Assembly: GCA_017462795.1 (NCBI GenBank)
Contig: JAFTQL010000035.1
Location: 62,360-126,359, forward strand
Length of the DNA: 64,000 nucleotides
Source of the DNA: Clostridia bacterium
Lineage (GTDB): Bacteria > Bacillota > Clostridia > Oscillospirales > CAG-272
Direction of reading: 5' to 3'
The notes under the pieces: model-generated
What the model saw: the letters and a program-made list of their open reading frames with translations, nothing else
What the model was told of the DNA's origin: nothing
The model's database searches: none
In this document: positions 1 to 64,000 of the stretch, in pieces
Numbering within the stretch: position 1 is the first letter of the stretch
Layout of the letters: the number at the start of each line of letters is the position of its first letter
Made by a program: the position numbers and the translations under genes

Positions 1-552
1 CTTCTGCATATTCTCAAGCATACCGAGAGGAGCGTTGAGTGTACCGGGCTCGTCATAAAGAAGCTCTATTCCCAGATCCATCTTGACTATGGTAAAGCCC
101 ATATCCATTCTTTTCTTTATGGCATGTCCCATATCCGTTCCCGTGTGCTTACCGTCCACATCGGTGTCACCGTACACGCGTATCTTATCGTGGAACTTAC
201 CGCCAAGCATCTGCCACAGCGGCACTCCCCATGCCTTACCCGCAAGATCCCAGAGGGCGATCTCAATACCCGACACGCCGCCGCCCTGTCGAGACGGACC
301 TCCGAACTGCTTGATACGTCTGAAAAGCTTGTCCACGTTACAAGGATTCTCGCCAACAAGTCTGCTCTTGAGCATGAGCGCGTAGGTGGCGCTGGACGCG
401 TCTCTTACCTCACCGTAGCCCACAAGACCCTGATTTGTATAGATCTTTATAAGGGGGCAATGCTTTGGCGCGCCGTTGATATTGCACACACGGATATCGG
501 TGATCTTCAGCTCGCTTGGAGACGAGCATTTGTTAAAATTGGTGTTTTCCAT
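1..552 (-). CDS. Enolase-superfamily (mandelate racemase / muconate-lactonizing family) sugar-acid dehydratase, 5' part only; gene continues past the window start
   Basis: Not in the ORF track because no stop lies inside the window. Own translation of the minus strand from ATG 552-550 (AAGGAG 6 nt upstream): MENTNFNKCSSPSELKITDIRVCNINGAPKHCPLIKIYTNQGLVGYGEVRD...GIEIALWDLAGKAWGVPLWQMLGGK. Same N-terminal pattern as the complete paralogues at 26420-27580 and 51832-52983. The + strand ORF 124-570 is its antisense shadow. Confidence 0.75.
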   Translation of the reverse strand, partial: MENTNFNKCSSPSELKITDIRVCNINGAPKHCPLIKIYTNQGLVGYGEVRDASSATYALMLKSRLVGENPCNVDKLFRRIKQFGGPSRQGGGVSGIEIALWDLAGKAWGVPLWQMLGGKFHDKIRVYGDTDVDGKHTGTDMGHAIKKRMDMGFTIVKMDLGIELLYDEPGTLNAPLGMLENMQK

Positions 553-580
553 ATTCTTCTCCTTTTTTAATTATTTGCAA

Positions 581-2485
581 TCAGCTGTTTAAGCAGCCTA
601 TGATACGCTCTGCTATTCTTTGCATACCGAGGTCACCTGGGTGAATAGACACGCCGCGGTGCTCGAAAAGTCCTATCGCCATATTGCTCTCGTCCTTTGA
701 CAAATCTCCTATGGGACAGAATGCGTAACCGTTTTTCTCGGATATGGACTTAGTATAGTTATGCATACGCTCACTATACCAGAAGGTGTCGGTAAGCACC
801 ACATTTGCAGCCGAATTGCTTGCAAAATACTTTATTACCTTATCGAGATAAGGCTTGCAATCAACCCGTTCAACGTCGGCACGTTTGATGTTTTCTCCTA
901 TACGGATAATAACTATATCAGCTTCAAAGTCACGAGCGGGGCGGTAATGCTCCTCAAGAAGCTCGTCGCCTTTGAAATATCCCGTCTCCCATGCGCTTCC
1001 CTGCGCTATGCAGTAATCGACCTTTCCGTATTTTTCATCGAGGAAGTCAAGCACACGATGAACGTAGTCATTCTCAACGCAGGACGCTGCCATGCCCCAA
1101 TCGCCATTCCAACCGATATCAGCCTTGGGCGCGTGACGGGTGATGGAGTTTCCGAAGAAAAGCACCCTTTTGCTTCCGCCTCGCTTGACAATACTGACAT
1201 ATTCGTTTACGTTTAACTGATTTTCTGCCGATACGGTATTCTGTTCCGCATAATTATGCTGTGTCATATCTTTACTCCTTAACCATTCAAGCATATTGAG
1301 AGAAAGGAAATTCCAATTCTGAAAGCCGGGGTTATTGACACCCTCCCCTGTCTCCGGATGGTAATATTCGTGCATCTGTCCGCACATCTCGATATCTCTG
1401 CCAAGCAGTGTTATTGTCTTTTCGGCAAGCTCCCTTGCGTCCTCGTCATAGCCGTAGCTTCTCAGTCCATCAAACACCATATAGTTGGATATTCCCCAGA
1501 CAGGTCCCAGCCAGCAGGACGGGTTGCCCGACTTGATGATAGCGTACATCTTTTCCATTTTGGAAAGAGTGCGTACTCCGTAAGGCGCGTTGAAGGTTTT
1601 TGTGTCCCGATAATGCTCCACCATTCTCGCCGCCTGAGCTTCTGTCGCAATTCCCGCCCACATGGGAAGAAAGCATGCCCATACCTCGATCCGCTGGATA
1701 AGCGTATTCCAATGTCTCGGGCAGCCCGAATGGAGCTTTTGCGTGGGGTCTATTGGCAAAAGATTTATATTCACATTGTAGAAGAATCCGTCTCTCTCGT
1801 CCCAGCAATGCTCCTGTATCGCTTTTTTCAGTGCATTCGCCTTTTGAGCGTATAAGCTCTTCTTTTCCTTCATATCGAGCATATCCGCAAGCTCCGCCGT
1901 AGCAAGCAGTTCCTTGTACATCAGACAATTGAGATATATGGACGCCGAACTCTTAGGTGGTCTGTAAAATGTACACGGGTCGTTATCTACTCCTATGGCA
2001 AAATCATCAAGCCAGAAATACAGACCCGATTCATGATAACAATGAGCGTCATACCAGCCGAGATAGCGTTCGATACACTCATATTTATTTCTTATCCATT
2101 CCGCGTCTCCGTCCTGCTGTGACACGAACAGCGCGTGCTGAACAAGGCATGGCTTGTGAATATTCCTCTCTCCCTCGAAGAAGGCGGTCAAGGCGGTCTT
2201 TCGGGGATTTATAAAGATAGGCATTCTGCCCTCATCGTCTACGTACTCAAGAAAGTTCAGGATACTGCCCTTTTCATATTCTTTAAAGCCGTCTTTCTCG
2301 GCAATATCGTGGAGCGCGCTCGCCGTCAGCCACGAATCCCAATCCCAAAGCTCGTCGGGATAGCAGTTGCCGGGGACTATAAACTTATACTTCAACAACC
2401 CATTGGGTTCTCTGAGACATTCACGGTAGTTCTCCCTTACATAATCGGAAATATACTTACCATACTTTTGTATTTTTGAATCCAT
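581..2485 (-). CDS. Cytoplasmic two-domain protein: six-hairpin (alpha/alpha)6 glycosidase-like domain (GH63 / MGH1-like) fused to a C-terminal SGNH/GDSL-type hydrolase domain
   Basis: 634-aa ORF. The N-terminal ~410 aa contain DELWDWDSWLTA and an aromatic/acidic pattern I associate with GH63-like enzymes. The C-terminal ~200 aa have an SGNH block I-like VLFFGNSITRH and a block V-like SIHPGDLGM. No signal peptide. Confidence 0.6.
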   Translation of the reverse strand: MDSKIQKYGKYISDYVRENYRECLREPNGLLKYKFIVPGNCYPDELWDWDSWLTASALHDIAEKDGFKEYEKGSILNFLEYVDDEGRMPIFINPRKTALTAFFEGERNIHKPCLVQHALFVSQQDGDAEWIRNKYECIERYLGWYDAHCYHESGLYFWLDDFAIGVDNDPCTFYRPPKSSASIYLNCLMYKELLATAELADMLDMKEKKSLYAQKANALKKAIQEHCWDERDGFFYNVNINLLPIDPTQKLHSGCPRHWNTLIQRIEVWACFLPMWAGIATEAQAARMVEHYRDTKTFNAPYGVRTLSKMEKMYAIIKSGNPSCWLGPVWGISNYMVFDGLRSYGYDEDARELAEKTITLLGRDIEMCGQMHEYYHPETGEGVNNPGFQNWNFLSLNMLEWLRSKDMTQHNYAEQNTVSAENQLNVNEYVSIVKRGGSKRVLFFGNSITRHAPKADIGWNGDWGMAASCVENDYVHRVLDFLDEKYGKVDYCIAQGSAWETGYFKGDELLEEHYRPARDFEADIVIIRIGENIKRADVERVDCKPYLDKVIKYFASNSAANVVLTDTFWYSERMHNYTKSISEKNGYAFCPIGDLSKDESNMAIGLFEHRGVSIHPGDLGMQRIAERIIGCLNS

Positions 2486-2501
2486 ATTTTGCCCCTCATA
2501 T

Positions 2502-4802
2502 TTAATAAGTCACCGTTGTTCTATCGTTCACTCGGATTTCTTTTCCGCTAACAAAAACGTATATTTCTTTTCCATTCAATGATTCTACAGTAACATTCTT
2601 ATTATCCAAGGTAATTTGTAGCTCACATCCACGCCAACTCAAGCGAACAGCTATATTCCGCCATGCTAAAGGGATATGAGGCTCAATTCTCAAAGTTTCT
2701 TCAAACACGCCTATTCCCGCAAACCCAAACACTGCAGTCTGCCAAATACCTCCGCAGTTTGCTGCGTGTATCCCCTCGTTGCAAAGAGTTGAATGCTCAC
2801 CGAAATCAGTATCAAGAGCACCCTTGAACAATCCGTGCGCTATATCGGTTTCTCCCAACCGCGCGGCAACGGTGGCAAAAGCTGAAAGAGACAGCGAGGA
2901 ATCGTGAATACATTTATCCTCGTAAAAATCGAAATTCTTTCTGATTATATCCGACGGAAATAAATCGGGCATCAGCGAAAAAAGCTGAATAAGGTCAGCC
3001 TGCTTGGACACCATAAGCCCACCTATCTCTCTGAGTGAATAATCTCTGTATATCAAACGGTTTATACCGCTGTTTTTATACTTTGATATATCTATCCGCT
3101 TAAGCGTAAGATAGGTATCGTTTTGAGGGATAAGTCCATCGTCGTTCGCTGTCGGTAAATACAGTCGGGGAAGCTTTTTGCCAATACCGTCCGCAAGATT
3201 TGCAAGCCCAAGTCTTTTGTCGAACGCATTGAAAGCCTCTGTATCTTCCGTCCTGAGTCTATCTATCTCATCAAGCGCCGTTCTGAGATTCCACGCTACT
3301 GCGTAGTTTGTAAACACGTCGTTGTCAACGTATTCCTTGTACTCGTCTGGTCCCGTTACCTGACGTATCTCATAGCGGTCCTTTTGTTCGTTGTATTCAA
3401 GCCTTGACAACCAAAATGCCGCCGTTTCAAACAGTATTTCAAGACCGTACTTCTTCATAAATCCACGGTCTCCCGTTACTTGTCCGTAGGAATATACTCC
3501 GTAAGCTACGTCACATACCACGTGCTGTTCTATATCGCCGCAGGTAACACGCCTTGGCGTATTGTCGGGGGAATAATTTTTGAATTCAGGACTTTGCTCG
3601 TCTCCGCTGACGCTTGCGGATTCCCAGGGATACATTGCCCCCACGTATCCGTATTTCCGAGCCTTTCTCCGTGCACCGTCAAGCGTGCGATATCTATAGA
3701 TACAGAGATTTCTCGCCGCCATTGGATTCGTATAGCTGAAAAACGGCAGATTGAATATCTCGCAGTCCCAAAAAACGTGACCCGCATATCCCATTCCTGT
3801 CAGCCCCTTTGCGGCAATACTCACTCTGTCGTCCTGCCATGGACACATTATCATCATGTGATACATAGCCAAACGGAGCTTAAGATTTTCAGATGCGTCA
3901 TCTGATTCTACAGAGATATCGCAAGTCCGCCAAAGGCTGTCCCACTCCTTTTCCGACTCTAAAAGCAGATATTCAAAATTCTTTTGGCATACGCTATCGG
4001 TTCTTTCTACTATATCCTCATCCCTACCCGTCCAATCTATATCGTTGGCGGTATAATACGTAGCGTACCTGATTATTCTCAGCTCGTCCCCCTTGGAAAG
4101 CTTTATCCGAACGGTGGAGGATACTATTCTTCGTTCTGTTGAATAGCGCTGTATTCCCTCCTGCTCTGCACCGTTTACGTATATCCTCATTTTTGAGCCT
4201 ACTCTGAACTGCGTACCCGCAATGGCTGCTCTTCCACCATACCACAGAAGGTCGTTATCAAGAACCGTCCGTTCCTCCTCAAAGGTATGCTGCGTTCCGT
4301 TTACCGTTATGCGTGCGTTTATAGAGCTTACCAGCTCCAATTCAAAATCACCCTCACTTACTATATCCGTTTCAAACATTGCAAGATTCTTTTGCGCCAT
4401 TGAGACGAATCGGCTATGCTTTACTAAAAGATCGCCTTCCATATCCTTGGGAGAATATCTATACTGATAAGTAAGCAATCCGCTTCTGACATTCAGCGAA
4501 CGTGAATATTCGGACGAATTTTTATGTAACGGAGATATTTTTTCCCCTTCCACAGCAATGGAAAGCGGCGTGACATCGGGAAGAGGGATAAGCTCCTCTT
4601 CCTCATGCGGCTGTTTGTCGTACAGCCCTGCTATTAACGTAAGTCTCGTTTGCTCGGGTATTTCCTCGCAAAACGCGCTTCTCATTCCCAGATATCCGTT
4701 GCCGAGACACATTACCGTCTCATATTTCTTCTGAGTATTTGCGGTGCAGTCACATTCTTCAAGAATGTAGGTGCTTTTTTCTTCGGTTGAACTAATGATC
4801 AT
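2502..4802 (-). CDS. GH65 glycoside phosphorylase (maltose/kojibiose/trehalose phosphorylase family)
   Basis: 766 aa. It has LGNGYLGMR near the N-terminus and a catalytic-acid region VTGPDEYKEYVDNDVFTN. It is immediately followed by a beta-phosphoglucomutase gene, the classic GH65 partner. Confidence 0.85.
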   Translation of the reverse strand: MIISSTEEKSTYILEECDCTANTQKKYETVMCLGNGYLGMRSAFCEEIPEQTRLTLIAGLYDKQPHEEEELIPLPDVTPLSIAVEGEKISPLHKNSSEYSRSLNVRSGLLTYQYRYSPKDMEGDLLVKHSRFVSMAQKNLAMFETDIVSEGDFELELVSSINARITVNGTQHTFEEERTVLDNDLLWYGGRAAIAGTQFRVGSKMRIYVNGAEQEGIQRYSTERRIVSSTVRIKLSKGDELRIIRYATYYTANDIDWTGRDEDIVERTDSVCQKNFEYLLLESEKEWDSLWRTCDISVESDDASENLKLRLAMYHMMIMCPWQDDRVSIAAKGLTGMGYAGHVFWDCEIFNLPFFSYTNPMAARNLCIYRYRTLDGARRKARKYGYVGAMYPWESASVSGDEQSPEFKNYSPDNTPRRVTCGDIEQHVVCDVAYGVYSYGQVTGDRGFMKKYGLEILFETAAFWLSRLEYNEQKDRYEIRQVTGPDEYKEYVDNDVFTNYAVAWNLRTALDEIDRLRTEDTEAFNAFDKRLGLANLADGIGKKLPRLYLPTANDDGLIPQNDTYLTLKRIDISKYKNSGINRLIYRDYSLREIGGLMVSKQADLIQLFSLMPDLFPSDIIRKNFDFYEDKCIHDSSLSLSAFATVAARLGETDIAHGLFKGALDTDFGEHSTLCNEGIHAANCGGIWQTAVFGFAGIGVFEETLRIEPHIPLAWRNIAVRLSWRGCELQITLDNKNVTVESLNGKEIYVFVSGKEIRVNDRTTVTY

Positions 4803-4808
4803 ATTAAA

Positions 4809-5474
4809 TCACTCTCTGCGCATAAAATTTTCAAGCAGCATATCAAGCTTCAATTCTTCTGTGGAGCATAGACAGAGGTCGGGGGTACGTCCCGTTACCG
4901 TAACATTTATTCCTACGGCGTACATTCCCGCCGAAAGTATGCCTTCGATACCTGCCTGTGAATCCTCAATACCTATGCAATTCTCGGGAGCTACGCCAAG
5001 CTGCTCGGCGCAGGTCAGGAATATTTCGGGGTCGGGCTTGGAATTCTTCACCTTGGAAGCATCTGCCACGGTATCAAAATATTTTGTAAGCTCAAGCCTT
5101 TCCAATACCTCGGGAGCATTTCTTGATACTGACGCTACCGCCGTTTTCAATTCCTTTTCTCGAGCCTCTGCTAAAAGCTCGGGTATTCCCGGAAGAACGT
5201 CGTCTTTTGTGAGCGTTTTGATAAGCTCCTTGTAATATTCATTTTTACGAGCTGCGCACTCCTCTTTTTGAGGCTGAGTGTACGCATGGGTTTTTCCGTT
5301 ATTTTTAAGTATTATCTCAAAGGAATCAAGTCTTCCAACTCCCTTAAGCGCTTCATTCTGCTCTCTGTCAAAATCAAGTCCTAATTCATCTGAAAGTCTT
5401 TTCCATGCAAGATAATGAAGCTCGGCTGTGTCCGTCAAAACTCCGTCAAGGTCAAATACAAGCGCTTTAAGCAT
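4809..5474 (-). CDS. pgmB: Beta-phosphoglucomutase (HAD superfamily)
   Basis: 221 aa. HAD motif I FDLDGVLTDTAELHYLAWKRL. It sits next to the GH65 gene, and its start overlaps the stop of 5474-6757. Confidence 0.85.
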   Translation of the reverse strand: MLKALVFDLDGVLTDTAELHYLAWKRLSDELGLDFDREQNEALKGVGRLDSFEIILKNNGKTHAYTQPQKEECAARKNEYYKELIKTLTKDDVLPGIPELLAEAREKELKTAVASVSRNAPEVLERLELTKYFDTVADASKVKNSKPDPEIFLTCAEQLGVAPENCIGIEDSQAGIEGILSAGMYAVGINVTVTGRTPDLCLCSTEELKLDMLLENFMRRE

Positions 5475-6757
5475 TATTTTTCTCCATTTCTTATATCGTC
5501 AATATAATCTTGTATGTTGACCACACTGCCCTCAACACGAGACTTTTCCGCGGCGAAGGTCACGATGTGGTTTTCTATCGAGGTAGAAATATCGGTAATA
5601 GAATTGCCCTCATACGTTCCCGCAAGATACTGACAGAAGGAGCGGATTATCCCTCTGTCTCCGCCTCCGTGTCCTCCGCTTATATGCTCGTCAAGAACGG
5701 CGTCGGCAATGGATATCTCGGTGGTCTCTCTCGTAGCGAAATCAAAGAAGGTAATATGGTCATCTTTCATTTCAGCATTTATTTCACCTTTTGTCCCCAT
5801 GACTCTTATTTTTCTGCCCCCCTTATTGAAGGCGCTCATGGTAAAGGAAACAGTTGCTCCGTCCTCGTATTCAAGGTTTACTACCTGATGGTCTACCACA
5901 TCGTTATCGCACATAAATACGCATTTGCCGTAATTGGTATTCTTGATAGCGTACTCTATATCCTCATCTGCGGGAGCGTGCTTACCGGTGGCTGTGGTGC
6001 GGAAGGGACATTTTTTATCGTTATACACTCTTATTGCGCTATACGGACAATCCTTCTCTGCCTTGCAGCCCTGATAGCAGTATTCTGTTGCTCCCTCGGG
6101 CGCGTTTTCTTTTCTGAAATAGGACAGTGAACCAAAGCTCTGTACTCTCGTACACCGCTCTCCAAGAAGCCACTGAAGTATATCTATATCGTGACAGCTT
6201 TTGGCGAGTATCATGGGTGTACTGCTCTCGGAATTACGCCAATTTCCTCTGACGTAGCTATGGCTTTGGTGTACGTTGCCCACACATTCAACGTGGTCGA
6301 TATTTATTACTTTTCCAAGCTTTCCTTCGTCTATCATTGTCTTAATAAGACGGAAGAACGGCGTATATCTGAGAACGTGGCAGACTATTACGTGCACTCC
6401 CTTCTCATTTGCCGCCTCGGCTATTTGCATACACTCCGCGGGAGTTGGAGCTGCGGGCTTCTCGAGCAAGAGATTGTAGCCCAAAGATATAGCCTTCATT
6501 GCGGGCTCAAAGTGCATTTTGTCCTGTGTGGCGATTATAGCCGCGTCCGCCATCTTGGGAAGCGCGAGAATATCCTCCCAGCTCTCAAAGCAAGCACTAT
6601 CGTCAAGTGAGAACTTTTCCTTTATGTAATTTCTTCTTACGGGATTGGGGTCGGCAACTCCCACAAGCTCAAACCCGGGACACGCTTCATATCCGTAATT
6701 CGCATACGTCGTTCCTCTGTCCCCCGCGCCTATTAAAATGAATTTTATCTTTTTCAT
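5474..6757 (-). CDS. Gfo/Idh/MocA-family NAD(P)-dependent oxidoreductase (paralogue of 47288-48583)
   Basis: 427 aa. N-terminal Rossmann KFILIGAGDRGTTY and the family motif LLLEKPAAPT. It carries a conserved Cys-rich insert YCYQGCKAEKDCPYS plus KCVFMCDND. By eye it aligns end-to-end with 47288-48583 with most positions identical. Confidence 0.8.
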   Translation of the reverse strand: MKKIKFILIGAGDRGTTYANYGYEACPGFELVGVADPNPVRRNYIKEKFSLDDSACFESWEDILALPKMADAAIIATQDKMHFEPAMKAISLGYNLLLEKPAAPTPAECMQIAEAANEKGVHVIVCHVLRYTPFFRLIKTMIDEGKLGKVINIDHVECVGNVHQSHSYVRGNWRNSESSTPMILAKSCHDIDILQWLLGERCTRVQSFGSLSYFRKENAPEGATEYCYQGCKAEKDCPYSAIRVYNDKKCPFRTTATGKHAPADEDIEYAIKNTNYGKCVFMCDNDVVDHQVVNLEYEDGATVSFTMSAFNKGGRKIRVMGTKGEINAEMKDDHITFFDFATRETTEISIADAVLDEHISGGHGGGDRGIIRSFCQYLAGTYEGNSITDISTSIENHIVTFAAEKSRVEGSVVNIQDYIDDIRNGEK

Positions 6758-6770
6758 AGAGCTATCTCCA

Positions 6771-8747
6771 TCAGTTGCTGTTCTTTATCCATACCGTAAA
6801 AACAGAACTCTCGTTCCATTCTTTTCCCGCGCTCGCGCTGTCCACAAGACGCAAGCCGTTATCAAGTCTCAGGGCTATACCCACATCCTTATCCTCAAGC
6901 GTCTCATAAGAAATGTATGTATCCTCATTACCTTCGATAGATACATGGGTATCCATATCCTCACAAGCAAGGATAACGGGTCCTCTTCGAAAAACTACAT
7001 GATTACGTGTCGCGGGGTCTGCCGTTTCCTCCTCGGAAACCATTTCACAGGTTCTCCAAATAATTCTTGAGCGTATTATATCCTTGTGGTATACGGTAGG
7101 ACGAAGCGCCTCTACTCTCATATCAAAGCACAGTTCCACCATGTCGCCATCATTCCACATACGTGTGACAGAAGTCATTCCATTATTCGTGTCTATCTGC
7201 TCACCGTTGACCGTCAACGATGTATTTACGCTCCAGCTCGGAATTCTCAGCGACAGAGTGAATTCCTCGGATCTTTCAAGTGAAAGTATAATGCGAACGC
7301 TATCTCCGAAGGGATAATTTCCTTCCACCTTGAACTGCACAGCCGTACCGCCTTGGGTTACGGTCCTATATGTACCGTCGGCGTAAAGCATTACCGCAAA
7401 GCCGTCCTTCCGACGCATGCATACAAGGTGCGGAGCAATTCCTATACCCGCCGCGCCTATGCAGGCACAACAGCCATAATAGGTTCCGTCTCCAAACAAC
7501 AGCCCTCCGCCTATTCCCCTTCCTCTGCTTCCGCCGAGAAGCGGGGTATAGCTGTCAAAGGGCAGACAGGTGGGAACTATATCAAGCCCCTCAATAAAGA
7601 ATCCCTTGGAGAATGAGCGGTGATTGCATATCCTGTGGGTATTGAATGTTCCGAGATAAGCATTATAAAGAGTCTGCTCAAAGCAATCGGCAAATATTGG
7701 GTCACCCGTAACGAGAAGCATTCTCGCGCACAGCTTCATCCATGTTACGCTGACGCAGGTCTCCTGACCTATTCCCTTGTATACCGTTTGTCTGACCGAC
7801 GCGTGATTGAGAAACTCATGTGCTGTTCCCGCGCTTCCCATGACGGTGATATCCGTCTCCATCAAACGGTAAGCAAACCTGACGGCGGCATTCTTCCATT
7901 TCTCATTTCCCGTCTCCAGCGCATATTCAAGCAAGCCCTCAAAGCAGGACATCATCTCATATGCCTTTGTGTGGGGATATTGGTATGGAGGTATTTTGTC
8001 CTCATACGCCAGCTCAAATATACTGTCCTCGTACTCTCCCACACCATCGTTTACGATATACCCGGAGAAATCGAGATATCTCTTTTCACCCGTAAGTCTG
8101 TACAACAGCACCATGGGCTCAAGAATGGACAGCGAGTTCATAGCTCCGTGTACGGGCTTATCCTCAGCGGCGACAGATGTCATGGTTATTGGCATTTTAC
8201 CCTGAGCCTTCGGTCCTACGCGATCTATGATATAATCGGCATGGCGCTTCATTGCATCTGTCATTTGCGCCTTCAACTCTTCATCCTCGCAAAGAGGATA
8301 GAAGCAAAGCATTCCGAGCAGGATATATTTTCTGCACCACATATCCCATTTTGTAAACTCAACCTCGGTGGAATAGGTGGAAAATCTCCCGTGCGCGTCC
8401 TGCGCCGTAAGAAGATCGCGGACGGTATCCTCAAGCACTCCGTAAAGCTCACGGTCTCGGGTAACACTGAGGACAAATGCCGCTCCCCTCATCATCTTGC
8501 CCCAATACTCGCCTCTCCACTCGCTCTTGTCCGAATCTGAAAACAGCCTGTACTGCTCCACAAGCTTTTTCCACAGACCTCGGTCAAGGAGCTGTTCAGC
8601 AAGGACGAAATCCACAGAGTCCTTCAGTATTCCGTCAAGAAATATATTCTGCGATATGTCCGGAAAGAGATTATTTATTTTGCTTCGTTCAGTCCGGGCG
8701 TGTCTCAAAAAAGGGTTATCTGCTATCATAATTATCCTTTCAAACAA
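6771..8747 (-). CDS. GH127-like (DUF1680 / beta-L-arabinofuranosidase-type) glycosidase
   Basis: 658 aa. GQETCVSVTWMKLCARM matches the E-x-C metal/catalytic motif. The CC pair in YYGCCACIG and EQTLYNAYLG also match the pattern I recall for GH127-type enzymes. No signal peptide. Confidence 0.65.
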   Translation of the reverse strand: MFERIIMIADNPFLRHARTERSKINNLFPDISQNIFLDGILKDSVDFVLAEQLLDRGLWKKLVEQYRLFSDSDKSEWRGEYWGKMMRGAAFVLSVTRDRELYGVLEDTVRDLLTAQDAHGRFSTYSTEVEFTKWDMWCRKYILLGMLCFYPLCEDEELKAQMTDAMKRHADYIIDRVGPKAQGKMPITMTSVAAEDKPVHGAMNSLSILEPMVLLYRLTGEKRYLDFSGYIVNDGVGEYEDSIFELAYEDKIPPYQYPHTKAYEMMSCFEGLLEYALETGNEKWKNAAVRFAYRLMETDITVMGSAGTAHEFLNHASVRQTVYKGIGQETCVSVTWMKLCARMLLVTGDPIFADCFEQTLYNAYLGTFNTHRICNHRSFSKGFFIEGLDIVPTCLPFDSYTPLLGGSRGRGIGGGLLFGDGTYYGCCACIGAAGIGIAPHLVCMRRKDGFAVMLYADGTYRTVTQGGTAVQFKVEGNYPFGDSVRIILSLERSEEFTLSLRIPSWSVNTSLTVNGEQIDTNNGMTSVTRMWNDGDMVELCFDMRVEALRPTVYHKDIIRSRIIWRTCEMVSEEETADPATRNHVVFRRGPVILACEDMDTHVSIEGNEDTYISYETLEDKDVGIALRLDNGLRLVDSASAGKEWNESSVFTVWIKNSN

Positions 8748-8836
8748 TCAGTTTTTAGTATAGTCACGTTACGTCGTACTATCTTGCTTCGGCTAAAGCA
8801 CAGATTCAGCCGAGGCAATATAGTGCGAATAGGCTT

Positions 8837-8876
8837 AAGGGGCTGTCGCATTTTATAAACGCAACAGCCCCTTTTT
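8837..8876. terminator. GC-rich hairpin with T-run, downstream of cassette A
   Basis: GGGGCTGTcGC-attttataaac-GCaACAGCCCC followed by TTTTT on the + strand. It lies 23 nt below the stop of 8899-10836. The T-run is canonical only on the + strand, so its efficiency for the minus-strand operon is uncertain. Confidence 0.45.
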
Positions 8877-8898
8877 CAGTTAAAGGTCAGTGCTGAAT

Positions 8899-10836
8899 TT
8901 AATCTTCTTTTTTGCGCTTTGCAACAGCTACCGCACCCACTGCCAATGTCACAACAGATACTGCCGCGAATGTTACTGTAGAGCCGCATCCGCCGTCAGC
9001 CTTATCGGTGGTAACAGATGACGTTCCGTTTGCCTCGGCATCGGTGGTTGCCTGAGTGCCGTTGTTTTCGGTAGTTGAGTCATTTGTATCAACAGCCCCT
9101 GTGTCATTCGCCTCTGTATCTTTGGGCTCTTCCTTTACCTTAACAACGCTTGCTGGAGTTACGATAACATTCTCGCCTGTCTTGCCCTCGGGCCATACAA
9201 GTGTGCCCTTTGCCGCTTCCGCGTCGCCTGCTATAACGGTTACGTGGTCGATAAGAACCTTGACGTTAGGTCCGCCCGAGCTTGTTCCCAGCATAAAGGA
9301 GAAATCTGTTGCGAGAAGCGAGCTCTGAGGAGTTACCTCTATCGTCTTATCTCCCGAGGTAATGGTAGCGCTATCGAGCTTACGGTTTACAAAGTGGAAC
9401 TGATAGGTTACAAACTCAAAGTTATCTCTTGCGTCGTTGATAGCCGCTCCCTGCTCTGCCGTGTATCCGTCCTTACGGGTAGCGGAGTCAAATCCGTTGG
9501 AAGACTCGTTGGTCTGGTCGTAACGGATGCAGATATCGCCCGAATGAGTCGCAAGACCTGTAGTCTCATCAAGTGTTGTGTTGGGGCAGAGGCAGAGATA
9601 TCTCTTGTTATTTGCTTCCACAAACTTAAACTCTATCTCAATGGTGAAATGGCGGTTATACTCGGGAATAACTATACCCGAAGGAACAAGGTAAACCTTG
9701 GTGGAAGCGCCCTCAAGATACAGACCCTGCTCAGTATACGCATACTTTGCGTCGCTGTCAGCGCCTTCCTCGGGCTTTGTTACATAGTAACCTACGCTTG
9801 CGAGGTCGGTCACCTTGGTAAAGTCAACATGGTGAAGAATAGCCCCGTCAACGTATTCGGTAAGAGGTGTGTCCTCAAAACCGAGAATCTCTGTGGACTT
9901 TGCAATAGCGCGGTTCGCGTCGAAGAGCACAGGTGTGATCGTGATAGGCGTGTCGGGAGTGGAGGGAGTGTCGGGGGTGTCGGGAGTAACAGTACCGCCA
10001 TTGTCTATGTACGTCTGCTTGAGATCAACAGAATACTTAGTAGCGGTAGCGGTCTTAACAGTAACGTCGGAAACGCATCCGTCAAAGTTGGTATATACTG
10101 TTCCGTATACCTCACGGAGACCGAGAGCGAAATTACCCGCGCCGATGGCTACATCCGTGATATCAAGCTCAATAGTCTTGGTCGTGTCGTTTGCGAGAGT
10201 CATGGTAAGCTTGGTCATGGTCTTGCTTGCGGCATCAAAGGTGAAGTCATAGATAACAGCACTCGTGCCTTCAACGATTGCCTGTGCGATAGCGCTGTTT
10301 GTGGCAATGGTCTGCTTGTTCCAATACAGATGGTACTTATTGGTATCATCGTAGCATATCTTTATGGACGACTGATTTTCATCCGTCATCTCGGCACAGT
10401 AGTTCCATGCTCCGGCACTGTTAACATTAGCCGAGTTATCGGTTCCGACACCGAATACCAACCATGTATAGTTCTTGCTGGAGGGAGCTATGGTGGTTGC
10501 CGCACCCTCTGTATTAGAAGCCCAATTGTAATGGGTGGTGGTCATCTTAACAGAAAGAGTAACATTTTCCGTGATTGCCGTAAGATCGTAGTTGGCGGGT
10601 GTGAGCATAACAGCCGCTCCGCCTTGAACAAACGCATGCAAAAGCAGACCGTTCTGAGTAAGGCTTGTCGTACTTGCCTTAAAGGGAGTCGCGGAGTTGT
10701 TCTGGTTTACCACAGCTTTAACACCGAGATCAACTGTCGTGGTTTCAGCGGCAGAGACAAACGGTACAGCCACGGATGCGAGGAGAAGCACCATAAGTGC
10801 CGTTGCAAGGATACGCTTAAAAAGTTTTGTTTTCAT
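8899..10836 (-). CDS. Cassette A anchored member: secreted protein of unknown function with C-terminal GGCGS-TM-KRKK tail
   Basis: 645 aa. Signal peptide ...SVAVPFVSA|AE. The N-terminal domain is paralogous to 14037-15266 (LLLHAFVQGGAAVMLTPANYDLTAITENVTLSVKM vs GLYIKAFCQGAAGIMITHEQYDMTELTEDYTISVTM). A TPDTPDTPSTPDTP linker leads to a second beta-rich domain ending ..VLIDHVTV, then a T/D/N/E-rich linker. C-terminus: ADGGCGSTVTFAAVSVVTLAVGAVAVAKRKKED. Confidence 0.8.
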   Translation of the reverse strand: MKTKLFKRILATALMVLLLASVAVPFVSAAETTTVDLGVKAVVNQNNSATPFKASTTSLTQNGLLLHAFVQGGAAVMLTPANYDLTAITENVTLSVKMTTTHYNWASNTEGAATTIAPSSKNYTWLVFGVGTDNSANVNSAGAWNYCAEMTDENQSSIKICYDDTNKYHLYWNKQTIATNSAIAQAIVEGTSAVIYDFTFDAASKTMTKLTMTLANDTTKTIELDITDVAIGAGNFALGLREVYGTVYTNFDGCVSDVTVKTATATKYSVDLKQTYIDNGGTVTPDTPDTPSTPDTPITITPVLFDANRAIAKSTEILGFEDTPLTEYVDGAILHHVDFTKVTDLASVGYYVTKPEEGADSDAKYAYTEQGLYLEGASTKVYLVPSGIVIPEYNRHFTIEIEFKFVEANNKRYLCLCPNTTLDETTGLATHSGDICIRYDQTNESSNGFDSATRKDGYTAEQGAAINDARDNFEFVTYQFHFVNRKLDSATITSGDKTIEVTPQSSLLATDFSFMLGTSSGGPNVKVLIDHVTVIAGDAEAAKGTLVWPEGKTGENVIVTPASVVKVKEEPKDTEANDTGAVDTNDSTTENNGTQATTDAEANGTSSVTTDKADGGCGSTVTFAAVSVVTLAVGAVAVAKRKKED

Positions 10837-10908
10837 AAACTTTGTCCTTTCTGCCTATATTCAGGCTTTAAATTTTATATTCAACCGATCTCCATCGGTC
10901 AAAACACT

Positions 10909-12444
10909 TTAGTTGGGACACATTTCGTCAAGAGACATGGTAAGCAACATGAATGCGTACTTGTTGTCCTGAATGGTCTTATCAATTCTGGATGCAAGAG
11001 TTGTGGTCTTGTTGTTCCATACAAGATCCCATGTGATACCCTTTATGTTACACAGATAAAGAGCTGAGTCAACATCGTAGACCTTATTCGCAAATATAAG
11101 TCTCATTATCTCGGCATCCTCGGCTGTCTTGCAAAGACGGAACTCGGAAAGGGTCTCAAAGAACGCCTCATGGAGAGATACCATATCACCGGGCATATAC
11201 TTGGAAAGATACGAGAATACCTCAAATGCCGCCGCTGCCGTTTCAAGGTCGGGCTGCATGTTATTCGCAAATCCTGCGGGATAATGATATGCGGCACTGC
11301 ACTCACTGTAATAATTTTCCTGGTCCTCATAGTACATAGGAACGGGAAGCATTCCGTAGTTCACGTCAGCGGAGATAAGTCTTGTGACCGCGCTGAGACT
11401 GCACAGACGGAACAGGGACTTTCCGCTTGCGAACATATCCGAGCCTGCTGTGGCAAGATCTGCCTCGGAGGATGCGGAGCTCCAGCCACTCTTGTCGTAC
11501 TGGAGAAAGGAGTTCTCAAGAACCGTAGGCATTACCTTCTGAAGAATGTTTATGGTCTGCTCCTTGACGGATGCGTCCTGCAAAACTATCTCAAGATTAC
11601 CGTCAACATTGCTTACGGGGAATACACCTGATCCCATAAGTATGGTGTGAGGGAATGTAGTCTCGCTTATCATTCCGTACTTATCGGCATCCGTATAGTT
11701 GCCGTCTCCGTTTACGTCCTCACCGACATCCTTGTACATCTCGTACATGATATCATATGTCCATTCCTTGTTCATTACAAGATCGTACAGACTTCCGTAC
11801 TTTTCATCGTAATGGAATGTGTTGTAAAGATCGACATTATAGGCAATAGACGCGGTTCTCAGCTCGTCAAAGTAATTAAAGTCTCCGTCGATCTGGAACA
11901 GACGGCTGCCGAGCTTGTACTGCTGTTGTATATTCTGGTCATAGTAGGACGCACTCAGATTAAGCTCATCAAGCTTGTTGATATCGTAAAGCTGTCCCTT
12001 CTGAGCTACCGCCATAGATTCCTTACCCGAAAGCGTTACGATGTCGCAAAGATAATCGCCCGCGTTAAATGCGGTGTCAAGCTTGCTCGCCGCGCTTCCC
12101 GTGGATACCATAATAACATCTATACCGTAATTGTTATACATTACCTCCTGACGCTCGTAAACAGCCTTGTTTACCGCCATGTCAGGGTATCCCAGCTCTT
12201 CGGCGTCATATGTAAGATGATAGCCGTAAAGCCAGTTGGACTGAGCCAGTATCTTGAATTCGTAGCCGCCGAAGTCACGGGTGGGCTTGAGCTTTCCCTC
12301 TTCGGAGTTGGGGTCAAGCGTGTCCTCTGCGAAGGTCTCTCTTGCTCTGCCGTCGTCATCGTCGCCCGCGCAGGATACGAATACCAACGCCAGCATGAGA
12401 AGAGCGATCAGCAAACAGCACGACCTTAAAATTTTTCTTTTCAT
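10909..12444 (-). CDS. Cassette A lipoprotein, extracellular solute-binding-protein-like (orphan; no permease nearby)
   Basis: I prefer the second ATG (12444), which has AAGGGAAA upstream: MKRKILRSCCLLIALLMLALVFVSC|AGDDDD (lipobox FVSC). It is ~510 aa with the size and composition of large family-1-type sugar SBPs, and is paralogous to 32000-33466 and 45612-47093. Confidence 0.75.
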   Translation of the reverse strand: MKRKILRSCCLLIALLMLALVFVSCAGDDDDGRARETFAEDTLDPNSEEGKLKPTRDFGGYEFKILAQSNWLYGYHLTYDAEELGYPDMAVNKAVYERQEVMYNNYGIDVIMVSTGSAASKLDTAFNAGDYLCDIVTLSGKESMAVAQKGQLYDINKLDELNLSASYYDQNIQQQYKLGSRLFQIDGDFNYFDELRTASIAYNVDLYNTFHYDEKYGSLYDLVMNKEWTYDIMYEMYKDVGEDVNGDGNYTDADKYGMISETTFPHTILMGSGVFPVSNVDGNLEIVLQDASVKEQTINILQKVMPTVLENSFLQYDKSGWSSASSEADLATAGSDMFASGKSLFRLCSLSAVTRLISADVNYGMLPVPMYYEDQENYYSECSAAYHYPAGFANNMQPDLETAAAAFEVFSYLSKYMPGDMVSLHEAFFETLSEFRLCKTAEDAEIMRLIFANKVYDVDSALYLCNIKGITWDLVWNNKTTTLASRIDKTIQDNKYAFMLLTMSLDEMCPN

Positions 12445-12509
12445 TCTCTGTTTCCCTTTCATGAAAAATTTATTATTCCGCGGTATTACCCGCTAAGAAC
12501 CACAGTTTA

Positions 12510-13760
12510 TCATTCTTTTATGAATGTAATAACGACATCCGACAAAAGAAGGAAATGGTCGGTATGACCCGTGTCGATAGCGCGGGCGTTGCTGCCCTCG
12601 ATACCCGCTGAGAAGATGATATTGTCGAACATCTGTCCGTTCTTGGTAGTCACAATATTCGTGCCCGCGTTGTTTGCCTTGGTGCTTCCCGGGAAGGCAT
12701 CGTCAAAATCGGACCATGTCTGCCAGTTAAAGTCACCCGCAACGATATAATGGCTATGGTTCTTTGCCTGTTCGTATATCTCGGCGAGCTGAGTTTTGAT
12801 AGTTCCCTGGTCATTGTGTGAGGAATAGAAGGCAAATTCTTCTCCTTCGACCTCGATGATCGTTTCAAGGAGCACACAGTTATTTTTTGAATTCATAACT
12901 GTCATTGGATACTCTTTGATTTCCTTGATAGGATATTTGGAAACTACTCCGACACCGCACCACCATTCCTCGCCTGCGGGAACATGGGTGCCGTTTGTCT
13001 CGTAAACACCGCTTGTCGCCTTACCGTACGCATAATAGTACTTCTGTCCGTTTCTGCTCTCAAGAGACTCCGCAATGATCCTGAGCGTATCCTGTCCCCA
13101 ATTTCGATTGGTGTTATAGTCTATCTCCTGAAAGGCGATAATGTCGGCGCCGTTATCATAAATATCGTCGGCTATCTTTGTGAAATCGGGGCTTCTTGAA
13201 TAGCTGTTACCAAGCTCGTGCGCGCCGCCCTCGTGAAGATTGAAGGTGGCAACCGTAAGCTCGATGTGCTTGTCGGTGTCGGCAACCGTCTTTCGCGTGG
13301 GAAGACCGGAAATACTCCATGTGTTGCCATCCTGCTTAAGAAGTTCCACAAACATCTCAGCGGCAGTCTCGACAAGATCCTCGTTCACACCGTAAAGAGC
13401 TATCTTTGTTCCTACCGCTGTGATAAGCAGCTCACGGTCAGCAAGTGACTCCGTGTTTGACGCTCTGTTCGTTTCTCCTATGAGTATCTCCTTTTCCCTC
13501 TCGGAGGCGGAATCATTTGTATATGGGATCGTGACACCTGTAAGCTCCTTTATCCTCTCGGATATAGCGACAGCCGTCTTTCTCATGGAGCGGTCGCCCG
13601 ACATGGAAAATACTATCTGATACTCAGAAGCTCCGTCAGCGCAGATGACCGCGCCCGTATCGTTATTGCTCTCCGTGTCATCAGTATTGCCTCCGCATGC
13701 GGTAAGCAGACACATGAGAAAGGCGAGAATCATTACTGTAATTTTTTTAATGATCTTCAT
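12510..13760 (-). CDS. Cassette A exported EEP-fold (endonuclease/exonuclease/phosphatase) phosphoesterase lipoprotein
   Basis: 416 aa. Lipobox LLTAC|GG. The N-terminal ~140-aa accessory domain contains ..EILIGETN... The EEP motifs are TVATFNLHEGG, IIAFQEID, GDFNW and the C-terminal GHTDHFLLL. Confidence 0.8.
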   Translation of the reverse strand: MKIIKKITVMILAFLMCLLTACGGNTDDTESNNDTGAVICADGASEYQIVFSMSGDRSMRKTAVAISERIKELTGVTIPYTNDSASEREKEILIGETNRASNTESLADRELLITAVGTKIALYGVNEDLVETAAEMFVELLKQDGNTWSISGLPTRKTVADTDKHIELTVATFNLHEGGAHELGNSYSRSPDFTKIADDIYDNGADIIAFQEIDYNTNRNWGQDTLRIIAESLESRNGQKYYYAYGKATSGVYETNGTHVPAGEEWWCGVGVVSKYPIKEIKEYPMTVMNSKNNCVLLETIIEVEGEEFAFYSSHNDQGTIKTQLAEIYEQAKNHSHYIVAGDFNWQTWSDFDDAFPGSTKANNAGTNIVTTKNGQMFDNIIFSAGIEGSNARAIDTGHTDHFLLLSDVVITFIKE

Positions 13761-13879
13761 ATTTTATTCCTCATTTCGCATAGAAGTGTGGATGCTTGAG
13801 ACCGACATCCCTCAGGGCGAAGAAATGCCCAAATTTCCTTCACCCGTCGGTACTGTCGGAGTAATTACTCAAAAAACGA

Positions 13880-14008
13880 TCAAAGCTCTTCGATGCCTAC
13901 GGACATGTTGATGTCGTCAGCCTGTATACCGTTACTCAATGCAATGATATCCTTGCTTTCAAGAGCTATAGCGATCACAACGGGAGTTGTATATGTATTC
14001 TTTTTCAT
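13880..14008 (-). CDS. Small ORF A (42 aa), member of a three-copy peptide family
   Basis: Below the ORF-track size cutoff; own translation: MKKNTYTTPVVIAIALESKDIIALSNGIQADDINMSVGIEEL. AGGAG lies ~9 nt upstream. It shares Y-[TI]-x-P-x(9)-[KEQ]-D-I-[IM]-x-x-S with the ORFs at 30253-30399 and 41214-41354. Confidence 0.55.
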   Translation of the reverse strand: MKKNTYTTPVVIAIALESKDIIALSNGIQADDINMSVGIEEL

Positions 14009-14036
14009 AATCTTATTCTCCTTTTCCATATTAGGA

Positions 14037-15266
14037 TCAAGCCACGGTAACGCTGATTTCCTTAGCCGCGCTCACATACTTATTGCCTGCCGCGTCGGTC
14101 ACATAGGCGCGTACAACAAAGGTGTAAGACTTACCTGCCGAAAGACCTGTAACCGTCATAACTCCGAGATAACCGTCTGTTGCGGTAACGGTCTCCCCTG
14201 CCGCCTTGATAGATGTGTAAACGGTGGTAGAGCTGAGTATCTTTGCGCCCTTTGTACTATCCTTCAAGGATATCTCAAAGCCGTGAGATGCGTAATTTGC
14301 AAGCTCAGCCTCGGTCATGTTCAGCTCGGATACAACACGCAATGTAGTATTGTCGCTACTGAGCTGTCCGCCCTTTACGGTAGCGCGGCAGTTCTGGATA
14401 TCTGCGTAGCGCTCCGCGAAGTCAACGGAGTATTTGGTTTCACTTGACGTTTTTATAGAAATATCGGAAATCCAACCCTCCATATACGTCCACGCTGTAT
14501 CATCATATAACTCACGAAAACCTAAGCAGAAATTACCGTCATTGCCGAGAGATATAGGAGTTCCAAGGGTGTGCGTCCACACTTTTGATGTGTCACTCGC
14601 AAGAGTCATTTTTACTGTTGAAATTTGTTTGGTATCCACATCAACAAGAAAATCATATATGATTGCGATCTCGCCGTATATTACGTTTTTTGCAATTACA
14701 GATGTTGTTCCTGTAAGGAGAGCATCGCCGCGCGCCCAATATGTTTCAGTCCCCTCCTGATTACCACACACCTTGAGCGCATTTTTGGTATCATCCTGCA
14801 TATCCGATAAAAAGCCCCATTCACCGGCTGCGTCTACATTGCTTGAAATGTCGCTTCCTGCTCCGAATATCAGGTATGTACGATTTTTTCGGTTGGGCTT
14901 ATTGGTTTGAGTAGCACTCTCATTTGTTCCTGACAAATTCGTATGCTTTGATAACATTGTTACAGAAATCGTATAATCTTCTGTTAATTCCGTCATGTCA
15001 TACTGTTCGTGAGTGATCATAATACCTGCCGCACCTTGACAGAAGGCCTTAATATAAAGTCCATTGTTTGTCAGCATAGACTTACTTGCTTTAAATTCTT
15101 TGTCATTTAAGGTTGATGCATAACTGTTATATGAGCTTTGAACTGTCTTAACACCAACATTATCCGCATAAATCGTCTTGGTACTTTCTTCTGCTGAAAC
15201 GCTGAGGGGTAAAGCAGCAAGTGTTACACACAAAACTGCCAATATTAAAGATATTACCTTTTTCAT
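14037..15266 (-). CDS. Cassette A free member: secreted protein, N-terminal domain paralogous to 8899-10836, C-terminal shared ~100-aa module
   Basis: I prefer the start at 15266 (MKKVISLILAVLCVTLAALPLSVSA|EE) over the track start at 15356. C-terminal module: ..TLRVVSELN..GFEISL..TTVYTSIKAAG..SYTFVVRAYVTDAAGNKY. It has no anchor. Confidence 0.8.
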   Translation of the reverse strand: MKKVISLILAVLCVTLAALPLSVSAEESTKTIYADNVGVKTVQSSYNSYASTLNDKEFKASKSMLTNNGLYIKAFCQGAAGIMITHEQYDMTELTEDYTISVTMLSKHTNLSGTNESATQTNKPNRKNRTYLIFGAGSDISSNVDAAGEWGFLSDMQDDTKNALKVCGNQEGTETYWARGDALLTGTTSVIAKNVIYGEIAIIYDFLVDVDTKQISTVKMTLASDTSKVWTHTLGTPISLGNDGNFCLGFRELYDDTAWTYMEGWISDISIKTSSETKYSVDFAERYADIQNCRATVKGGQLSSDNTTLRVVSELNMTEAELANYASHGFEISLKDSTKGAKILSSTTVYTSIKAAGETVTATDGYLGVMTVTGLSAGKSYTFVVRAYVTDAAGNKYVSAAKEISVTVA

Positions 15267-15385
15267 TCGTGTTTTTCCTTTCTGCTGTCTGTTACAGCAA
15301 TAAATTTTTATTCCAAACCGCTTGGGCAGGCGGTTAAAAAATACTTGATAGATCAAAATTTGTAATTACTTCCGTTATATTTTCT

Positions 15386-16174
15386 TCATTCCACTATCAT
15401 ATCCGCAAGGAGTATGAAATGGTCTGAATGTCCGTAATTTACGGCGCGGAAGTTGTCCGCCTTTATTCCCTTTGAGAAAATAAGGTTATCAAATCGGTAG
15501 CCGTCGTGGGTGGTGACCAGCATATTTTCTCGGTTATTCGCCTGCGTCGTATCGGGGAAAATACGCTCAAAATCCTCGCACCTCTGCCAATTGAAATCTC
15601 CGGCAAGGACAAACCTCTCCTTGTCCTTCATGGTGTCGTAGGTAAACTGCATCTGCTCGTGTATGACACCTTGGTCATAATGGGAAACGTAGAAATGTAA
15701 CTCTTTTCCGTCAACGTCAAGCTTCGCTTCAAGAAGCACGCAATTTGGATTTTTACCTTTCATACAAGGCATTACGTATTTTGACGTGGATATTATCGGG
15801 AGCTTTGACACAAGTGCCACTCCTGTATATCCCTGCTTTACGGGAGCGCCGGGTGTATCCGAATAATCCGCTGTTGTTCCCGCGGCAAACGCGCTGTACC
15901 ACTTTTCCCCCGTTTTTTCTTCCAAGGCAGCCTTTATAATTCCAACACTGTCCTTGTAAAATGTCCATCCTCTGAACTGAAAGACCTCCTGAAAGCCGAC
16001 TATTTCAGCTCCCACCTTGACTATATCCTCGGCTATAAGCTCATAACCGATGTCGTCAAATTCAGGCATTTTCTCTCCGTCGAGAATCCGGGGCAAGTGA
16101 ACTCCGTCCTTCATCAGAAGATACTTGACACCGCCCTCCTTGAGATTGTAAGAAGCAACCGTTATTTTTTCCAT
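15386..16174 (-). CDS. Cassette A signal-less EEP-fold phosphoesterase
   Basis: 262 aa. MEKITVASYNLKEGG, IVGFQEVF, GDFNW, GHSDHFILL. It is a paralogue of the catalytic half of 12510-13760 and has no signal peptide. Confidence 0.8.
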   Translation of the reverse strand: MEKITVASYNLKEGGVKYLLMKDGVHLPRILDGEKMPEFDDIGYELIAEDIVKVGAEIVGFQEVFQFRGWTFYKDSVGIIKAALEEKTGEKWYSAFAAGTTADYSDTPGAPVKQGYTGVALVSKLPIISTSKYVMPCMKGKNPNCVLLEAKLDVDGKELHFYVSHYDQGVIHEQMQFTYDTMKDKERFVLAGDFNWQRCEDFERIFPDTTQANNRENMLVTTHDGYRFDNLIFSKGIKADNFRAVNYGHSDHFILLADMIVE

Positions 16175-16235
16175 CGACTTATCTCCATAATGATTTGATC
16201 AATAATACCTATACAACATCACTTTTTATATACAC

Positions 16236-16264
16236 ATTGTATAACTAATATCTCCGAATTTCAA
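16236..16264 (-). promoter_or_regulatory. Candidate sigma-A promoter for cassette A
   Basis: Minus strand reads TTGAAA-17 nt-TACAAT, about 60 nt upstream of the 16174 start. Confidence 0.5.
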
Positions 16265-16305
16265 GAAGATATTTTTACCTGAAATGATCATCTCTTCCTT
16301 CTGTT

Positions 16306-17814
16306 TTAAATATCCATCCGAACTCTCAGACAACCGTCTGTCGGCTCCGCTCTGTACCCGTTCTCCGTCTCATGAAGCTCGCCGTCAATACCGACAGCAT
16401 AGCTATATCCGTTATGCTCAAAGCAAAGCGTTTTGCCGTCAAGTCCTTTAAGATCCCGACACTCGCCAAGGCTTATAAGCATATCTCCGCAGTCATGGCC
16501 ACTGAGTCCCGTCTCCGAGAAAATAAGCCTTCCCTTATGACCGTCGGTGAATTTAACAGTTACTTCAAGCTCTCCTCTCTCATTCTCCGCAGAGCCTTCA
16601 AGACATTCAACAGCATCCGCAAATATCCACGCGCACTCGCCCCTGTCCCCGCTCCACATGCGGTTATCCACAACGGGCAAATTATCGTAGGTCGCCTGCC
16701 ATGCGTTACAAGCCGATCTCAGATATCTCTCGACATATTTGTCATCATATTTCTGTATATCCCTGAAAATAAGTCTGCCATCCTTTAAGAACAGATCACC
16801 TCTCCAATTTGCGCTGCTGTACCAGATCGATTGGATTCCGTTATCCGACCAATCCTTGAAGGCGCTGAGGGATGATGCGGGAGTTTTTTTATGCGTTTTT
16901 TGGAAATCCGCTCCCGTTTTGCCGAGACATTCTATATTGACTTTTCCGTCTTTTTGGAGCTTGGCAAGCTTCTCTGCTTGCATACGGTAGCCCTTTTCTA
17001 TCCTCTGCCAGCCAAAGCTGTTCTCCTGTCCCGTGGTCGCTTGGCTCATGGCAAGGGATGGGTGGGAGTAATATTCTTCGAAGTACCAATCCATAACACC
17101 GCTGTTCGCGCCGCAGGGCCACACGGGCTCCATGGTAAAGCAACCGCCGATCTTGGGCAGGTGCTTTTTCTCGTCATAGCCGTAGATAGGGTCTATACCA
17201 AGCATACGGAACACGGGGGTATTTATCTTTGTTTCCTCACTCTGCGAGGGACAAAGCATATTATTGCGCGAGGGATAATATCCGCCGCTATAATATCCTC
17301 CCCAGAGAGTGTAGGCGTCAACGGCATACTGCTCACGGCAGATGCAGAATGCGTCCATACCATATTTGTCGCTCATATACGCCATTGAATGAGCGTCAAG
17401 CAACCATGAGCCCGCAACCCTTGGATAATATCCGAAGGTCTTCATAAAGAGGTCAAATACCTCGTCAATAAGCTCTTCTCTCTGTCCGGGCGTATAGGCA
17501 GGAAGAAATCCGGGATCTACGTACCAATCCCAATCAAAGCCCTCGCGTCCTCTCCACTCAACACCAACCTTTTCCGTAAGAGGTCTGCACATCTCAAACC
17601 AAAGCCCAAGCTCCATATCCCCGTCCTTCTCCCTTTTGAAAAGCTCGACTATATCCTCCCTGAGAAGGGCATCGTACTGCAAGAGGAATGTGTGCTTAAA
17701 GCCATACGACTTGTCAATTTTTATTTCTTCCTCTATGGGTGTGAGCAGATCCATTGCCTTTCTCGGCTCACAGCCTCTTACGAAGTTGACTATATTCATT
17801 ATGTTGTTCATCAT
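16306..17814 (-). CDS. Conserved cytoplasmic protein of unknown function (~500 aa), paralogue of 61352-62938
   Basis: 502 aa. NIVNFVRGCEPR, FLLQYDALL and ELGLWFEM align with NIINFVRGVEPR, FLLQYDALI and EIGLWLEI in 61352-62938. The start is ambiguous among three ATGs at 17814-17800. I do not recognise the family. Confidence 0.7.
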   Translation of the reverse strand: MMNNIMNIVNFVRGCEPRKAMDLLTPIEEEIKIDKSYGFKHTFLLQYDALLREDIVELFKREKDGDMELGLWFEMCRPLTEKVGVEWRGREGFDWDWYVDPGFLPAYTPGQREELIDEVFDLFMKTFGYYPRVAGSWLLDAHSMAYMSDKYGMDAFCICREQYAVDAYTLWGGYYSGGYYPSRNNMLCPSQSEETKINTPVFRMLGIDPIYGYDEKKHLPKIGGCFTMEPVWPCGANSGVMDWYFEEYYSHPSLAMSQATTGQENSFGWQRIEKGYRMQAEKLAKLQKDGKVNIECLGKTGADFQKTHKKTPASSLSAFKDWSDNGIQSIWYSSANWRGDLFLKDGRLIFRDIQKYDDKYVERYLRSACNAWQATYDNLPVVDNRMWSGDRGECAWIFADAVECLEGSAENERGELEVTVKFTDGHKGRLIFSETGLSGHDCGDMLISLGECRDLKGLDGKTLCFEHNGYSYAVGIDGELHETENGYRAEPTDGCLRVRMDI

Positions 17815-17819
17815 TCACC

Positions 17820-20186
17820 TTAATAGGAAGTTATTCTTTCTACCGTATAAGTCGTACTTTCAAGGTTGTAAACACGGCGGTTGTGGGAGAACAGGTCTCT
17901 AATTCCTTCTTTAGAAGCAACTCTCCAGCCTCTCGGGAGCGTCATACAGCCCTCAACTCCCTCGGGTATCTGCACCTTAAGTATTATCTTTTCTCCGTCT
18001 CTCTGCCACTTGACCTCTACTCTGCCCTTTACAGTATCGTAATAAGCCGATGCGTGCGTCAGCTTCTCTATAAAGCTGGGAGCTATGCGGACGTAGCTTG
18101 CGTTATCTCCGTGAGGATTTATCTGAAGTCCCGCAATGTGCGCTATAAAGAAGCCCGTTATATCTCCGTGGAAATGGTGATTGAGTGAGGTATGCACCAT
18201 CTTGTGCGAGGGCAGAAATTTTTCGGCGAATGAGCCAAGCTCATACTTCTCCACCCACATTCCGTATGAGGGGCAATCGGTACGGGTTATCATCTTGTAT
18301 GCAAGCTCCGCGTCACCGTGCTTTGCGAGCACACGGAATATACACCGCAGTCCTATCATTCCGCAGTCGATGTGGTCGTCCATTTCGTGTATCATATCAA
18401 GCAGGACACTATATGCCGTGGCGCTGTCCTTACCCTCAAAGAGTCCGTAGTAAAGAGCCGCCGCCTGCGCTGTCTGACATCCGCCGTATACTACCGCACC
18501 GTCGTCAACCAGGTATCTGTGGAAGGCTGTAAAGAACTCGTCTCCGAGTCTCTTAGCGAAATCCGCCTGCAAGTCAAGTCCGCATTCTCTGAACATAAAC
18601 TCAGCCTTACGGCAGATATTATAGGAAACCGCGGTATCCGTGGTTACATTGGGACAGATATGGTTAGAGCCCGATCGCAGAGCCTGACAGTAGTCACCGA
18701 GACCTATATTTATAGTTCCGTTGTCGCTTCTTCTCTTTGAAAGGTAATTGAGGTAATGCATGAGCATATCTGCGCATTCAAGAAATAGCGTCTTGTCGCC
18801 GCGGTAGATATACACCTGATAGGGTATCTCTATCATGACCTGATCCCAAGCGGGTCCGTTACCCCACTTGAAGCCAGCACCCGACGTTGGGATATATCCG
18901 GGTATCTGACCGCTCGGGCGCTGTACCTCTCTTATCATCTTAAGCCACTGCGCAAGGCTCTTCTCTACGGTAAGCGTCTGGAGCATGTGCTCCGCGGACA
19001 CTGCCGCGTCACCCGTCCAGCCGTTCTTCTCTCTGTGAGGACAGTCCATTGGGAAATACACGAAATTGGCAAGGTCGCTGTTTCTACCGTATCTCATAAG
19101 CTCGTTAGCTATATAGTCCGAGCACTCAAAGTTTCCTCTTTCCTTAAGATCGGAGTTAAGTACAAGAGCTGTGAGAGTATCATCGGTTATCTGCTCGCGG
19201 TCAATTCCTATGACCATATAGTATTTTGCGCCGTGGTAGGTAAACGAGGGAATATATTCCTCTATCTCCTCACCGCCACGACAAATATAGATATCTCTTT
19301 GACAAAAGCCGAATGGATAGAAGCTCTGAAGGTTCTCAAAGGCTATATCTCCCTTTTCGTCCAACCACTCTGCCGCCTGTATAGCGATAACCTGTCCTTC
19401 TCTACCCTTTATGCGAAGGCGAGGAACTGAAGACAAGTTGTCTTTGAACTTAAAGAGGAATCCTCTTTCGTTTTCCGCGGGCTTATAGTATGTGGTATTG
19501 GATATCTCGTAGGTATCGGGGCGAATCATATCGGGCATCTGTATATCCGCAATACCGCACTCCGTTACCTCGTAAGGCTTTAGCTCCTTGGTTATGACTA
19601 TAGGGTCAGTGTTATTGAGCTCATACACTCCGCGGGCGGGGTCGGTAGGTATTGCCGCCGTCCACTCGCTGTCGTCGAAGTCTGGAAGATTCCAACCCTC
19701 AATTTCCTTACGAGCGTCGTAATGCTCTCCACTTCTGAGGTCGTCGAATATGATGGGTGAAGGAGCGCAAACAAAGCTTTCGTCAGCCTCAAACTCCAAC
19801 ACATCCGATTCAAAGTGAAGTGCCACCTTGGGAGACGAGCGGTATTTTGCGTTATGGAAGTTCCATATATATCCGCCTATAGGATTTCCGTTTCCGTTGC
19901 CAAGCCAAAGAGCGATACAGTTTTTACCCTTCCTTAAATATTTGGCGATGTCGTATTCGTAAAAAAATATTATCTCGTCGGGATTTGTGATATTGGGAGC
20001 AAGTCTGCTGCCCGTTATCTCCTCGCCGTTTACATACAGACGGTAGAATCCCGTACAGGTAATCGTAAGCTTCGCATTGGCGGGCATTGCCCCAAGCTCA
20101 AAGCTCCTTCGCATATATGGCGCCGCTACCGGCTTATCATACGTACAGTATTCCGCTGTCGCCTTTATAAATTTTTGCGAAAGCAT
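17820..20186 (-). CDS. GH78 alpha-L-rhamnosidase
   Basis: 788 aa. The N-terminal pattern AKLTITCTGFYRLYVNGEEITGSRLAP and the overall length and architecture are typical of bacterial alpha-L-rhamnosidases. No signal peptide. Confidence 0.8.
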   Translation of the reverse strand: MLSQKFIKATAEYCTYDKPVAAPYMRRSFELGAMPANAKLTITCTGFYRLYVNGEEITGSRLAPNITNPDEIIFFYEYDIAKYLRKGKNCIALWLGNGNGNPIGGYIWNFHNAKYRSSPKVALHFESDVLEFEADESFVCAPSPIIFDDLRSGEHYDARKEIEGWNLPDFDDSEWTAAIPTDPARGVYELNNTDPIVITKELKPYEVTECGIADIQMPDMIRPDTYEISNTTYYKPAENERGFLFKFKDNLSSVPRLRIKGREGQVIAIQAAEWLDEKGDIAFENLQSFYPFGFCQRDIYICRGGEEIEEYIPSFTYHGAKYYMVIGIDREQITDDTLTALVLNSDLKERGNFECSDYIANELMRYGRNSDLANFVYFPMDCPHREKNGWTGDAAVSAEHMLQTLTVEKSLAQWLKMIREVQRPSGQIPGYIPTSGAGFKWGNGPAWDQVMIEIPYQVYIYRGDKTLFLECADMLMHYLNYLSKRRSDNGTINIGLGDYCQALRSGSNHICPNVTTDTAVSYNICRKAEFMFRECGLDLQADFAKRLGDEFFTAFHRYLVDDGAVVYGGCQTAQAAALYYGLFEGKDSATAYSVLLDMIHEMDDHIDCGMIGLRCIFRVLAKHGDAELAYKMITRTDCPSYGMWVEKYELGSFAEKFLPSHKMVHTSLNHHFHGDITGFFIAHIAGLQINPHGDNASYVRIAPSFIEKLTHASAYYDTVKGRVEVKWQRDGEKIILKVQIPEGVEGCMTLPRGWRVASKEGIRDLFSHNRRVYNLESTTYTVERITSY

Positions 20187-20202
20187 GTTTTTTCTCCTTT
20201 GG

Positions 20203-21537
20203 TCACAGGACTATTTCAAATTCGTTTGCGAATTTTGATGACAGCCTGACTGTCCTTTTTATATCTCCCACGGTTATTTCATATTCGCCGAAGAAGCCTT
20301 TGAACTTTGCCTCTCCATCTCCGTCCGTCTCACAATCGGTAACTGTTGTCCACTCATTATGAAACAGATCATGCAGAACGTCGTACGCGGGCTTAGGCTT
20401 TAAATTGAAGTCAAGCAGACCACCGCGAAAATAATTCTCTCCCGCGCTCATGTCTCCGAGAGGAGCGAACGCCGCGTATCCGTCGGGAAGATTCCAATAT
20501 ATCGCCGCCTCAACCGCAGGATGACTGAACCAAATGCGGTAAAGCCTCTCCAATATCTCTGCCTGAAGAGCATAGTCCTCGGCTGTCTCACGGTATGCGG
20601 GAATGGTGATCTCAGTTATCTGAATGGGCTTACCCAGCTTTGCATAGCAATCAAGTATGCGATAGATATTTTTTGGATTATAGAGCGATTTCGCAAACAG
20701 CGCCTCGTCCTCATCCTTCTTGGTAAAGGCGTGGTACTGCATACCAATGCAGTCAATGCGCGCGCCGTTGCGAATCGAACGCTCCACAAGCTGATAATAA
20801 TCACTTCTGTTATAGGAAAACTGCTTTTGCTCAGGCTCCCAGATGTGAGTCGCTTCATTTATTATAAGCTCATTATAGGGGAAATACTTGTGGGCTACCT
20901 CAAAGCTGTCCTCAACAAACCTGTCGCTCTGATAAAACGGAGTCTTATCTCTGTTATTTCTGTCGGTACACAGCATCTCGTTGATGACCTCCCAGCCATG
21001 TATACGCTCAGAATATCTCTCGGCAAGCTCACGGTAGCGGCGGTCTATTCTCCGTTTAAGCGCGGGAATATCAAATTCATCCACCCATCCGGGATCAAAA
21101 TTCACATATGTAAGGCAATGCGCCTTGGGCGTGATATTGTTCTCCTCACAAAATTCAACACACAGATCAACAGGGGGACGGCGGTATATCTTAGGAGAAT
21201 CCTTCGCAAAGCGGGGCTTACCGTCCTCAGGCTCAAGAGTGTTCCAATATATCGGCACTGTAGCCTCATTAAAGCAATCCGCAAACGCATCTCGGTATTT
21301 ACGGTTATATTCGTCGGTATTGAATTCGTCCAACATAAATATATTTGCTCCGTGAAGGAACTCGTGCTTTTTGAGTTTCGCATGTATCTTTACACCCGGT
21401 ACGGCATTTCCCTCTTTGTCCTTTACGATAATATGAGCAAATCCTTTGCGGTAAAGCTCTATTCCGTGCTCCACTCGGTGAGCGGTCTCCTCCTCGTACC
21501 TGAGAAAGTTTTTCATAACGTTATCGCGTCTTGACAT
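20203..21537 (-). CDS. GH10-family glycosidase (xylanase-like), cytoplasmic
   Basis: 444 aa. IYWNTLEPEDGKPRF, an acid/base-like WEVINEM and a nucleophile-like IQITEITIPA. No signal peptide. Confidence 0.7.
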   Translation of the reverse strand: MSRRDNVMKNFLRYEEETAHRVEHGIELYRKGFAHIIVKDKEGNAVPGVKIHAKLKKHEFLHGANIFMLDEFNTDEYNRKYRDAFADCFNEATVPIYWNTLEPEDGKPRFAKDSPKIYRRPPVDLCVEFCEENNITPKAHCLTYVNFDPGWVDEFDIPALKRRIDRRYRELAERYSERIHGWEVINEMLCTDRNNRDKTPFYQSDRFVEDSFEVAHKYFPYNELIINEATHIWEPEQKQFSYNRSDYYQLVERSIRNGARIDCIGMQYHAFTKKDEDEALFAKSLYNPKNIYRILDCYAKLGKPIQITEITIPAYRETAEDYALQAEILERLYRIWFSHPAVEAAIYWNLPDGYAAFAPLGDMSAGENYFRGGLLDFNLKPKPAYDVLHDLFHNEWTTVTDCETDGDGEAKFKGFFGEYEITVGDIKRTVRLSSKFANEFEIVL

Positions 21538-21569
21538 AAATTTTCTCCTTTTTATTTCATTATATCACC

Positions 21570-21598
21570 TTGACACATAAATTAAAATGTGCTATTCT
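21570..21598 (+). promoter_or_regulatory. Candidate promoter of AraC gene 21645
   Basis: TTGACA-17 nt-TATTCT. Confidence 0.45.
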
Positions 21599-21644
21599 AT
21601 AAGAAAGAGGTAAAATTCTCTTAAATTTGCGGGGGTTTTAGTAT

Positions 21645-22403
21645 ATGAACGACAATATTTTTTTGAATTCATTTCAATTCGAGGAGCTGCATTTCCGTAA
21701 CTCACATCACAATGATAAAAGCCACGGACTTCAATATCATTATCTCGTTTTTGTCAAGCAAGGCTCCGGTGTCCTGTATTATAAAAAGCAAAAGATAAAC
21801 ATTCATTATAACGATATGCTTTATTTTCCAAAGGGCTGCAAATACCACTCCGAATGGTACGGCGAAAATATAATATTTGACACTTTTGCTTTTAAATATT
21901 TTCCTACAAATGTTATCGGAAACTTCGATCTGCAAAAAATCCAGTATACCGAGGATATATTCAACACATTCAGACCTCTCACCAAAAATCAAGAAATCAA
22001 CTGCACCACTATCGGTCAGCTCTACACAGTTCTTGGAATGTTAGAGCCTGTATTAAAGATATCCAACACTGCATCAAATGCGGAATACACAGTGGAAAAG
22101 GCGATTCAGATGATGACAAAGGACTTCAGAAAGAGCATGAAAGAATACGCTCTTCTCTGCGGTGTCAGCGAATCCCAATTTTATCTCTATTTTCAATCTG
22201 TTTTAAAAAAGACACCCAACCGCGTAAGGCAGGAGATAGTCTGCCAGCGAGCTATCTCATATCTTACGCTTACAGATCTCACAATTGAGGAAATCTGCGA
22301 CAAGACAGGCTTCAGCTCCGCATCATATTTCAGAAAAGTATTTTTTTCCGTAACAGGTAAGACTCCGTCGCAAGTGCGAAAAGAGCACGCAGGCACAATG
22401 TAA
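21645..22403 (+). CDS. AraC-family transcriptional regulator
   Basis: 252 aa. N-terminal cupin-like sensor half and a C-terminal HTH: CGVSESQFYLYFQSVLKKTPNRVRQE ... TGFSSASYFRKVFFSVTGKTPSQVRK. Confidence 0.8.
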   Translation: MNDNIFLNSFQFEELHFRNSHHNDKSHGLQYHYLVFVKQGSGVLYYKKQKINIHYNDMLYFPKGCKYHSEWYGENIIFDTFAFKYFPTNVIGNFDLQKIQYTEDIFNTFRPLTKNQEINCTTIGQLYTVLGMLEPVLKISNTASNAEYTVEKAIQMMTKDFRKSMKEYALLCGVSESQFYLYFQSVLKKTPNRVRQEIVCQRAISYLTLTDLTIEEICDKTGFSSASYFRKVFFSVTGKTPSQVRKEHAGTM

Positions 22404-22449
22404 TACGAGTATTTAAACAAATTCCAACTCGCAATTTTATTATAACATA

Positions 22450-22478
22450 TTGACAACTGACAACAAAAGTGATATAAT
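22450..22478 (+). promoter_or_regulatory. Consensus sigma-A promoter of AraC gene 22518
   Basis: Perfect TTGACA-17 nt-TATAAT. Confidence 0.7.
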
Positions 22479-22517
22479 GCTGAAAAACAGAACTATTCTC
22501 CTGCGAGGCTATGTAAT

Positions 22518-23315
22518 ATGAATATTTCAAAACATGCGTTATCTTCAATTCAGTGTAACGAATACTCAAAGAAAAAATATTGCGAGGAGGACTACTCCAA
22601 CCTTCCTCGTCCGTTTTTCACCTTTGCTTATGTAACTAAAGGAAAAATCGAATGTGTTACGAGTGATCTTATTGTTGAAGTTGACGTAGGAGAGATTTTT
22701 TTCATTCCATACCACGCGAAGTATAAATTGAGATGGACCGCCCCCGACGGTACTTCCTTCTGCGCTCTTCATTTCAATTGCAAGCAATTCACAGAGCCCT
22801 TCGGTAACAAAACTTTTCTACCGCAAAAGATATCAGGACATCCTGAATACTATGATGATTTCGCATATCTGCGCGATCACATCCATATCACTGAGGACGT
22901 ACTACGTGTATTTTCGGTTCTTTACGGACTTTGCGACAAGCTTTATTCCAATCTTTCACATCAAAGCATTGTTCATATCGACGAGCGGATACAACGCGCG
23001 GTAGACTATCTCAATGAAAATTACCGCTGGCATATCAGCGTAGAGGAGCTTGCGCGGATCTCAAACCTGAGTCCTTCGCGGTTTTATCACCGTTTTAAGG
23101 CGGAGACGGGAATGACTCCCATAGAATACAAAAATGATCTCTGCATAAAATACGCCATCACACAGCTGGTAGGAGATCCACAAAAGTCTATTGAAGAAAT
23201 AAGCGCCGAAAGCGGCTTTGAATCCTCAACCTACTTCCGGCGCGTATTTAAATCAGTTATGAAACGTACTCCGCGTGAGTACCGCAAGGTGGTAAGCAAT
23301 TACGCAATGATGTAG
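22518..23315 (+). CDS. AraC-family transcriptional regulator
   Basis: 265 aa. HTH: SNLSPSRFYHRFKAETGMTPIEYK ... SGFESSTYFRRVFKSVMKRTPREYRK. Confidence 0.8.
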   Translation: MNISKHALSSIQCNEYSKKKYCEEDYSNLPRPFFTFAYVTKGKIECVTSDLIVEVDVGEIFFIPYHAKYKLRWTAPDGTSFCALHFNCKQFTEPFGNKTFLPQKISGHPEYYDDFAYLRDHIHITEDVLRVFSVLYGLCDKLYSNLSHQSIVHIDERIQRAVDYLNENYRWHISVEELARISNLSPSRFYHRFKAETGMTPIEYKNDLCIKYAITQLVGDPQKSIEEISAESGFESSTYFRRVFKSVMKRTPREYRKVVSNYAMM

Positions 23316-23355
23316 CATTTTGCTTATATTTCTTCCACCGTATTATCAAATATTA

Positions 23356-23402
23356 TAAAAACAGGTCTGCCCATTTTTTACATATGAGCAGACCTGTTTT
23401 TG
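23356..23402. terminator. Bidirectional rho-independent terminator between convergent genes
   Basis: AAAAACAGGTCTGC-17 nt-GCAGACCTGTTTTT. A 10-bp stem flanked by an A-run and a T-run. Confidence 0.75.
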
Positions 23403-23404
23403 TT

Positions 23405-24781
23405 TTATGTAGCTGTGCGACCAAGAAAATCCTCATAGTACCGTGCCAGAATTTTTTCAAAATTCGTCATGGCGATCTTCATACCCTCAAGATTAAGATG
23501 ACTTACGTCCGTAGACTTCATGCAATACTGCGCGCGGAAAGCGGAGCTTCGCATATCGATTCCCGAGACTGCAGGGTCACAGGCACGGATAAAATAAACT
23601 CCACGGCGTGTTGCCACCGCTTCCATTGCGTCCGCATAATCAACGTATGTATACAATTTTCCCGTGGCATTGGGGAAATTCCACGAGGAGACACAAACTA
23701 TCATAGCATCGGGATATTTCGCCTGAAGTCCGTCAATAATGACATTCAGCGCGCCTGAATATGTAGCTTCATCATAGCTGTCCGCTGTACCTATGGGAAC
23801 ATTCTGATTGAAATCATTTCTGCCGCCCTCGAGAAGTATTATGTCGGTGTTGGTTTCTGTCATGCTGTCAAATCTGTCGCACATGGGGTTGTATTTTGTA
23901 ACATAATTGGAAACGGTAGAGCCGTTTTTTCCGTAATTGTTCATGTCCATACCGTATTTCTTTGCCATGAGACTCAACCACACATAGTCCTTCTCAAGTC
24001 CGTTACCCTCAAAATAACTGTCCCCCAGCGCGTTTACGGTAACGCCCTCAAGTATTTTGGAATAATAGCTTGCCTTGCTGTCCTCAAACCATTGCTTCAG
24101 CGCCAGCTTACCAAGTGCCGTTCCGGGCTTCCCTGTCACGGCCGCCCTGACCTCGGGATACTCCGCGGGTCGAAAGCCTGATGTTTCTCCCGAACGGTAG
24201 CAAAGACGCAGGCTTTCATTGTTCAGCGTTGTGGTATACGAATACGTGGCAACACCGTTATCAAACGATATAAGGATATCGGACACCACTGTACTTGAGC
24301 CGGCGTAGTTCGCGCTGTCGAGATCGAGCACCCATTGCTCTCCATCCTTTTTCCATGACGAGACCACATATGCGTTGGAGGATGCGTAGCCGTTATCTCC
24401 ACCTGAATTTGTATTGTCGTCCGTAAATGTTATTGTCGTCCCTGCCTTTGGAACTGTAAATACATCGGTATACGAATAGTTACCGCCTCCCGAGCCCGCC
24501 ACAAGCTGATTGGGTTTTGTGCCGTGACTCGACGATGCCACATATCCAAGATTCCATTTCAGACTCAGCGTCTCCGTCTCGTCCTTATCCACAGCGTCTG
24601 TTATCGCATCTGTCACAGCTCCCGAATCCTTGTTAAAATCATCCGTTTGCTGTACGTTCACTTCTGTCTCTGTATCCGTATCGGTATGAGATGGTACTTG
24701 CTCATTGCAGGAAACAATAAGACAACACGATACAAGGACCAACACCGCCATCGCCCGCAAGATATAATCTCTTATTTTCAT
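23405..24781 (-). CDS. Lipoprotein: beta-rich N-terminal domain + SGNH/GDSL esterase domain
   Basis: 458 aa. Lipobox LIVSC|NE. SGNH blocks VNALGDSYFEG, GKNGSTV, LLEGGRNDF and DVSHLNLEGMK. The esterase half is a paralogue of the one in 43818-45590. Confidence 0.75.
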   Translation of the reverse strand: MKIRDYILRAMAVLVLVSCCLIVSCNEQVPSHTDTDTETEVNVQQTDDFNKDSGAVTDAITDAVDKDETETLSLKWNLGYVASSSHGTKPNQLVAGSGGGNYSYTDVFTVPKAGTTITFTDDNTNSGGDNGYASSNAYVVSSWKKDGEQWVLDLDSANYAGSSTVVSDILISFDNGVATYSYTTTLNNESLRLCYRSGETSGFRPAEYPEVRAAVTGKPGTALGKLALKQWFEDSKASYYSKILEGVTVNALGDSYFEGNGLEKDYVWLSLMAKKYGMDMNNYGKNGSTVSNYVTKYNPMCDRFDSMTETNTDIILLEGGRNDFNQNVPIGTADSYDEATYSGALNVIIDGLQAKYPDAMIVCVSSWNFPNATGKLYTYVDYADAMEAVATRRGVYFIRACDPAVSGIDMRSSAFRAQYCMKSTDVSHLNLEGMKIAMTNFEKILARYYEDFLGRTAT

Positions 24782-24818
24782 GATCGCTTACCATCCTAAA
24801 AAACAAACTTTTTTGCCT

Positions 24819-25496
24819 CTATAGCTTTATCACTTCATAAATTTTCGCAGCTGCCTTATTCTCACACTCAAACCCATCAGCGGTCAGGTTATCAAACAGC
24901 CCAATATGGATGGGCACTGTATATTTCGCGTTTACTCTTTTTGCAAATTTTGCCGCGTCGGTCATATTCATATTGTTTCCAACACCATTTACCGGAAGAA
25001 ATACCGCTTCATATTCTATGTCGGGAAGGCTCTCAAAAACCTGCTCACTATAAAGCGTGTCGCCCGTAACATAATAATTTTTGCCCTCGGATCGAATTAT
25101 AACCCCTATCGCATACGGATCGGAATGCTCCGCCTTGACAGCGGTAAAGGTTATTTTATCTTCCGTCCAAGTCGTACCGTTATTGAATAGAACATAATTA
25201 CTGTTCCCACCGAACTTGCGCAGCTCCTGCCAGCCTCCGTTGGGAGCGAGGACAAGACACTTCGCGTCATCAGTAAGATAGTATTTCAGCGTTTCCTTAT
25301 CAAGATGGTCAAGGTGATCGTGTGTGATAACTATAATGTCAGGCTTTATTCTGAGGAAACTTTCATCAACGGGAACTCGTCTGTAATTCTTCGGTTCAAA
25401 GTTCTTCACATTATCGGAAAGATATGGATCAACCATTATTTTTTTATTCTCCGTCTCAAAAAGCAGTCCCGCCTGACCAAGCCATGTTATTTTCAT
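24819..25496 (-). CDS. MBL-fold metallo-hydrolase (possible lactonase)
   Basis: 225 aa. MKITWLGQAGLLFE and the HxHxDH motif ITHDHLDHLD. Paralogue of 53005-53676. Confidence 0.75.
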   Translation of the reverse strand: MKITWLGQAGLLFETENKKIMVDPYLSDNVKNFEPKNYRRVPVDESFLRIKPDIIVITHDHLDHLDKETLKYYLTDDAKCLVLAPNGGWQELRKFGGNSNYVLFNNGTTWTEDKITFTAVKAEHSDPYAIGVIIRSEGKNYYVTGDTLYSEQVFESLPDIEYEAVFLPVNGVGNNMNMTDAAKFAKRVNAKYTVPIHIGLFDNLTADGFECENKAAAKIYEVIKL

Positions 25497-25498
25497 AT

Positions 25499-26278
25499 TT
25501 ATTTCTCCGGAATTATTGGATAGAGCTGAATGGTATTACCGCCATCCACAACAAGCTCCGCTCCCGTGGTGTTTCTCGCGTGAGCGGCGAAGTAGTAGAC
25601 AGCGTCCGCTATGTCCTCTCCGACAGCAACATCACCTATGGGTGTAAATCTCGAAGGTACTTTAGCGTAAAACTCGGGATTCTTTTCCCATCTGTCCGTC
25701 TTTATCATACCGGGAAGCACAGCGTTTACGCGGATGTTATACTTTCCAAGATCAAGCGCCAAGGCTCTCATAAGACCGAGCTGTCCGCCCTTGGACGCCA
25801 CATACGCCACTCTGTCGGGTATGGCTCTGTAGGCGGTGTTGGAGTTTACAAACACTATATTTCCGCCGCCCTGTGTCTTCATTCTTCTCGCGGCATGCTC
25901 GGAAAGACAGAAATTCCATACCACGTTTGTATTGATCACCTTCATAAGGTCGGTAAGAGGGCTCTCAAATATCTTCTGTCCAAGCCCCTGATCCGCGGCG
26001 TTAAGCACGAGAGTATCGGCAAACAGTCCTCTCGCGTCAATGTCCGCAAACATTTTTTCTACGGAATCCTCGTCCACCGTTCTTTCGTCAATCAGAGAAT
26101 CGATGTGATATCCAACTATCTGCACCTCGGGGAATTTCTCTCTGTACGCTCTTTCGGCGGCGTGTACCTTTTCCATGCTTCTTCCCGTAAAGATAACATT
26201 ATATCCCTCAGCCGCGAATTTCTCAACTATTGCCACGCCCGTGTTTATACAAGCGCCTGTTATAAGTACTGTTTTCAT
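25499..26278 (-). CDS. Short-chain dehydrogenase/reductase (SDR)
   Basis: 259 aa. VLITGACINTGVAIV and the catalytic YVASK. Paralogue of 49695-50474. Confidence 0.85.
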   Translation of the reverse strand: MKTVLITGACINTGVAIVEKFAAEGYNVIFTGRSMEKVHAAERAYREKFPEVQIVGYHIDSLIDERTVDEDSVEKMFADIDARGLFADTLVLNAADQGLGQKIFESPLTDLMKVINTNVVWNFCLSEHAARRMKTQGGGNIVFVNSNTAYRAIPDRVAYVASKGGQLGLMRALALDLGKYNIRVNAVLPGMIKTDRWEKNPEFYAKVPSRFTPIGDVAVGEDIADAVYYFAAHARNTTGAELVVDGGNTIQLYPIIPEK

Positions 26279-26419
26279 TTTGTTTTTTATTTTGAGGAAA
26301 ACTTTCTTAAAAGAAAGATTTTCCCCATACCCCTTTCAAAGAACTTGAAAAATATTATTTTGCTTTGTGGTTTTGCTTTCTTTTTGCTTAGCTTTTTCTT
26401 TCGCGAAAGAAAAAGTAAG

Positions 26420-27580
26420 TTAGAAATAGAATGCCGTCTTAGCGGGTCTGATGTCGGTCAGCGCGCCTGTATAATGACGGAGATTGTGCTCAACATATGG
26501 GTGCTTGAGACATTCCTCCTCGTTAAGCTCGATACCAAGACCTGGGCGGTCGCCAATCTTTATGCGTCCATCCTCATAAATGAGATTTTCGTCGGTGATG
26601 TATTTTCTGTACTCAACGTCGCTGTACATTATCTCAAGTATGCAGAAGTTGGGACAGCATGCGGCAAGCTGAAGTGTTGCGGCGTTTGCGATAGGACCTG
26701 AGGGGTTGTGGGGAGCGAAGGGTATGTAATTTGCCTCAGCTCTAGCAGCTATCTTTTTAAGCTCCATAATACCGCCCGCGTGGGATATGTCGGGCTGGAT
26801 GTAGTCGCAGGCTCTGCGGCGGAATAATTCGTTATAATCAAATCTTGTGTAAAGTCTCTCTCCCGCTGATATAGCGACAGGAGATTTTGCTCTTACCGCC
26901 TCAAGCGCTTCAAGGTTATTGGGAGGTACGGGCTCTTCAAGGAACATAGGCTTGAAGGGGGCTACCTCCTGCGCTATCTTGATACCCGTAGGAACATCAA
27001 AGCGTCCGTGAGCTTCGATAAGTAAGTCTACCTTATCTCCAACCGCATCGCGCACTGCGGCGATACAACGAATTGCTTTATCAAGGTCTTGATTGGATAT
27101 TTGCAGATAGTTCTTACCAAAGGGGTCCCATTTCATAGCGGTGACGCCTCTCTTTACTGCCTCTGCCGCCTTCTCTCCGAACTCCTCCGGCTCCTTTGCT
27201 CCCGCAAACCAGCCATTGACATATATACGGCAATCCTCATTTACCTTGCCGCCGAGAAGCTGATATACAGGTACTCCGAGAGACTTTCCGAGTATGTCCC
27301 ACAGAGCCATCTCAACTGCCGACAATGCGGACATAAGCACAGCTCCGCCTCTCCAATAGGCGTCTCTGTAGATATCGTGATAATGCTTTTCTATCTGACG
27401 GGGATCTTTGCCTACCAAATAAGCTTTGATATGCTCCACTGCTCCCACAAGGGCTTTCTCCTTGTATTCAAGTGTTCCCTCTCCTACACCTGTGATACCT
27501 TCATCGGTGTACACCTTTACGAACACCCAGTTGGTACGGAAGCAATCCACTACGAATGTTTTTATGTCGGTTACCTTCAT
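26420..27580 (-). CDS. Enolase-superfamily sugar-acid dehydratase (galactonate/mannonate-dehydratase-like)
   Basis: 386 aa. MKVTDIKTFVV..VFVKVYTDEGITGVGEGT..SAVEMALWDILGKSLGVPVYQLLGGK. Strong AGGAG RBS. Confidence 0.85.
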   Translation of the reverse strand: MKVTDIKTFVVDCFRTNWVFVKVYTDEGITGVGEGTLEYKEKALVGAVEHIKAYLVGKDPRQIEKHYHDIYRDAYWRGGAVLMSALSAVEMALWDILGKSLGVPVYQLLGGKVNEDCRIYVNGWFAGAKEPEEFGEKAAEAVKRGVTAMKWDPFGKNYLQISNQDLDKAIRCIAAVRDAVGDKVDLLIEAHGRFDVPTGIKIAQEVAPFKPMFLEEPVPPNNLEALEAVRAKSPVAISAGERLYTRFDYNELFRRRACDYIQPDISHAGGIMELKKIAARAEANYIPFAPHNPSGPIANAATLQLAACCPNFCILEIMYSDVEYRKYITDENLIYEDGRIKIGDRPGLGIELNEEECLKHPYVEHNLRHYTGALTDIRPAKTAFYF

Positions 27581-27817
27581 TTTTGTTCTCCTTTTTATTT
27601 AATAAAAAATAATGTGAGGTATTCCTCCTCATTATATTATTATAGATCATTTTCTGTCCGAGATATATCATAATATTACGCCGAAATTACATATTATTAC
27701 GATTTGTGCCGTAATATCCCTCTGTTTTCTTGCTATTTTTTATTAATTCAATAACATTTTCACACATACGAAATGGTTTTGCTATCAAAGCCATTTCGTA
27801 TATATAAAATTTTACTC

Positions 27818-27840
27818 ATGGGCGGAATGAGCCGCCCATG
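27818..27840 (-). terminator. Hairpin terminating cassette B
   Basis: CATGGGCGG-aatga-(g)CCGCCCATG, 12 nt below the stop of 27852-28901. On the minus strand it is followed by AGTAAAATTTTAT. A second hairpin lies at 27767-27800. Confidence 0.5.
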
Positions 27841-27851
27841 AGAAGAGTTTA

Positions 27852-28901
27852 TTAAATTACAAGATCGGTAATAATAGGTAAATGATCGGAGGGATATACG
27901 TGTACGCCGTCCGAGGTAGTGTACTCATAATCACCAACCCGATATTCAGCCACCTTATCCTTCAAAGCGTCGCTGACAAAACAGAAATCTATTCTGTCTC
28001 CGTTTCCGCTGTTACCGTCAATCGCCTGATAGTCCTGTCCCTGTGTTTCGACTCTGAACGCGCTGTTCCAAGTGTCACTGACTACGGTCTTTTTCGCGAT
28101 CAGTCCCGAATCGTTCCAGCCGCTATCCGTAACGGTACTGTAGAAATTTTTCCATCCCGTACCGTAATCCAAGCCGTTGGGAGCATCGTTAAAGTCCGCG
28201 GTCATAATGACCTTGTCGGTGCCATACTCGACCATAAGCTCCCCGACAAGCCTTTGCAGCATCTGCATCTGAGCGCAGCGCTCAAAGAACCTGAGCCTGA
28301 AAAGCAATTTTTCAACATCAGTCTTAGACTCATAATTGCCGTTGTTGTGTCCCCTGTGCTGGAGATGGGTATTAACATATATAATATCCTCTCCATCAAT
28401 ATCAAGCACAACATAATTCATAAGTCTTGAAGCGAGGCTGTAGCTATTGGGACTTGGCATTCCGTTCTTTTTAAGACCTGTGCCCTCATAATGTCCCAGA
28501 GCCGCAAGCTCATCCGATGTCATTTTTCCATCGGAAATAAGTCCGTCATAAGTCAGCGCAACCGTGGAATTAGTTCCGTCCGAGGTAAGCCAATTCCAGC
28601 CGTGATGCTTTACCTTAATACCGTTCTTTATATAAACAGAGCAGTATTCCATAGTATGAGCTTTGTGAACAGTATCGGGAATATAGCGTGTATATCCCTC
28701 CCCCAGAGATATATTGTTCACCCAATTATTGACGTCCTCCTGAAGTCCGACGATATCGGGCTGAAATGACAGTATCTGTTCAGCCACTGCCCGGACTCTG
28801 TTCTTTGACTGTCGGTTAAGCTCCCCCGTTCCGCCCTTGTGGCCATCCACGTCATAGGTATCCATGCGGACGTTGAAGCTGAGTATTCTGAGTTTTTTCA
28901 T
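27852..28901 (-). CDS. Cassette B signal-less EEP-fold phosphoesterase
   Basis: I prefer the ATG at 28901 (MKKLRILSFNVRMD), 3 nt after the upstream stop. Motifs IVGLQEDV, ADFND and YPSDHLPIITDL. Close paralogue of 33502-34683. Confidence 0.8.
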   Translation of the reverse strand: MKKLRILSFNVRMDTYDVDGHKGGTGELNRQSKNRVRAVAEQILSFQPDIVGLQEDVNNWVNNISLGEGYTRYIPDTVHKAHTMEYCSVYIKNGIKVKHHGWNWLTSDGTNSTVALTYDGLISDGKMTSDELAALGHYEGTGLKKNGMPSPNSYSLASRLMNYVVLDIDGEDIIYVNTHLQHRGHNNGNYESKTDVEKLLFRLRFFERCAQMQMLQRLVGELMVEYGTDKVIMTADFNDAPNGLDYGTGWKNFYSTVTDSGWNDSGLIAKKTVVSDTWNSAFRVETQGQDYQAIDGNSGNGDRIDFCFVSDALKDKVAEYRVGDYEYTTSDGVHVYPSDHLPIITDLVI

Positions 28902-28903
28902 AA

Positions 28904-30238
28904 TCAGTCTTGTGTCAGTGTTTCGGTCTTTGTTGCTCCGCAAGAAATATTTCCGTCAGCGTCACTCATATAAGTAGTTACCGTTGCGGAAACAGTAGCC
29001 TCTGCGGGAACTCCCGCAATTACCAGAACATACAGATAATCTCCGTCGATCACCGTCTCACCCGACCGAGTCTGCTTTGTAGTGTAAGTAATTCCGCCAC
29101 CCTGAACAGATGTGTAGACGGTATTGCAGGATACCTTCTGAGCCTTGGTAACTCCGCCATATGTAACGGTTACGTAAAATCCTATATCATTTATCTCTCC
29201 GAGATCCTCTGTATCAAGAACTCCGACCATACGGTAATCAACAAGTCCGTCAACCACCCTGTCCTGAATACCGTAGTAGCGTGTACTTGCGCTCACATCT
29301 GACGTGCAATCCGATACGTTCAATGTTTTTGTTGAGCCACTCTTCAAATTAGCATAATTCGAAGGATTATACTCTGACGGCAGTACAGTACAGCTTGTGA
29401 CTGTGGTGTTGGCATTTACCAAACCTATAATACTACCAGCTGTCGAGGTACCCATCTCGCCTTCAAGACTCACACTACAATTTGAAACAGATACAGATCC
29501 CGCATTTACACAATATCCTATTATACCGCCGACATTACTCGTGCCTTTTACAGTTCCGTTAAAAGAACAGTTGCTGATAGTTACAGTCGTTGATGTATTT
29601 TTTGATGTATCGTTTGCAACAGCGTTCACAGAGCCTATAATACCGCCAACCTGACCTGCGCCCTTAACATTACCGTTTATAATGTGAACATTATCGATAA
29701 TCAGATCGCTGTCATAAACATTTAAGTTCATTCGTGAGCCTACAATAGCACCAACATTTGCAACAGCGGCAGCAGATTCGCCGTTACTGCTTGTATTTTC
29801 CGCTGACGCATCAACAGTAATATTGATCAATGTCAGGTTCTTGATAGTACCTCCTGCAAAACGGAACATACCGGGACTTGATTTGCAGTTTGTTACATTG
29901 ATTCCCGCAACCGTATGACCGTTACCATCAAATGTACCGTCAAAGATTATACCCTTCCACGTTTTACCCGTATAGTCGATATCCGCAGTCAGCTTTATGT
30001 ATGCACCCTTCAGATTAGTATGAGGGCTTGTAGAGCTGTTGAATGCCGCAAGCTCATCCGCAGAACCGATAGTAAGCTCTATAGACGCGAAATCATCTTT
30101 TGTATAACCGCTGGTGCCGGCAAGCCATGACGACATGGAAACCGGTGTTCTTTGCGCGCTGTCAGTCGCAAATACTCCCATGGGAAGAAGAGTGAGAAGC
30201 ATTGCGCAAAGTATTAAGCAACATATAATTCTTTTCAT
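28904..30238 (-). CDS. Cassette B free member: secreted GLUG-type beta-helix repeat protein ending in the shared C-terminal module
   Basis: I prefer the start at 30238 (MKRIICCLILCAMLLTLLPMGVFA|TD, with GGGGGG upstream). FDGTFDGNGHTVAGINV is followed by repeated ..N[CV]..NG.V.G...VGGIIG. units. The C-terminal module reads ..YRMVGVLD..IGFYVTV..NTVYTSVQGGG..GDYLYVLVIAGV.. Confidence 0.75.
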   Translation of the reverse strand: MKRIICCLILCAMLLTLLPMGVFATDSAQRTPVSMSSWLAGTSGYTKDDFASIELTIGSADELAAFNSSTSPHTNLKGAYIKLTADIDYTGKTWKGIIFDGTFDGNGHTVAGINVTNCKSSPGMFRFAGGTIKNLTLINITVDASAENTSSNGESAAAVANVGAIVGSRMNLNVYDSDLIIDNVHIINGNVKGAGQVGGIIGSVNAVANDTSKNTSTTVTISNCSFNGTVKGTSNVGGIIGYCVNAGSVSVSNCSVSLEGEMGTSTAGSIIGLVNANTTVTSCTVLPSEYNPSNYANLKSGSTKTLNVSDCTSDVSASTRYYGIQDRVVDGLVDYRMVGVLDTEDLGEINDIGFYVTVTYGGVTKAQKVSCNTVYTSVQGGGITYTTKQTRSGETVIDGDYLYVLVIAGVPAEATVSATVTTYMSDADGNISCGATKTETLTQD

Positions 30239-30252
30239 CGTCTTACCCCCCG

Positions 30253-30399
30253 TCAAAACGGCCATTGGTAAACACCGTAACCGGTGCTTGTGCCGTTGCT
30301 GTCATCAAGCGATAACGTACCGCCCGATGTCACCATAATGTCTTCCGTTTGTGTACAGATCAATGTGCACTCGGGTGAAATATATTCTTTCATATTCAT
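30253..30399 (-). CDS. Small ORF B (48 aa; 46 if started at the second ATG), member of the three-copy peptide family
   Basis: Own translation: MNMKEYISPECTLICTQTEDIMVTSGGTLSLDDSNGTSTGYGVYQWPF. AAGGA is upstream. The stop lies 14 nt before the start of 28904-30238. Confidence 0.55.
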   Translation of the reverse strand: MNMKEYISPECTLICTQTEDIMVTSGGTLSLDDSNGTSTGYGVYQWPF

Positions 30400-30471
30400 T
30401 TCTTTCCTTATTAATTAATTATTTTGATTCACATCAAGGGGCGGTGTACGCCCCCCGATTTTATAAGGATA

Positions 30472-31947
30472 TTACTTTCTCTTTTTGCAAACTACCGCAC
30501 CCGCGCCTGCAAGTACCGTCATTATAACAATGCCTGCGCCGATCGCTGATCCGCATCCGCCTTCATCTGTTACAGCCTCTGTTCCGTCTCCGCCTTCTGT
30601 GGCAGCAGAACCGTTATCTGTTGTATTTGCGGTGCCATCCGTTTCGGTATTGCTGTTGTTACCTGTATCTGTACTATCGTTATTGTTATCGGTATCGGCA
30701 CTGCCGTTATTGTTGTTATTATTGTTATTGTTTTCGGAAGATGCTGTCTTGCTGATAAGAGTATCCGCAAGAAGCGCTGTCGCGAGCGTTGCGTCCTCTG
30801 CCGCCGATGTTGTACCCTCGTTTCCGCTCTCGGTCACATTACCTGACTGAACAGCATAACCGAACACTGCATTTGCGCTGCCGTCTGCTGCCGCCGCACC
30901 CGTAGTTATTGCACCGAAGTTTTTGCAGTTGGTAACACTTACCTTATGAGAATCGGCAGTTCCGATAATTGCTCCGACATAATAGTTGTTTGTCTTGACA
31001 CTACCGTTATTGATACAACCGCTGATCACGCTTGCCTCAGTTGCCTGAGTGGAGTAACAGCGCGCAATGATTCCGCCTGTTCCCCTTGTATTCTTATCCA
31101 TAGCCTTGGATTCGACAGCACCCGCGTTACGGCAGTTTGTAACAGTGATCTTTACATTGGATGTACCTACGATACCGCCCGCATCGCGTGCAGCGGCGGT
31201 TATCGCTCCGGTATTTGTGCAGTTGGTAACTGTATGAGTGGAAACGCCTGTTGCCTCGTTGAACTCATCCTGCGTTACCTTTTGTCCCGCAACATTATAT
31301 GAACCTACACCCGTAACACTGGAATAACCTACTATACCGCCTATCATTGCGCTCGTACCCTCAACGGTTGCTTTGTTCCAACAGTTATCAACAGTAGTGT
31401 TCATGCCCTTATCTCCGGTAATACCGCCGACTATACCGCCTGTTCTGTTGCCGCCCTTAAAAGAGCAGCCCTCTCCAAGAATAACATTCTTGATGGTTGC
31501 ACCCTGAACATTTCCGAACAGACCTACGTGCTGAGTAGTTCCGTAATCAACCACGAGGTTATCAATTGTATAGCCCTGACCGTCAAATGTACCTCTGAAG
31601 GGCTTTGTGTTTGCCTCGGAAGCGCCGCCTCCGATAGGCTTGAAGTTGTTGACACCTGTCATATCGATGTCATTTGCAAGATAGAGCGTGATCCCGCTGA
31701 AGCGGCTCTCCGCTATGCTGACAGCGGTAAGCTCGAGAGCTGTGGATATCTTGAATTCCTTTGCCTCGGTCTCTGGATTTGCTATGTATTCCGCAACGCT
31801 GGGAATATTGGAAAGATCCTTCTGCTCCACTCTCGCGTCGGAATATCCTACTATGTCCGCTGTGATCTGCGCGTCTGCCGCCATGGCAGGAATGGCAATA
31901 CCCAATGCAAGAATTGCCGTAAGAATGAATGCGATTACTTTTTTCAT
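30472..31947 (-). CDS. Cassette B anchored member: secreted GLUG-type beta-helix repeat protein with C-terminal GGCGS-TM-KKRK tail
   Basis: 491 aa. Signal peptide ..GIAIPAMA|AD. FRGTFDGQGYTIDNLVV, then repeats with TGGIVGG, IGGIVGY, AGGIVGT, TGGIIAR and VGAIIGT. A poly-Asn/Thr/Asp linker (NNNNNNNNN) follows. C-terminus: DEGGCGSAIGAGIVIMTVLAGAGAVVCKKRK. Confidence 0.8.
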   Translation of the reverse strand: MKKVIAFILTAILALGIAIPAMAADAQITADIVGYSDARVEQKDLSNIPSVAEYIANPETEAKEFKISTALELTAVSIAESRFSGITLYLANDIDMTGVNNFKPIGGGASEANTKPFRGTFDGQGYTIDNLVVDYGTTQHVGLFGNVQGATIKNVILGEGCSFKGGNRTGGIVGGITGDKGMNTTVDNCWNKATVEGTSAMIGGIVGYSSVTGVGSYNVAGQKVTQDEFNEATGVSTHTVTNCTNTGAITAAARDAGGIVGTSNVKITVTNCRNAGAVESKAMDKNTRGTGGIIARCYSTQATEASVISGCINNGSVKTNNYYVGAIIGTADSHKVSVTNCKNFGAITTGAAAADGSANAVFGYAVQSGNVTESGNEGTTSAAEDATLATALLADTLISKTASSENNNNNNNNNGSADTDNNNDSTDTGNNSNTETDGTANTTDNGSAATEGGDGTEAVTDEGGCGSAIGAGIVIMTVLAGAGAVVCKKRK

Positions 31948-31999
31948 ATTTTCCTCCTGAATTTAATTTATTTTAGAGCGTTTTTACGCATAGCTCTCT

Positions 32000-33466
32000 T
32001 TATGAAAGGCTCTTGTAAAGCGACTCGAACTGACTGTTCCAGGATGTTACATTTCCCGAATAGTATGTGGAGATAGAGCCCTGTACCTTATCATCTCTCC
32101 AATAGGTATCCATCTGATACATATTGTAAGGATCGGGGGTAATGTTTGAACACATAGCCGCAAGATAGGTCAGAACGGACGTATCGCGGATTATCTCCAG
32201 CATATCCATCTGCCTTGGGCTGTTTGCGTACTGAAGTCCGAGTGTCTGCTCATAATATGCGGGCACTGCCTCGTAATGAGAATAGTAGGATTTTACCTCT
32301 ATCACCTTTCCGACAAGCTCAACATCAGCCGCGTTCTTCATTATCATGATCATCATTGCCGATGCGCCCGCAGGTGTGTAATATCTTCCCTGCTCCTCAT
32401 TATACATGGGCACGGGTGCAAGACCCCAATCAAAATCACTGTCACGGAAAAATTCTCCCGTTGACAAAAATCCGTGGTAGAACAGCGAGCGTCCCGCCTC
32501 AAATACGCCTCTTCCGGCATCCGAATCCGCAGATACCGTAACTACCATATTTGATACGTTGTTTTCAAAAACGGAGCTGAGATAGTCGTACATCTCAATA
32601 AAGCTCTCGCCTGCCGCTTCTTTCATATATATGTTACCGTCTTTGGTGCTTCTCTCGGTGACATTTGCGTTGAACGCTGTCATAAAGCCGCGGCTCGCCA
32701 CGCAGTGTCCCACATATCCGAAGGTATCCGAGGCAAGATTGCCCACACCGCCGTCAGCAGCTCCGCCAACCTTCTTTGCCATGCCGAACATGACCTCAGC
32801 CGTCCACTTATTTGCCTCAACAAGATCGTAAATATTGTCAAGACCGTGGTTGTCAAGTATTTCCTCATTGAAGAAGACAGCGCCCATACCCGAATAGTCT
32901 GTCAGAGACGCGTCGCTTCTGATACCGAAAAGCTTGCCGTTGATACCGTAGGTATTAAGCATGTCCGAAAGATACCAGGGCTTATCCGTCTCAAGCACCT
33001 CGACAGTTGTCAGATCAAGAACGAGTCCGTTTTTGAGGGCATATCCATAGGACGCGCTGGTCTCCGCCATGATAAGGTCGAACTCCGCGGTGCTGTCCAT
33101 CGCCATGGCGAGCAAACGGTTATTGAACGTCGCTCTTGTTGCCCAGTTGCCGTCAAGCTGAGTATAAGACATGTTGATACCAAGATGGGCTTTCACCTGA
33201 GCGTCTACTCCGAAGACCGCCTGACTTACAACCGTTCCGCCTGCCTCATTGGCATAGTCCAGAGTATCGTGAGTGGGTAAAAGTATTTTTATATCTTTTC
33301 CCTTGTTGTCCTCAGCGGCAACACTAAGAGGCAGTCTGTCATCATGGGTCTCAACCGTTCCCGGGGACGTATTGGAGCTTCCCTCATCCGGACCCTTACA
33401 TGACACGATAATGGGGATCAACATAAGCACCGCAAGCGCTAACGCCAGAACTTTGATCTTTCTCAT
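32000..33466 (-). CDS. Cassette B lipoprotein, solute-binding-protein-like (orphan)
   Basis: 488 aa. Lipobox IIVSC|KG. Paralogous to 10909-12444 and 45612-47093. Confidence 0.75.
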   Translation of the reverse strand: MRKIKVLALALAVLMLIPIIVSCKGPDEGSSNTSPGTVETHDDRLPLSVAAEDNKGKDIKILLPTHDTLDYANEAGGTVVSQAVFGVDAQVKAHLGINMSYTQLDGNWATRATFNNRLLAMAMDSTAEFDLIMAETSASYGYALKNGLVLDLTTVEVLETDKPWYLSDMLNTYGINGKLFGIRSDASLTDYSGMGAVFFNEEILDNHGLDNIYDLVEANKWTAEVMFGMAKKVGGAADGGVGNLASDTFGYVGHCVASRGFMTAFNANVTERSTKDGNIYMKEAAGESFIEMYDYLSSVFENNVSNMVVTVSADSDAGRGVFEAGRSLFYHGFLSTGEFFRDSDFDWGLAPVPMYNEEQGRYYTPAGASAMMIMIMKNAADVELVGKVIEVKSYYSHYEAVPAYYEQTLGLQYANSPRQMDMLEIIRDTSVLTYLAAMCSNITPDPYNMYQMDTYWRDDKVQGSISTYYSGNVTSWNSQFESLYKSLS

Positions 33467-33501
33467 AAAAACTTTTCTCCTTTTTATTTTATTTTTTTAC
33501 A

Positions 33502-34683
33502 TCAACCGATAGCAAAATCCACGATGACAGGAAGATGATCCGAAGGATAAACGTCCACATTCTGTTTTTGAGTTCCCTCCGCCAGAGCAAGTGTCCATTT
33601 TACCTTTCCCACCTGATATAGCATGACTCTGTTTTTAAGCTCCTCGGACACAACACAGAAATCTATCCTTCCGTTGAGCTTATTCTCTTTATCGGATACA
33701 TACCCCTGACCTTGCTTGCTGATATCAAACGCGGAATTCCAGCTATGCTCCAGCTTACTGCCTTGCTTGGCGATCTCCATGCTGTCGAAAAGATACTTTT
33801 CCACGTTTTTGAAAAATCCGCTTGTAGATCCGTCATTGAAGTCGCCGGACATAATAACAGACGCATCCGTATATGTCTTTTTCAGCTCCTCTATCTGCGC
33901 CTTTACCATTTCATACTGCAAGCCTCTCTCGCAATAGCGGAGCATGTACAGCGGATGATCGGTATATTCTCCTTCGCTGTAGCCGCGGTGCTGGAAATGA
34001 GCGTTTACATAAATAACATCCTTGCCGTTGACCTCAAGCACCACGTAATTCATTATTCTCGCCGCCAGCTTGTTACCGTAGCTCTTGTTGTTATCATTTC
34101 TGTCGACATATGTGGTCTTAAGTCCCGCGTCATTGACGATGCCGATATCCATAAGCGCAAACGCGTCCATGTCGTAGTATCCGTCACCGTCCGTAAGCTC
34201 CGCGTAGGTCGCTGCCACTGTCTGATTTGTTCCGTCGGACGTCAGCCATTTCCAACCGTGAGCCTTAACCGTGATACCCTTTTTTACGTAGATAGACAAA
34301 TATTCGTGAGTTGATGAGTCCATCTTTACGTCGGGAATATAACGTGCATATACGTCCCCGCTTATGTTGATGTTATCCACCCAATTCTGTACGTCCTCCT
34401 GAAGTCCTATAACATCGGGATCATAGGAAAGTATCTGCTCGCGCACAGCCTGCACACGGTTTTTTGACAGGGCGTCGAGCGTACCCAGGACTGTTGTATT
34501 CAGATCCATGCGCACATTGAAGCTGACAAGTCTGAGATTCGGGTCGCCGATGATCTCCTCTGTCGAGGGTGCCTCTTGCGTATCGGTGGTATCCGCGGGA
34601 TGATCTCCCGTGTCATTACACGCGCCTGCCATAGGCAACAGCAGGCAGATACACAGAAGAAAGACTAAAATTCGCTTTTTCAT
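33502..34683 (-). CDS. Cassette B exported EEP-fold phosphoesterase lipoprotein
   Basis: 393 aa. Lipobox MAGAC|ND. LRLVSFNVRMD, VIGLQEDV, GDFND and YPSDHLPVIVDF. Confidence 0.8.
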   Translation of the reverse strand: MKKRILVFLLCICLLLPMAGACNDTGDHPADTTDTQEAPSTEEIIGDPNLRLVSFNVRMDLNTTVLGTLDALSKNRVQAVREQILSYDPDVIGLQEDVQNWVDNINISGDVYARYIPDVKMDSSTHEYLSIYVKKGITVKAHGWKWLTSDGTNQTVAATYAELTDGDGYYDMDAFALMDIGIVNDAGLKTTYVDRNDNNKSYGNKLAARIMNYVVLEVNGKDVIYVNAHFQHRGYSEGEYTDHPLYMLRYCERGLQYEMVKAQIEELKKTYTDASVIMSGDFNDGSTSGFFKNVEKYLFDSMEIAKQGSKLEHSWNSAFDISKQGQGYVSDKENKLNGRIDFCVVSEELKNRVMLYQVGKVKWTLALAEGTQKQNVDVYPSDHLPVIVDFAIG

Positions 34684-34723
34684 CCTTTTCTCTCCTTATG
34701 TATTAATGTATAAAGCGTGTATG

Positions 34724-35635
34724 TCATATCTCATCAAAGACTCTCACATAGTCAACCTCAAAGACATCGGGAAGGGTTGCCTCAAACAGCTCGGGTACAG
34801 GCTCGCCCGCACAGCATCCCTTTGCCGTAACCTCTCCCGCTTCGCCCTGAGCCTTGAATACTCTGTTATAGCCATGGCACTCAGTCGTAACCAGCAGGAA
34901 TTGCTCAACCTGCGATACCGCGCACTCGGGCGCCATCTGCTTGCCGACTATCTTGCCGTCCGCGTAAAAGGTATATCCCTCGGGAGTCCAGTGTACCGCG
35001 TAATTGTGCCAGCCGTCATCCGTCTCTTCAAGCGGAAACTCATAGTGACCTGCCCACTTGCCCTCGGCGCCGTATCCGCCCCAGCCACATCCGCACACCA
35101 TAGTGCCGAACTTGTGCTGACGGTAGTTTTCCATGATGTCGCATTCCACTCCGGCAACGGCAGGATCGGGATGAGCGCCTATGGATGGAGACTGAAGCCA
35201 GAAGGCACAGTGCCACCCGTCGCATCTCGGCAGACGGCAACGGATCTCATAGTATCCGTATTTGTGCATAAACTTGAACTCATCCTTTGCTCCAAAGGGC
35301 CAGAACTTTTTGGAAGTTCCGTCACGAGGATTATCAAATGTCAGACCTCCTGTCTGTAGATGAGCGGAACAGAAATCATCTCCCTTGCGGAGAAGATGTA
35401 TCTTAAGAGTGTCGTCACTTACCTCCACTCCCTCGGTGGTAAATGCCGGCGAACGATAGCCCCAGAAGTTGAGACGGTAGTTCCACTTACTCTCATCAAG
35501 GGCGTTTCCGTCAAACTCGTCGTTCCAGACAAGCTTCCACCTCTTATCGGCGGGAAGCACACTGGGCGCGTGTCCCGGGACAACTACTTCTTCATTCATG
35601 TTGATCTCTTTCGGTTTTACCTGTACAAAAGGCAT
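34724..35635 (-). CDS. GH16-family glycosidase (beta-glucanase/laminarinase-like), cytoplasmic
   Basis: 303 aa. WKLVWNDEFDGNALDESKWNY and the catalytic E-x-D-x-x-E motif as GVECDIMENY. No signal peptide. It lies 40 nt upstream of cassette B, so the two are probably co-transcribed. Confidence 0.8.
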   Translation of the reverse strand: MPFVQVKPKEINMNEEVVVPGHAPSVLPADKRWKLVWNDEFDGNALDESKWNYRLNFWGYRSPAFTTEGVEVSDDTLKIHLLRKGDDFCSAHLQTGGLTFDNPRDGTSKKFWPFGAKDEFKFMHKYGYYEIRCRLPRCDGWHCAFWLQSPSIGAHPDPAVAGVECDIMENYRQHKFGTMVCGCGWGGYGAEGKWAGHYEFPLEETDDGWHNYAVHWTPEGYTFYADGKIVGKQMAPECAVSQVEQFLLVTTECHGYNRVFKAQGEAGEVTAKGCCAGEPVPELFEATLPDVFEVDYVRVFDEI

Positions 35636-35650
35636 TTTTATTCTCCTTAC

Positions 35651-35679
35651 TTGACAAAATCGCTTATGCGTTGTATACT
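35651..35679 (+). promoter_or_regulatory. Candidate promoter of AraC gene 35824
   Basis: TTGACA-17 nt-TATACT, which implies a ~135-nt leader. It overlaps a weaker minus-strand candidate (TTGAAT-17-TAGTAT, 35675-35703) for GH16/cassette B. Confidence 0.45.
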
Positions 35680-35823
35680 ATATATATGATATCACAAATT
35701 CAAGACTAAAAAAACTCCCGTTTTGTGCTTTTTTACCCCCAAAAACAACGATTCTTCATGTTTTATATATCCTAAAACCACGAATTTCCAAGCGAACATG
35801 CCACAAAAAAAAGGAGCGAATAT

Positions 35824-36645
35824 ATGAAAATTCCCGAAATTATCATAATAAGAAACGGCACATGGCATAACTACCGAAAGCAAAAGAAGACACCGTCAAG
35901 ATTTGTGCTTACCTATGAGATCGAATATCACCGCAAAAGCTACGGTGAGACCACGATCAACGGAGTATCATATCCCATAGAAAAAGACACCGTTACCTTT
36001 AACCGCCCCGGCGACATACGGAGCAGCCGTTTCAATATAGGCATTGAAGCCGAGACCGAATTTTTTTATTTCATCGTAAGCGCGGACGAGAAGAACTCGA
36101 ACTTTGAGTATATGCTCGAAAACATTCCAAATCACACACGTGCGGATGAGAAAACTAAAAAAATGTGGGAAAAGATCACTTCCGATTACATCAACAAAAA
36201 CGATCCTCTCTTTGAAATGCAGGCATATCTCAACCTTTTGTCCTTCCTTACATTTCTCTCTCAAAAGGGACGCAATGACTCGCATCTGCCCACAGCTCCG
36301 TCGCCCCATCAGCTTGCGCTCTTTGAGGCTATCAGGTATATGCAGGAGCATCTTACCGAAAATATTTCGGTCAACGATATTGCGGCGCATATCGGCTACA
36401 GCCAATCACACTTCAATCACCTTTTCAAAACCTACACTCAGCACACCCCTCATTCCTACTATATATCGTTGAAAATAAGCGAGGCAAAATACATGCTTCT
36501 CAACACCAACAAAAGTATCGCGCAGATATCGGAGGCGCTGGCATTCAGCAAGACCAGCAAATTCAGCAGCGCTTTCAAAAAAGAATGTCACATGACTCCG
36601 GGTGAGTTCCGGAAAACACGCGACGTAATATTTTATAACGATTAA
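35824..36645 (+). CDS. AraC-family transcriptional regulator
   Basis: 273 aa. HTH: IGYSQSHFNHLFKTYTQHTPHSYY ... LAFSKTSKFSSAFKKECHMTPGEFRK. Confidence 0.8.
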   Translation: MKIPEIIIIRNGTWHNYRKQKKTPSRFVLTYEIEYHRKSYGETTINGVSYPIEKDTVTFNRPGDIRSSRFNIGIEAETEFFYFIVSADEKNSNFEYMLENIPNHTRADEKTKKMWEKITSDYINKNDPLFEMQAYLNLLSFLTFLSQKGRNDSHLPTAPSPHQLALFEAIRYMQEHLTENISVNDIAAHIGYSQSHFNHLFKTYTQHTPHSYYISLKISEAKYMLLNTNKSIAQISEALAFSKTSKFSSAFKKECHMTPGEFRKTRDVIFYND

Positions 36646-36675
36646 TAATATTAAAGCGCTTATACAAAAACAGAA

Positions 36676-36725
36676 AGAGCAAGAGTAAAAGGAGAGATCC
36701 TTCTATTCTTGCTCTGTTTGTTTTT
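36676..36725. terminator. Bidirectional terminator between convergent AraC and GDPD genes
   Basis: AGAGCAAGA ... TCTTGCTCT with an inner AAGGA/TCCTT stem. It is followed by GTTTGTTTTT on the + strand and preceded by an A-rich run. Confidence 0.65.
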
Positions 36726-36765
36726 GGGATTACAATATCATTATTCCAAAACGCGTTATATTCTG

Positions 36766-37599
36766 TTATCTGTAATATTTTCCCGTTCTCTTCAGGTAAT
36801 CGATGAGCATCATGGGCCAGTCTGTCTGTATCATATCAAAGCCTCTGTCAGCAAGCCAGCCCCAGCCCTCGTCCTCCGATACGGTAAGCGCCGTGTCGTC
36901 CGAGTGCCCAGCCGCTATCTGCCTTTTGCAGTCGTATATGATGGAATTCACCCATACCAGCTTGCCGTCCTTGTGCATTCTCTCAATAAAAGACTCTGAT
37001 GCCACATCGTCGGTATCATCATAAAACAGTACCTCAACTCCAACGTAGTTGATGTCTCTGCCCGACAGCTGCTCATGTCCGTCAAAGCTACGACTTACAA
37101 CGGGCATATAGGCAAGATCGGGAGCAAGCTCCTCAAGAACGCTCAGCACCTCCGGTGTGGGTGGCGCTTTTACAACGATCTGATCAAGCATATCATGCTT
37201 TTTTATAGCCCTGTATATCGCCTCGGGATTGCCCCAGAACTTATCCACATTGATAAAGCATCTTCCCTTGAAATGCTCAAGAAGATCATCAAATCTTTCT
37301 ATTCCAAACTGGGTGGGAACCCTATCTATATTCAGATATTTTAGCTCCGATACCTTATTCCATGAAAGCTCCGTAAGCTTTTCGGAAATGCCGAGATGAG
37401 CGCGTTCCATACCGGGATGGAAAATTATCAGCGCTCCGTCAGCCGTAATATTCACGTCTGTCTCTATCATATCCGCGCCCTGCTTCAGACCGATCTCATA
37501 GGATGCAATGGTGTTGCAAGGAATATTGCCGCCGAAAACTCCTCTGTGCGCAACGACCAGCAGCTTCTCCTCGGCGGATCTGCGTATATCAAATCTCAT
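36766..37599 (-). CDS. Glycerophosphodiester phosphodiesterase (GDPD) family protein
   Basis: 277 aa. LVVAHRGVFGGNIPCNT, GADMIETDV and IIFHPG. No signal peptide. Confidence 0.8.
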   Translation of the reverse strand: MRFDIRRSAEEKLLVVAHRGVFGGNIPCNTIASYEIGLKQGADMIETDVNITADGALIIFHPGMERAHLGISEKLTELSWNKVSELKYLNIDRVPTQFGIERFDDLLEHFKGRCFINVDKFWGNPEAIYRAIKKHDMLDQIVVKAPPTPEVLSVLEELAPDLAYMPVVSRSFDGHEQLSGRDINYVGVEVLFYDDTDDVASESFIERMHKDGKLVWVNSIIYDCKRQIAAGHSDDTALTVSEDEGWGWLADRGFDMIQTDWPMMLIDYLKRTGKYYR

Positions 37600-37638
37600 T
37601 TTTAAAGCTCTCCCTATACTGTATTTTGTATATTTGCA

Positions 37639-37667
37639 ATTATACTACAAACACCGCTGTTTTGCAA
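37639..37667 (-). promoter_or_regulatory. Candidate sigma-A promoter of GDPD gene 36766-37599
   Basis: Minus strand reads TTGCAA-17 nt-TATAAT. Confidence 0.6.
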
Positions 37668-37708
37668 TAGAAAATTTGTTTTTTCGTAAAAATACCTGCG
37701 CGAGAATA

Positions 37709-38416
37709 TTACTGTTTGGCTATCGCGTAGGAAACAAGCAGATCGGGAAAATTGACGGTCATTCCGTCAACGCCGCTATCATACGCAAGCTTCATCAGCT
37801 CAACGTCGGCAACGCCCCACGCCCGTACACTGTAACCCATCTCATGCCACGCCGATACCTTCTCTGCGGTAACATTCTCCGCCTGCGGACACAGCTGCTC
37901 TCCGCCTATCTCCTTCATTCTCGCAATAGCTTCGTCATCAAAATCAGCGGCAAGGTGTCCCACCCTGTATGAGGGACACAACGCCTTGAATGTCCTGATA
38001 CACTCAAACTTGAAGGAGGTCACCACTGTTTTTTCCCGCATATTGTACTTTTCAAGAAGCTCAAGAACCTCTTTTTCCGTTCCCGGCTCTTTAAGCTCGA
38101 TGGCAAAATTAATGTCGCGGAAGCCGAAATAACGCAAGAAGTCCTCAAACCTCACAATAATATCCTCGGTTGCCGTCTTGTAATTTCTGACCCTCATCTC
38201 CAGAAGCTCCGCATAGGTATAGTCTCCCACGCCTCCCGTCTCTCCGACCACACGCTCCAGAGTCTTATCATGAAACAGCACCAGAACTCCGTCCTTGGTC
38301 CGGCGCACGTCGGTCTCAATGCCGTTAGCGCCCAGCTTAAGTCCCAGATAAAAGGAACTCATAGTATTTTCGGGCGCGTATTCGCTTGCGCCCCTGTGTG
38401 CATACACCACAAACAT
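37709..38416 (-). CDS. Glycerophosphodiester phosphodiesterase (GDPD) family protein
   Basis: I prefer the ATG at 38416 (MFVVYAHRGASEYAPENT, with AAGAGG 8 nt upstream) over the track's TTG at 38437. GANGIETDV and VLFHDKTLERV. Confidence 0.8.
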   Translation of the reverse strand: MFVVYAHRGASEYAPENTMSSFYLGLKLGANGIETDVRRTKDGVLVLFHDKTLERVVGETGGVGDYTYAELLEMRVRNYKTATEDIIVRFEDFLRYFGFRDINFAIELKEPGTEKEVLELLEKYNMREKTVVTSFKFECIRTFKALCPSYRVGHLAADFDDEAIARMKEIGGEQLCPQAENVTAEKVSAWHEMGYSVRAWGVADVELMKLAYDSGVDGMTVNFPDLLVSYAIAKQ

Positions 38417-38433
38417 AATCAAAACCTCTTTGC

Positions 38434-39357
38434 TCAATAATTGTATGTCCTGTAAGACCTTCGGGCGAGATATCGGTCTATAAGCCGCTGTATTCCCCGC
38501 ATGTCCGACGGGGACGCAAATATCTCAGGGAAATTGGTAGTAGCGCCGTTATAGCAATAATTCTTCTTGCGGTATGCCTCAAGGTCAAATCTCGGCTCAA
38601 TCGAAGTATCGCCGCAAAAGGAATAGTCCTGTCCCTCGGCGCGCTTGCCCGTGATGGCGCAGTACAGCATAAGAGACGTTATGTATCCCGACAAAAGGTT
38701 GGGATGGAATCCGTCCTCCTCGGTCTTACTGATTATAAAGCTGTTTTTATCATAGCTCATAACGGCATCGGGAACGGCTGTTCTTCCCGTAATGATATCG
38801 GATACCAAGCCGCCCCAGTCAACAACGGTAATGCCTTTATCCTCAAGCCCCTTCAGGCTGTTCAGAATTTTTTTCTGCCTTACCCTGTACGCTGATATCC
38901 CGTAGGATGCCACATTACAGAGATAAACAAATTTTACGTTCGGATTTTCACCGCGGAAGATATTTGTTATTTTTTCTATATTCTCCGCAAACTTGTCATC
39001 GGAGCAGCCTCTGCTTCCCGCCGAGATCACAACGTAATCAAATTTGCGCTCTGTCAGATAGCTCAGGTGATCCACCCCGTCACATCCACGATCCGCACAG
39101 CAGTTTCCACCAAACATATCATCCAGAGTGTGTCCCCCAAAGGTCCACGAGGTGACCTCCACCTCTTCTCCGTTGGCTCGGCAAAGCTGATAAAAATAGC
39201 CTTTATCGCCCGTGCGTTCCTTTTGACCGAGTACCTTCTGAATTATCTTGAACACGGTCTGACTGTAATGGACAAAGGAATTACCTATAAAGATAACACT
39301 TTTTCCATCAAGAGATACCGATGTGCCCTTATCTTCTGCCGATCCTGTATCTATCAT
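38434..39357 (-). CDS. SGNH-like hydrolase-fold protein (DUF4886-like), cytoplasmic
   Basis: 307 aa. VIFIGNSFVHYS (block I-like) and EDGFHPNLLSGY (block V-like). The family assignment is from memory of the motif pattern only. Confidence 0.55.
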   Translation of the reverse strand: MIDTGSAEDKGTSVSLDGKSVIFIGNSFVHYSQTVFKIIQKVLGQKERTGDKGYFYQLCRANGEEVEVTSWTFGGHTLDDMFGGNCCADRGCDGVDHLSYLTERKFDYVVISAGSRGCSDDKFAENIEKITNIFRGENPNVKFVYLCNVASYGISAYRVRQKKILNSLKGLEDKGITVVDWGGLVSDIITGRTAVPDAVMSYDKNSFIISKTEEDGFHPNLLSGYITSLMLYCAITGKRAEGQDYSFCGDTSIEPRFDLEAYRKKNYCYNGATTNFPEIFASPSDMRGIQRLIDRYLARRSYRTYNY

Positions 39358-39417
39358 ATCCTTTTATACATCTCCTTTGACTTATTTACTCGTATTTCGG
39401 GATACGAAATGCTGAAT

Positions 39418-41214
39418 TTAAAATGAAATATCCACGATCTCGGGACAGTGATCGGAGGCGATAAGCGCATAGGTGCAGGTCACTGTTGCAAAACCGTTTA
39501 CTGTAATATTGCCGTATTTCCATACCTGGTCAATGGAATCGGCATATTTTTTTGTGGGACGGCTCCATGAGATATAGGTCTCATAGAGAGTGCTGTACTC
39601 AGCATCCTTGTGATGTCCCGATGAATCGTTCTTCAATGCAGCCTCATCCCATGCGGATACCAGACCGCCACCACGGAGTATATCGGCAGGGGCGGAGGAA
39701 ACAGTGCAGTTGAGGTCGCCGCCCACTATGAGAGGAAGCTCGGCATAGGAGGCATTTGAGCGTATAGTACCGATAAGCTCCAAAAGCTGTCCCGCCTCGG
39801 AAAGGCGCGCCGCGTCTCCCTCAAGATCACTTGTCCAGTAAAAGTGAGTTGACATGGCAATAAAGCACTTGCCCGTAGCGCGCACACGCATGACAGCCCA
39901 GGTCACCGACTTGGAATTCACGTCATTCAACCCCTCATAAAGCAGGTATCCGCTATCCACGATCTCAAGCTTATCGGAACGGTAAAACAGGGGAGTAAAA
40001 TTGGATGAAACTCCGTTGACCCTTACCTCGGACTAGCCCAGCTCTGTCAGCTTGCTTATCAGACTGCCGCTTCTGACGTTGGAGCTGAATTCCTGAAAAC
40101 CGATCACATCGGGAGAATACGCCTCAAGCATCTCAAGCTGCATTCTCATACGCACGCTCTCGCTGTAGCTCTCCCATCCGTACATGTTGTAAAACATGGT
40201 GCGGATGTCGCCTGTGCTTGCAAGAGTGCTTTCCGTTCTGCGCTCAAAGCCCTCGGTGGCGTCAACTGTATCCGAACGCTCGGAGACCGTGTAGTCCTTA
40301 TTACCACCGGAGGGAATGAGCGTCTTTGTTACATAATCGTAAAGCTCGTCATACGCGGCAAAACCGTTTGCCGAAAGCTCCAGCTTACCGTCCGATGCCT
40401 TTACGCTGTACTCATTCTTCCCGGGGGGCGAGGAGGAACGGGAGGTATTTCCTATCAGTATCTCATGCTCCCCTGCCGTGCCGGAGTCATCCGAAATATT
40501 CAGAAGTACACCGTAATTGTTCATCAGCCAGTATCTCAGACTGTAGGCAAAAAAGTGTTCATTTACATCCGCGTTCTTGGGAATGACCATGTCGTATTCA
40601 CACAGCTCCGTACCCAATATCTTGACACTGCCTATTCCGTATTTTACCCTTTGATGGACGGTGTGGGCAGAGGAAACGGTGAGAGTACTCCCCGCCTTCA
40701 TCTGAGCGGACATTATATTGTTCATAAAATACTGTACCGCCGTGGTGCACGCCTCCGCGCTCTTTCCGCAGATAACGACCTTGTTACCGACAATGCCGAT
40801 ATAGTAGTCGTTCATCTTTTCAAGCGTTTCGGCTATCTGCTGTGACTCTGCCCACTGTGTAACGCCCACAAGTATGGCGGGCTCGTCGGCAAGCACATCA
40901 CTGTAGTATCTGTCCGTGGACATCTGCAGCAGTACTCCCGTGCCGTTCTTTATCATCTTGGACATAGCGCCGATGACGGATACAAATGCGTCATCCGATG
41001 AAAGAGAGGACGCATAGTAAATGCTGTAGTCGCTCTGACCGTTTTCAACCACCGTCAGAGAACTTCCCGCAAAATCGGAAGAATCGGTGGACGTACCGCC
41101 CACCGTTTCTCCCGTATATTCTGATTGACCGAAGCAACCGACAAGACACACGGCTGTCATAGCCATCGCAAGAATGACGCAGATCAAACTATATACAGTG
41201 TGTTTCCGCATCAT
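39418..41214 (-). pseudogene. Cassette C exported EEP-fold phosphoesterase lipoprotein, interrupted by one in-frame TAG (40033-40035)
   Basis: ORFs 40033-41214 and 39418-39960 are in the same frame, and the 72 nt between them are open. The read-through translation ..VIGFQEFSSNVRSGSLISKLTELG*SEVRVNGVSSNFTPLFYRSDKLEIVDSGY.. aligns with the paralogue 41389-42585, ..ILAFQEFGKHYRKQEFLGGLEALGYTEVGNG..LTPLFYRADTLKVVACGY.., with the stop opposite Tyr. Lipobox CLVGC|FG. C-terminal SDHCPEIVD. Confidence 0.75.
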
Positions 41215-41354
41215 CAGAGCCTCATCAGATCGTCTATACTTATACCTGTGATATCATTGTCACTGTAAGCGCTCGTTGCCAGTGACGCGGTGATTATATC
41301 CTGCATATCAAAGATCTTTGCGTCTGCTATAGGACAAATATATTTCTTTTTCAT
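41214..41354 (-). CDS. Small ORF C (46 aa), member of the three-copy peptide family
   Basis: Own translation: MKKKYICPIADAKIFDMQDIITASLATSAYSDNDITGISIDDLMRL. GGAG is 8 nt upstream. Its TGA overlaps the ATG of the downstream lipoprotein gene (TGATG), which indicates translational coupling. Confidence 0.55.
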   Translation of the reverse strand: MKKKYICPIADAKIFDMQDIITASLATSAYSDNDITGISIDDLMRL

Positions 41355-41388
41355 TTTTATTCTCCGTTCAATTAAAGATTAGATTAAA

Positions 41389-42585
41389 TTAATTAATGGA
41401 AAAATCCGTTATCTTCGGACTGTGATCCGAGGAGAGACAAGCGTATCTGTCGGTAACTGTCGCGAAAAGCTCCACCAACAGTCCGTCCTGCCATACATGG
41501 TCTATAGACCATTCGCCGCTTTTTGAGGAATGGGAGGGACAGGTGATGAACAGCTCTGCCTCCGTGTCCCATACGGCATACGCGCCGTGACCGTTGACGG
41601 AGTTCAGCGCGCATCCCGAATCGTCAGCCGCGCTTTGTACTCTCACAAGACCGCTCTCAGCGAGTATGTCAAGCGGCTCTGTGTCTCCTCTGCCGTAGCT
41701 GCAGTTGAGGTCGCCTCCGACTATCATCGGCAAATTGCCGTGCTCCGCGCGGATATCCGCCAGCAGCTCTGTCAGCTCTACGGCATTTGAGCACCTGGTT
41801 TTATTGGCAACTCCCGCCTCAAGCTCGGGATCATTCCACATAAAGTGAGTACACATGGCGATAAATCTTTTTTTGTCGTCATTGCGCTCAAATACCGCCC
41901 ATGTTACCGATTTGGAGCTTACGTCGTTAGCACCGCCGAACAGTCTGTATCCGCACGCGACTACCTTCAAGGTGTCCGCTCTGTAAAACAGGGGGGTGAG
42001 GTTAGTTCCCTTTTCGTTGCGCAGCTCGCCGTTTCCCACCTCGGTATAACCAAGCGCCTCCAAGCCACCAAGGAACTCCTGCTTGCGGTAATGCTTGCCG
42101 AATTCCTGAAAGGCAAGTATATCGGCATTGTAGGATCTCAGCAGGCTGAGCTGAAAGGGCTGACGCTCGGCGGGCGTGGTGTTTGCCTTTTTGTTGTTCC
42201 AGCCGTATACGTTATAGTTCATATAACGTACCCGACCCGCCCGCTTTGCTCCGCAGGTCCTCAGAGAAACGCCGTCGCCCGACAACGATGTAATACCGTC
42301 AAGCGATTCCTTTGTCCGCAGCTCCTCACGGAGAGCCGACATTGCCGCCTCGTAGCCGTAGGCAGAGCCCGCGCATATGTATACGCGATCACCCTCGGAG
42401 CGGATCACATATCCGTCACCCTCGGGCATATCCGCATCGCCGATGTATATATCGCCGTCCGCCCCACTGTCGCATATTATTTCGGAAGTTATTCCCTGAT
42501 ATTCGGCTATCGCCGCCCGCAATTCCGACGCGGTATAGCGCTCCTCAAAGGACGCCTCTGCCGGAATTATTATCCGTTGATCCAT
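41389..42585 (-). CDS. Cassette C signal-less EEP-fold phosphoesterase with N-terminal accessory domain
   Basis: 398 aa. The N-terminal ~100 aa (..DIYIGDAD..DRVYICAGS..) resemble the accessory domains of 12510-13760 and 39418-41214. Motifs ILAFQEFG, GGDLNCS and SSDHSPKITDF. The start overlaps the stop of 42585-43796 (TAATG). Confidence 0.8.
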   Translation of the reverse strand: MDQRIIIPAEASFEERYTASELRAAIAEYQGITSEIICDSGADGDIYIGDADMPEGDGYVIRSEGDRVYICAGSAYGYEAAMSALREELRTKESLDGITSLSGDGVSLRTCGAKRAGRVRYMNYNVYGWNNKKANTTPAERQPFQLSLLRSYNADILAFQEFGKHYRKQEFLGGLEALGYTEVGNGELRNEKGTNLTPLFYRADTLKVVACGYRLFGGANDVSSKSVTWAVFERNDDKKRFIAMCTHFMWNDPELEAGVANKTRCSNAVELTELLADIRAEHGNLPMIVGGDLNCSYGRGDTEPLDILAESGLVRVQSAADDSGCALNSVNGHGAYAVWDTEAELFITCPSHSSKSGEWSIDHVWQDGLLVELFATVTDRYACLSSDHSPKITDFSIN

Positions 42586-43796
42586 TATGCAACAGTTTCA
42601 ACAGTAATATCAGCTGCTGTGTTACCACTGACAGTGATCTTATATGTGTCTCCTACCTGTTCGCCATTTTCCATATGGTAAGCTACTGCGTAGAAGGTAT
42701 ATGTGGTATTCACTTTCAGACCCGTCAGCTTCATACAATACAGATAATCTCCACCGAGCCACCAAGCATGACATGTATTATCGTCTGCAATAATACTCTT
42801 GTATACCGTACCACAAGCTATGGGATCAAGAGTCTTATTGTCAGTGGAAAGCTTAAATCCTATATTTTCGCTTGCAAGGTTTTGGGTATTCAGCAATCCA
42901 ACCAAACGAAGTGTATATTCATCATTCTCTACTGCAGTTGCCTGCACACCGGCAATTTTGGTTACGGTGTCTGTTTTTTTGCCATTGAGTGTAACAGTAG
43001 TCAGGTTGTCAGATGATACAGCATAGAAATCATTACTTATATCTTTTTCATCATCCAAAGTAAATTCACCGCAGTTAGTAAAATAAGCGTTGAATCCAGC
43101 CTTAAGCTGTACATAGGCAAATCCTATACCTATATCGCACGAACCGTTTGCGATAGCATCCTTTACATCTTCAGTCAAAGGCACAGCAATGTGATAAATT
43201 GCAACCGCAGGGGTACTGTCAGACGCTATATCGTCATTTCTTCCGATTAAAATACCATTTTCCATGGCTGACGCTTTGTTTACAGAAGCATAAATCTTAG
43301 GTCCCCATGCACCGGACCAACCTCTATCCTGCAAAGTCAGTTTATCATATGTTAAATGATTTGTATACTTGCCATCTAAATCATCATCTTCACTGTAAGC
43401 AGCGTAATGCACTCTTAAAACAATTTTATTATCAACTTCACTATCCGCAGTATTAAAGTCAACGTATATAAATTCTTCGGCGTGTTGATGTGCGTTTGTA
43501 TAATCACTATTGTATTTTTTCAAATAATTCATAGTCGTTTTTATATACAAGTAATCGCCATCATGAGCTACGGCAAATGAGTCTCCATTGGTAGAATAAC
43601 CATTCACTGCCGTTCCCGCTACTGTGTTATTCCACACATAAGAAGCTCCACTGTATTCGGGATTCAACTGCTCCGCAGTCATTCTGTCTCCCTGCGCGAC
43701 CTCAATAGCGGGAGATGCCGCTGTCCAAGCCATTGCAGGTACGCTTAACGCAAAGAGCGAAGCGCAAACAAGTAAAATAGAAATAATTTTTTTCAT
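42585..43796 (-). CDS. Cassette C free member: secreted protein, N-terminal domain paralogous to 43818-45590, C-terminal shared module
   Basis: 403 aa. Signal peptide ..LSVPAMA|WT. HDGDYLYIKTTM and IYHIAVPLTEDVKDAIANGSCDIGIGFAYVQ..YFTNCGEFTLD match HAGDYLYIYTRM and IFHIAVPLSEANKTALANGSCNIGVGFAYIQ..YYTNCGEFTLD. The C-terminal module reads ..TLRLVGLLN..IGFKLS..GTVYKSIIADD..GDYLYCMKLTGL..TYTFYAVAYH. Confidence 0.75.
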   Translation of the reverse strand: MKKIISILLVCASLFALSVPAMAWTAASPAIEVAQGDRMTAEQLNPEYSGASYVWNNTVAGTAVNGYSTNGDSFAVAHDGDYLYIKTTMNYLKKYNSDYTNAHQHAEEFIYVDFNTADSEVDNKIVLRVHYAAYSEDDDLDGKYTNHLTYDKLTLQDRGWSGAWGPKIYASVNKASAMENGILIGRNDDIASDSTPAVAIYHIAVPLTEDVKDAIANGSCDIGIGFAYVQLKAGFNAYFTNCGEFTLDDEKDISNDFYAVSSDNLTTVTLNGKKTDTVTKIAGVQATAVENDEYTLRLVGLLNTQNLASENIGFKLSTDNKTLDPIACGTVYKSIIADDNTCHAWWLGGDYLYCMKLTGLKVNTTYTFYAVAYHMENGEQVGDTYKITVSGNTAADITVETVA

Positions 43797-43817
43797 GTCA
43801 ATTCTCCTTTGATTTTT

Positions 43818-45590
43818 TTATTTTTCGGAGGTCTTTTTTGCTTTTCCAAAGCATGCCGCCGCAATAAGCACAACAGCCATCACCATTGCCATGCCGCCGA
43901 TGGAAGAATTACATCCGCCCTCCGCGTCATCAGTGCTGTTGGTGTCAGTCGCCTGAACATCGCCGCTTGTTTCCACATCCGAGTCGCCCGCGGTCGTTTC
44001 CTCGGCATTCGTGTCGCTCGGAACGGAGGGTACTGTGGACTTATTAGCCACAAAGTCGGCATAAGAGGCTGTTATAAACTCCTCAAATTTGGGCATTACA
44101 AGCTTCATTCCGTTCATATTGAGATGGGAAACATCTGTATTGGTCAGGCAATACTGAGAGCGGAATGTCTCGCTTGTCATGTCAACGCCCGAAACAGCGG
44201 GATCGTTTGCCTTGAAGCAATATACTCCCTGTGCCTCGCAGACACTTATCATGGCGTTGGCATAATCCGCAGACTTAAGTCCGATGTCGTTTGTACCGCC
44301 AAAGTTCCAGACAGTTGTAAACATTATCATAGCGTCGGGGTACTTCTCCTGCAGACCGTCAATGAGAACATTCAGCGCTCCCATAAAGGTCTTGGGGTCG
44401 GTGCTGTCCACTGTTCCCAGCGGTACTTCATTGTTATAGTCATTGCGTCCGCCGTCTACGATAATAAGGTCTGCGTCGTTATCCGCCATGCCCTTATAAC
44501 GGTCAACCATGGGAGTGGGATCAACGGTGGGAGCATAGCTTGATACCATTCCTCCGTTCATGCCGTAGTTCTTGAACTTCCAATAGTATTTGTCAGAAAG
44601 AAGCTTGGGCCATACGTAATCATTACCCATGGTGTGTCCCGCAAAGTAACTGTCTCCAATAATATTTACGGTAAGATCCTCAAGAGCCATGTCATAGGCG
44701 CGGCTTCTGTCCGCCTCTACCCACGCCTTCATCTGAGCGGCGATCTGCTCGGGAGTTACCTCGGCGATGTCCGCGCTTCCGATAACATTATCGGGAGTTG
44801 TGGTATTCGTACCCTTTTTAAGGGTAACAGTGGTAAGCTTATCCTCTGTTATATCGTCGTAAAAATCGTTACCTACGTTGTCGGCGTTGTCAAGAGTGAA
44901 CTCGCCGCAGTTGGTGTAGTATCTCTCAGCACCCGCTGTCTTGCACTGGATGTAGGCAAAGCCCACGCCGATATTGCAGGAACCGTTTGCGAGAGCCGTC
45001 TTGTTCGCCTCGCTGAGCGGTACCGCGATATGGAAGATAGCGTCCTCGCTGTTCTTGTTGCTGTACTCGTTACGTCCGAAGAGGATACCCGCCGCAAGAC
45101 CGCTATCCTTGTTTACGGTGGCGTTATAGCCGGGTCCCCATTCGTCGTTCTGACGCGCTCTGTCAACGACACCCTCTTTATAGTAGGATATATTTGTTCC
45201 GTCAAGCACATAAGGACCGTAATTGGGCTTGGTGATCATAATGTAATCCACCTTGTTGTCGCCCTGAGTAAGGTCAACGTAAATAAATTTCTCTACCTGT
45301 GTACGGTAAGCATAGGGAGGAGTCATCCTTGTGTATATGTACAGATAATCTCCCGCGTGTGTTATTTTAAATTCGCCCACGCCCTCATATGCGCCGTAGT
45401 TAGTTCCCGCAACGGTAACCGCGCCGCTCCAGTCATACGCCGCGTCACCCTCAAGCTCGGCGTATATCTGCTCATATGTCATTCCGTTGCTCTGCGGAAC
45501 CTCCACAGCGGGGGTTGTCCACGCCATTGCGGGAACGCTCAGCAAGAGCAAGGAGATACAGGCAAGTATCAAAGATATAGCTTTTTTCAT
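43818..45590 (-). CDS. Cassette C anchored member: secreted protein with shared N-terminal domain + SGNH esterase domain + C-terminal GGCNS-TM-KAKK tail
   Basis: 590 aa. Signal peptide ..LSVPAMA|WT. SGNH blocks VNIIGDSYFAG, GMNGGMV, IVDGGRNDY and DVSHLNMNGMK. C-terminus: AEGGCNSSIGGMAMVMAVVLIAAACFGKAKKTSEK. Confidence 0.8.
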   Translation of the reverse strand: MKKAISLILACISLLLLSVPAMAWTTPAVEVPQSNGMTYEQIYAELEGDAAYDWSGAVTVAGTNYGAYEGVGEFKITHAGDYLYIYTRMTPPYAYRTQVEKFIYVDLTQGDNKVDYIMITKPNYGPYVLDGTNISYYKEGVVDRARQNDEWGPGYNATVNKDSGLAAGILFGRNEYSNKNSEDAIFHIAVPLSEANKTALANGSCNIGVGFAYIQCKTAGAERYYTNCGEFTLDNADNVGNDFYDDITEDKLTTVTLKKGTNTTTPDNVIGSADIAEVTPEQIAAQMKAWVEADRSRAYDMALEDLTVNIIGDSYFAGHTMGNDYVWPKLLSDKYYWKFKNYGMNGGMVSSYAPTVDPTPMVDRYKGMADNDADLIIVDGGRNDYNNEVPLGTVDSTDPKTFMGALNVLIDGLQEKYPDAMIMFTTVWNFGGTNDIGLKSADYANAMISVCEAQGVYCFKANDPAVSGVDMTSETFRSQYCLTNTDVSHLNMNGMKLVMPKFEEFITASYADFVANKSTVPSVPSDTNAEETTAGDSDVETSGDVQATDTNSTDDAEGGCNSSIGGMAMVMAVVLIAAACFGKAKKTSEK

Positions 45591-45611
45591 TTTTATCCCC
45601 CGATGAAATTA

Positions 45612-47093
45612 TTAGTTTGCAACGCCGAGGAGCTTTGCGCTCAGAGCCTTGATGTTCGCCTCTACCTCGGGGAGCTTGTCATTGATGTAGCCTTCCCATG
45701 TCTCGCTGTTCTCAAGACATCTTCCGGGCATATCGCAGACATACTTTGTCTCCTGTGCGTAGATTCTCGCGCAGTCAAACCAAGCGGTGTCACGGATAAG
45801 TGTGAGCATCTCACTCATCTCAGCAGATGTTGCGCGCAGATACTTCATACACTCGTCAAAGATAACGGGTGTGGTCTGACGGTAGCCCTCGCTGGAGAGG
45901 CACTCAAGTGTTCCCGTAACCTCTGCCATGCGGCTCTCGGGTACGTTCGCCATGATACCGTAAAGTGTTATTGGCTGACGAATGGTGGAGTAATATGTCT
46001 CCTGATCGCTGTCATACTTTGGCAGCGGAACGCATCCGTACTCAAAGCTTACGTCCGCAAGATCATTGAGTCCCGCCGCGCTCTCGGTTATAAAGAACGC
46101 CGCCTTGCCGGCGCGGAAGCCGTCTATGCTTGCGTCAACAAACGCGATGTTGTTGGTGATAGCGTCGGAAAGCTTGGTCATTACATTGATAGCCTTCTCG
46201 CCCTTGTAGGTGTCATCCATTACAAATCCGCCTGCGGCATCTCTTGCAACTATCGGAATATCGCATCCATGAAGAACTGCGGGCCACGCGTAGTAAGAAC
46301 CTACGATACCCAGACGGTCCTCAACATCGGCAACACCGTTTTCGTTAAGGTCACTGTATATGTTCTTGTTGAGATTGAGCATGGATTCAAGTGTCCACTG
46401 ATTCTTCTCAACCAGGGAGTAGGGAGACTCCAGCTCTCTGTCTTTGAGCATATCGGCATTGAAATACATGCAATATGTCATCTGAATAAGGTTGGTGGAT
46501 ACGTCACCTGTACAGAAGTAGAAGGTATCGCCGACCGCTGTGTTTTCAATTACGTCCTGAGACCACCAGGGCTCATCAAAATCGAGGTAACTGTCTTTAA
46601 TACCGCTCAGATCCATAAGCAGACCCGCGCTTGCGCAGAGCGCTGTGCTTCTCGTATAAGACGCGATAATATCCCAATATTCGCCGCCGTTGTACGCATT
46701 GAGCACCTTGGTCTTATAGTCGCCGCAGTACTTAACGCTTCCGAGAGTTTCCTCAAAGACAAGCGTTACGCCCATACGGCTCTCAACTGTCTCGTTTCTC
46801 CAGAAGATGGCATTGTCCACTACGTTGTTTCCATACTCTACCTCAAATTCCGAATACTCGGAATTCCAGCAAAGAATGTTGACCTCGTCGGAATGGAAAT
46901 TCATCTCCGGCAGGGAATCCATTTTGTAGCCGTTCTTGTCGTACAAAATATCATCACCCGAAGTTCCTATCACTCCGTCCATGCTCTGCTCGGTATCGCC
47001 TCCGTCGCCCTTACATCCGGCAAATACCGCCAGAACAAGCGCCAGCGAAAGCATAAGCAACGCGATCCGAACAAGTCTTGTTTTGTTTCTCAT
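45612..47093 (-). CDS. Cassette C lipoprotein, solute-binding-protein-like (orphan)
   Basis: 493 aa. Lipobox VFAGC|KG. GGAGG RBS. Paralogous to 10909-12444 and 32000-33466. Confidence 0.75.
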   Translation of the reverse strand: MRNKTRLVRIALLMLSLALVLAVFAGCKGDGGDTEQSMDGVIGTSGDDILYDKNGYKMDSLPEMNFHSDEVNILCWNSEYSEFEVEYGNNVVDNAIFWRNETVESRMGVTLVFEETLGSVKYCGDYKTKVLNAYNGGEYWDIIASYTRSTALCASAGLLMDLSGIKDSYLDFDEPWWSQDVIENTAVGDTFYFCTGDVSTNLIQMTYCMYFNADMLKDRELESPYSLVEKNQWTLESMLNLNKNIYSDLNENGVADVEDRLGIVGSYYAWPAVLHGCDIPIVARDAAGGFVMDDTYKGEKAINVMTKLSDAITNNIAFVDASIDGFRAGKAAFFITESAAGLNDLADVSFEYGCVPLPKYDSDQETYYSTIRQPITLYGIMANVPESRMAEVTGTLECLSSEGYRQTTPVIFDECMKYLRATSAEMSEMLTLIRDTAWFDCARIYAQETKYVCDMPGRCLENSETWEGYINDKLPEVEANIKALSAKLLGVAN

Positions 47094-47217
47094 ACAAAAC
47101 CTCCATTTTTTATTTTTATTTAAATTTTCCCTTAGGAAAATATTAAATCCTTATATAGCTGTTTTGTTAAACTTAAGCGTTTATATTGGCTATATGATTG
47201 GACATATTCTACACTTA

Positions 47218-47246
47218 ATTATATATGTTTTTTACAAACGTGTCAA
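47218..47246 (-). promoter_or_regulatory. Consensus sigma-A promoter for cassette C
   Basis: Minus strand reads TTGTTGACA-cgtttgtaaaaaacata-TATAAT, a perfect -35 and -10 with 17-nt spacing, ~125 nt upstream of the 47093 start. Confidence 0.7.
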
Positions 47247-47287
47247 CAACATATGAAGTTGGGGGGTACACTGCTTTTGAAAATATG

Positions 47288-48583
47288 CTAAATATTTATA
47301 TTAACCGTCTTTTTCAAGCGGCTCATATAATCCTCCATGGAAATTACACTTCCTTCGCGTCTCGATTCCTCCGCCGCAAAGGTCACATAATGATTTTCCA
47401 TAGAAGTGGAAATATCCGTAACGGAATTACCGCTGTAAGTGCCGCTCAAATAAGAGCAGAATGTACGGATGATCCCTCTGTCTCCTCCTCCGTGTCCGCC
47501 TGTGATCTCCTCATCAAGCACCGCGTCGGCAACCTTGATCATTGTCGTCTTTCCTGTCTCAAACTCAAACAGAGTCACTGCCTCGTCCGACATTGCCGCG
47601 CGAAGCTCTCCCTTTGTACCCATAATATGTATCCTTCTGCCGCCCTCATTGAACGCGCTCATGGTAAAGGAAACGGTAGCTCCGCTTTGATATTCCAGAT
47701 TCACCACCTGATGATCTACCACGTCGTTATCGCACCCAAACACGCACCTGCCGTAATTTGTGGCGGTCAGTGTGTGGCGGATATCCTCCTCCGTGGCGTC
47801 ATGCTTTTTTGTAGCTCTTGCCACATATGAAGGATTTACTTCCTTGTTATATATCTTCAATGCGCTGTAGGGACATTGCTTTTCTTCGGGACAGCCCTGA
47901 TAGCAGTATTCGGGTGCGCCCTCGGGTCTGTTCTCCGATTTGAAATAGCTCAGAGAACCAAAGCTCTGCACGCGTGTGCATTTCTCTCCCAAAAGCCATT
48001 GAATAATATCGATATCATGACAGCTCTTGGCAAGTATCATAGGCGTACTTTCCGCTTCATTGCGCCAGTTTCCGCGCACATAGCTGTGGCTCTGGTGTAT
48101 ATGTCCCACTCCCTCAAGATGTATAACATTGATGATCCTTCCCAATCTTCCCTCGTCAATTATCTGCTTAAGAGTGCGAAAAAAGGGAGTAAAGCGCAAT
48201 ACATGGCAGACCACCGCCTCAACGCCCTTCTCATTCGCCGCCTTTGCGATCTTCATACATTCCTCGGGCGTAGGCGCGGCGGGCTTTTCCAAAAGCAGAT
48301 GATATCCAAGGGAAATTGCTTTCATCGCAGGCTCAACGTGCATTTTGTCCTGCGTCGCGATGATGGCGGCATCCGCCATTCTTGGCTGATCCAATATTTT
48401 CTCCCAGCTGTCAAAGCAAGCGATGTCGGGCAAAGAAAATTTATCCTTTATATAATTTCTTCTTACGGGATCGGGATCGGCAACGCCCACAAGCTCAAAT
48501 TCGGGACAGCTCTCAGCTCCATGCCTTACATATGTAGTACCGCGGTTTCCCGCTCCTATCAATATCATCTTGATCTTTTTCAC
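47288..48583 (-). CDS. Gfo/Idh/MocA-family oxidoreductase (paralogue of 5474-6757)
   Basis: 431 aa. GTG start with GGAG 8 nt upstream. KMILIGAGNRGTTY, LLLEKPAAPT, YCYQGCPEEKQCPYS and RCVFGCDND. Confidence 0.8.
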   Translation of the reverse strand: MKKIKMILIGAGNRGTTYVRHGAESCPEFELVGVADPDPVRRNYIKDKFSLPDIACFDSWEKILDQPRMADAAIIATQDKMHVEPAMKAISLGYHLLLEKPAAPTPEECMKIAKAANEKGVEAVVCHVLRFTPFFRTLKQIIDEGRLGRIINVIHLEGVGHIHQSHSYVRGNWRNEAESTPMILAKSCHDIDIIQWLLGEKCTRVQSFGSLSYFKSENRPEGAPEYCYQGCPEEKQCPYSALKIYNKEVNPSYVARATKKHDATEEDIRHTLTATNYGRCVFGCDNDVVDHQVVNLEYQSGATVSFTMSAFNEGGRRIHIMGTKGELRAAMSDEAVTLFEFETGKTTMIKVADAVLDEEITGGHGGGDRGIIRTFCSYLSGTYSGNSVTDISTSMENHYVTFAAEESRREGSVISMEDYMSRLKKTVNINI

Positions 48584-48647
48584 TGTTGATTCTCCTGTTC
48601 AGATTTAATATTCCTTTATAATTACCGCTATTTATCCGCTTGCAAAT

Positions 48648-48676
48648 ATTATATTCGCTTTTTACACAAATGTCAA
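48648..48676 (-). promoter_or_regulatory. Consensus sigma-A promoter for 47288-48583
   Basis: Minus strand reads TTGTTGACA-tttgtgtaaaaagcgaa-TATAAT, a perfect -35 and -10 with 17-nt spacing. Confidence 0.7.
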
Positions 48677-48695
48677 CAATATAATAAATTAGGGG

Positions 48696-48724
48696 TTGCG
48701 CTAACTTTAAAAGTATGCTATAAT
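48696..48724 (+). promoter_or_regulatory. Candidate promoter of the LysR gene
   Basis: TTGCGC-17 nt-TATAAT with an extended -10 TGc. It is divergent from the 48648-48676 promoter. Confidence 0.5.
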
Positions 48725-48773
48725 ATAATAGCCCCCCGGGTAAAGCTAAATATCGGTATAAAGGAGCAAGAAA

Positions 48774-49625
48774 ATGGAACTATTACAGCTACACTATTTT
48801 TTTGACAGCGCCAAGACAGAAAGCTTTGCAAAAACAGCGGAGAAATACATGGTTCCGCCCACCTCGGTATCAGCGTCGGTAAAAAGACTTGAAAAGGAGC
48901 TTGGCTGTTCCCTCTTTGACAGATCCTGCAACAGGATAGTATTAAACGACAACGGCAAAAGACTGCAGCAATCCCTGTGCGTCATATTCGAGGAGCTCGA
49001 CTCCGCGGTAAACAGCCTGTCCACCGCCGCGTCCTCAGACAAACGCGAGATAACACTGCTGGTCCGCGCAATGCGAAACACTATCACCGAAAATATTATT
49101 GAGTACAAAACAAAAAATCCCATGATAGGGTTTAAAACAGGCTTTGATTTTTCGGACAACGATTACGAAAACTACGATATAATCATCGACGACCAGACAA
49201 ACACCTATCAGGAATACGAGAAGTTTGAGCTTTGCAGTCTGCGTCTCCGGATAATCGCTTCCATAAACAGTCCTCTCTGCGAAAAACAGCTCACGCTGAA
49301 GCAGCTTTACAATCAGCATTTTATCACCTTCGGCGAGCAGAGCAATCTGCATAACATTCTCATAAGATCCTGCAAGCGTGCAGGCTTTACGCCAAACATC
49401 GTTATCCAAACCAACGACAACATGTGCTATAAAACGTGGATAGCCTCCGGGCTTGTGCTGGGACTCAGCAGAGATTACCCCCATAAGCGTCCCGACGGCG
49501 TAACGCAGGCTCTGGACATAAAGGACTTCAACGAGCGTCAGACTATCTGCGTGCATTACAAAAAGCAATCCGCTTACGGCAATGTAAAACACTTTCTTGA
49601 CTTCCTCAGAAGCAAATCTCTGTGA
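48774..49625 (+). CDS. LysR-family transcriptional regulator
   Basis: 283 aa. N-terminal wHTH: LQLHYFFDSAKTESFAKTAEKYMVPPTSVSASVKRLEKELGCSLFDR. Confidence 0.8.
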   Translation: MELLQLHYFFDSAKTESFAKTAEKYMVPPTSVSASVKRLEKELGCSLFDRSCNRIVLNDNGKRLQQSLCVIFEELDSAVNSLSTAASSDKREITLLVRAMRNTITENIIEYKTKNPMIGFKTGFDFSDNDYENYDIIIDDQTNTYQEYEKFELCSLRLRIIASINSPLCEKQLTLKQLYNQHFITFGEQSNLHNILIRSCKRAGFTPNIVIQTNDNMCYKTWIASGLVLGLSRDYPHKRPDGVTQALDIKDFNERQTICVHYKKQSAYGNVKHFLDFLRSKSL

Positions 49626-49644
49626 GAATAATACACAAGACAGC

Positions 49645-49679
49645 AAAAGCTGTCATGGGCGCGCCCATGACAGCTTTTT
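49645..49679. terminator. Bidirectional terminator between convergent LysR and SDR genes
   Basis: Near-perfect palindrome AAAAGCTGTCATGGGCG|CGCCCATGACAGCTTTTT. Confidence 0.8.
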
Positions 49680-49694
49680 GATATTATTAAGTTA

Positions 49695-50474
49695 TTATTT
49701 CCACAGCTCACGATTGATATTTGGCGTAAGCTGAGCAAGCATTCCGCCATCTACGGCAAGCTCGGTGCCTGTGGTGTTTCGCGACTGATCACTGCCGAAG
49801 TACCACGCCGCGTTGGCAACATCCTCAAACTCCGCTATGTCGTGTATGGGAGTGTAGTTAGGCAGGCAGTATTTGGCGTTGTTCACATTATTGATCCACC
49901 GCTCGGTCTTTATCATTCCCGGAAGTACTACATTGGAGCGGATACCGTATTTGCCCCAATCCACGGCAAAGGATCTTGACATGGCTATGATAGCGTTCTT
50001 GGACGAGCAATATGCGCAACGGTTTTCGGTCACGCGGATTGCGGAATTTGAGCCGATAAATACGATAGATCCCTTTCCCTTTTCCCGCATCTGCTTTGCG
50101 GCTTCTCTGGACATGAGAAAATTCCAGCCTATATTGGTTGTATATACACCCATAAAATCATTTATGTCCACATCCATGCTGACCTGACCGATACCGAGAT
50201 TGGCGGCGTTCAGCACCAGCGTATCCAGAAGATATCCCATTCCGCGGATATCGTCAAATATCGCCCTTACCTCATCTTCTCTGAGCTCCGCCGTCTGATA
50301 TTCATATCCCTTGGAAAAAACGCCATACTGTTCGCTCAGCTTTTTTGCGGCTTCCGCTGAATTTTCCTTATAACGGCTCCCGATAAATACATCATATCCC
50401 TCTTTGGCAAAGCGCTCGGCAATGGCATATCCCGTGCCGTTGGTCGCGCCGGTCACAAACACAGATCTCTTCAT
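49695..50474 (-). CDS. Short-chain dehydrogenase/reductase (SDR)
   Basis: 259 aa. VFVTGATNGTGYAIA (TGxxxGxG) and the catalytic YCSSK. Its start overlaps the stop of the upstream gene (ATGA). Confidence 0.85.
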   Translation of the reverse strand: MKRSVFVTGATNGTGYAIAERFAKEGYDVFIGSRYKENSAEAAKKLSEQYGVFSKGYEYQTAELREDEVRAIFDDIRGMGYLLDTLVLNAANLGIGQVSMDVDINDFMGVYTTNIGWNFLMSREAAKQMREKGKGSIVFIGSNSAIRVTENRCAYCSSKNAIIAMSRSFAVDWGKYGIRSNVVLPGMIKTERWINNVNNAKYCLPNYTPIHDIAEFEDVANAAWYFGSDQSRNTTGTELAVDGGMLAQLTPNINRELWK

Positions 50475-51586
50475 ATCCCACGCTCCTTATTATCTCTCTC
50501 AAAATCCTTGTCCGCCTCTTGGCTGAAGCGCTTGATGACATCTATCTCCTTCGGATCATAGGGTCTGTGATTGGGTCTGTAAAGGTCATGAAACCATTTG
50601 GTGAAATCAACATCCTCGGATGGGTCTGCCGCATACTTCTGCCATGTGCTTTCCCAAGGCTCGTAGGTCTGGTATTTTCCCGCCACAAAGCCCCAGTTAT
50701 AGCAACCGATCTTCTCAAGGTAGAACAGCGGAAACAGATCGAACACGGTATTGTGCAGACAGCGTCCCAACCACTCGGTATTGATGATGGGTCTGCCATA
50801 CTTTTTAAGACGCTTGATGATCATGACATGCTCATTATATTCCTTATAGCAATGGTACGAAATGATATCGGAGTTATCAAGAGCGTACTGCTCCACCTCG
50901 GGAAGCGGCTCGTTTTCGTCTCCTCTCATTCTCCATACACCTGCCGTCAGAGGCTGTGTAGGCTCACAAGAGCGTACTGTCTCAAACATTCTTTTGAGAT
51001 TCGGCATGGTAAGCACGTCTCTCTGACGGTTACCCGGCTCATTATATACATCCCACATACAGATACGCTCATCATCGCGGTAAAGAGTGACTATCTCCTT
51101 TACCATACAGAAGTAGTCCTCTCTGCTCTCCGGATCGTCCAGATAAAAGTGAGGGTTGGTTCCCGTGGAGATAGCGTGCTGAGATCTTTTTCTGCCTCCG
51201 TGATAGCCCCAATCGTAGGTCTGCTCGCCCACGTAAGGCATACACCAACCGTCGCCCTTAGGCGGCATACAGTCGTTTGCCAGTGTGATCATACAGGATA
51301 TGCCGTACTTTGCGCAAAGGGACAGATATCTGTCAAAGCGCTCCAGAAAGCTGTCATGCTCCTCCTTCCATACCATGTATTCAATTATAAGGCGAACGGT
51401 ATTGAAGCCTGTCGCTTGCATCAGCGCCAGCTCCTCCTCCGTGGTCTTCATGCGCTCCTCAAATCCAAGCGCCTGCCACTGATCCACACGGTTTGCGCAA
51501 TCCGCGCTCATATAATTACATCCTCTGAGCCAAGGGCGGCCGTTATACCATTCCCATGCTTTTTCCTTGCTCCATCTGTTTTCCAT
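50471..51586 (-). CDS. Clan GH-A (GH5-like) glycosidase, cytoplasmic
   Basis: I prefer the ATG at 51586 (MENRWSKEKAWEWYNG, with GAGGAG 7 nt upstream). GFNTVRL, an acid/base-like WDVYNEPGN and a nucleophile-like IINTEWLG. Confidence 0.6.
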   Translation of the reverse strand: MENRWSKEKAWEWYNGRPWLRGCNYMSADCANRVDQWQALGFEERMKTTEEELALMQATGFNTVRLIIEYMVWKEEHDSFLERFDRYLSLCAKYGISCMITLANDCMPPKGDGWCMPYVGEQTYDWGYHGGRKRSQHAISTGTNPHFYLDDPESREDYFCMVKEIVTLYRDDERICMWDVYNEPGNRQRDVLTMPNLKRMFETVRSCEPTQPLTAGVWRMRGDENEPLPEVEQYALDNSDIISYHCYKEYNEHVMIIKRLKKYGRPIINTEWLGRCLHNTVFDLFPLFYLEKIGCYNWGFVAGKYQTYEPWESTWQKYAADPSEDVDFTKWFHDLYRPNHRPYDPKEIDVIKRFSQEADKDFERDNKERGI

Positions 51587-51614
51587 ATTATTTCTCCTCA
51601 ATTTAATTCTTTAT

Positions 51615-51836
51615 GATTGCAATATTGACTCTGTCTGCGTCGCTCCGCGACTTGCCAATCGCCGTGTTGCTGCTCTTCCTTTTTCCTCGCTTCTTCGCCC
51701 ACTGGGCGCGCTCGGTAACGTCTCCGATTGCAACATCGTCTCTGTCTGCGTCGCTCCGCGACTTGCCAATCGCCGTGTTGCTGCTCTTCCTTTTTCCTCG
51801 CTTCTTCGCCCACTGGGCGCGCTCGGAAACGTCACC
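51615..51836. repeat. Tandem direct repeat, 2 x 111 bp
   Basis: Copy 1 spans 51615-51725 and copy 2 spans 51726-51836. They differ at 5 positions, all near the unit ends. The repeat fills the enolase/GH5-like intergenic gap and overlaps the last 5 nt of the enolase-family gene. Confidence 0.9.
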
Positions 51837-52983
51837 AATCAGCTACACTGCCGTCTTCAAAATACTGACGGGGGGTTGTCCATTTTCCATCGTAAATTTT
51901 TTCTTTTATCGCTTCTTCGTCAAGCTCGACGCCAAGTCCCGGCTTTGTGGGGACGTCTATGTAACCGTTCTTTATCACAAAAGGCTCTTTTATATATCCC
52001 ACGCCAAGGTCACTCTTATCGGGATTTCCCGGATGCTCCTGAACCAGGAAATTCGGTGAGCATGCGTCAACCTGCAGGCATGATGCCAGAGATATAGGGC
52101 CAAGAGGATTGTGGGGCGCGATAGAGCCAAAGTAAAGCTCCATCATTGTGGCTATCTTCCGCCCCTCAAAAATACCGCCGCAATGGCAAATATCGGGCTG
52201 CACTATGCTGACAGCCTGCTTTTCTATAAGCTCTCTGTACTGCCACTTACCAAACAGCCTTTCTCCCGCCGCTATGGGTATCGTTGTGGAACGGGCTATG
52301 TTTACCATACAGTCCACATTCTCGGGAAGACAGGGCTCTTCGATAAAGAAGGGCATATAGGGCTTCAATTCCTCCGCAAGCCTCAGCGCCATAGCGGGGC
52401 TCACTCTGCCGTGAAAGTCTATTGCAAGGTCAACATCCCATCCGATATGCTCGCGTATTCTCGCGAAACGGTCAACGTGAGACTTGGTATTTGCGGGAGT
52501 GTCCACCTGCTTTATGGGGGGGATTATAGAGTATTTGAGAGCTGTGTACCCATCCGCAAGCCGCTCATCTGCTATTTTTATCATTTCCTCAACGGAAAAC
52601 TCGCCCACCACCGCCGTGCGCTTGATGTGAGTATACATTCTTATCTTATCTCTGCACTTACCGCCAAGCATCTCATATACGGGACAGTTGTAGTATTTAC
52701 CTTTAATGTCCCACATTGCCTGCTCGATACCGCTGATAGCGGACAGCATCAGAGGTCCGCCGCGGTAAAATCCGCCTCTGTATAGCGCCTGAAGATGATG
52801 CTCTATCATCATAGGGTCCTTGCCTATAAGATATTCCTCAAACTCCTTTATAACAGCTTCAACCGACGTACAATGTCCCTCAAGCACAGGCTCGCCGAGT
52901 CCTACAATATCTGTATCCGTATACATTTTCAGAAACATCCAGCGGGGCTTGACCTTGATGACCTCCAATTTTGTTATCTTCAT
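51832..52983 (-). CDS. Enolase-superfamily sugar-acid dehydratase (D-galactonate dehydratase-like)
   Basis: 383 aa. MKITKLEVIKVKPRWMFLKMYTDTDIVGLGEPV..GIEQAMWDIKGKYYNCPVYEMLGGK. GGAGG RBS. Confidence 0.85.
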   Translation of the reverse strand: MKITKLEVIKVKPRWMFLKMYTDTDIVGLGEPVLEGHCTSVEAVIKEFEEYLIGKDPMMIEHHLQALYRGGFYRGGPLMLSAISGIEQAMWDIKGKYYNCPVYEMLGGKCRDKIRMYTHIKRTAVVGEFSVEEMIKIADERLADGYTALKYSIIPPIKQVDTPANTKSHVDRFARIREHIGWDVDLAIDFHGRVSPAMALRLAEELKPYMPFFIEEPCLPENVDCMVNIARSTTIPIAAGERLFGKWQYRELIEKQAVSIVQPDICHCGGIFEGRKIATMMELYFGSIAPHNPLGPISLASCLQVDACSPNFLVQEHPGNPDKSDLGVGYIKEPFVIKNGYIDVPTKPGLGVELDEEAIKEKIYDGKWTTPRQYFEDGSVADW

Positions 52984-53004
52984 ACTTATTCCTCCTTAAA
53001 TGAT

Positions 53005-53676
53005 TTATATTTTTATCTCCTTGTAAAATTCGGGAACGATCTTCTTGTCATATGGGAACTCACTCATATCAAGCGAATCGAAAAGTCCGCAGTGAAGCGG
53101 TATCGCGACAGCGCCCAATCTCTCGCAAAGTCGCGCTCCGTCCGCAAAATTCATGTTGTTTCCGACACCGTTTACGGGCAGAAAAACATAATCAATATTC
53201 TCGGGGAGATCGGCAAATATATCAGTATTGTAAAGCGTATCGCCCGTAATGTAATAGGTCTTTCCCTCGGCATACATTATCACGCCAATCGCGTGTGTGT
53301 CCGAATGCGCCGCGTATACCGCGCAAAAGCGTATATCACCCTCGGTCCACTGTGTATGGCGGTCAAACATAACGTAATTATTGTTTCCTCCGAATTTACG
53401 GACAGTCTGCCAGGCATTCCCCGACGCAAGCACGCATACGCGAGATCCCTCCTTAAGATAATGTCTCAGGGTATCGGGATCGGTGTGGTCAAGATGGTTA
53501 TGGGTCAGCACGATAATATCGGGACAGATCTTGAGAAACCTCTCGTCCACCGCTACTCTTCGGCGGTTTTTGGGTTCTATCTTCTCCACACTGTCCGAAA
53601 GATAGGGATCGACGATAACTGTTTTCCCATCTGTCTCAAACATCAGCCCCGCCTGTCAAAGCCATGTTATTTTCAT
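53005..53676 (-). pseudogene. MBL-fold metallo-hydrolase with in-frame TGA at codon 7 (53656-53658); possible restart at Met12 (53643)
   Basis: Own translation from ATG 53676, which overlaps the upstream stop as ATGA: MKITWL*QAGLMFETDGK. The intact paralogue reads MKITWLGQAGLLFETENK, so the stop sits opposite Gly (GGA to TGA is one substitution). The HxHxDH motif LTHNHLDHTD is retained. Confidence 0.65.
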
Positions 53677-54602
53677 TTTTCGTCCTCCTCGGTCATGTAT
53701 ATTTTTGATATATATGTTTTTGACTTCCTCGGCTCTATCACATCAAATCCCGCCTCCGTCCGACCAAAGGGCGAATTTGGGGCGTTGGCAAGGCAGGTCT
53801 GAGGCTCAAGGCAGATATATCCGTCGGCGTTTCCGTTGTATATCAGCCTGAACGTGTATTTATCATCGTTCTCATAAACCACTCTCAGACCCTTGTCATA
53901 ATTCGTGAGCGTCATTATCCCCTCGCCGCCCATACGGTAATGACGGCTGATCGGCGTACCGAAGGGAGAAAATTGTCCCTCCGTCAGCTGACTTGTCACA
54001 TTGTCAAAGGCAAGCTTCCTTCCCGTTGGCAGATAGCTTTGCATATTCCGCTCGTACTCCTCGGCAATATCCACACGCACTCGCACATCTCCGTCCCCCG
54101 CAAACAGAGAATTGAACGTGGTATGAAAGCCCAGCATACACGGCATATTATGCTCGGAATGATTGATGACCTCTGTCCTGTGCGTAAGACCATCCTCAGC
54201 CAGAGAGTATTCCATGCGGATCTCAAACTCATGAGGGAAAGACAAATACGGATCGTCGCGGTCTGCCCGATAACGGCACAAGACCCGCTCTTTGCTTAAC
54301 TCGAGCAGATCAAATTCGGTTCTGTGAAGTTCTCCGTGCAAATGACAGCCCGTGTCGGGCTCGTTGACGGGGAAACGGTAGATACGTCCCTCAAATTCAA
54401 AGCTACCGCCCGATATGCGATTGACGGGGAACAGTATGGGCATTCCGTAAAGATAGGGATTATCGGGCTCGCCGTCGCCGCAAGTCGGCTCTCTGAGGAT
54501 ATGAGCTCCGTATTTTTTGTTTATCAGACTGATACAATTGGCTCCTCGGCTCAGATTGATGAGCGCGGAATAGTCACCGCAAGCGATCTCTGCCGTCTTC
54601 AT
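53673..54602 (-). CDS. Aldose 1-epimerase (mutarotase) family protein
   Basis: 309 aa. GANCISL, PILFPVNRISGGSFEFEGRIYRFPVNE and GCHLHGELH. Confidence 0.7.
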   Translation of the reverse strand: MKTAEIACGDYSALINLSRGANCISLINKKYGAHILREPTCGDGEPDNPYLYGMPILFPVNRISGGSFEFEGRIYRFPVNEPDTGCHLHGELHRTEFDLLELSKERVLCRYRADRDDPYLSFPHEFEIRMEYSLAEDGLTHRTEVINHSEHNMPCMLGFHTTFNSLFAGDGDVRVRVDIAEEYERNMQSYLPTGRKLAFDNVTSQLTEGQFSPFGTPISRHYRMGGEGIMTLTNYDKGLRVVYENDDKYTFRLIYNGNADGYICLEPQTCLANAPNSPFGRTEAGFDVIEPRKSKTYISKIYMTEEDEK

Positions 54603-54721
54603 TTTTTAAGGCTCCTCAAAATATATTCATTCTATAATATAATAATATCGGATAAAGTCTTGACTTTCAAGCAAAAACATGATAAAATATCACCAAAAAG
54701 TAAGATTTTTTCGAGGTGCGT

Positions 54722-55504
54722 ATGATCATTTACCAAACCGAGAACTTCGGAAAGCGTTATGAATACAGGAGCAATCCCCACGATAACTATGTTTCTCCGC
54801 CTCATATACATGAGTTCAGCGAGATCGCGTTTACAAAAAGCGGGATCACCACAGTGCTTCTGAACGGAAAAAAATATCTTCTTCCGGAAAACCATCTGAT
54901 CTTCATACTTCCCAACCAGATACACGAATACAGTGATGAAACATCGTCAACCATGCGATGCGCCGTATTCTCCAACGACCATATTCCCGTATTTTTTGAA
55001 AAGATCAAGGACAGACAGCTGGGCGATCCCGTCATAGACCTGACCGGGCACAAGGAGTTGCTGCGCGAGCTTGCCGCCACCGACTGGGGAGATACGCTGA
55101 GGCTTTGCGGTCTGCTGAATCTCATATGCGCTGAAATACTGGCGACTACCGACTTAGTTCCACGTACCATGGGCGAGCACTCTATATTTTACGAGGTAAT
55201 ACAGTATATCTCCCAAAACTTCAAGGAAGACATTCAGCTGAAGGACATGGCGAAAAGGTTAGGTTATCATGAAAAATATCTTTCCTCATCCCTGCATTTG
55301 CTCACCGGAATGAACTTCCGTACCTTTCTTTCGTCCTATCGCATTAATTTCGCCAAGCATCTGCTGAACTCAGGCAAGACACAAAAGCTGCGCATATCGG
55401 ACGTTGCTCTGCAATGCGGCTTTTCGTCCATCAACAGCTTCAACAGAGCGTTCCGCGAAATAACGGGCATGACCCCATCTCAATACAAAACGACCGGGCG
55501 CTGA
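54722..55504 (+). CDS. AraC-family transcriptional regulator
   Basis: I prefer the ATG at 54722 (GAGG 5 nt upstream). HTH: LGYHEKYLSSSLHLLTGMNFRTF ... CGFSSINSFNRAFREITGMTPSQYK. Confidence 0.8.
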   Translation: MIIYQTENFGKRYEYRSNPHDNYVSPPHIHEFSEIAFTKSGITTVLLNGKKYLLPENHLIFILPNQIHEYSDETSSTMRCAVFSNDHIPVFFEKIKDRQLGDPVIDLTGHKELLRELAATDWGDTLRLCGLLNLICAEILATTDLVPRTMGEHSIFYEVIQYISQNFKEDIQLKDMAKRLGYHEKYLSSSLHLLTGMNFRTFLSSYRINFAKHLLNSGKTQKLRISDVALQCGFSSINSFNRAFREITGMTPSQYKTTGR

Positions 55505-55508
55505 ACGT

Positions 55509-55558
55509 AAAAAAGGCTTCTCCATGAAAAGCATTTACTCATGGAAAAGCCTTTTTTG
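55509..55558. terminator. Bidirectional terminator between convergent regulator genes
   Basis: AAAAAAGGCTTcTCCATGA-aaagcatttac-TCATGGAaAAGCCTTTTTT. Confidence 0.75.
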
Positions 55559-55577
55559 TTTTGTACAAATATTCCCT

Positions 55578-56399
55578 TTATCTCGGTATCGCTCTGTATT
55601 CCCTCGGAGACATCCCGTATGCCCTTCGGAATATCTTTGAAAAATAGTTGTAATCCGCGATACCTACCTTACCCGCAATCTCTGTTATACGCATATCGGT
55701 ACTTTCCAGCAGACTGCACGCCTCCTCAAGACGTATGCTTTTTACATATTCAGCAGGTGTGCTGTCAAAGGAATGGGCAAAGCACGCGTACAGATCCACT
55801 CTTGACAGCTTGAATTCACGGCAAAGCGCGTTGACGGACAGATCTCCGTCAAGGTGCTTTTTTATATGGTCGCGAAGCTTTACCGCCATGCTCTTCTCCT
55901 CAAGCATAAGTCTGTTGAGATACAGATAGCTGGCGCATGCCTCCATTATAGACACCGAGGCATTTATCCTTTCCTCGTCCTGAAACTCTATATCGGAGTA
56001 CAGCTCTGCCGCCCGTTTTCCGTCAAGTCCGTACAGCCGCGCCTTTTCCTCGGCGTATTCGGGAGCGATGGGATTTCCCGCCGCCTGTCCTATCATTATA
56101 AAGCCAAGGCACTCTCCGTCCCTCAATATGGGAGTAACACACTCGGTAAGCCCCATGTGACATGTATACCTATGCAGCTTGCCCGTTTTTCGGCACACCT
56201 CAAATGCCTCCGCGTCCGATCTCACACAAGCCGCGTCTCCAAGCTTTGACGAACGGATATACCCGCAAAAGGAGCAAAAGTTCTTGGGAACGCAGGCAAG
56301 CTCTCTTCCCTCCTCGTCAAAAAAGCATATTTTTATCCCCGCAAGCTTATGAAAATCCTCAAGCAATCTCATAAGCTTTTTTTCGTCTATCTTCAACAT
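55578..56399 (-). CDS. PocR sensor domain + AraC-type HTH transcriptional regulator
   Basis: I prefer the ATG at 56399 (MLKIDEKKL, with GGGAGG 6 nt upstream). PocR-like Cys/His pattern: FCSFCGYIRSS..GDAACVRSD..YTCHMGLTECVTPI. C-terminal HTH: VGIADYNYFSKIFRRAYGMSPREYR. Confidence 0.75.
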   Translation of the reverse strand: MLKIDEKKLMRLLEDFHKLAGIKICFFDEEGRELACVPKNFCSFCGYIRSSKLGDAACVRSDAEAFEVCRKTGKLHRYTCHMGLTECVTPILRDGECLGFIMIGQAAGNPIAPEYAEEKARLYGLDGKRAAELYSDIEFQDEERINASVSIMEACASYLYLNRLMLEEKSMAVKLRDHIKKHLDGDLSVNALCREFKLSRVDLYACFAHSFDSTPAEYVKSIRLEEACSLLESTDMRITEIAGKVGIADYNYFSKIFRRAYGMSPREYRAIPR

Positions 56400-56529
56400 G
56401 TACCGCCTCCCAAGGGTAATTAGAAAAAATAAATACGAATTTACCATGTATTTATATTAATTATACTATGAATAAAGAAAAAAATCAAGTATTATTATAA
56501 TGAATTACAATAAAAAGGAGGCTGATCTT

Positions 56530-57993
56530 ATGTTTTTCCTCGGTCTTGATATCGGAACTACAAGAATGAAATGCGGAATATACAACGAGGCGGGTAATCT
56601 CGTCTATTCGGATCTCTGCGACTACGGTACTGTAGCTCGCTCAAGAGAGACCTACATTGACGTTGACACTATCTTCAACCGCGTTGTGGAAATGCTGAAA
56701 AAAGCATACGCATCTCAACCCTTTGACAGCATAGCCATCTCCTCACTGGGAGAATCCTTTGTTCTCCTTGACAGCGGCGACCGCCTGCTCTTCTCCCCTA
56801 TGCTATATACCGATCCGAGAGGCGAGGCACAGGCAGATGAGCTGTCGGCTCACTCCCAACTCATATTCTCCATAGCGGGAGTCGTCCCTCAGGGAATGTA
56901 CTCGGCATATAAGCTACTCTGGATCAAACAAAATCTGCCCGATGTATACAACAAGGCATCAAAGCTCATGCTGGTGGGTGAATACATAGGCTATCTGCTG
57001 ACAGGAGTACGCGCCATCGATTATTCACTTGCCGCAAGAACGGGCATATTTGACGTACACAAATGTCAATTCTCCCCCGAGCTTTGCGAGCTGTTCGGCA
57101 TTGACCGCGCGTTGTTCTCCCCTGCCGTCAGGTCGGGCAGTATCATAGCAACACTCAAGGATGATATAACAAGTGCCATAAATGCCACCTCTCCCGTAAC
57201 ACTTATCGCGGGAGGTCACGATCAGGTCTGCGCCGCCATCGGCGCGGGAGCTGTTGAGGCGGGTGTATGCGCGGACGGAATGGGAACTGTCGAATGCCTG
57301 ACCGCGGTATATCGGTCTCCCATGACGGATATCGACATGGGAATGTGCGGTTATCCCAATGTCCCTCACGGAGCGGAGGGTCTTTACTGCACATATCTGC
57401 TCAACTATTCCTGCGGCTCGCTTGTGCGCTGGTGGATGGACTCCGCCTACGGCGGACGGGGTCTTGGAGAGAGCGAGCTTTTCGCCGAAGCAGAACGCGA
57501 CTTTACCGATTCTCCCACAGGTCTTCTGGTGCTTCCCTACTTTGCGGGAGCGTCCACTCCATATCAGAACATAAACGCCAAGGGAGCTATACTAAATCTC
57601 GGACTCTCCGACAGTCCATCCCGCGTATATCAGGGAATACTTGAGGGACTTTGCATGGAGATGCGGCTCAATCTTGAGCTTACGTGTAAGCACGGCATAC
57701 AGCCCACCAGGATAATAGCCACGGGAGGCGGCTCTCACTCACGCAGGTGGCTGCAGATCAAGGCTGATGTAATGGGACTTCCCGTATATCCCCTCAAGGT
57801 AAAGGAGGCGGGCATCTGCGGCGGAGCGGTACTTTCGGCGGCAACACTGCTGGGTGAGGATATAGGCTCGGTCGCCCGCAGATTCGTAACGCTTGATACC
57901 CCCATAGAGCCCAGAGCCGACATAAAGAAGCAATACGACAGTGAATTTGCTAAATACCGTGAGCTTTACACCGCAATTAAAAAATTTTATTAA
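56530..57993 (+). CDS. FGGY-family carbohydrate kinase
   Basis: I prefer the ATG at 56530 (MFFLGLDIGTTRMKCGIY, with AAGGAGG 8 nt upstream). C-terminal ATGGGSHSRRWLQIKADVMGLPV. Confidence 0.8.
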   Translation: MFFLGLDIGTTRMKCGIYNEAGNLVYSDLCDYGTVARSRETYIDVDTIFNRVVEMLKKAYASQPFDSIAISSLGESFVLLDSGDRLLFSPMLYTDPRGEAQADELSAHSQLIFSIAGVVPQGMYSAYKLLWIKQNLPDVYNKASKLMLVGEYIGYLLTGVRAIDYSLAARTGIFDVHKCQFSPELCELFGIDRALFSPAVRSGSIIATLKDDITSAINATSPVTLIAGGHDQVCAAIGAGAVEAGVCADGMGTVECLTAVYRSPMTDIDMGMCGYPNVPHGAEGLYCTYLLNYSCGSLVRWWMDSAYGGRGLGESELFAEAERDFTDSPTGLLVLPYFAGASTPYQNINAKGAILNLGLSDSPSRVYQGILEGLCMEMRLNLELTCKHGIQPTRIIATGGGSHSRRWLQIKADVMGLPVYPLKVKEAGICGGAVLSAATLLGEDIGSVARRFVTLDTPIEPRADIKKQYDSEFAKYRELYTAIKKFY

Positions 57994-58031
57994 AAATTTA
58001 AAAAATTTAATTATAGAAAGGAAACACAAAA

Positions 58032-59426
58032 ATGAAATTTGCACTGTTTTTCGGAAACCGCGGCTTTATGCCCGCGGAGCTTATCGCGGGAGCGCGTACC
58101 GACATGATCAAGGCCGTTACCGACGCGGGACATGAAGCGCTGGTAATGGATGAGAACGCCACCCGCTACGGCGCGGTAGAGACCCGTGACGAGGGCTTAC
58201 TTTACGCAAGCTGGCTCAAGAGCCATGAGGGAGAATATGACGGAGTTATTCTCTGTATGCCCATCTTCATCGATGAAAACGGAGCCGTAGCGGCGCTGAG
58301 AGACGCGGGAGTACCCATACTCATGCAGGCTTATCCCGACGAGATAGGCAAAATGGACTTCAAGCACAGACGAGACGCCTTCTGCGGAAAGTTCTCGGTG
58401 ACCGATGTGTTCTATCAGTACAAGATCCCCTTCACCGTAATGAAGCCCCACGTGGTTCATCCCCTCTCTCCCGCCTTTGCCAAGAACCTTGAGGATTTCG
58501 CGGCTATCTGCCGTGTGGTAAAGGGCATGAAGAGATTCAATCTCGGTTGCATAGGCGCGCGTACCACCGCCTTCAAGACAGTTCGCTTTGATGAGGTCAC
58601 GCTTCAGCGCTACGGCATCAATGTTGAGTCCTTTGACCTGTCTGAGCTTATTTTCAAGGTACAGAACATGGCTGACGACAGCGAGGCTGTCATGGCGCGC
58701 GTCCGTGAGCTTGAGGCATATTCCGATTTCTCCCTTGTTCCGGAAAAGAATAAGAACACACTGGCTAAGATATCAGTTGTAATTGACGAATACGTAAAGG
58801 AATACCATCTTGACGCCATCACTCTCCGTTGCTGGAACGAAATGGAGACCATTCTCCGCGTTTGTCCCTGCGTTCTCATCTCCTATCTCAATGACCGCGG
58901 ACTTGTAACATCCTGCGAGATCGATCTCTGCTCCGCCATCACCATGAGAGCGATGAACCTTGCCTCCGGTAAGGCTACCGCTTGTCTTGACTGGAACAAC
59001 AACTACGGTGACAACGAAAACAAGGTCATCCTCTTCCACTGCGGTCCCGTTGCACAGAGCCTTATGGCGGGTAAGGGTACAGTCACCGAGCACAAGATGT
59101 TCGCCAAGGGCGATCCCGGAAGCGGATGGGGCTCCAACGAGGGAAGAATTGCCGATTTTGATATGACCTTCTCCAACTGCTTCACAGAGGACGGACGGCT
59201 CAAGGTATACGCAAGCGAAGCGAAATTCACAGACGAACCCATTGAAAAGGAGTTCTTCGGTTGCGGAGGCGTTGCCGAGATAGACGGTCTTGAGGATAAG
59301 CTTCTCAAGCTTGCAAAGGGCGGCTTCAAGCACCACACCACAGTAGGCGTTGGACACATGAAGTATGTTCTTGAGGAAGCCTTCAGCACATACCTCGGAT
59401 ACGACATAGTTGACATAGATAACTGA
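58032..59426 (+). CDS. L-fucose/L-arabinose isomerase-family sugar isomerase
   Basis: 464 aa. The N-terminal FFGNRGFMP...VILCMPIFIDENG pattern and the length fit the short FucI-like family. Substrate unknown. Confidence 0.7.
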   Translation: MKFALFFGNRGFMPAELIAGARTDMIKAVTDAGHEALVMDENATRYGAVETRDEGLLYASWLKSHEGEYDGVILCMPIFIDENGAVAALRDAGVPILMQAYPDEIGKMDFKHRRDAFCGKFSVTDVFYQYKIPFTVMKPHVVHPLSPAFAKNLEDFAAICRVVKGMKRFNLGCIGARTTAFKTVRFDEVTLQRYGINVESFDLSELIFKVQNMADDSEAVMARVRELEAYSDFSLVPEKNKNTLAKISVVIDEYVKEYHLDAITLRCWNEMETILRVCPCVLISYLNDRGLVTSCEIDLCSAITMRAMNLASGKATACLDWNNNYGDNENKVILFHCGPVAQSLMAGKGTVTEHKMFAKGDPGSGWGSNEGRIADFDMTFSNCFTEDGRLKVYASEAKFTDEPIEKEFFGCGGVAEIDGLEDKLLKLAKGGFKHHTTVGVGHMKYVLEEAFSTYLGYDIVDIDN

Positions 59427-59458
59427 TAACATAATTTATTCAGAAAGGAATTAACATC

Positions 59459-60316
59459 ATGCTTGCATCTCTCAAAGAAGTATGTAACATAGCCAATGAA
59501 AAAAATGTTGCCGTCGGTAGCTTTAACACACCAAATCTCGAGTGCCTTCTGGCGGTGCTTGAGGCGGCCGAGGAGCTGGATGTACCCGTTATAATTGCCC
59601 ACGCTCAGTGCCACGAGGACGTAGCCCCCCTTGACAGTATAGGACGAGTGATGGTCGAGCTCGCAAGGGCGAGTAAGGTAAAAGTCTGCGTTCACCTCGA
59701 CCACGGCGAGGATCTTGAATACTGTAAGCGCGCTATCGATCTTGGATTTACCTCTATCATGATCGACAACTCCACGCTTCCTTACGAGGAAAACATAAAG
59801 CTCACCCGCGAGGCTGTGCTTTACGCTCACGCTCACGGAGTTGACGTTGAGGCAGAGCTTGGCAGGCTTCCCTCCCGCGAGGGCGGAGTCGGCGGCGAGG
59901 TAGCGACTGAGCGCCCCGAGGATCTTTACACTGACGTAAATCTTGTAAACGACTTTATCGACAGAACTGATGTAGACGCGCTTGCCATAGCCTTCGGTAC
60001 GGCTCACGGCTTCTACAAGACCAAGCCCGTGCTCAATTTTGATGTTATAAGCGAAACAAGAAAGCGTACCGACATTCCTCTTGTAATGCATGGCGGCTCA
60101 GGCATCAGCCATGAGGAGTACAGAGAGGTCATCTCAAGAGGCATACGCAAGATCAACTACTATTCCTACATGTCCTACGCGGGATTTGCGGCGGCAAAGG
60201 CTGTGACTGCCGCTAAGGAATCGGATTTCTATCACAATCTCGCGCTTGACGTTAAAAACGCCATGAAGCAGAACGCCATCGACACGCTGAGAGTTTTCTC
60301 AAAGCTGGACGGCTGA
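59459..60316 (+). CDS. Class II ketose-bisphosphate aldolase family (FBA/tagatose-bisphosphate aldolase-like)
   Basis: 285 aa. AVGSFNTPNLE, VHLDHG, SIMIDNS and VMHGGSG. Confidence 0.8.
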   Translation: MLASLKEVCNIANEKNVAVGSFNTPNLECLLAVLEAAEELDVPVIIAHAQCHEDVAPLDSIGRVMVELARASKVKVCVHLDHGEDLEYCKRAIDLGFTSIMIDNSTLPYEENIKLTREAVLYAHAHGVDVEAELGRLPSREGGVGGEVATERPEDLYTDVNLVNDFIDRTDVDALAIAFGTAHGFYKTKPVLNFDVISETRKRTDIPLVMHGGSGISHEEYREVISRGIRKINYYSYMSYAGFAAAKAVTAAKESDFYHNLALDVKNAMKQNAIDTLRVFSKLDG

Positions 60317-60326
60317 CAGGCGGGAT

Positions 60327-61289
60327 ATGAGTATGAAAAAGCAATACGTCGCAGATCCCTCCGCGCTTTGCGGAGCTGAAAGAATAACCTTTGCCGACGG
60401 TAAAGCCGACGGCGTGGAGGCGGTAAGGATGTACAACGGCAAGCTGGATATTACAGTTGTACTTGACCGCGCCATGGACATATTCAGGCTTTTCTATAAA
60501 GGCACTCCCATTTCCTATGTCTCAAAGAACGGCCTTGTCTCTCCCAAGCTCTGCGAGACTGCTCCCTACAGCTTCCTAAACAGCTTTGACGCGGGATTTA
60601 TGTACACCTGCGGTCTTGACAATATCGGCGCGCCTGCTGAGGTCGGAGGACGAACACTGCCTCAGCACGGCAGCTTTTCCTACATTCCCGCGGAAAACGT
60701 GCATACCGAGACGAAGGAGATAGACGGAGAATATTATATCTCCCTGAAGGGTACTATGAGGTTTACCGCGCTTTTCGGAAACAACATGACTGTTGAGCGC
60801 GAGATCAGAATGAAGTACATGGGCAGTGAGGTGACCGTGACTGACACGGTTATAAACAACGCTTATGTTGACAGCGGATACATGCTGATGTATCACTCAA
60901 ATGTGGGCTATCCTCTGCTCAGCGAAAGCTCCAGGCTCACGGTGGACGGCTGTGATATCTCCCCTGTATCCGATGTTCACCACACAGAACGGTGCTTTGT
61001 ATTTGAAGAGCCCACCCCCGCCCGTCCCGAGGAGGTATACCGCCACACGCTGAAGGATGGAAAAGGAATCAAGGCAAGGCTTGAAAATCCCGATCTGGGA
61101 CTTGGAATGAGACTGTCCTTTGACACTGCGGACTTCCCCTATCTTGTTGAATGGAAGAGCATGGCATGCGGAGATTATGTCCTCGGCATAGAGCCTGTTA
61201 CCATTCCCGTGCCCGAAAGAACACTGCGTACTCTGCGTCCGGGTGAATCGGCAACGCATTCCGTAAGTTGGGAATTTTACGAGATCTGA
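60327..61289 (+). CDS. Aldose-epimerase-like (DUF4432-type) protein
   Basis: 320 aa. A beta-rich sequence with LPQHGSFSYIPA and YHSNVGYPLL. The family call rests on pattern recall and on its context next to a FucI-like isomerase. Confidence 0.55.
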   Translation: MSMKKQYVADPSALCGAERITFADGKADGVEAVRMYNGKLDITVVLDRAMDIFRLFYKGTPISYVSKNGLVSPKLCETAPYSFLNSFDAGFMYTCGLDNIGAPAEVGGRTLPQHGSFSYIPAENVHTETKEIDGEYYISLKGTMRFTALFGNNMTVEREIRMKYMGSEVTVTDTVINNAYVDSGYMLMYHSNVGYPLLSESSRLTVDGCDISPVSDVHHTERCFVFEEPTPARPEEVYRHTLKDGKGIKARLENPDLGLGMRLSFDTADFPYLVEWKSMACGDYVLGIEPVTIPVPERTLRTLRPGESATHSVSWEFYEI

Positions 61290-61302
61290 CAAAAAACAAA
61301 AC

Positions 61303-61349
61303 GACCTTCGGTATTCTTCCGACAAGAAGAGTACCGAAGGTCTTATTTA
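61303..61349. terminator. Bidirectional terminator between convergent genes
   Basis: GACCTTCGGTA-ttcttccgacaagaagag-TACCGAAGGTC, flanked by an A-run and TTATTTAT. Confidence 0.75.
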
Positions 61350-61351
61350 TA

Positions 61352-62938
61352 TTAAAAACAAATACGTATAGTATTATTTTCGGAAGATATCCGAAGGTCC
61401 TTGTCTATATGACCCTCGCTCACACGGAGCTTATAATCATATCCGTCAAAGCAGAAGCCGATCTCTCCTTTATCCGCCTGTGCCCGTGTGATAAAGCTGA
61501 GATTGGTCTTTCGGTTATTGTGATTCGCAAACTGCTTATCTCCAAACTCGGCTGTTCCGTACACACGCTCCCTATCATATACCGGACAAAGCGCAAAGCC
61601 GCGGATATCGGTCTTCAAGGCGATCTCTGACTCACCGAGTGTGATCCTTGCGTATCCAAGCTCACCGGAAAGTGTTACGACAGCCGTATCGGATGATGCC
61701 TCCTCGTATTTCATACTGTCCCAATGTATCGGCTCTCCATCCGCGGTCATATAAATACCCGCGATTATCTGCCTGTTGGGATTTGAATATATCGCGCCGT
61801 CCATCACGGGAAGATTTCTGAATTCGCAGGCATGTGTCTCACAACGCGCCCTCAGATAATGCTCTTCATATTTTTCGTCGAAAACATACATATCCCGTAT
61901 TCGGGCAATACCCTTATCAAAAAGCAGATTCATTCTGTAGAATCGGCTGTAATACCACACGGATTTCCGCTCCTCATCACGCCAGGCGCTGTCCACAGCG
62001 ATGGCGGCAGGCGGTGTTGTCCTGTAAGTACGCTTATACCACTGTCCGCTCTCTCCAAGCGTCATGACCTTGACCTTGCCTTGCCGTTCAAGCTCGGCGA
62101 TCTTTGGAAACTGATACTCAATCCCCTCTCCCATGATCTTCCATCCAAAGCTGTTCTCCTGACCCGCCTGTGTGTACTGAAAGCACAGTCCGTTTCCACA
62201 GAACACGTTATCAAAGAACCAATCGCACCACTGCGGATCGCGTCCCAGCTGTCCTGCCTCAAGAGTTGCGCAGTGCTTTATTCCGTATCCAAACAGCTGA
62301 CGGTCATATTCATACACGGGATCGGAGCCAAGCATTCTGAACACGGGCATATTGATCTGAGCCTGCTCCGTCCTTGCGGGGCAGAACATGTTGTTGACGC
62401 TTGGGTAGTACGCTTGATTATAGTATCCGCCCTGCATTGTGTATCCATCCGTTCCCACCTGATCGCGGCAGATACAACAAGCGCTGACACCGTATTTCTC
62501 CGAAAGATATCTCATAGATACCGCGTCAATATGCCATGCGCCCACAGACTGCGGATATCTTCCGTATATCTCCTTGAATCTTTCCATGCTCTCGTCTATC
62601 AGCTTCAGACGCACATCGGGAGTATAGCCGATGAGAAATCCCACGTCGCAGTACCAGTCCCAAGAATATCTTCCGTGCCATTCCTCGCCGACCGCCCTCA
62701 CAAGAGGCTCGACGATCTCAAGCCACAGACCTATCTCGCAAATATCCTCGCATTGCTTCATGATCGCCTGAAAGTCCGGAGATATCAGAGCGTCGTATTG
62801 CAGCAGGAATGTTCCTCTCAGACCGTTTTCCCGCATGATGCGTATCTGCTCTCTCACAGGCTGCTCAAGGTCAATGTTTCTTCCCTCTCTCGGCTCAACG
62901 CCGCGCACGAAGTTGATTATATTTACTATGTTCAGCAT
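61352..62938 (-). CDS. Conserved cytoplasmic protein of unknown function (~530 aa), paralogue of 16306-17814
   Basis: 528 aa. MLNIVNIINFVRGVEPR.., FLLQYDALI, EIGLWLEIVEPL, WDWYCDVGFLIGYTP. Confidence 0.7.
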   Translation of the reverse strand: MLNIVNIINFVRGVEPREGRNIDLEQPVREQIRIMRENGLRGTFLLQYDALISPDFQAIMKQCEDICEIGLWLEIVEPLVRAVGEEWHGRYSWDWYCDVGFLIGYTPDVRLKLIDESMERFKEIYGRYPQSVGAWHIDAVSMRYLSEKYGVSACCICRDQVGTDGYTMQGGYYNQAYYPSVNNMFCPARTEQAQINMPVFRMLGSDPVYEYDRQLFGYGIKHCATLEAGQLGRDPQWCDWFFDNVFCGNGLCFQYTQAGQENSFGWKIMGEGIEYQFPKIAELERQGKVKVMTLGESGQWYKRTYRTTPPAAIAVDSAWRDEERKSVWYYSRFYRMNLLFDKGIARIRDMYVFDEKYEEHYLRARCETHACEFRNLPVMDGAIYSNPNRQIIAGIYMTADGEPIHWDSMKYEEASSDTAVVTLSGELGYARITLGESEIALKTDIRGFALCPVYDRERVYGTAEFGDKQFANHNNRKTNLSFITRAQADKGEIGFCFDGYDYKLRVSEGHIDKDLRISSENNTIRICF

Positions 62939-62957
62939 TCTGTCTCTGCTCCTTTTA

Positions 62958-64000
62958 TTATATCTCGCGAATATGGTAAACTACAGAAATATAGTCCTCA
63001 TTGGGAAAATGGATAACCATTCCCGCATTCATCAGCGTAGCGCCGCTGGCGGTAATGTCACGCTCGGCTATTCTGTACATTTTCCGCTTATCAAGCCCGC
63101 TCAGTCTTATTCTTTTGATCTCGGGATTGGCGTTTGTCTGACGTCTGTAGGCGCAAAGAATTGCCTCGCTCTTATCCTTGGAGACAACCATCTCGGTAAA
63201 GAAATTGCTCTCAAAGGGGTTATCTATGCGGTAAAGATCTCCGCGAAGTATAAGCTCCTCGGTTTGCTTGTATTCCTCCACCTGCTTTCCGATGTTCTCA
63301 ATCTCCTCCGCACTGAGCTTTGTGGTATCAAGCTCATATCCCGTTGCGCCAAGGTGAGCTATATCCGCTCTTGTAGACATCTTTGTCACCCTGTTGTTCT
63401 GGTGATTGGGAACGGTCGATATATGACAGCTCATGGATGACAGAGGATATATCAGCGACGTACTGTACTGTATCCTTGTCCTGTCCTCGGCGTCACTGTT
63501 GTCCGATGTCCATATCTGAGGGAAATAATACAGTATTCCGCCATCAAACCTCGCGCCTCCCGAAGAACAGCCCTCAAAGAAAACATTGGGATTGGCATTC
63601 ACTATTCGCTCGCAAAGATCATAAAGACCGAGCGCGTATCTGTGGGCAAACTCCGCCTGCCTGTCCGCCTCTCTGCCAACGGAATATACATCCGTTACGT
63701 GCCTGTTACAGTCCCATTTTACGTAATCTATATTATTATCCCTGATAACACTGTTGACGGTATTCACTATATAGTCGCGGACATCCTCACGGGTAATATC
63801 AAGCACGAACTGATGTCTTGTATAACAACGCTCTCTCGTGGGCATTCCTATAGCGTAATCGGGATGCTCACGAAACAGGTCGGAATCCTCGCTTACCATC
63901 TCGGGCTCAAACCAAAGTCCGAACCTCATCTCCTTTGAATGCACATACTCAACTATGGCTTTAAGGCCGCCCACAAGCTTATTCCCGTTTACCTTCCAGT
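62958..64000 (-). CDS. GH36 alpha-galactosidase, 3' part; gene continues past the window end
   Basis: The frame stays open upstream of the track's GTG to position 64000 (..WKVNGNKLVGGLKAIVEYVH). MRFGLWFEPEMV, DYVKWDCNR and FEGCSSGGARFD are GH36 hallmarks. Confidence 0.8.
   Translation of the reverse strand, partial: WKVNGNKLVGGLKAIVEYVHSKEMRFGLWFEPEMVSEDSDLFREHPDYAIGMPTRERCYTRHQFVLDITREDVRDYIVNTVNSVIRDNNIDYVKWDCNRHVTDVYSVGREADRQAEFAHRYALGLYDLCERIVNANPNVFFEGCSSGGARFDGGILYYFPQIWTSDNSDAEDRTRIQYSTSLIYPLSSMSCHISTVPNHQNNRVTKMSTRADIAHLGATGYELDTTKLSAEEIENIGKQVEEYKQTEELILRGDLYRIDNPFESNFFTEMVVSKDKSEAILCAYRRQTNANPEIKRIRLSGLDKRKMYRIAERDITASGATLMNAGMVIHFPNEDYISVVYHIREI

Follow-up and report, generated by a model that had tools for sequence, protein, structure and literature searches.

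Three secreted proteins encoded in the window, a 64,000-nucleotide stretch from a Clostridia bacterium, end in the same tripartite tail, which combines a GGC[GN]S signature, a hydrophobic helix of about 20 residues and a basic cluster. The tail is widely distributed and had not been catalogued before. It is confined to certain gut and rumen Clostridia, most of which are uncultured. An earlier note, made from the letters of the window, had proposed that the tail might be a signal dedicated to sorting or anchoring, marked by an invariant Cys. The tail's candidacy as such a signal is supported by its modularity, by the number of protein clusters that carry it, and by the failure of the window tails to match curated models. 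That it is a sorting signal rather than a conserved membrane anchor is what we infer. We see roughly an even chance that the tail is a Cys-class C-terminal signal for sorting and surface anchoring, in which export and transient anchoring would be followed by lipidation of the Cys and removal of the helix.

Three tail proteins in the window

The three C-terminal peptides picked out in the earlier note were placed correctly, at the exact ends of three open reading frames (Table 1); the genes lie on the minus strand, and the plus-strand translations are meaningless. GGC[GN]S occurs exactly three times in the six-frame translation of the window, compared with a mean of 0.13 and a maximum of 2 in 200 residue shuffles. 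All three copies lie 26-31 residues ahead of a stop codon. Nucleotide identity among the three tails is only 44-49%, and therefore they are not recent copies of one another.

All three proteins have SPI-type N-terminal signal peptides (AMA/AD, VSA/AE and AMA/WT in proteins 1, 2 and 3), and each has the long low-complexity linker that the earlier note described, rich in Thr, Asp, Asn and Glu, ahead of its tail. Apart from these elements the carriers are indeed unrelated. Homologues of protein 1 contain GLUG (PF07581), the passenger of protein 2 has no Pfam or NCBIfam match and no recognised domain, and protein 3 contains a GDSL/SGNH hydrolase domain (PF13472, E = 6e-13). A protein identical to protein 1 is already on record, from a 'Clostridia bacterium' MAG. 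The protein at the left edge of the window is absent from the record, no further tails occur at the right edge, and a recurring small ORF family has no NCBIfam match. The window also encodes seven lipobox proteins, a sign that these cassettes make use of the Lgt/Lsp lipoprotein pathway.

Table 1. Coordinates of the three tail proteins and their C-terminal elements within the window
Feature	Position	Strand	Description
Tail protein 1, 491 aa	30472..31947	minus	Signal peptide, GLUG-repeat passenger, Asn/Thr/Asp linker and GC tail (translation)
Signal peptide of protein 1, residues 1-23	31879..31947	minus	MKKVIAFILTAILALGIAIPAMA; hydrophobic N-terminus, AxA site, lipobox absent
Low-complexity linker of protein 1, residues 403-462	30562..30741	minus	Includes an N9 run
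Signature motif G-G-C-G-S of tail 1	30547..30561	minus	Cys is residue 465; tail HMM 43.8 bits
Hydrophobic transmembrane segment of tail 1	30490..30546	minus	AIGAGIVIMTVLAGAGAVV
Basic cluster CKKRK of tail 1	30475..30489	minus	Predicted cytoplasmic; followed by stop codon 30472-30474
Tail protein 2, 645 aa	8899..10836	minus	Signal peptide, passenger, linker and GC tail (translation)
Signature motif G-G-C-G-S of tail 2	8980..8994	minus	Tail HMM 36.6 bits
Transmembrane segment and basic cluster KRKKED of tail 2	8902..8979	minus	TVTFAAVSVVTLAVGAVAVA
Tail protein 3, 590 aa	43818..45590	minus	Signal peptide, N-terminal domain, GDSL/SGNH hydrolase domain, linker and GC tail
Signature motif G-G-C-N-S of tail 3	43905..43919	minus	Tail HMM 40.0 bits
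Transmembrane segment and basic cluster KAKKTSEK of tail 3	43821..43904	minus	SIGGMAMVMAVVLIAAACFG

A portable module with a Gly-Cys core

The earlier note had suggested looking for the tail beyond these three proteins with a profile. A 36-position tail profile retrieved 922 representative protein clusters among 1.84 billion; the exported proteins that bear the module thus number in the hundreds and are unrelated to one another. The tail lies at the extreme C-terminus in 139 of 141 independent profile matches, and an N-terminal signal is present in 60 of 68 full-length carriers. The cargo bears many different extracellular Pfam domains; carriers include esterases, phosphodiesterases, and lectin-like, adhesin-like, cohesin and LRR proteins, and they are sited in carbohydrate-utilisation cassettes. 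About 70 of 120 GLUG homologues end in the tail, as do 16 of 120 GDSL homologues, and six GDSL homologues end in a plain transmembrane helix and basic cluster without the Cys. All three orthologues of protein 2 retain the tail. The GLUG, GDSL and protein 2 families each have members with and without the tail, which marks it as a portable module.

Genuine matches to a degenerate tail pattern in GTDB species genomes were all in Clostridia (21/21), with a pattern that catches at most 8% of tails and matched some MAGs twice. Six of the 27 matches to this pattern were due to chance (Planctomycetaceae, Paenibacillus, Sphingobacterium, Desulfovibrionaceae, one Lachnospiraceae and one Blautia MAG), and 41 of the 59 loci matched by a broader pattern in metagenomes lack a genuine tail. 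The named genomes with the tail are Clostridia only, nearly all of them gut or rumen MAGs.

The tail has the consensus EEK[KGS]-G-C-G-S-x-[VI]-GGG…A/G patch…KKK[ED]. The earlier note had called an acidic-G-G-C invariant. This description holds within this genome; elsewhere, across 239 non-redundant tails, only G-C is invariant and the Gly-Gly is not conserved. The residue just before G-C (position -2 relative to the Cys) is K, G or S (44%, 24% and 21%), and the next one out is K or E. Position -1 is Gly in 77/77 tails although six residues were permitted there, position +2 is only S, A or G and never P, and position +4 is V, I or L in the same 77 tails and in about 90% of the 239. The hydrophobic stretch begins at +3 or +4, and the GC signature adjoins the helix without a spacer. 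The helix, about 20 residues long and rich in Gly, Ala and Val, contains Pro in just 34 of 239 tails and has small-residue patches at +5 to +7 and +16 to +18 throughout the family. The distance from the Cys to the basic residues is 22-24 residues in 66 of 77 tails, with K or R at +23 to +25, and the tail ends 25-30 residues (about 28) past the Cys. Lys outnumbers Arg in the basic cluster (K:R 3:1), and E or D usually comes next. G-C identity is 1.0 across 12 orthologues of protein 1. In orthologues, tail conservation nearly equals that of the catalytic domain, and pairwise identity in the linker falls to 0.1-0.2.

Could the tail simply be a membrane anchor? An unprocessed type I anchor, with the Gly-Cys forming a disulfide with a partner or an S-layer component, binding metal, or capping or packing the helix, is a possible but rather doubtful explanation. 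The small-residue patches in the helix could equally serve oligomerisation of such an anchor. Moreover, since six GDSL homologues carry a Cys-free helix and basic cluster, a helix on its own can serve as an anchor in that family, a point that also counts against processing. However, the G-C never varies in over 200 tails from unrelated proteins, in contrast to the drifting remainder of the helix, and the spacing from the Cys to the basic cluster is tightly fixed. The lineage restriction of the tail and its resemblance to the cleaved MYXO-CTERM signal would likewise be unexpected for a generic anchor.

A candidate route to surface anchoring

If the tail is a processed signal, its features suggest the following route. 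Its first step, Sec export driven by the N-terminal SPI signal peptide, can be read directly from the sequences. The C-terminal helix would then halt transfer with the Lys-rich end kept in the cytoplasm, giving a type I membrane protein, as predicted from the sequence and the positive-inside rule. With this topology the invariant Gly-Cys would come to lie right at the membrane's outer face, and the Thr/Pro/Glu/Asp linker would span the wall. The later steps are modelled on MYXO-CTERM, whose Cys-dependent cleavage by the CPBP protease MrtX also takes place in E. coli and for which Lgt is the leading candidate for lipidation (PMC11980579). By analogy, a separate enzyme may lipidate the Cys thiol, and the helix would then be removed by an intramembrane endopeptidase that cuts just distal to the Cys; a 'myxosortase' of the CPBP/Rce1 type is the most probable candidate. 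The end product would be a passenger that is C-terminally lipid-anchored on the cell surface. We tentatively suggest a more specific form of this route, a dedicated pathway in Gram-positive gut and rumen Clostridia for C-terminally lipid-anchored enzymes and adhesins, in which Lgt or a relative might lipidate the mirror-image Cys and a lineage-specific intramembrane protease might remove the helix.

The search for a processing enzyme, which covered gene neighbourhoods only, found no PF02517 (CPBP), rhomboid, sortase or exosortase gene around about 50 tail-encoding loci (about 430 kb); the Pfam-annotated contexts of 10 loci gave no candidate partner. The earlier note had seen no sortase-, exosortase- or rhombosortase-like gene in the window; Pfam context bears this out and reveals no rhomboid or CPBP gene there. 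Of the polytopic proteins encoded near tails, some are transporters (Asp-Al_Ex, EamA, PTS EIIC, DUF554 and a glycine transporter) and some are regulators; the others are unannotated and lack CPBP motifs. This result counts against processing and favours an unprocessed anchor. Genes for housekeeping sorting enzymes usually lie away from those of their substrates. Paralogues of CPBP proteases are common, so that finding one in these genomes would in itself prove little. It also counts against processing that the gain from exchanging a helix for a lipid in a single-membrane cell is not obvious.

A motif that abuts the helix without a spacer is, according to Haft, a hallmark of signals cut by membrane-embedded enzymes (10.1101/2023.06.07.544157). 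Such an enzyme might also come from outside the CPBP family, being rhomboid/rhombosortase-like, exosortase/archaeosortase-like or of a new family, and the tail would then serve as a cleavage or shedding signal, with or without lipid or wall attachment at the new C-terminus. The tripartite, spacer-less design is that of GlyGly-CTERM, PEP-CTERM and PGF-CTERM (10.1101/2023.06.07.544157), and the G-G-C of the window tails has the Gly-Gly of GlyGly-CTERM. We nevertheless consider this explanation improbable: the GlyGly-CTERM, PEP-CTERM and PGF-CTERM models have no match at E<=10, the Gly-Gly is not conserved outside this genome, as the residues at position -2 indicate, and the four previously described Cys-containing signals are all linked to CPBP enzymes.

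Should the tail prove to be a processed sorting signal, it would be the fifth member of the class of Cys-containing C-terminal signals and the first in Bacillota. It would mark at least about 900 protein clusters as surface-displayed, many without a recognised domain, in abundant and mostly uncultured gut and rumen Clostridia. Lipidation by an Lgt-type pathway, if true, would make these proteins the first C-terminal 'lipoprotein' class in single-membrane bacteria. A single-membrane host, with no outer membrane and no T2SS, would also simplify finding the enzyme that lipidates the Cys of MYXO-CTERM-type signals. A tail HMM would bring an immediate gain in localisation calls for metagenome annotation.

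Comparison with known signals

The earlier note had suggested a comparison with curated sorting-domain models, and the window tails pass none of those in NCBIfam or Pfam. They have no match to TIGR03901 or TIGR03382 and only sub-threshold matches to MXAN_* anchored families, and most Lys-rich tails likewise fail every curated Cys-CTERM model. This does not extend to the whole family: when 10 consensus tails were scored against TIGR03382 (GC_trans_RRR), one Arg-rich variant passed (18.9 vs 15.85 bits), in an alignment that begins at G-C, and another tail scored 14.3. The Arg-rich variant also nearly passes the TIGR03901 MYXO-CTERM model, and other tails have sub-threshold matches to MYXO-CTERM-anchored families.

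Because the Arg-rich variant passes TIGR03382, MYXO-CTERM ('GC-transmembrane-RRR') is, judged by sequence, the closest known kind of signal to the Clostridia tail. Both are tripartite, lie at the extreme C-terminus of dozens of unrelated exported proteins, have an invariant Gly-Cys (generically GCGC in MYXO-CTERM and GC[GAS][SA] here), and have a transmembrane core without charged residues. However, the hosts are Clostridia (Bacillota) in all 21 genuine genome matches, not Myxococcota, to which MYXO-CTERM is restricted. Unlike MYXO-CTERM, the Clostridia tail is Lys-rich with E or D usually after the cluster, has a single signature Cys, and begins its helix 2-3 residues past that Cys. Moreover, its hosts belong to families known as single-membrane, and thus surface delivery by a T2SS across an outer membrane, as for MYXO-CTERM, would not be expected.

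Two other Cys-containing signals, Synerg-CTERM (TIGR04564, MrtS) and CGP-CTERM (TIGR04288, archaeomyxosortase MrtA), share features with the tail, and their models have no match at E<=10. Synerg-CTERM has a Gly/Ser-rich signature and a single invariant Cys that abuts the helix with no spacer, but its Leu-rich helix contains an invariant Pro, and it is restricted to Synergistota and linked to T2SS. CGP-CTERM has an invariant Cys followed by Gly, a Thr/Ser-rich linker before it and single-membrane host cells (10.1101/2023.06.07.544157). It differs in its archaeal hosts (Thermococcales), its length of 20 residues and its invariant Gly-Pro after the Cys, where the Clostridia tail has Ser or Ala at +2. 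The JDVT-CTERM model (NF033191), whose family-specific residues are DP before the helix, matches one tail only, at 13.4 against a cut-off of 27.

LPXTG and NPXTG signals resemble the tail in occurring on Gram-positive surface proteins and in having a wall-spanning linker, a C-terminal helix and a basic end. It is very improbable, in our judgement, that the tail is itself a sortase-type wall signal, with GC[GA]S in place of LPXTG and the protein transpeptidated to peptidoglycan. Although the LPXTG (TIGR01167; 12.8-13.9 vs cut-off 15.9), Rumino_NPXTG (NF033846; 17.6 vs 23.5) and LAETG (NF041528; 16.6 vs 30) models all give weak matches, these stay below cut-off and reach no further than the helix and the basic end (for example, profile positions 5-30). 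The tails have no LPXTG-like pentapeptide, as the earlier note recognised, and have an invariant Cys instead. They also lack the spacer typical of sortase substrates (10.1101/2023.06.07.544157), and no neighbourhood examined contains a sortase gene.

Firmicu-CTERM (TIGR04145) was tried and rejected: protein 3 scores 13.5 bits and a domain-plus-tail chimera 15.8 against a cut-off of 50, in alignments limited to profile positions 9-133 of 191 and to the N-terminal domain, with the tail part of the model unreached even by the chimera. Eight other tail proteins have no match to this model, and a literature search on Firmicu-CTERM returned nothing useful.

The N-terminal lipobox, [LVI][ASTVI][GAS]C, recognised by Lgt/Lsp, also resembles the tail in that small residues flank an invariant Cys, which sits on the outer side of the membrane beside a lone hydrophobic helix. 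It lies at the opposite end of the protein, with the helix in inverted topology, and the tail has charged or small residues, not hydrophobic ones, at positions -3 and -2. We reject Lsp-type cleavage ahead of the Cys on account of this inverted topology and the absence of a hydrophobic lipobox at -3. The likeness is that of a mirror image: read outwards from the helix, the C-[GA]-[SA]-hydrophobic order of the tail reflects the hydrophobic-[AS]-[GA]-C order of the lipobox.

The GC tail as a portable C-terminal module

The window's three tail proteins end in the same order: GGC[GN]S, 19-20 hydrophobic residues and a basic cluster (the GC tail; positions are counted from the Cys). Residue shuffles predict 0.13 occurrences of GGC[GN]S in the six-frame translation of the window; there are three, and in all of them a stop codon follows 26-31 residues later. 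The C-termini singled out by the earlier note are real and end three ORFs, but plus-strand translation there is meaningless, since the genes lie on the minus strand. The tails are not recent duplications or conversions because their nucleotide identity is only 44-49%. Each protein begins with an SPI-type signal peptide (boundaries ...AMA-AD, ...VSA-AE and ...AMA-WT in proteins 1, 2 and 3) and has a long Thr/Asp/Asn/Glu-rich linker before the tail. Identical proteins have been recorded in a ruminant gut metagenome and in a 'Clostridia bacterium' MAG at NCBI.

The GC tail is a conserved portable module. Among the matches listed, about 70 of 120 protein 1 homologues end in a GC-type tail; some Bacteroidota homologues end instead in apparent T9SS-type C-terminal domains. 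For protein 3, 98 of the 120 homologues listed stop right after the GDSL domain, 16 carry the linker and GC tail, and 6 have a plain helix and basic tail without Cys. Protein 2 has only four relatives, and all three full-length orthologues keep the tail. Pairwise identity among 12 protein 1 orthologues falls to 0.1-0.2 in the linker and is 1.0 at G-C, 0.7-0.8 at several helix positions and on average 0.59 in the catalytic domain. Position -1 is Gly in 77 of 77 distinct tails, under a filter that admitted six residues there; +2 is limited to S/A/G, +4 is V/I/L, and 22-24 residues separate the Cys from the first basic residue in 66. The consensus of 239 non-redundant tails reads E-E-K-[KGS]-G-C-G-S-[VSTA]-[VI]-G-G-G, with an A/G patch at +16 to +18 and a K-K-K-[ED]-[ED] end; K outnumbers R by 3:1, and charged residues enter the helix core in only 5 tails. 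Thus, of the invariant acidic-G-G-C first proposed, the G-C core is invariant but the preceding residue varies (K, G or S).

A second Cys just before the cytoplasmic basic cluster (...VVCKKRK), Cys487 in protein 1 and Cys580 in protein 3, recurs in 33 of the 239 tails and is not invariant. The protein 1 linker includes nine consecutive Asn and is Asn/Asp/Thr-rich; orthologues have Thr/Pro/Glu/Ala-rich linkers instead, so its composition is free to drift.

How widely is the tail distributed? A degenerate DNA pattern for [EK]K-GCGS-x20-[KR]3[ED] matched GTDB contigs (one genome per species) at 27 places, 21 of them genuine (in frame, with a long ORF ended by the tail and a linker before it) and six chance matches. 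All 21 are in Clostridia, including Clostridium sp. CAG:448, Oscillospiraceae, Christensenellaceae, Ruminococcus sp., Anaerotruncus sp., Mageeibacillus sp. UBA1257, Ca. Scatosoma and many ruminant RGIG MAGs. Because the pattern catches at most ~8% of tails, yet matched three MAGs twice, these counts suggest tens of tails per genome. A local tail HMM separated tails (14-50 bits) from noise (<7 bits) and found further tail genes beside the pattern hits. Across 1.84 billion representative proteins, the same profile, of 36 positions, retrieved 922 clusters at E<=0.001; G-C lay 25-30 residues from the end in 139 of 141 new top hits, and 60 of 68 full-length hits had an N-terminal signal. Cargo includes CBM9, LamG, BspA-type LRR, GDSL, GH25, metallophosphoesterase, GLUG, cohesin and Ig-like domains, and the majority of carriers lack any Pfam domain. 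The reading in the earlier note holds up: this conserved module of many exported proteins is a candidate sorting or anchoring signal.

Cassettes that encode the tail proteins

Each tail gene of the window lies in a repeated cassette with an AraC regulator, an endonuclease/exonuclease/phosphatase-family (EEP) lipoprotein, an SBP-like lipoprotein of ~490-517 aa and glycoside hydrolases. The window's exported proteins comprise seven with a classical N-terminal lipobox, three with a GC tail and three with a signal peptide and no anchor. Several Clostridia MAGs keep this synteny: an AraC regulator, an SBP-like lipoprotein (~480-517 aa, Pfam matches absent or weak), at least one GC-tail protein, 1-3 Exo_endo_phos (EEP) proteins and glycoside hydrolases. 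ABC permease genes were not found beside the SBP-like lipoprotein. The cassette resembles a polysaccharide-utilisation locus and may be a Gram-positive equivalent of one.

Two tail-less paralogues, with signal peptides and no anchor, adjoin tail proteins, so one passenger may exist in both an anchored and a released form. The EEP/lipoprotein/tail-protein cassettes of this and other MAGs also conserve a family of short ORFs (MKK-x-Y-x-x-P-...-[ED]-D-[IV]-[IL]-T-x-S...), immediately ahead of the gene for the tail protein in two other MAG loci (L034, L037) and, for one window copy, just downstream of tail protein 1. The family has no Pfam hit on record and no match among the NCBIfam models; it could encode a small regulatory or precursor peptide.

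Coordinates of tail proteins and associated features (L-numbers are tail-encoding loci from other MAGs)
Feature	Locus	Position	Strand	Remarks
Protein 1	window	30472-31947	minus	491 aa; GLUG-repeat family (PF07581 in homologues)
Protein 1 linker	window	30562-30741	minus	
Protein 1 Cys487	window	30487-30489		
Protein 2	window	8899-10836	minus	645 aa; no recognised domain
Protein 3	window	43818-45590	minus	590 aa; GDSL/SGNH hydrolase domain
Tail-less paralogue	window	42585-43796	minus	403 aa; signal peptide and N-terminal domain in common with protein 3
Tail-less paralogue	window	28904-30265	minus	453 aa; GLUG-like; downstream of protein 1
Syntenic cassettes	window	8899-13760, 27852-34683, 41389-47093		
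Syntenic cassettes	L034-L037, L099, L100			
ORFs of 42-51 aa	window	41214-41354, 30253-30393, 13880-14008	minus	
ORF of 42-51 aa	L034	9831-9986		
ORF of 42-51 aa	L037	9785-9940		
ORF of 42-51 aa	L035	6321-6461		
ORF of 42-51 aa	L036	16367-16519		
Membrane proteins	L036	441-5095		four tandem ~180-aa paralogues; 8-TM 434-aa protein

Anchoring and the search for a partner enzyme

Sequence features clearly indicate Sec-type export, a C-terminal helix whose positive-inside cluster sets Gly-Cys on the outer face of the membrane, a disordered linker that spans the wall, and distribution of the tail as a module on surface-type cargo. By analogy with MYXO-CTERM and other Cys signals, the Cys would be lipidated, and an intramembrane protease, most likely one of CPBP type, would cut off the helix and leave a surface protein lipid-anchored at its C-terminus. 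We regard Cys lipidation with helix removal by a CPBP-type protease as evenly balanced between right and wrong. The spacer-less motif and small-residue patches within the helix are compatible with recognition inside the membrane; processing there by a non-CPBP enzyme seems improbable.

As the earlier note had reported, the window has no sortase-, exosortase- or rhombosortase-like gene; rhomboid and CPBP genes are likewise absent. Genes for CPBP proteins, rhomboids, sortases and exosortases are also missing from ~50 tail-encoding loci (~430 kb), where the polytopic proteins near the tails are transporters, regulators or proteins that have neither annotation nor CPBP motifs. Against the processing model this counts for little, since the genes of housekeeping sorting enzymes usually lie apart from those of their many substrates. 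A possible, if rather doubtful, rival reading takes the tail as an unprocessed type I anchor in which G-C has another role. The membrane proteins of L036, encoded upstream of a tail protein at a distance of 5-9 kb, have no Pfam match or CPBP motifs; we rejected them as tail-linked, as they occur in one locus only.

Relation to known sorting signals

A scan against NCBIfam release 20 (June 2026) at E<=10, the comparison proposed in the earlier note, covered the three tails of the window, ten tails of consensus type and eight complete tail proteins; none of the three window tails reached a curated cut-off. LPXTG, NPXTG and LAETG models aligned below threshold and only to the helix and basic part. 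With neither a pentapeptide nor a spacer in the tails, and sub-threshold scores only, sortase-type wall anchoring is very improbable. Firmicu-CTERM (TIGR04145) matched weakly in the protein 3 N-terminal domain (residues 53-193; positions 9-133 of the 191-position model; E = 0.05, or 0.01 in a chimera) and left the tail unaligned, in the chimera as well; a distant relationship is possible between this domain, though not the tail, and the family's passenger part.

Four Cys-containing tripartite signals have been defined (MYXO-, JDVT-, Synerg- and CGP-CTERM), each paired with a CPBP/Rce1-family intramembrane protease and none from Firmicutes (Haft 2023 preprint, 10.1101/2023.06.07.544157). Cys-dependent cleavage of MYXO-CTERM by the myxosortase MrtX has been shown, including in E. 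coli, and Cys lipidation, possibly by Lgt, has been proposed but not demonstrated (PMC11980579). Our full-text literature searches found no description of a comparable clostridial or Bacillota signal. The informative matches of the NCBIfam scan were to MYXO-CTERM. For one Arg-rich variant, ...EEGCQSAAGAPLFFVLLLAGAALVLFGRRARSAAQ, the score on TIGR03382 'GC_trans_RRR' exceeds the cut-off (18.9 vs 15.85 bits) and that on TIGR03901 falls just short of it (19.8 vs 20), with an alignment that begins at G-C; other tails give sub-threshold matches to MYXO-CTERM-anchored families. Much of the shortfall probably comes from Lys in the GC tail where MYXO-CTERM has Arg, a difference likely to reflect low-GC versus high-GC genomes. 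The GC tail is thus not categorically new. It belongs to the Cys-containing C-terminal signals as an uncatalogued variant, the first of them seen in Bacillota, and is widespread among uncultured Clostridia of gut and rumen.

Follow-up and report, generated by a model that had tools for sequence, protein, structure and literature searches.

A conserved peptide gene between paired EEP genes in a Clostridia bacterium and its likeness to precursors of linear polyphosphorylated peptides

Between two EEP (PF03372) genes of a Clostridia bacterium lies a 46-codon ORF, here called copy C, whose stop codon overlaps the start codon of the downstream EEP lipoprotein gene. This arrangement raises the question of what the encoded peptide does and whether it works together with the enzymes on either side. 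Analysing the surrounding 64-kb stretch of DNA (the window) and homologous loci, we lean, on balance, towards the reading that copy C is a gene from an extensive Clostridial peptide family without annotation and corresponds locally to LppA, from which linear polyphosphorylated peptides are made (LPPs; Popov et al., Nat Commun 2026, PMC13381572), that it is matured in trans, and that it works with the paired EEPs. The role with the EEP pair is one that we infer.

Copy C and its junction with the EEP lipoprotein gene

The initial annotation described an ORF of 46 codons, a GGAG upstream of it and a TGA sharing a base with the EEP ATG, and the window sequence confirmed all of these elements (Table 1), with the ATG at 41354 as start codon. 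The EEP lipoprotein gene has a second in-frame ATG at 41211, and its protein begins MMRK. A GAGG motif lies within the last codons of copy C, 5 nt 5′ of the EEP lipoprotein ATG, where, judged from sequence, it can act as a putative ribosome-binding site for that gene. Copy C was called as a gene independently in the NCBI, ENA and Logan annotations; no Pfam or NCBIfam model matched it, and an Rfam scan of positions 38000–44000 at a permissive threshold returned no match.

Table 1. Features of the window discussed in the text (all on the minus strand)
Feature	Position	Strand	Details
Copy A	13880..14029	-	Probable start MKKNTY at 14008
Copy B	30253..30399	-	NCBI-called start MKEY at 30393
Long EEP (PF03372) lipoprotein gene, 598 codons	39418..41214	-	Signal peptide and lipobox ...LVGC
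Copy C CDS, 46 aa and TGA	41214..41354	-	MKKKYICPIADAKIFDMQDIITASLATSAYSDNDITGISIDDLMRL
Copy C TGA stop	41214..41216	-	Base 41214 doubles as the A of the EEP lipoprotein ATG
Copy C variable acidic tail, residues 25-46, candidate core	41217..41282	-	Ends G-I-S-I-D-D-L
Copy C leader-like region, residues 1-24	41283..41354	-	Invariant columns and LppA motif comparison (PMC13381572)
GGAG, Shine-Dalgarno-like	41362..41365	-	7-nt spacer to the copy C ATG; direct sequence reading
Short EEP paralog, 398 aa	41389..42585	-	No signal peptide; stop 34 nt upstream of the copy C start
Perfect TTGACA-17-TATAAT promoter-like site	47218..47246	-	Upstream of the solute-binding-protein gene

In the window, the long EEP gene is split by an in-frame TAG at 40035–40033, leaving an ORF at 40033..41214. 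Two other assemblies of the same organism, 99.95–99.97% identical to the window over the shared stretches, read TAT (Tyr) at this codon and yield an intact 598-aa gene, which justifies treating the lipoprotein as repairable, as had been proposed; for annotation, the EEP “pseudogene” in this MAG is one base off the intact gene of those assemblies. The short EEP upstream of copy C shares 35% identity with the long EEP over the C-terminal two thirds of the latter. The promoter-like site probably marks the start of an operon comprising genes for the solute-binding protein, a GDSL protein, a 403-aa protein, the short EEP, peptide C, the EEP lipoprotein, DUF4886 and two GDPD proteins.

The trio of short signal-less EEP, peptide and ~598-aa EEP lipoprotein recurred in five lineages, in which the EEP proteins are only 44–61% identical. 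Both the ORF and its association with EEP genes are therefore found in orthologous loci, and the stop/start coupling persists there as a tight junction (−8 to about +13 nt): the distance from peptide stop to EEP lipoprotein start is −1 in the window, −4 (ATGA) in locus L104, −8 in L106, +4 in L096 and about +13 in L100. The window carries six EEP paralogs, so some peptide–EEP adjacency could reflect EEP density alone; the five-lineage synteny argues against gene density as the source of the adjacency of copy C. A scan of genome contigs with the N-terminal part of the EEP lipoprotein found no relative; among metagenome contigs, five long EEP orthologs used as queries led to two loci, neither of which carries a peptide and one of which is cut off on its 5′ side.

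Copy C is a real, conserved gene. Searched against 1.84 billion proteins, a family profile based solely on the three window copies retrieved 115 at E ≤ 1e-3, nearly all of them 31–66 aa long and aligned from residue 1. Copy C and its ortholog share 58% identity, most syntenic neighbours being 54–68% identical (full range 37–81%); their 45 aligned codons comprise 12 synonymous, 19 non-synonymous and 14 identical ones, with dS saturated. For copy B and its counterpart in L008, dN/dS was 0.14. Word-indexed homolog searches with copy C alone or with the three-copy alignment recovered only the window's own peptides, and a homolog search with the 113-member alignment gave only 49 matches.

A scattered Clostridial family and the cassette beside some of its members

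The small-ORF family proposed in the initial annotation is borne out by the family HMM, which recovered exactly three copies in the window. A gap of 7 nt separates copy A from a preceding 439-aa gene and one of 119 nt from a following 416-aa EEP lipoprotein gene, an arrangement that is syntenic in L097–L099; the distance to the downstream gene is 119–123 nt across the window and the orthologous loci, and copy A and its ortholog both precede an EEP lipoprotein gene. Copy B overlaps the start of a 453-aa gene that is followed by an EEP gene, and this order is syntenic in L008.

Alignment of the family revealed a conserved N-terminus, K-x-Y-x-x-P...F-[E/D]-[T/S/A]-[E/K]-D-I-I-T-T-S, followed by a variable, acidic tail. 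The Y and P are invariant in 113/113 family members and in 7/7 EEP-associated members, Ser24 never varies, and D19 varies hardly or not at all. Canonical Clostridial members read F15-[E/D]-[T/S/A]17 and then E-D-I-I-T-T-S24, and copy C reads F-D-M and then Q-D-I-I-T-A-S24. The leader-like region of copy C thus holds a Y5-x-x-P8 motif of the RRE-binding type, an F15-D16-M17 triplet in the position of the canonical F-E-T cleavage motif, and the invariant D19 and S24, the latter a candidate phospho-acceptor. Family tails are rich in G/D/S/E/N, and the copy C subfamily carries a tail motif, [IV]-S-[IM]-[DEN]-D-[LIF], that is specific to EEP-associated members.

Pattern matches to the family exceed 600 among species-representative genomes, where its members are scattered with many copies per genome. 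Pfam and NCBIfam searches with the three window peptides and ten canonical members gave only faint, sub-threshold matches to StsA and lasso leader models, and literature searches for the conserved string DIITTS and for PF14907 returned, respectively, nothing relevant and nothing specific. Across the wider family, a same-strand gene lies within 40 nt upstream in 66/93 cases and within 40 nt downstream in 12/97, and the neighbouring proteins are unrelated to EEPs.

A maturation-type cassette adjoins homologous peptides in 22 of 79 Clostridial genome loci, or in 18 of 54 when only loci with 4 kb or more of sequence downstream are counted. Its genes encode an HprK/ScmC-like protein, a PqqD protein (PF05402), a SipW/archaeal-type signal peptidase, an MsbA-like ABC transporter and a PF14907 protein, and they lie ~0.05–2.2 kb from the peptide gene, downstream of it in all loci but one. 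The peptides next to these cassettes scored 16–35 bits with the HMM of the three window copies alone. The cassette PqqD proteins found their best NCBIfam matches in the lasso_PqqD models and also matched best against the TbiB1 structure. In the cassette ABC proteins the alignment to bacteriocin_ABC begins only at model position 152, indicating that these transporters lack a peptidase domain. Between the L041 peptidase and P. alginolyticus LppS, identity is 30% (E = 4e-9). We equate this cassette with the LPP system of PMC13381572.

In a Ruminococcus flavefaciens MAG (CAMORW01), copy L036 adjoins PqqD and PF14907 genes, and copies L052 and L079 have no cassette gene in their loci, a distribution that fits processing in trans. 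Homologs of LppB/K/S/D/N were absent from the 64-kb window and from orthologous contigs of up to 25 kb.

Likeness to LppA and to other peptide precursors

LPPs were described in 2026, mainly in Bacilli; the few Clostridial peptidases reported there fall in minor clusters with precursors given as “ND” (PMC13381572). The same work defined the YxxPx[V/L/I/A] RRE-binding motif of LppA, and copy C carries a motif of this type, Y5-I-C-P8-I-A10. LppA and the Clostridial family are both small precursors with a conserved N-terminus, a hypervariable C-terminus and a YxxPx[hydrophobic] motif; the canonical Clostridial F-E/D-T/S/A triplet resembles F(-3)E(-2)T(-1) of LppA, and in both a conserved Ser follows shortly after. 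The genomic setting of the homologs is likewise LppA-like, with an HprK-like kinase, a discrete PqqD RRE, a SipW-type leader peptidase, an MsbA-like exporter and a PF14907 NTP-transferase.

The two groups nevertheless differ in several respects. The spacing from Y to F is +10 in the Clostridial family versus +13 in LppA, that from the F-E-T position to the conserved Ser is 7 residues versus 3, and the family has acidic tails where those of LppA are Gly/Asn/Lys/Pro-rich. Copy C sits in a phosphoesterase operon, whereas LppA belongs to a capsular-polysaccharide locus, and the Met at −1 in the F-D-M of copy C is unusual for a signal-peptidase-type cut. Seven Bacilli LppA sequences (PMC13381572, Supplementary Data 1) scored at most 6.7 bits with the family or window-copy HMM; what supports the proposed link to LPPs is cassette context together with short motifs, and direct sequence similarity does not contribute.

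Other classes of modified peptide fit less well. Lasso precursors with B1 (PqqD) recognition, in particular phosphorylated systems of the paeninodin type, share the leader motif [Y/W]xxPx[L/V/I/F/A] with the family, and the tailoring enzymes of pseudomycoidin and paeninodin-like clusters are an HprK-like kinase and a PF14907 transferase (PMC7533575, PMC13381572). Neither a lasso cyclase (asparagine-synthetase-like) nor a transglutaminase-type B2 cysteine protease was seen among the genes annotated in the cassette loci L033, L041 and L078 or around the three window copies. The lasso signature consists of Thr at −2, a small residue at core position 1 and Asp/Glu at core positions 7–9. A cut after S24 of copy C would place T22 at −3 and A23 at −2 and start the core with Leu, with Asp at core position 8. 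Family-wide, D/E at positions 7–9 after Ser24 is only weakly enriched (about 30% versus a 19% background), and there is no consistent Gly1/Asp8-9 core signature. This weak enrichment and the lack of a cyclase among the annotated genes speak against the lasso-peptide reading. Cys-dependent RiPPs (lanthi-, sacti-, ranthi- and thiopeptides) were rejected because the copy C tail has no Cys and family tails contain 0.2%, and a double-glycine-leader bacteriocin because copy C has no GG, Gly occupies each of the two positions after Ser24 in only about 40–45% of members, and the cassette ABC proteins have no N-terminal C39 peptidase.

In the case of prochlorosins, a single maturation system acts on dispersed RiPP precursors. 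The Clostridial family resembles them in its many copies per genome, conserved leader, hypervariable core and location mostly away from the enzymes; unlike prochlorosins, each copy occupies a fixed slot beside the gene of a particular secreted or phosphoesterase protein, and this slot is conserved between lineages.

Possible roles beside the EEP pair

As an LppA counterpart working with the EEPs, copy C would be translated from a polycistronic phosphoesterase-operon mRNA, with ribosomes that end at its TGA restarting on the lipoprotein ATG. Its YxxP leader would be the ligand of a PqqD-type recognition protein whose gene lies in another part of the genome, Ser24 would be phosphorylated by an HprK-like kinase, and a signal-peptidase-like protease would cut the leader either after residue 17, at the F-D-M position, or nearer to Ser24. 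An MsbA-like pump would export the resulting acidic phosphopeptide of roughly 22–29 residues, ending ...GISIDDL. This product may act with the paired EEPs as a cognate ligand or inhibitor that mimics their phosphodiester substrate, or may itself be a substrate of the cytoplasmic EEP paralog.

A different reading, which we regard as unlikely though worth serious attention, is that the unmodified 46-mer acts in a fixed ratio with the downstream or upstream EEP, as a subunit, a pre-export inhibitor or immunity factor, or a chaperone, and undergoes no RiPP-type processing. The stop/start overlap or near-abutment kept in five lineages, the conserved trio synteny, the subfamily-specific tail motif and the lack of a maturation cassette in the window and orthologous contigs all agree with it, and the upstream signal-less EEP offers a cytoplasmic partner; indeed, the partner could equally be that enzyme, since the close neighbour of family members is usually upstream and seldom downstream. 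However, conservation is strongest in the YxxP...S leader, which is common to the cassette-adjacent peptides and which a pure EEP partner would not need, and family neighbours elsewhere are unrelated to EEPs. Moreover, copy C has no signal peptide and the coupled EEP is a lipoprotein, so a fixed-stoichiometry subunit would land in a different compartment unless the peptide were exported separately. The initial annotation had proposed just such a co-translated EEP partner and overlooked the conserved RiPP-type leader with its YxxP and invariant Ser; the tight junction and the EEP link in that proposal stand, and its fixed stoichiometry sits poorly with the leader and the compartment mismatch. 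Copy C is more likely to be an orphan LppA-like precursor than simply a stoichiometric subunit.

The peptide might instead be an exported RiPP whose role, for example antimicrobial or signalling, is unrelated to its neighbours, the EEP slot being a convenient expression site. Although the family-level tie to an export and maturation cassette, the hypervariable tails typical of diversifying secreted peptides and the scattered copies, many per genome, agree with such a role, we judge it improbable: the same EEP–EEP slot is kept in five lineages despite the low EEP protein identity and together with a subfamily-specific tail motif, and copies A and B keep their slots in orthologous loci, where incidental placement should be less stable. 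Very unlikely in our estimate is a regulatory upstream ORF with a functionless product, whose translation delivers ribosomes to the EEP lipoprotein start. The TGATG and ATGA-type overlaps and the GAGG embedded in the 3′ end of the ORF would suit such a device, but amino-acid conservation extends along the whole ORF while synonymous change is saturated, the family numbers hundreds of peptides in unrelated contexts, and copy A lies 119–123 nt from its downstream gene. That copy C is a chance ORF in an intergenic gap is scarcely credible; its shortness (46 codons) and the lack of a Pfam or NCBIfam match would allow it, yet the comparative data (115 homologs, an ortholog, saturated dS and the conserved trio) and independent annotation contradict it.

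Should the LPP reading of copy C be true, there exists a much larger, sequence-distinct Clostridial branch of the class, without a Pfam or NCBIfam model, most of whose precursors are “orphans” at fixed positions beside particular protein genes; the EEP-locked subfamily would then represent a concrete phosphopeptide/phosphoesterase pair and a testable lead to the role of LPPs. A broader proposal, speculative and in our view rather doubtful, is that LPP-type phosphopeptides of rumen and gut Clostridia are cognate partners of secreted or phosphoester-cleaving proteins and not free antibiotics, with hundreds of LppA-like genes each paired with one neighbour and the tail encoding the pairing; the EEP-locked polyphospho-Ser peptide would inhibit or regulate both EEPs or be trimmed by them. 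If true, such partnership would be the first biological function for the LPP class. For genome annotation, the small ORFs of this family are to be treated as real genes.

Many of the proteins encoded upstream of canonical peptides share an unannotated ~280-aa C-terminal domain, which is absent beside the three window copies. Tails with an LP motif are modestly associated with upstream proteins carrying this domain (18/41 versus 13/51).

A coding gene between two phosphoesterase genes

Copy C, a 46-codon ORF lying between two genes of the EEP phosphoesterase family (PF03372), had been described correctly in every element by the initial annotation: the ORF itself, its GGAG, the base shared by its TGA and the following ATG, and the split EEP lipoprotein gene. 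The downstream ORF has a second in-frame ATG after the first and encodes a protein beginning MMRKHTVY, with a lipoprotein signal (...LVGC) and the EEP domain; GAGG lies within the last codons of copy C, five bases 5' of the downstream ATG. The TAG that gives this gene the look of a pseudogene reflects either strain variation at a single base or a fault of assembly, and two other assemblies of the same organism, 99.95-99.97% identical to the window over shared stretches, encode an intact 598-aa EEP lipoprotein. Locus L001 differs from the window by 3 mismatches in 10,690 nt. A search of Rfam over the copy C region gave no match.

Features of the window around the three peptide genes
Feature	Position	Strand	Description
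Copy A	13880-14029	-	pattern M-K-K-x-Y-x-x-P-(10)-D-I-I-x-x-S, common to copies A, B and C
Copy B	30253-30399	-	same pattern
Copy C ORF, 46 codons	41214-41354	-	product MKKKYICPIADAKIFDMQDIITASLATSAYSDNDITGISIDDLMRL
GGAG	41365-41362	-	seven bases 5' of the copy C ATG
TGA stop of copy C	41216-41214	-	its final base doubles as the A of the next ORF's ATG
In-frame TAG interrupting the EEP lipoprotein gene	40035-40033	-	TAT (Tyr) in two other same-organism assemblies
Perfect TTGACA-17-TATAAT site	47246-47218	-	probable start of the likely copy C operon

Copies A, B and C matched no Pfam or NCBIfam model, and word-indexed homolog searches retrieved these three copies and nothing beyond. Exhaustive HMMER searching of 1.84 billion proteins, with a profile built only from the three copies, returned 115 proteins at E<=1e-3, nearly all of 31-66 aa and with alignments beginning at residue 1. 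The copy C ortholog P0153 is 58% identical and lies among syntenic genes whose proteins are mostly 54-68% identical to those of the window (full range 37-81%). In the alignment of 45 codons, 14 are unchanged, 12 carry synonymous and 19 non-synonymous differences, and dS is saturated; dN/dS is 0.14 between copy B and its ortholog in locus L008. Judged by sequence comparison, copy C is a conserved protein-coding gene.

One genome per species was scanned, giving more than 600 pattern matches; 306 of these were confirmed and 79 genome loci kept, chiefly from Ruminococcus flavefaciens and other Oscillospiraceae and Lachnospiraceae. The family consensus, MKKxYIxPExExxxFxxEDIITTSG, precedes a variable tail of 6-39 residues in which G, D, S, E and N are abundant and Cys makes up 0.2%. 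All 113 aligned members have Pro and Ser24, at least 90% have Y5 and D19, and all four residues are invariant among the seven EEP-associated members. The family's peptide sequences are printed in no paper of the literature searched.

Probable relation to linear polyphosphorylated peptides

A compact five-gene cassette accompanies the peptide in 22 of the 79 genome loci, downstream in all but one, and is present in 18 of the 54 loci having at least 4 kb of downstream sequence. Its genes encode a P-loop protein resembling HprK/ScmC, a PqqD protein (PF05402) that among NCBIfam models best matches the lasso PqqD chaperones, a soluble signal peptidase of the SipW/archaeal type, an MsbA-like ABC exporter that lacks a peptidase domain and a nucleotidyltransferase-like PF14907 protein. 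This cassette is the linear polyphosphorylated peptide (LPP) system of Popov et al. (Nat Commun 2026, PMC13381572). There, the precursor LppA (consensus YxxPxVLxHQxIxFETxxS) is bound at YxxP by the RRE LppB, core Ser3 receives several phosphates from the kinase LppK, the protease LppS cleaves after F(-3)E(-2)T(-1) solely when LppB presents the leader, and LppD exports the product; LppN, the PF14907 protein, had no activity in a heterologous host, and the biological role of LPPs is given as unknown (PMC13381572). That study is Bacilli-centred, and its Supplementary Data 1 places the few Clostridial peptidases in minor clusters and gives their precursors as 'ND'; its domain tables for the neighbourhoods of 126 cluster-1 peptidases count 27 phosphatase-type domains (PMC13381572).

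The peptidase of locus L041 shares 30% identity with P. alginolyticus LppS (E=4e-9). Like LppA, the Clostridial peptides carry a YxxPx-hydrophobic motif; canonical members also have F-[E/D]-[T/S/A] at residues 15-17, where copy C has F-D-M, and a conserved Ser comes soon after. With the HMMs of both the family and the window copies, Bacilli LppA sequences went undetected (<=6.7 bits), so the LppA-like assignment is based on cassette context and motifs, not on direct homology. Cassette-adjacent peptides score 16-35 bits with the HMM from copies A, B and C only, which ties the window copies to this set. LPP precursors as a kind have been known since 2026; copy C is probably a sequence-distinct Clostridial variant, and is a cassette orphan, with no cassette-gene homolog in the 64-kb window or on orthologous contigs up to 25 kb. 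In the R. flavefaciens MAG CAMORW01, one copy adjoins PqqD and PF14907 genes (L036) and the loci of two others (L052, L079) lack any cassette gene, a mixture that makes it plausible that orphan copies are processed in trans by a cassette elsewhere.

Reduced cassettes, the peptide followed by PqqD and PF14907 genes only, occur in L018, L029, L036 and L063, and no HprK-like or signal-peptidase-like gene was detected there within the available stretch. In a Bacteroidaceae bin, two members (L064:2666-2836 and L064:3115-3261) have Cys-rich tails, ...GGGGCSPQCQNVCIPNCEVVG and ...GCGKDCPTNCGMICTNDCKTVVHS, tails elsewhere being Cys-free; this locus also carries HprK-, PqqD- and S26-like genes.

Gene neighbourhoods across the family

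Among the loci compared, window included, 66 of 93 peptide genes begin within 40 nt after the end of a same-strand gene, and a same-strand gene starts within 40 nt downstream in only 12 of 97. The proteins encoded upstream are large (median 682 aa), with signal peptides in those examined; such genes lie 0-30 nt before canonical peptides in L012-L090 (e.g. L036:200-2359, L057:4365-5987, L031:1417-4059). About half contain an unannotated C-terminal domain of ~280 aa (motif GASLSLDGDIGVNFYM ... ALYxYxxAAxxY), which stops 1-7 residues short of the C-terminus, matches no Pfam model and does not occur in the window. Genes downstream often encode small Thr/Ser/Glu-rich proteins, mostly lipoproteins, with the C-terminus ...IELPFVPV(E/G) (11/44 downstream genes; examples are L033:6185-6640, L044:6139-6606, L031:4415-4822 and L047:6229-6915). 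Similar motifs also end many canonical peptides, and this ending may serve both for docking; it correlates only modestly with the upstream ~280-aa domain (18/41 vs 13/51). Other members have neighbours unrelated to EEPs (DUF4886, Big_2, proteins without Pfam match). Member P0031 (L101:7001-7138) sits after a 937-aa Big_2 protein gene in a glycoside-hydrolase locus and shares 4 nt with the start of a gene for an 809-aa protein without Pfam match, so tight downstream coupling is not exclusive to the EEP subfamily.

The EEP-peptide-EEP trio

Contigs bearing copy C's closest relatives revealed the same gene order in five lineages (the window, L091-L096, L104/L105, L106 and L100): a short signal-less EEP, the peptide, a ~598-aa EEP lipoprotein and usually GDPD genes. 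The long EEPs of the window's lineage are 44-61% identical to those of the other four (44-68% over all pairs), the short EEPs 45-77% over all pairs, and short and long EEPs are paralogs (32-43%). Measured after re-reading the lipoprotein starts, the spacing from peptide stop to lipoprotein ATG is -1 nt in the window (TGATG), +4 nt in L096 (TAAaacgATGATG), -4 nt in L104 (ATGA), -8 nt in L106 (ATGAGTAA) and about +13 nt in L100, and the gap upstream of trio peptides is 10-34 nt. The copy C subfamily shares the tail motif [IV]-S-[IM]-[DEN]-D-[LIF]. Copy C is a gene with a conserved leader-like half, tail motif and slot, and with a tight EEP lipoprotein junction. The initial annotation had proposed coupling to the lipoprotein gene and a comparison of junctions in orthologous loci; that comparison supports both the coupling and a functional link to the EEP genes.

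Coupling to the lipoprotein gene would proceed by termination-reinitiation. Y5-x-x-P8 would be recognised by an LppB-like RRE, Ser24 phosphorylated, the leader cut off by an LppS-like protease and the product exported via an LppD-like pump. Most speculatively, the acidic phosphopeptide may act together with the EEP pair; carrying several phosphates, such a peptide might plausibly resemble a phosphodiester substrate or itself be a substrate. Copy C has no signal sequence and would have to be exported to meet the lipoprotein outside the cell; alternatively, it could meet the signal-less EEP paralog in the cytoplasm. The earlier idea of a subunit in fixed stoichiometry with the exported EEP, suggested by the overlapping codons, is weakened by the RiPP-type leader, by the mismatch in compartment between a signal-less peptide and a lipoprotein, and by the family-wide tendency towards a tie with the upstream gene. 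No description of the conserved phosphoesterase trio was found in the literature searched; it brings no new principle but gives a specific lead to the function of a new RiPP class.

A related tail end, M-S-V-G-I-E-E-L, occurs in copy A and its ortholog, and an EEP lipoprotein gene follows copy A by 119-123 nt in the window and L097-L099. The slot of copy B, whose subfamily tails end ...GYGVY(Q/A)WPF or ...YGVITW, is preserved in the syntenic L008 (L008:6001-6156), within an array of AraC, GH16, EEP, 488 aa, 491 aa, peptide, 453/697 aa and EEP. No Pfam model matches the flanking 491-aa and 453-aa proteins, which share a domain with parts of large L023, L047 and L075 proteins, the 491-aa protein with L037 as well. 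The stretch 12510-42585 (-) contains six EEP paralogs together with two GDPD genes, a GDSL lipase, a DUF4886 protein, a GH16 enzyme and a solute-binding protein, and looks like a locus degrading a phosphodiester-linked polymer or glycan.

Follow-up and report, generated by a model that had tools for sequence, protein, structure and literature searches.

CBM37 modules attach enzymes to the cell surface of Ruminococcus albus (Dassa et al. 2014, PMC4081043). They are lineage-restricted modules of ~100 aa, usually C-terminal, that occur in diverse secreted proteins of a rumen Clostridia species and take the place of the dockerins or sortase signals of relatives. In these respects they resemble a C-terminal module that is described here from three gene cassettes (A, B and C) of an uncultured gut Clostridia genome. 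However, at about 85-100 aa CBM37 is the shorter of the two; it often occurs in tandem and resides mostly on GH, PL and CE enzymes, whereas the module here is single and is found mostly on non-catalytic heads and phosphoesterases. Further studies of CBM37 in R. albus are reportedly those of Xu et al. 2004 and Ezer et al. 2008.

The Csc/WxL clusters of Lactobacillales have been proposed to act in carbohydrate acquisition, and csc clusters are stated to be absent from clostridia (Siezen et al. 2006, PMC1534035). These clusters are multi-copy cassettes of Sec-secreted proteins only, in which anchored proteins stand beside others whose conserved C-terminal module acts non-covalently, an arrangement much like that of the cassettes studied here. 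Yet the latter have no WxL or DUF916 domains by Pfam, use anchors of the GGC plus transmembrane (TM) type rather than LPXTG, and include an SBP-like lipoprotein and EEP enzymes. CscD of the csc clusters is reportedly a small LPXTG-anchored protein, and in this it resembles a headless, GGC-tailed protein from another genome (L006; see below).

Among the NEAT proteins of Bacillus anthracis, the hemophores IsdX1 and IsdX2 are secreted and IsdC is wall-anchored. As may be the case in the cassettes, the same binding head exists in released and cell-bound forms from one locus, which offers a ligand-relay reading of the cassette pairs. The pairs have no homology to NEAT proteins, however, and a ligand relay would be suggested by analogy only. 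A likeness to cohesin-dockerin systems (cellulosomes and amylosomes) lies in the docking idea of the preliminary description of this locus, in which the conserved C-terminal module would dock diverse heads on an anchored partner. Unlike the Ca-binding helical pair of those systems, the module is a predicted β-sandwich of 120 aa, and Pfam yields no dockerin or cohesin match.

The stretch of DNA analyzed here (the window, 64 kb) carries the three cassettes with every gene on the minus strand, to which all window coordinates refer. A check of open reading frames (ORFs) found the coordinates and gene calls of the preliminary description to be correct. Cassettes B and C and L006 share one gene order: an SBP-like lipoprotein, an anchored protein, a module-terminated protein and an EEP phosphoesterase. 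Cassette A has the same kinds of genes in permuted order. Each cassette is an operon-like unit. In cassette C, the SBP-like lipoprotein gene (45612-47093; Pfam SBP_bac_8 and SBP_bac_1) comes first and is preceded by a sigma-70-type promoter that matches TTGACA-17-TATAAT perfectly (47218-47246), and there is no convincing candidate for an intergenic terminator among the genes of this cassette. Homology to the cassette C copy identifies paralogues in cassettes A (10909-12462) and B (32000-33466), and the three lipoproteins share 22-26% mutual identity (E 1e-16 to 1e-30). No ABC permease gene is found among the ORFs and Pfam matches of the window.

Each cassette encodes two secreted proteins, one anchored and one ending in the module, that have a signal peptide in common and paralogous heads, as had been proposed. 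The module-terminated protein of cassette C (403 aa, 42585-43796; an identical NCBI protein is named 'MAG: hypothetical protein IJY08_03530 [Clostridia bacterium]') begins with a type I signal peptide (..VPAMA/WT), which is followed by a ~250-aa head and the module. Its anchored paralogue (590 aa, 43818-45590) has a near-identical signal peptide and the same head (47% identity over 286 aa, BLASTP E 5e-67), then runs on, in agreement with the preliminary description, into an SGNH/GDSL esterase domain (PF13472, residues 311-496, E 6e-13), an acidic T/D/S stalk and a GGCNS + TM + KAKK ending. In cassette A, the module-terminated (409 aa, 14037-15266) and anchored (645 aa, 8899-10836) proteins are 38% identical over 306 aa (E 4e-59); the anchored copy adds a second domain of ~260 aa, a stalk and GGCGS + TM + KRKK. 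The cassette B proteins have a GLUG/β-helix-like head in the module-terminated copy (444 aa, 28904-30238) and a GLUG-like head in the anchored copy (491 aa, 30472-31947), which continues into a stalk that is rich in Asn, Thr and Asp and includes a poly-N run, and then into GGCGS + TM + KKRK. Direct BLASTP gives a repeat-rich match between them of 27% identity (E 3e-4). A nine-sequence profile of heads of the B module-terminated type matches the anchored protein at E 1.1e-25, and its best domain (E 9e-14) falls within the non-repetitive N-terminal 157 aa; none of 500 shuffles scored. Pair members differ in their C-terminal endings as described, but not in these alone, since the anchored proteins of A and C also gain the ~260-aa and SGNH domains.

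The duplications that produced these pairs are old, because DNA-level similarity between pair members is absent in A and B and in C is limited to a pair of short stretches of weak similarity (69% and 82% identity). The A lineage gives a direct view of one head with alternative endings: the A anchored head is 64% identical to a module-terminated protein from another MAG (P0006), whereas the A module-terminated head is only 37% identical to the same protein. The module-terminated protein of cassette C has no Pfam match. Its AF2 model (pLDDT 70.7) matches the CBM9 structures 1i82 and 7nwn in Foldseek (prob 1.00, target TM 0.50-0.53), which suggests a possible CBM9-like fold for the C head.

Each of the three anchored proteins closes with GGC[GN]S, a hydrophobic helix and a K/R tail, in line with the GGCNS anchor that had been described for cassette C. 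A tail motif scan places this ending at 43821-43919 in cassette C (GGCNSSIGGMAMVMAVVLIAAACFGKAKKTSEK), 8902-8994 in A and 30475-30561 in B. The GGC[GN]S motif, TM helix and Lys/Arg tail would keep the anchored copy membrane-bound and expose its head to the outside. The anchor may additionally be cleaved and lipid-attached, because the tails are built from the same three parts as Cys-type C-terminal sorting signals, although their basic cluster is Lys-rich, not Arg-rich. NCBIfam matches of the C anchor are all sub-threshold, to MYXO-CTERM-anchored families; the window contains no CPBP-family protease gene, and 'Clostridi', 'Firmicutes' and 'Bacillota' have zero occurrences each in the text of the preprint on the comparison anchor system. 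In L006, the anchored slot is kept and filled by a 143-aa stalk protein with a GGC tail. Because this protein is headless, the anchored partner in L006 cannot be a folded receptor. No receptor for module docking was found, and no receptor domain is common to the cassettes.

The preliminary description had made homology of the C-terminal modules across cassettes depend on alignment statistics, and these came out for homology. When the three tails are compared in pairs by BLASTP, the E values are 6e-10, 1e-7 and 1e-9. Smith-Waterman alignment yields z-scores of 7.6-12.3, and none of 2000 shuffles scores as high as the real sequences. A profile of 50 family sequences locates the module at residues 278-396 of the C protein (42609-42965, E 4.5e-38), at 14040-14387 in A (E 8.8e-31) and at 28907-29287 in B (E 2.1e-33). 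Its length had been put at ~100 aa but measures 115-125 aa. Six-frame translation of the window yields exactly three copies, none of them in an anchored protein, and a GGC tail occurs in 0 of 153 module proteins; the two endings are mutually exclusive.

The module belongs to a large C-terminal domain family of secreted proteins from gut Clostridia, for which neither Pfam nor NCBIfam has a model. When the profile of the three window tails is run against 1.84 billion representatives, it recovers at least 425 clusters (50% identity level, E<=1e-3). The module lies within 25 aa of the C-terminus in 140 of the 153 best hits (92%), and N-termini resembling signal peptides are present in 115 of 148 best hits. 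Carriers are Sec-secreted proteins with many unrelated heads from a restricted set of Clostridia, and most have no catalytic partner in their own chain.

Such a distribution would suit a non-covalent domain for cell-surface retention, like CBM37 of R. albus or the WxL domains of lactobacilli and enterococci, that binds a component of the cell's own surface such as its wall glycan, in which case both paralogues would be cell-associated by two different mechanisms. Precedents are CBM37, which fixes enzymes to the surface of a rumen Clostridia species, and Csc/WxL operons, which pair anchored and non-covalently bound paralogous proteins. Furthermore, the module occupies the spot of xPxTG sortase signals on homologous GLUG-type heads of other Firmicutes: 80 metagenome loci contain 86 ORFs with such heads, of which not one bears the module or a GGC tail and several terminate in signals of the xPxTG type. 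Other features make surface retention unlikely. The modules are acidic (mean net charge -6.5), like the stalks of the anchored proteins, whereas wall-binding modules are mostly basic. The module shows no sequence relation to CBM37, since its profile reaches ~1 bit against the C-terminal CBM37 in an R. albus 7 GH11-CBM22-GH10-CBM37 xylanase, and Pfam gives no WxL, SLH, LysM or CWB2 match. A T9SS C-terminal domain was likewise rejected as an identity for the module.

The module alone (C copy) is modeled by AF2 as all-beta (pLDDT 90.6, pTM 0.83), and we are confident in predicting an all-beta sandwich with an FN3-like last third. Foldseek, which the preliminary description had proposed for heads and module alike, was informative for the C head; for the module, it returned generic Ig V-type matches in the PDB (TM < 0.5) and no close solved structure. 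FN3 and bacterial Ig-like domains (PF00041, PF13205) share the sandwich and, in the last ~35 residues, the pattern ..TGL..G..Y.F.V.AY...G... It is in this segment that all fn3, Big_5 and Pur_ac_phosph_N matches lie, but they score under Pfam thresholds (17.9 versus 25 bits), the N-terminal two-thirds of the module (G.Q, R[FL]V, VGF and TVYTS motifs) are unmatched, and the module is ~30 aa longer than FN3.

The FN3-like signature in the F/G-strand region raises the possibility of a passive end domain, a fold-stabilizing cap or a linker that lacks any specific partner, in which case module copies would be released and anchored copies cell-bound. This is the plainest form of the 'alternative fates' in the preliminary description, whose 'docking or alternative fates' reading is plausible. 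That description had also allowed for a generic Ig-like spacer. An FN3-like sandwich common on many unrelated heads, and thus not peculiar to these cassettes, is indeed what was found, but the module is not a spacer, because 92% of its copies are terminal. Its sequence follows the class of the head, with 58 of 59 cases in agreement. Such co-divergence of module and head as one unit would also fit a passive domain, as would the 13 of 153 proteins in which the module is internal, with the head before it and a catalytic domain after it, and a search that turned up no partner or ligand site. However, a passive linker would not be expected to close the chain in 92% of cases, and Arg, Gln, Gly and Tyr residues, each kept in at least 90% of family sequences, and the TVY.S consensus motif point to more than a passive role. 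In the A lineage, moreover, the module (64-70%) is more conserved than the head (37%). A passive domain is on balance unlikely.

The module could instead be a carbohydrate-binding module that gives the free copy a second glycan specificity. The cassettes are surrounded by glycoside hydrolase genes (GH127, GH78-type rhamnosidase, GH10 and GH16), family members also bear CBM9, CBM_4_9, CBM96 or Laminin_G_3 domains, and the conserved Tyr, Gln and Arg of this C-terminal β-sandwich could build a sugar site. Nevertheless, the module matches no Pfam CBM family, the heads already resemble binding domains, and only one aromatic position (Tyr) reaches 90% conservation, besides the Tyr of TVY.S, all of which leaves substrate binding very unlikely.

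Judged by gene context and fusions, the most consistent partner of the module appears to be an EEP phosphoesterase. In cassette C, the ATG of an EEP gene that encodes no signal peptide (41389-42585; PF03372) overlaps the stop codon of the module gene (TAATG), and its cassette B equivalent (27852-28901) starts 2 nt past the stop of the B module gene (TGA-TT-ATG). In L007 and L008, too, an EEP gene begins no more than 2 nt from where the module gene stops. The cassette A equivalent (15386-16174) is directly upstream of the module gene. An EEP gene is at most one gene away from six of the seven distinct module genes whose neighborhoods were inspected. Head-module-EEP fusions exist in two independent head classes, A-type (P0117, which is L008 4865-6883, and P0072) and GLUG-type (P0069; module 724-830, EEP 857-1098), and an orthologue of the cassette A EEP overlaps the end of the fusion gene in L008. 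Other module proteins contain further phosphoesterase-type partners, namely Metallophos (P0062) and metallo-β-lactamase folds (P0052, P0067 and P0146).

Because of this partnership, we tentatively read the module-terminated copy as a non-membrane, ligand-targeting arm that works with the EEP enzymes of its cassette and probably binds them through the module, which would not itself be a membrane anchor. Every cassette combines the old duplicates of a Sec-secreted head with different C-terminal ends, and the anchored copy would display that type of head on the cell surface. With these roles, each pair would be two placements of one binding specificity rather than a cell-bound and a discarded copy, and the pairs would represent a variant of modular surface-protein display. 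For an uncultured MAG known from sequence and gene context, we hold this explanation as a whole to be a serious possibility, at somewhat less than even probability.

Several observations weigh against an EEP partner. The EEPs coupled to module genes carry no signal peptide, so as annotated they should stay cytoplasmic and could not meet a secreted protein; the interaction would need their lipoprotein paralogues. One module gene (P0156, in L004) has neither an EEP neighbor nor an anchored partner, and the module in the fusions could be a passive linker. Lipoprotein EEPs are present in all three cassettes, at 12510-13760 in A (41% identity to the EEP of that cassette without a signal peptide) and, by homology, at 33502-34683 in B and 39418-41214 in C, where a stop codon interrupts the gene. 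EEPs are paired in this way within cassettes, one lipoprotein with one lacking a signal peptide. This pairing is absent from the preliminary description, which also missed the recurrent EEP link.

The free and anchored proteins of each cassette are old paralogues, and their C-terminal ends exclude each other but can be exchanged. One end is a membrane anchor with the layout of a Cys-type sorting signal. The other, the module, belongs to a widespread C-terminal beta-sandwich family. In cassette C, the heads of the free (42585-43796) and anchored (43818-45590) proteins are 47% identical (E 5e-67), and those of cassette A (14037-15266 and 8899-10836) are 38% identical (E 4e-59). The heads of cassette B (28904-30238 and 30472-31947) are repeat-rich and only weakly similar by direct BLASTP (27% identity, E 3e-4), so a profile was built from nine heads of the B free type. 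This profile matches the B anchored protein with an E-value of 1.1e-25, whereas none of 500 shuffles scores, and the best domain of the match (E 9e-14) lies in the non-repetitive N-terminal part of the protein. Both B heads contain the motif F.GTFDG.G[HY], and the module-bearing proteins that they match, about 47, are the same for both. The preliminary description had paralogues that differ in their C-terminal ending. The paralogy and the difference in endings are confirmed, but the anchored proteins of A and C also carry an extra domain, and the module is 115-125 aa long. Recent gene conversion within the pairs was rejected because DNA similarity is absent in A and B and confined to two short stretches in C.

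Most module proteins have heads that are not recognized by Pfam. The domains present in a minority of them are CBM9_1, Laminin_G_3, Glug/Peptidase_M26_N, CBM_4_9 together with a beta-helix, CBM96, Metallophos, metallo-beta-lactamase and EEP phosphoesterase. Among the 153 best module proteins, 48 (about one third) have B-type GLUG-like heads, six have C-type heads and five have A-type heads. The B proteins of the window have no Pfam match to PF07581 or PF05342. Of the 94 module-bearing proteins scanned, three match Glug and four match Peptidase_M26_N. P0062, a module protein that is a BLASTP homologue of both B heads, and P0069, a module protein with a GLUG head, match Glug/Peptidase_M26_N.

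The C head may adopt a CBM9-like fold. Foldseek aligns its model, in which head pLDDT is mostly 45-85, to 1i82, 7nwn and 7nwo at probability 1.00 with target TM of 0.50-0.53. Pfam reports no PF06452 (CBM9) match for the window proteins or six C-type relatives. PDB sequence searches with A-type, C-type and B anchored profiles return nothing significant, and scans of JGI metagenomes with C-type heads found nothing. The middle domain of the C anchored protein (residues 311-496) is an SGNH/GDSL domain, as originally described, scoring 50.1 bits against a PF13472 cut-off of 32.9. The string GDYLY, which occurs in both the C head and the modules, was dismissed as a five-residue coincidence.

The proposal that the module is conserved across cassettes also stands. 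The three C-terminal tails are related pairwise with E-values of 1e-7 to 6e-10 and Smith-Waterman z-scores of 7.6-12.3, and the observed score is reached by none of 2000 shuffles. A six-frame translation of the window contains exactly three copies, none within anchored proteins. Word-indexed homologue searches yielded nothing at E<=1e-5 with a 50-sequence module alignment and only five fragments with the three tails. This made an exhaustive profile search necessary. A profile made from the three window tails only was compared with 1.84 billion representative proteins, and it recovers at least 425 clusters (50% identity) at E<=1e-3, with 20 at E<=1e-10. Two module alignments (A3 and A6) were too diverse for locus scanning, and an A-type alignment found one genome locus.

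In 140 of the 153 best hits the module lies within 25 residues of the C-terminus, and 115 of the 148 best hits that start with Met have a signal-peptide-like N-terminus. The module consensus is G.Q...D.R[FL]V...VGF.V...TVYTSI.A.G.T.TA..LGG.Y..AL.I.G.P...F.V.PY...G, in which the Arg is invariant and the Gln, Gly and Tyr are each present in at least 90% of sequences. The named sources are uncultured Clostridia MAGs and Anaerotaenia torta (P0077), a species of Lachnospiraceae that has been cultured. The module is outside all Pfam and NCBIfam models; there are only sub-threshold matches of the last ~35 residues to fn3, Big_5 and Pur_ac_phosph_N. AlphaFold2 predicts an all-beta structure for the module alone (pLDDT 90.6, pTM 0.83), for which Foldseek finds only generic Ig V-type domains in the PDB, with TM <0.5. 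From the family size, position, consensus, database, fold and taxonomy results, we therefore conclude that the module represents a genuine family of beta-sandwich domains that Pfam and NCBIfam lack and whose C-terminal third is FN3-like.

This FN3-like third bears on a rival explanation, in which the module merely caps a released protein as a passive, FN3-like end domain. The best PDB sequence match is to FN3 F/G strands, at an insignificant E of 0.11. No module reaches the 25-bit threshold of PF00041 (fn3) over its ~84-position model: the highest scores are 17.9 bits for the A free protein and 18.6 bits for P0007, a protein of the A lineage, covering only model positions ~39-82, and two of 50 modules match at E<=1. 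We regard a passive role as rather doubtful. If it were correct, the finding would reduce to ordinary paralogue diversification.

The module has long travelled with each head class rather than being freely shuffled, since 58 of 59 modules have their nearest neighbor within their own head class and modules of different classes are only ~27% identical. Nevertheless, swapping of endings on one head does occur. The A anchored head is 64% identical to that of P0006, a module-terminated protein at the syntenic position of a roe-deer colon MAG, whereas identity to P0006 falls to 37% for the A free head. GGC tails are absent from all 153 module proteins. The preliminary interpretation, in which the module either docks the free form or gives one head alternative fates, is supported in part, with regard to old paralogues whose exchangeable ends exclude one another.

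Rates of change differ between lineages. In the A lineage, the modules of P0006, P0007 and P0010 are 54-70% identical to that of the window protein (14037-15266) and the heads at most 37%. The signal peptide (MKK..SLILAVLC.TLAALPLSVSA) is also far better conserved than the head, which is the fast-evolving part of these proteins. The situation is reversed in the C lineage, where comparison with P0040, a module protein, gives 72% identity for the head and 39% for the module.

The tails of the anchored proteins are as first described. In all three window proteins, and in a 143-aa protein of another genome (locus L006), GGC[GN]S is followed directly by a hydrophobic helix of 18-21 residues and then by a Lys/Arg cluster. 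These tails resemble MYXO-CTERM, Synerg-CTERM, JDVT-CTERM and CGP-CTERM signals in having an invariant Cys and a tripartite layout of Cys motif, transmembrane (TM) helix and basic C-terminal cluster. MYXO-CTERM cleavage by a CPBP-family protease has been demonstrated experimentally, and the remaining three signals have predicted cognate CPBP enzymes. The GGC[GN]S tails do not reach the thresholds of the curated models TIGR03901, TIGR04564, TIGR04288 and JDVT. All matches in NCBIfam stay below threshold: they are to two families of MYXO-CTERM-anchored proteins (E 0.004-0.03) and, through the TM and basic parts, to sortase-signal models. The preprint describing Cys-type signals does not contain the terms Clostridi, Firmicutes or Bacillota in its text, and no CPBP-family (PF02517) gene is encoded in the part of the MAG that was covered, the 64 kb of the window and about 10 kb more. 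Membrane tethering by the tail can be safely predicted, and cleavage or lipidation at the Cys is only a possibility.

Acidic stalks of 42-77 residues, rich in Thr, Asp, Asn and Ser, precede the GGC[GN]S tails. The stalks of all three anchored window proteins are of low complexity, with net charges of -8 to -13, and that of the B protein (30562-30792, minus strand) is rich in Asn, Thr and Asp and includes a run of nine Asn. The 143-aa protein (L006 9535-9966; L007 4262-4693) has no head and consists of a signal peptide, a ~100-aa acidic low-complexity stalk and a GGCGS, TM and KKK tail. Because it fills the anchored slot, between the SBP-like lipoprotein gene and a C-type module gene, this slot is conserved independently of the head.

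Known display systems offer functional precedents for the module. The nearest is CBM37 of R. albus, a module that binds polysaccharides and the surface of the producing cell. The GH11-CBM22-GH10-CBM37 xylanase from R. albus 7 plasmid pRUMAL02, whose C-terminus is CBM37 according to an architecture table (PMC4081043), scores ~1 bit against the module profile, which is insignificant even in a two-sequence search. Taking that C-terminus as CBM37, we rejected the identification of the module with this family. A role as a CBM for the substrate itself is improbable. The six window proteins match no WxL or DUF916 Pfam family at E<=1, and neither is among the best 25 of 46 Pfam families matched by 50 modules. 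WxL/Csc systems also have LPXTG partners, and the window anchors lack this motif. No cassette protein matches dockerin or cohesin; dockerin is a duplicated Ca-binding loop-helix motif, whereas the module is all-beta. The T9SS C-terminal domain (Por_Secre_tail) has no Pfam or NCBIfam match, and this system needs a Bacteroidota-type host, whereas the named module sources are Clostridia. SLH models likewise give no match.

In 80 other metagenome loci, GLUG-type heads (25-34% identity) carry neither a GGC tail nor a module, and the C-terminus of several is a sortase signal of the xPxTG type. For this reason, module and GGC endings occupy in this lineage the place of sortase anchors elsewhere. The module might then retain its protein at the surface in the manner of CBM37 or WxL, an explanation we consider unlikely. 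The modules are acidic (mean net charge -6.5), which argues weakly against classic wall-polymer binding and against electrostatic docking onto the stalks. Docking of the latter kind was rejected, as modules and stalks are both acidic. A still bolder scheme, to which we assign little probability, makes the module and GGC[GN]S tail two halves of an unrecognized display system in uncultured gut Clostridia. A dedicated sorting enzyme would process the tail to give a lipid- or wall-linked stalk protein, and the module would dock dozens of secreted heads and phosphoesterases onto the surface. Such a system would be a functional counterpart of cohesin-dockerin, WxL/Csc and CBM37, built from unrelated parts.

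Our tentatively preferred mechanism centers on the EEP phosphoesterases of the cassettes. The module-terminated copy would be a non-membrane targeting arm acting with these enzymes, and the anchored copy would display the same head on the cell. A functional link between module proteins and EEP enzymes, suggested by gene fusions and tight gene coupling, is the best-supported new proposal made here. EEP genes without a signal peptide are coupled or adjacent to module genes in the window (41389-42585, 27852-28901 and 15386-16174, minus strand) and at L007 (5996-6886). The EEP start overlaps the module gene stop in cassette C (TAATG) and lies 2 nt after the module gene in cassette B and L007. Locus L008 comes from a roe deer colon MAG, Clostridia bacterium RGIG4231. 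There, a 672-aa fusion gene (4865-6883) encodes a signal peptide, A-type head, module and EEP, and its end overlaps (ATGA) with a separate EEP gene. This fusion has no counterpart at the syntenic window position, between 16306-17814 and 15386-16174. P0069 is a second, independent fusion (GLUG head, module 724-830, EEP 857-1098), and P0072 is a further A-type fusion. One module gene, that of P0156 (locus L004), has neither an EEP nor an anchored neighbor.

The EEPs within a cassette are paired, one being a lipoprotein and one lacking a signal peptide, and are 41-44% identical. Across cassettes their catalytic domains do not match at E<1e-3. The fused EEP of L008 is 53% identical to the window lipoprotein EEP versus 36% to the signal-peptide-less one. 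EEPs with no export signal, presumably cytoplasmic, are start/stop-coupled to secreted-protein genes. The EEP is in the -1 frame at all four junctions (expected by chance about 1/8). A programmed -1 frameshift from module protein into EEP was not adopted, as there is no slippery heptamer and the coupling is of the ordinary stop/start kind.

Nothing described here is categorically new: it is a modular surface-protein organization using a domain and an anchor motif outside the Pfam and NCBIfam models now available. In uncultured Clostridia of the gut and rumen, many proteins are without annotation. Defined here are a C-terminal domain family of at least 425 clusters without a Pfam or NCBIfam model, a C-terminal anchor that is a candidate for a new Cys type, and a cassette that recurs with four parts, namely orphan SBP-like lipoprotein, anchored protein, module protein and EEP phosphoesterase. 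A docking or retention role for the module, if correct, would explain how these bacteria place binding proteins and phosphodiesterases at the surface without sortase signals or dockerins, and would help to predict which proteins of this clade are displayed there. Phosphodiester-linked polymers are possible substrates, given the association with EEP, GDPD, metallophosphoesterase and MBL domains.

The window has a G+C content of 47% and carries almost all its genes on the minus strand. Long plus-strand ORFs over these genes (for example, 44634-47123 and 25424-26701) were rejected as antisense artefacts. An NCBI entry, 'MAG: hypothetical protein IJY08_03530', matches the C free protein with 100% identity. 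The same genes are present in assemblies labelled XIEF21, which we take to be the ruminant-gut MAG set of Xie et al. 2021, and a ruminant origin is presumed. Carbohydrate and phosphoester metabolism genes are abundant, including GH127, alpha-L-rhamnosidase, GH10, GH16, two GDPD genes (36766-38416) and sugar-acid enzymes, and AraC/LysR regulators are also encoded. Esterase genes for an SGNH/GDSL lipoprotein (23405-24781) and a DUF4886-like protein (38434-39357), both on the minus strand, lie beside the cassettes, and a GDPD-EEP fusion follows the cassette in L006. These esterases, the GDPD genes and the fusion suggest phosphodiester- or ester-decorated polymers as substrates. Similar catabolic gene sets on the minus strand downstream of cassette B (24819-27580) and upstream of cassette C (49695-53643) both encode a mandelate racemase/MLE-type dehydratase, a short-chain dehydrogenase and a metallo-beta-lactamase-fold protein, and suggest duplication of larger blocks.

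Cassettes B and C share the gene order SBP-like lipoprotein, anchored protein, module-terminated protein, EEP phosphoesterase, and cassette A has the same parts in permuted order. Cassette C is probably one operon because a perfect TTGACA-17-TATAAT match lies upstream of its SBP gene and its gene gaps are at most 21 nt. SBP-like lipoproteins are encoded at 10909-12462, 32000-33466 and 45612-47093 (minus strand; 22-26% identical) and at 1122-2573 of locus L089. ABC permease and ATPase genes are absent from the whole window, and these lipoproteins may bind glycans at the surface instead of being subunits of transporters.

In cassette C, the lipoprotein EEP-like gene (39418-41214, minus strand) is broken by one in-frame stop codon (KLTELG*SEVRV). 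A contig from the same species, L002, which differs from the window by three mismatches and no gaps over 1987 nt, has Tyr at this position and encodes an intact 598-aa protein. The stop reflects either a nonsense polymorphism between strains, a pseudogene or an error in sequencing. This cassette shows a further difference, due to strain or assembly: at L001 6696-8185, from a different assembly of this species, its SBP gene is split in the gene calls into products of 266 and 202 aa.
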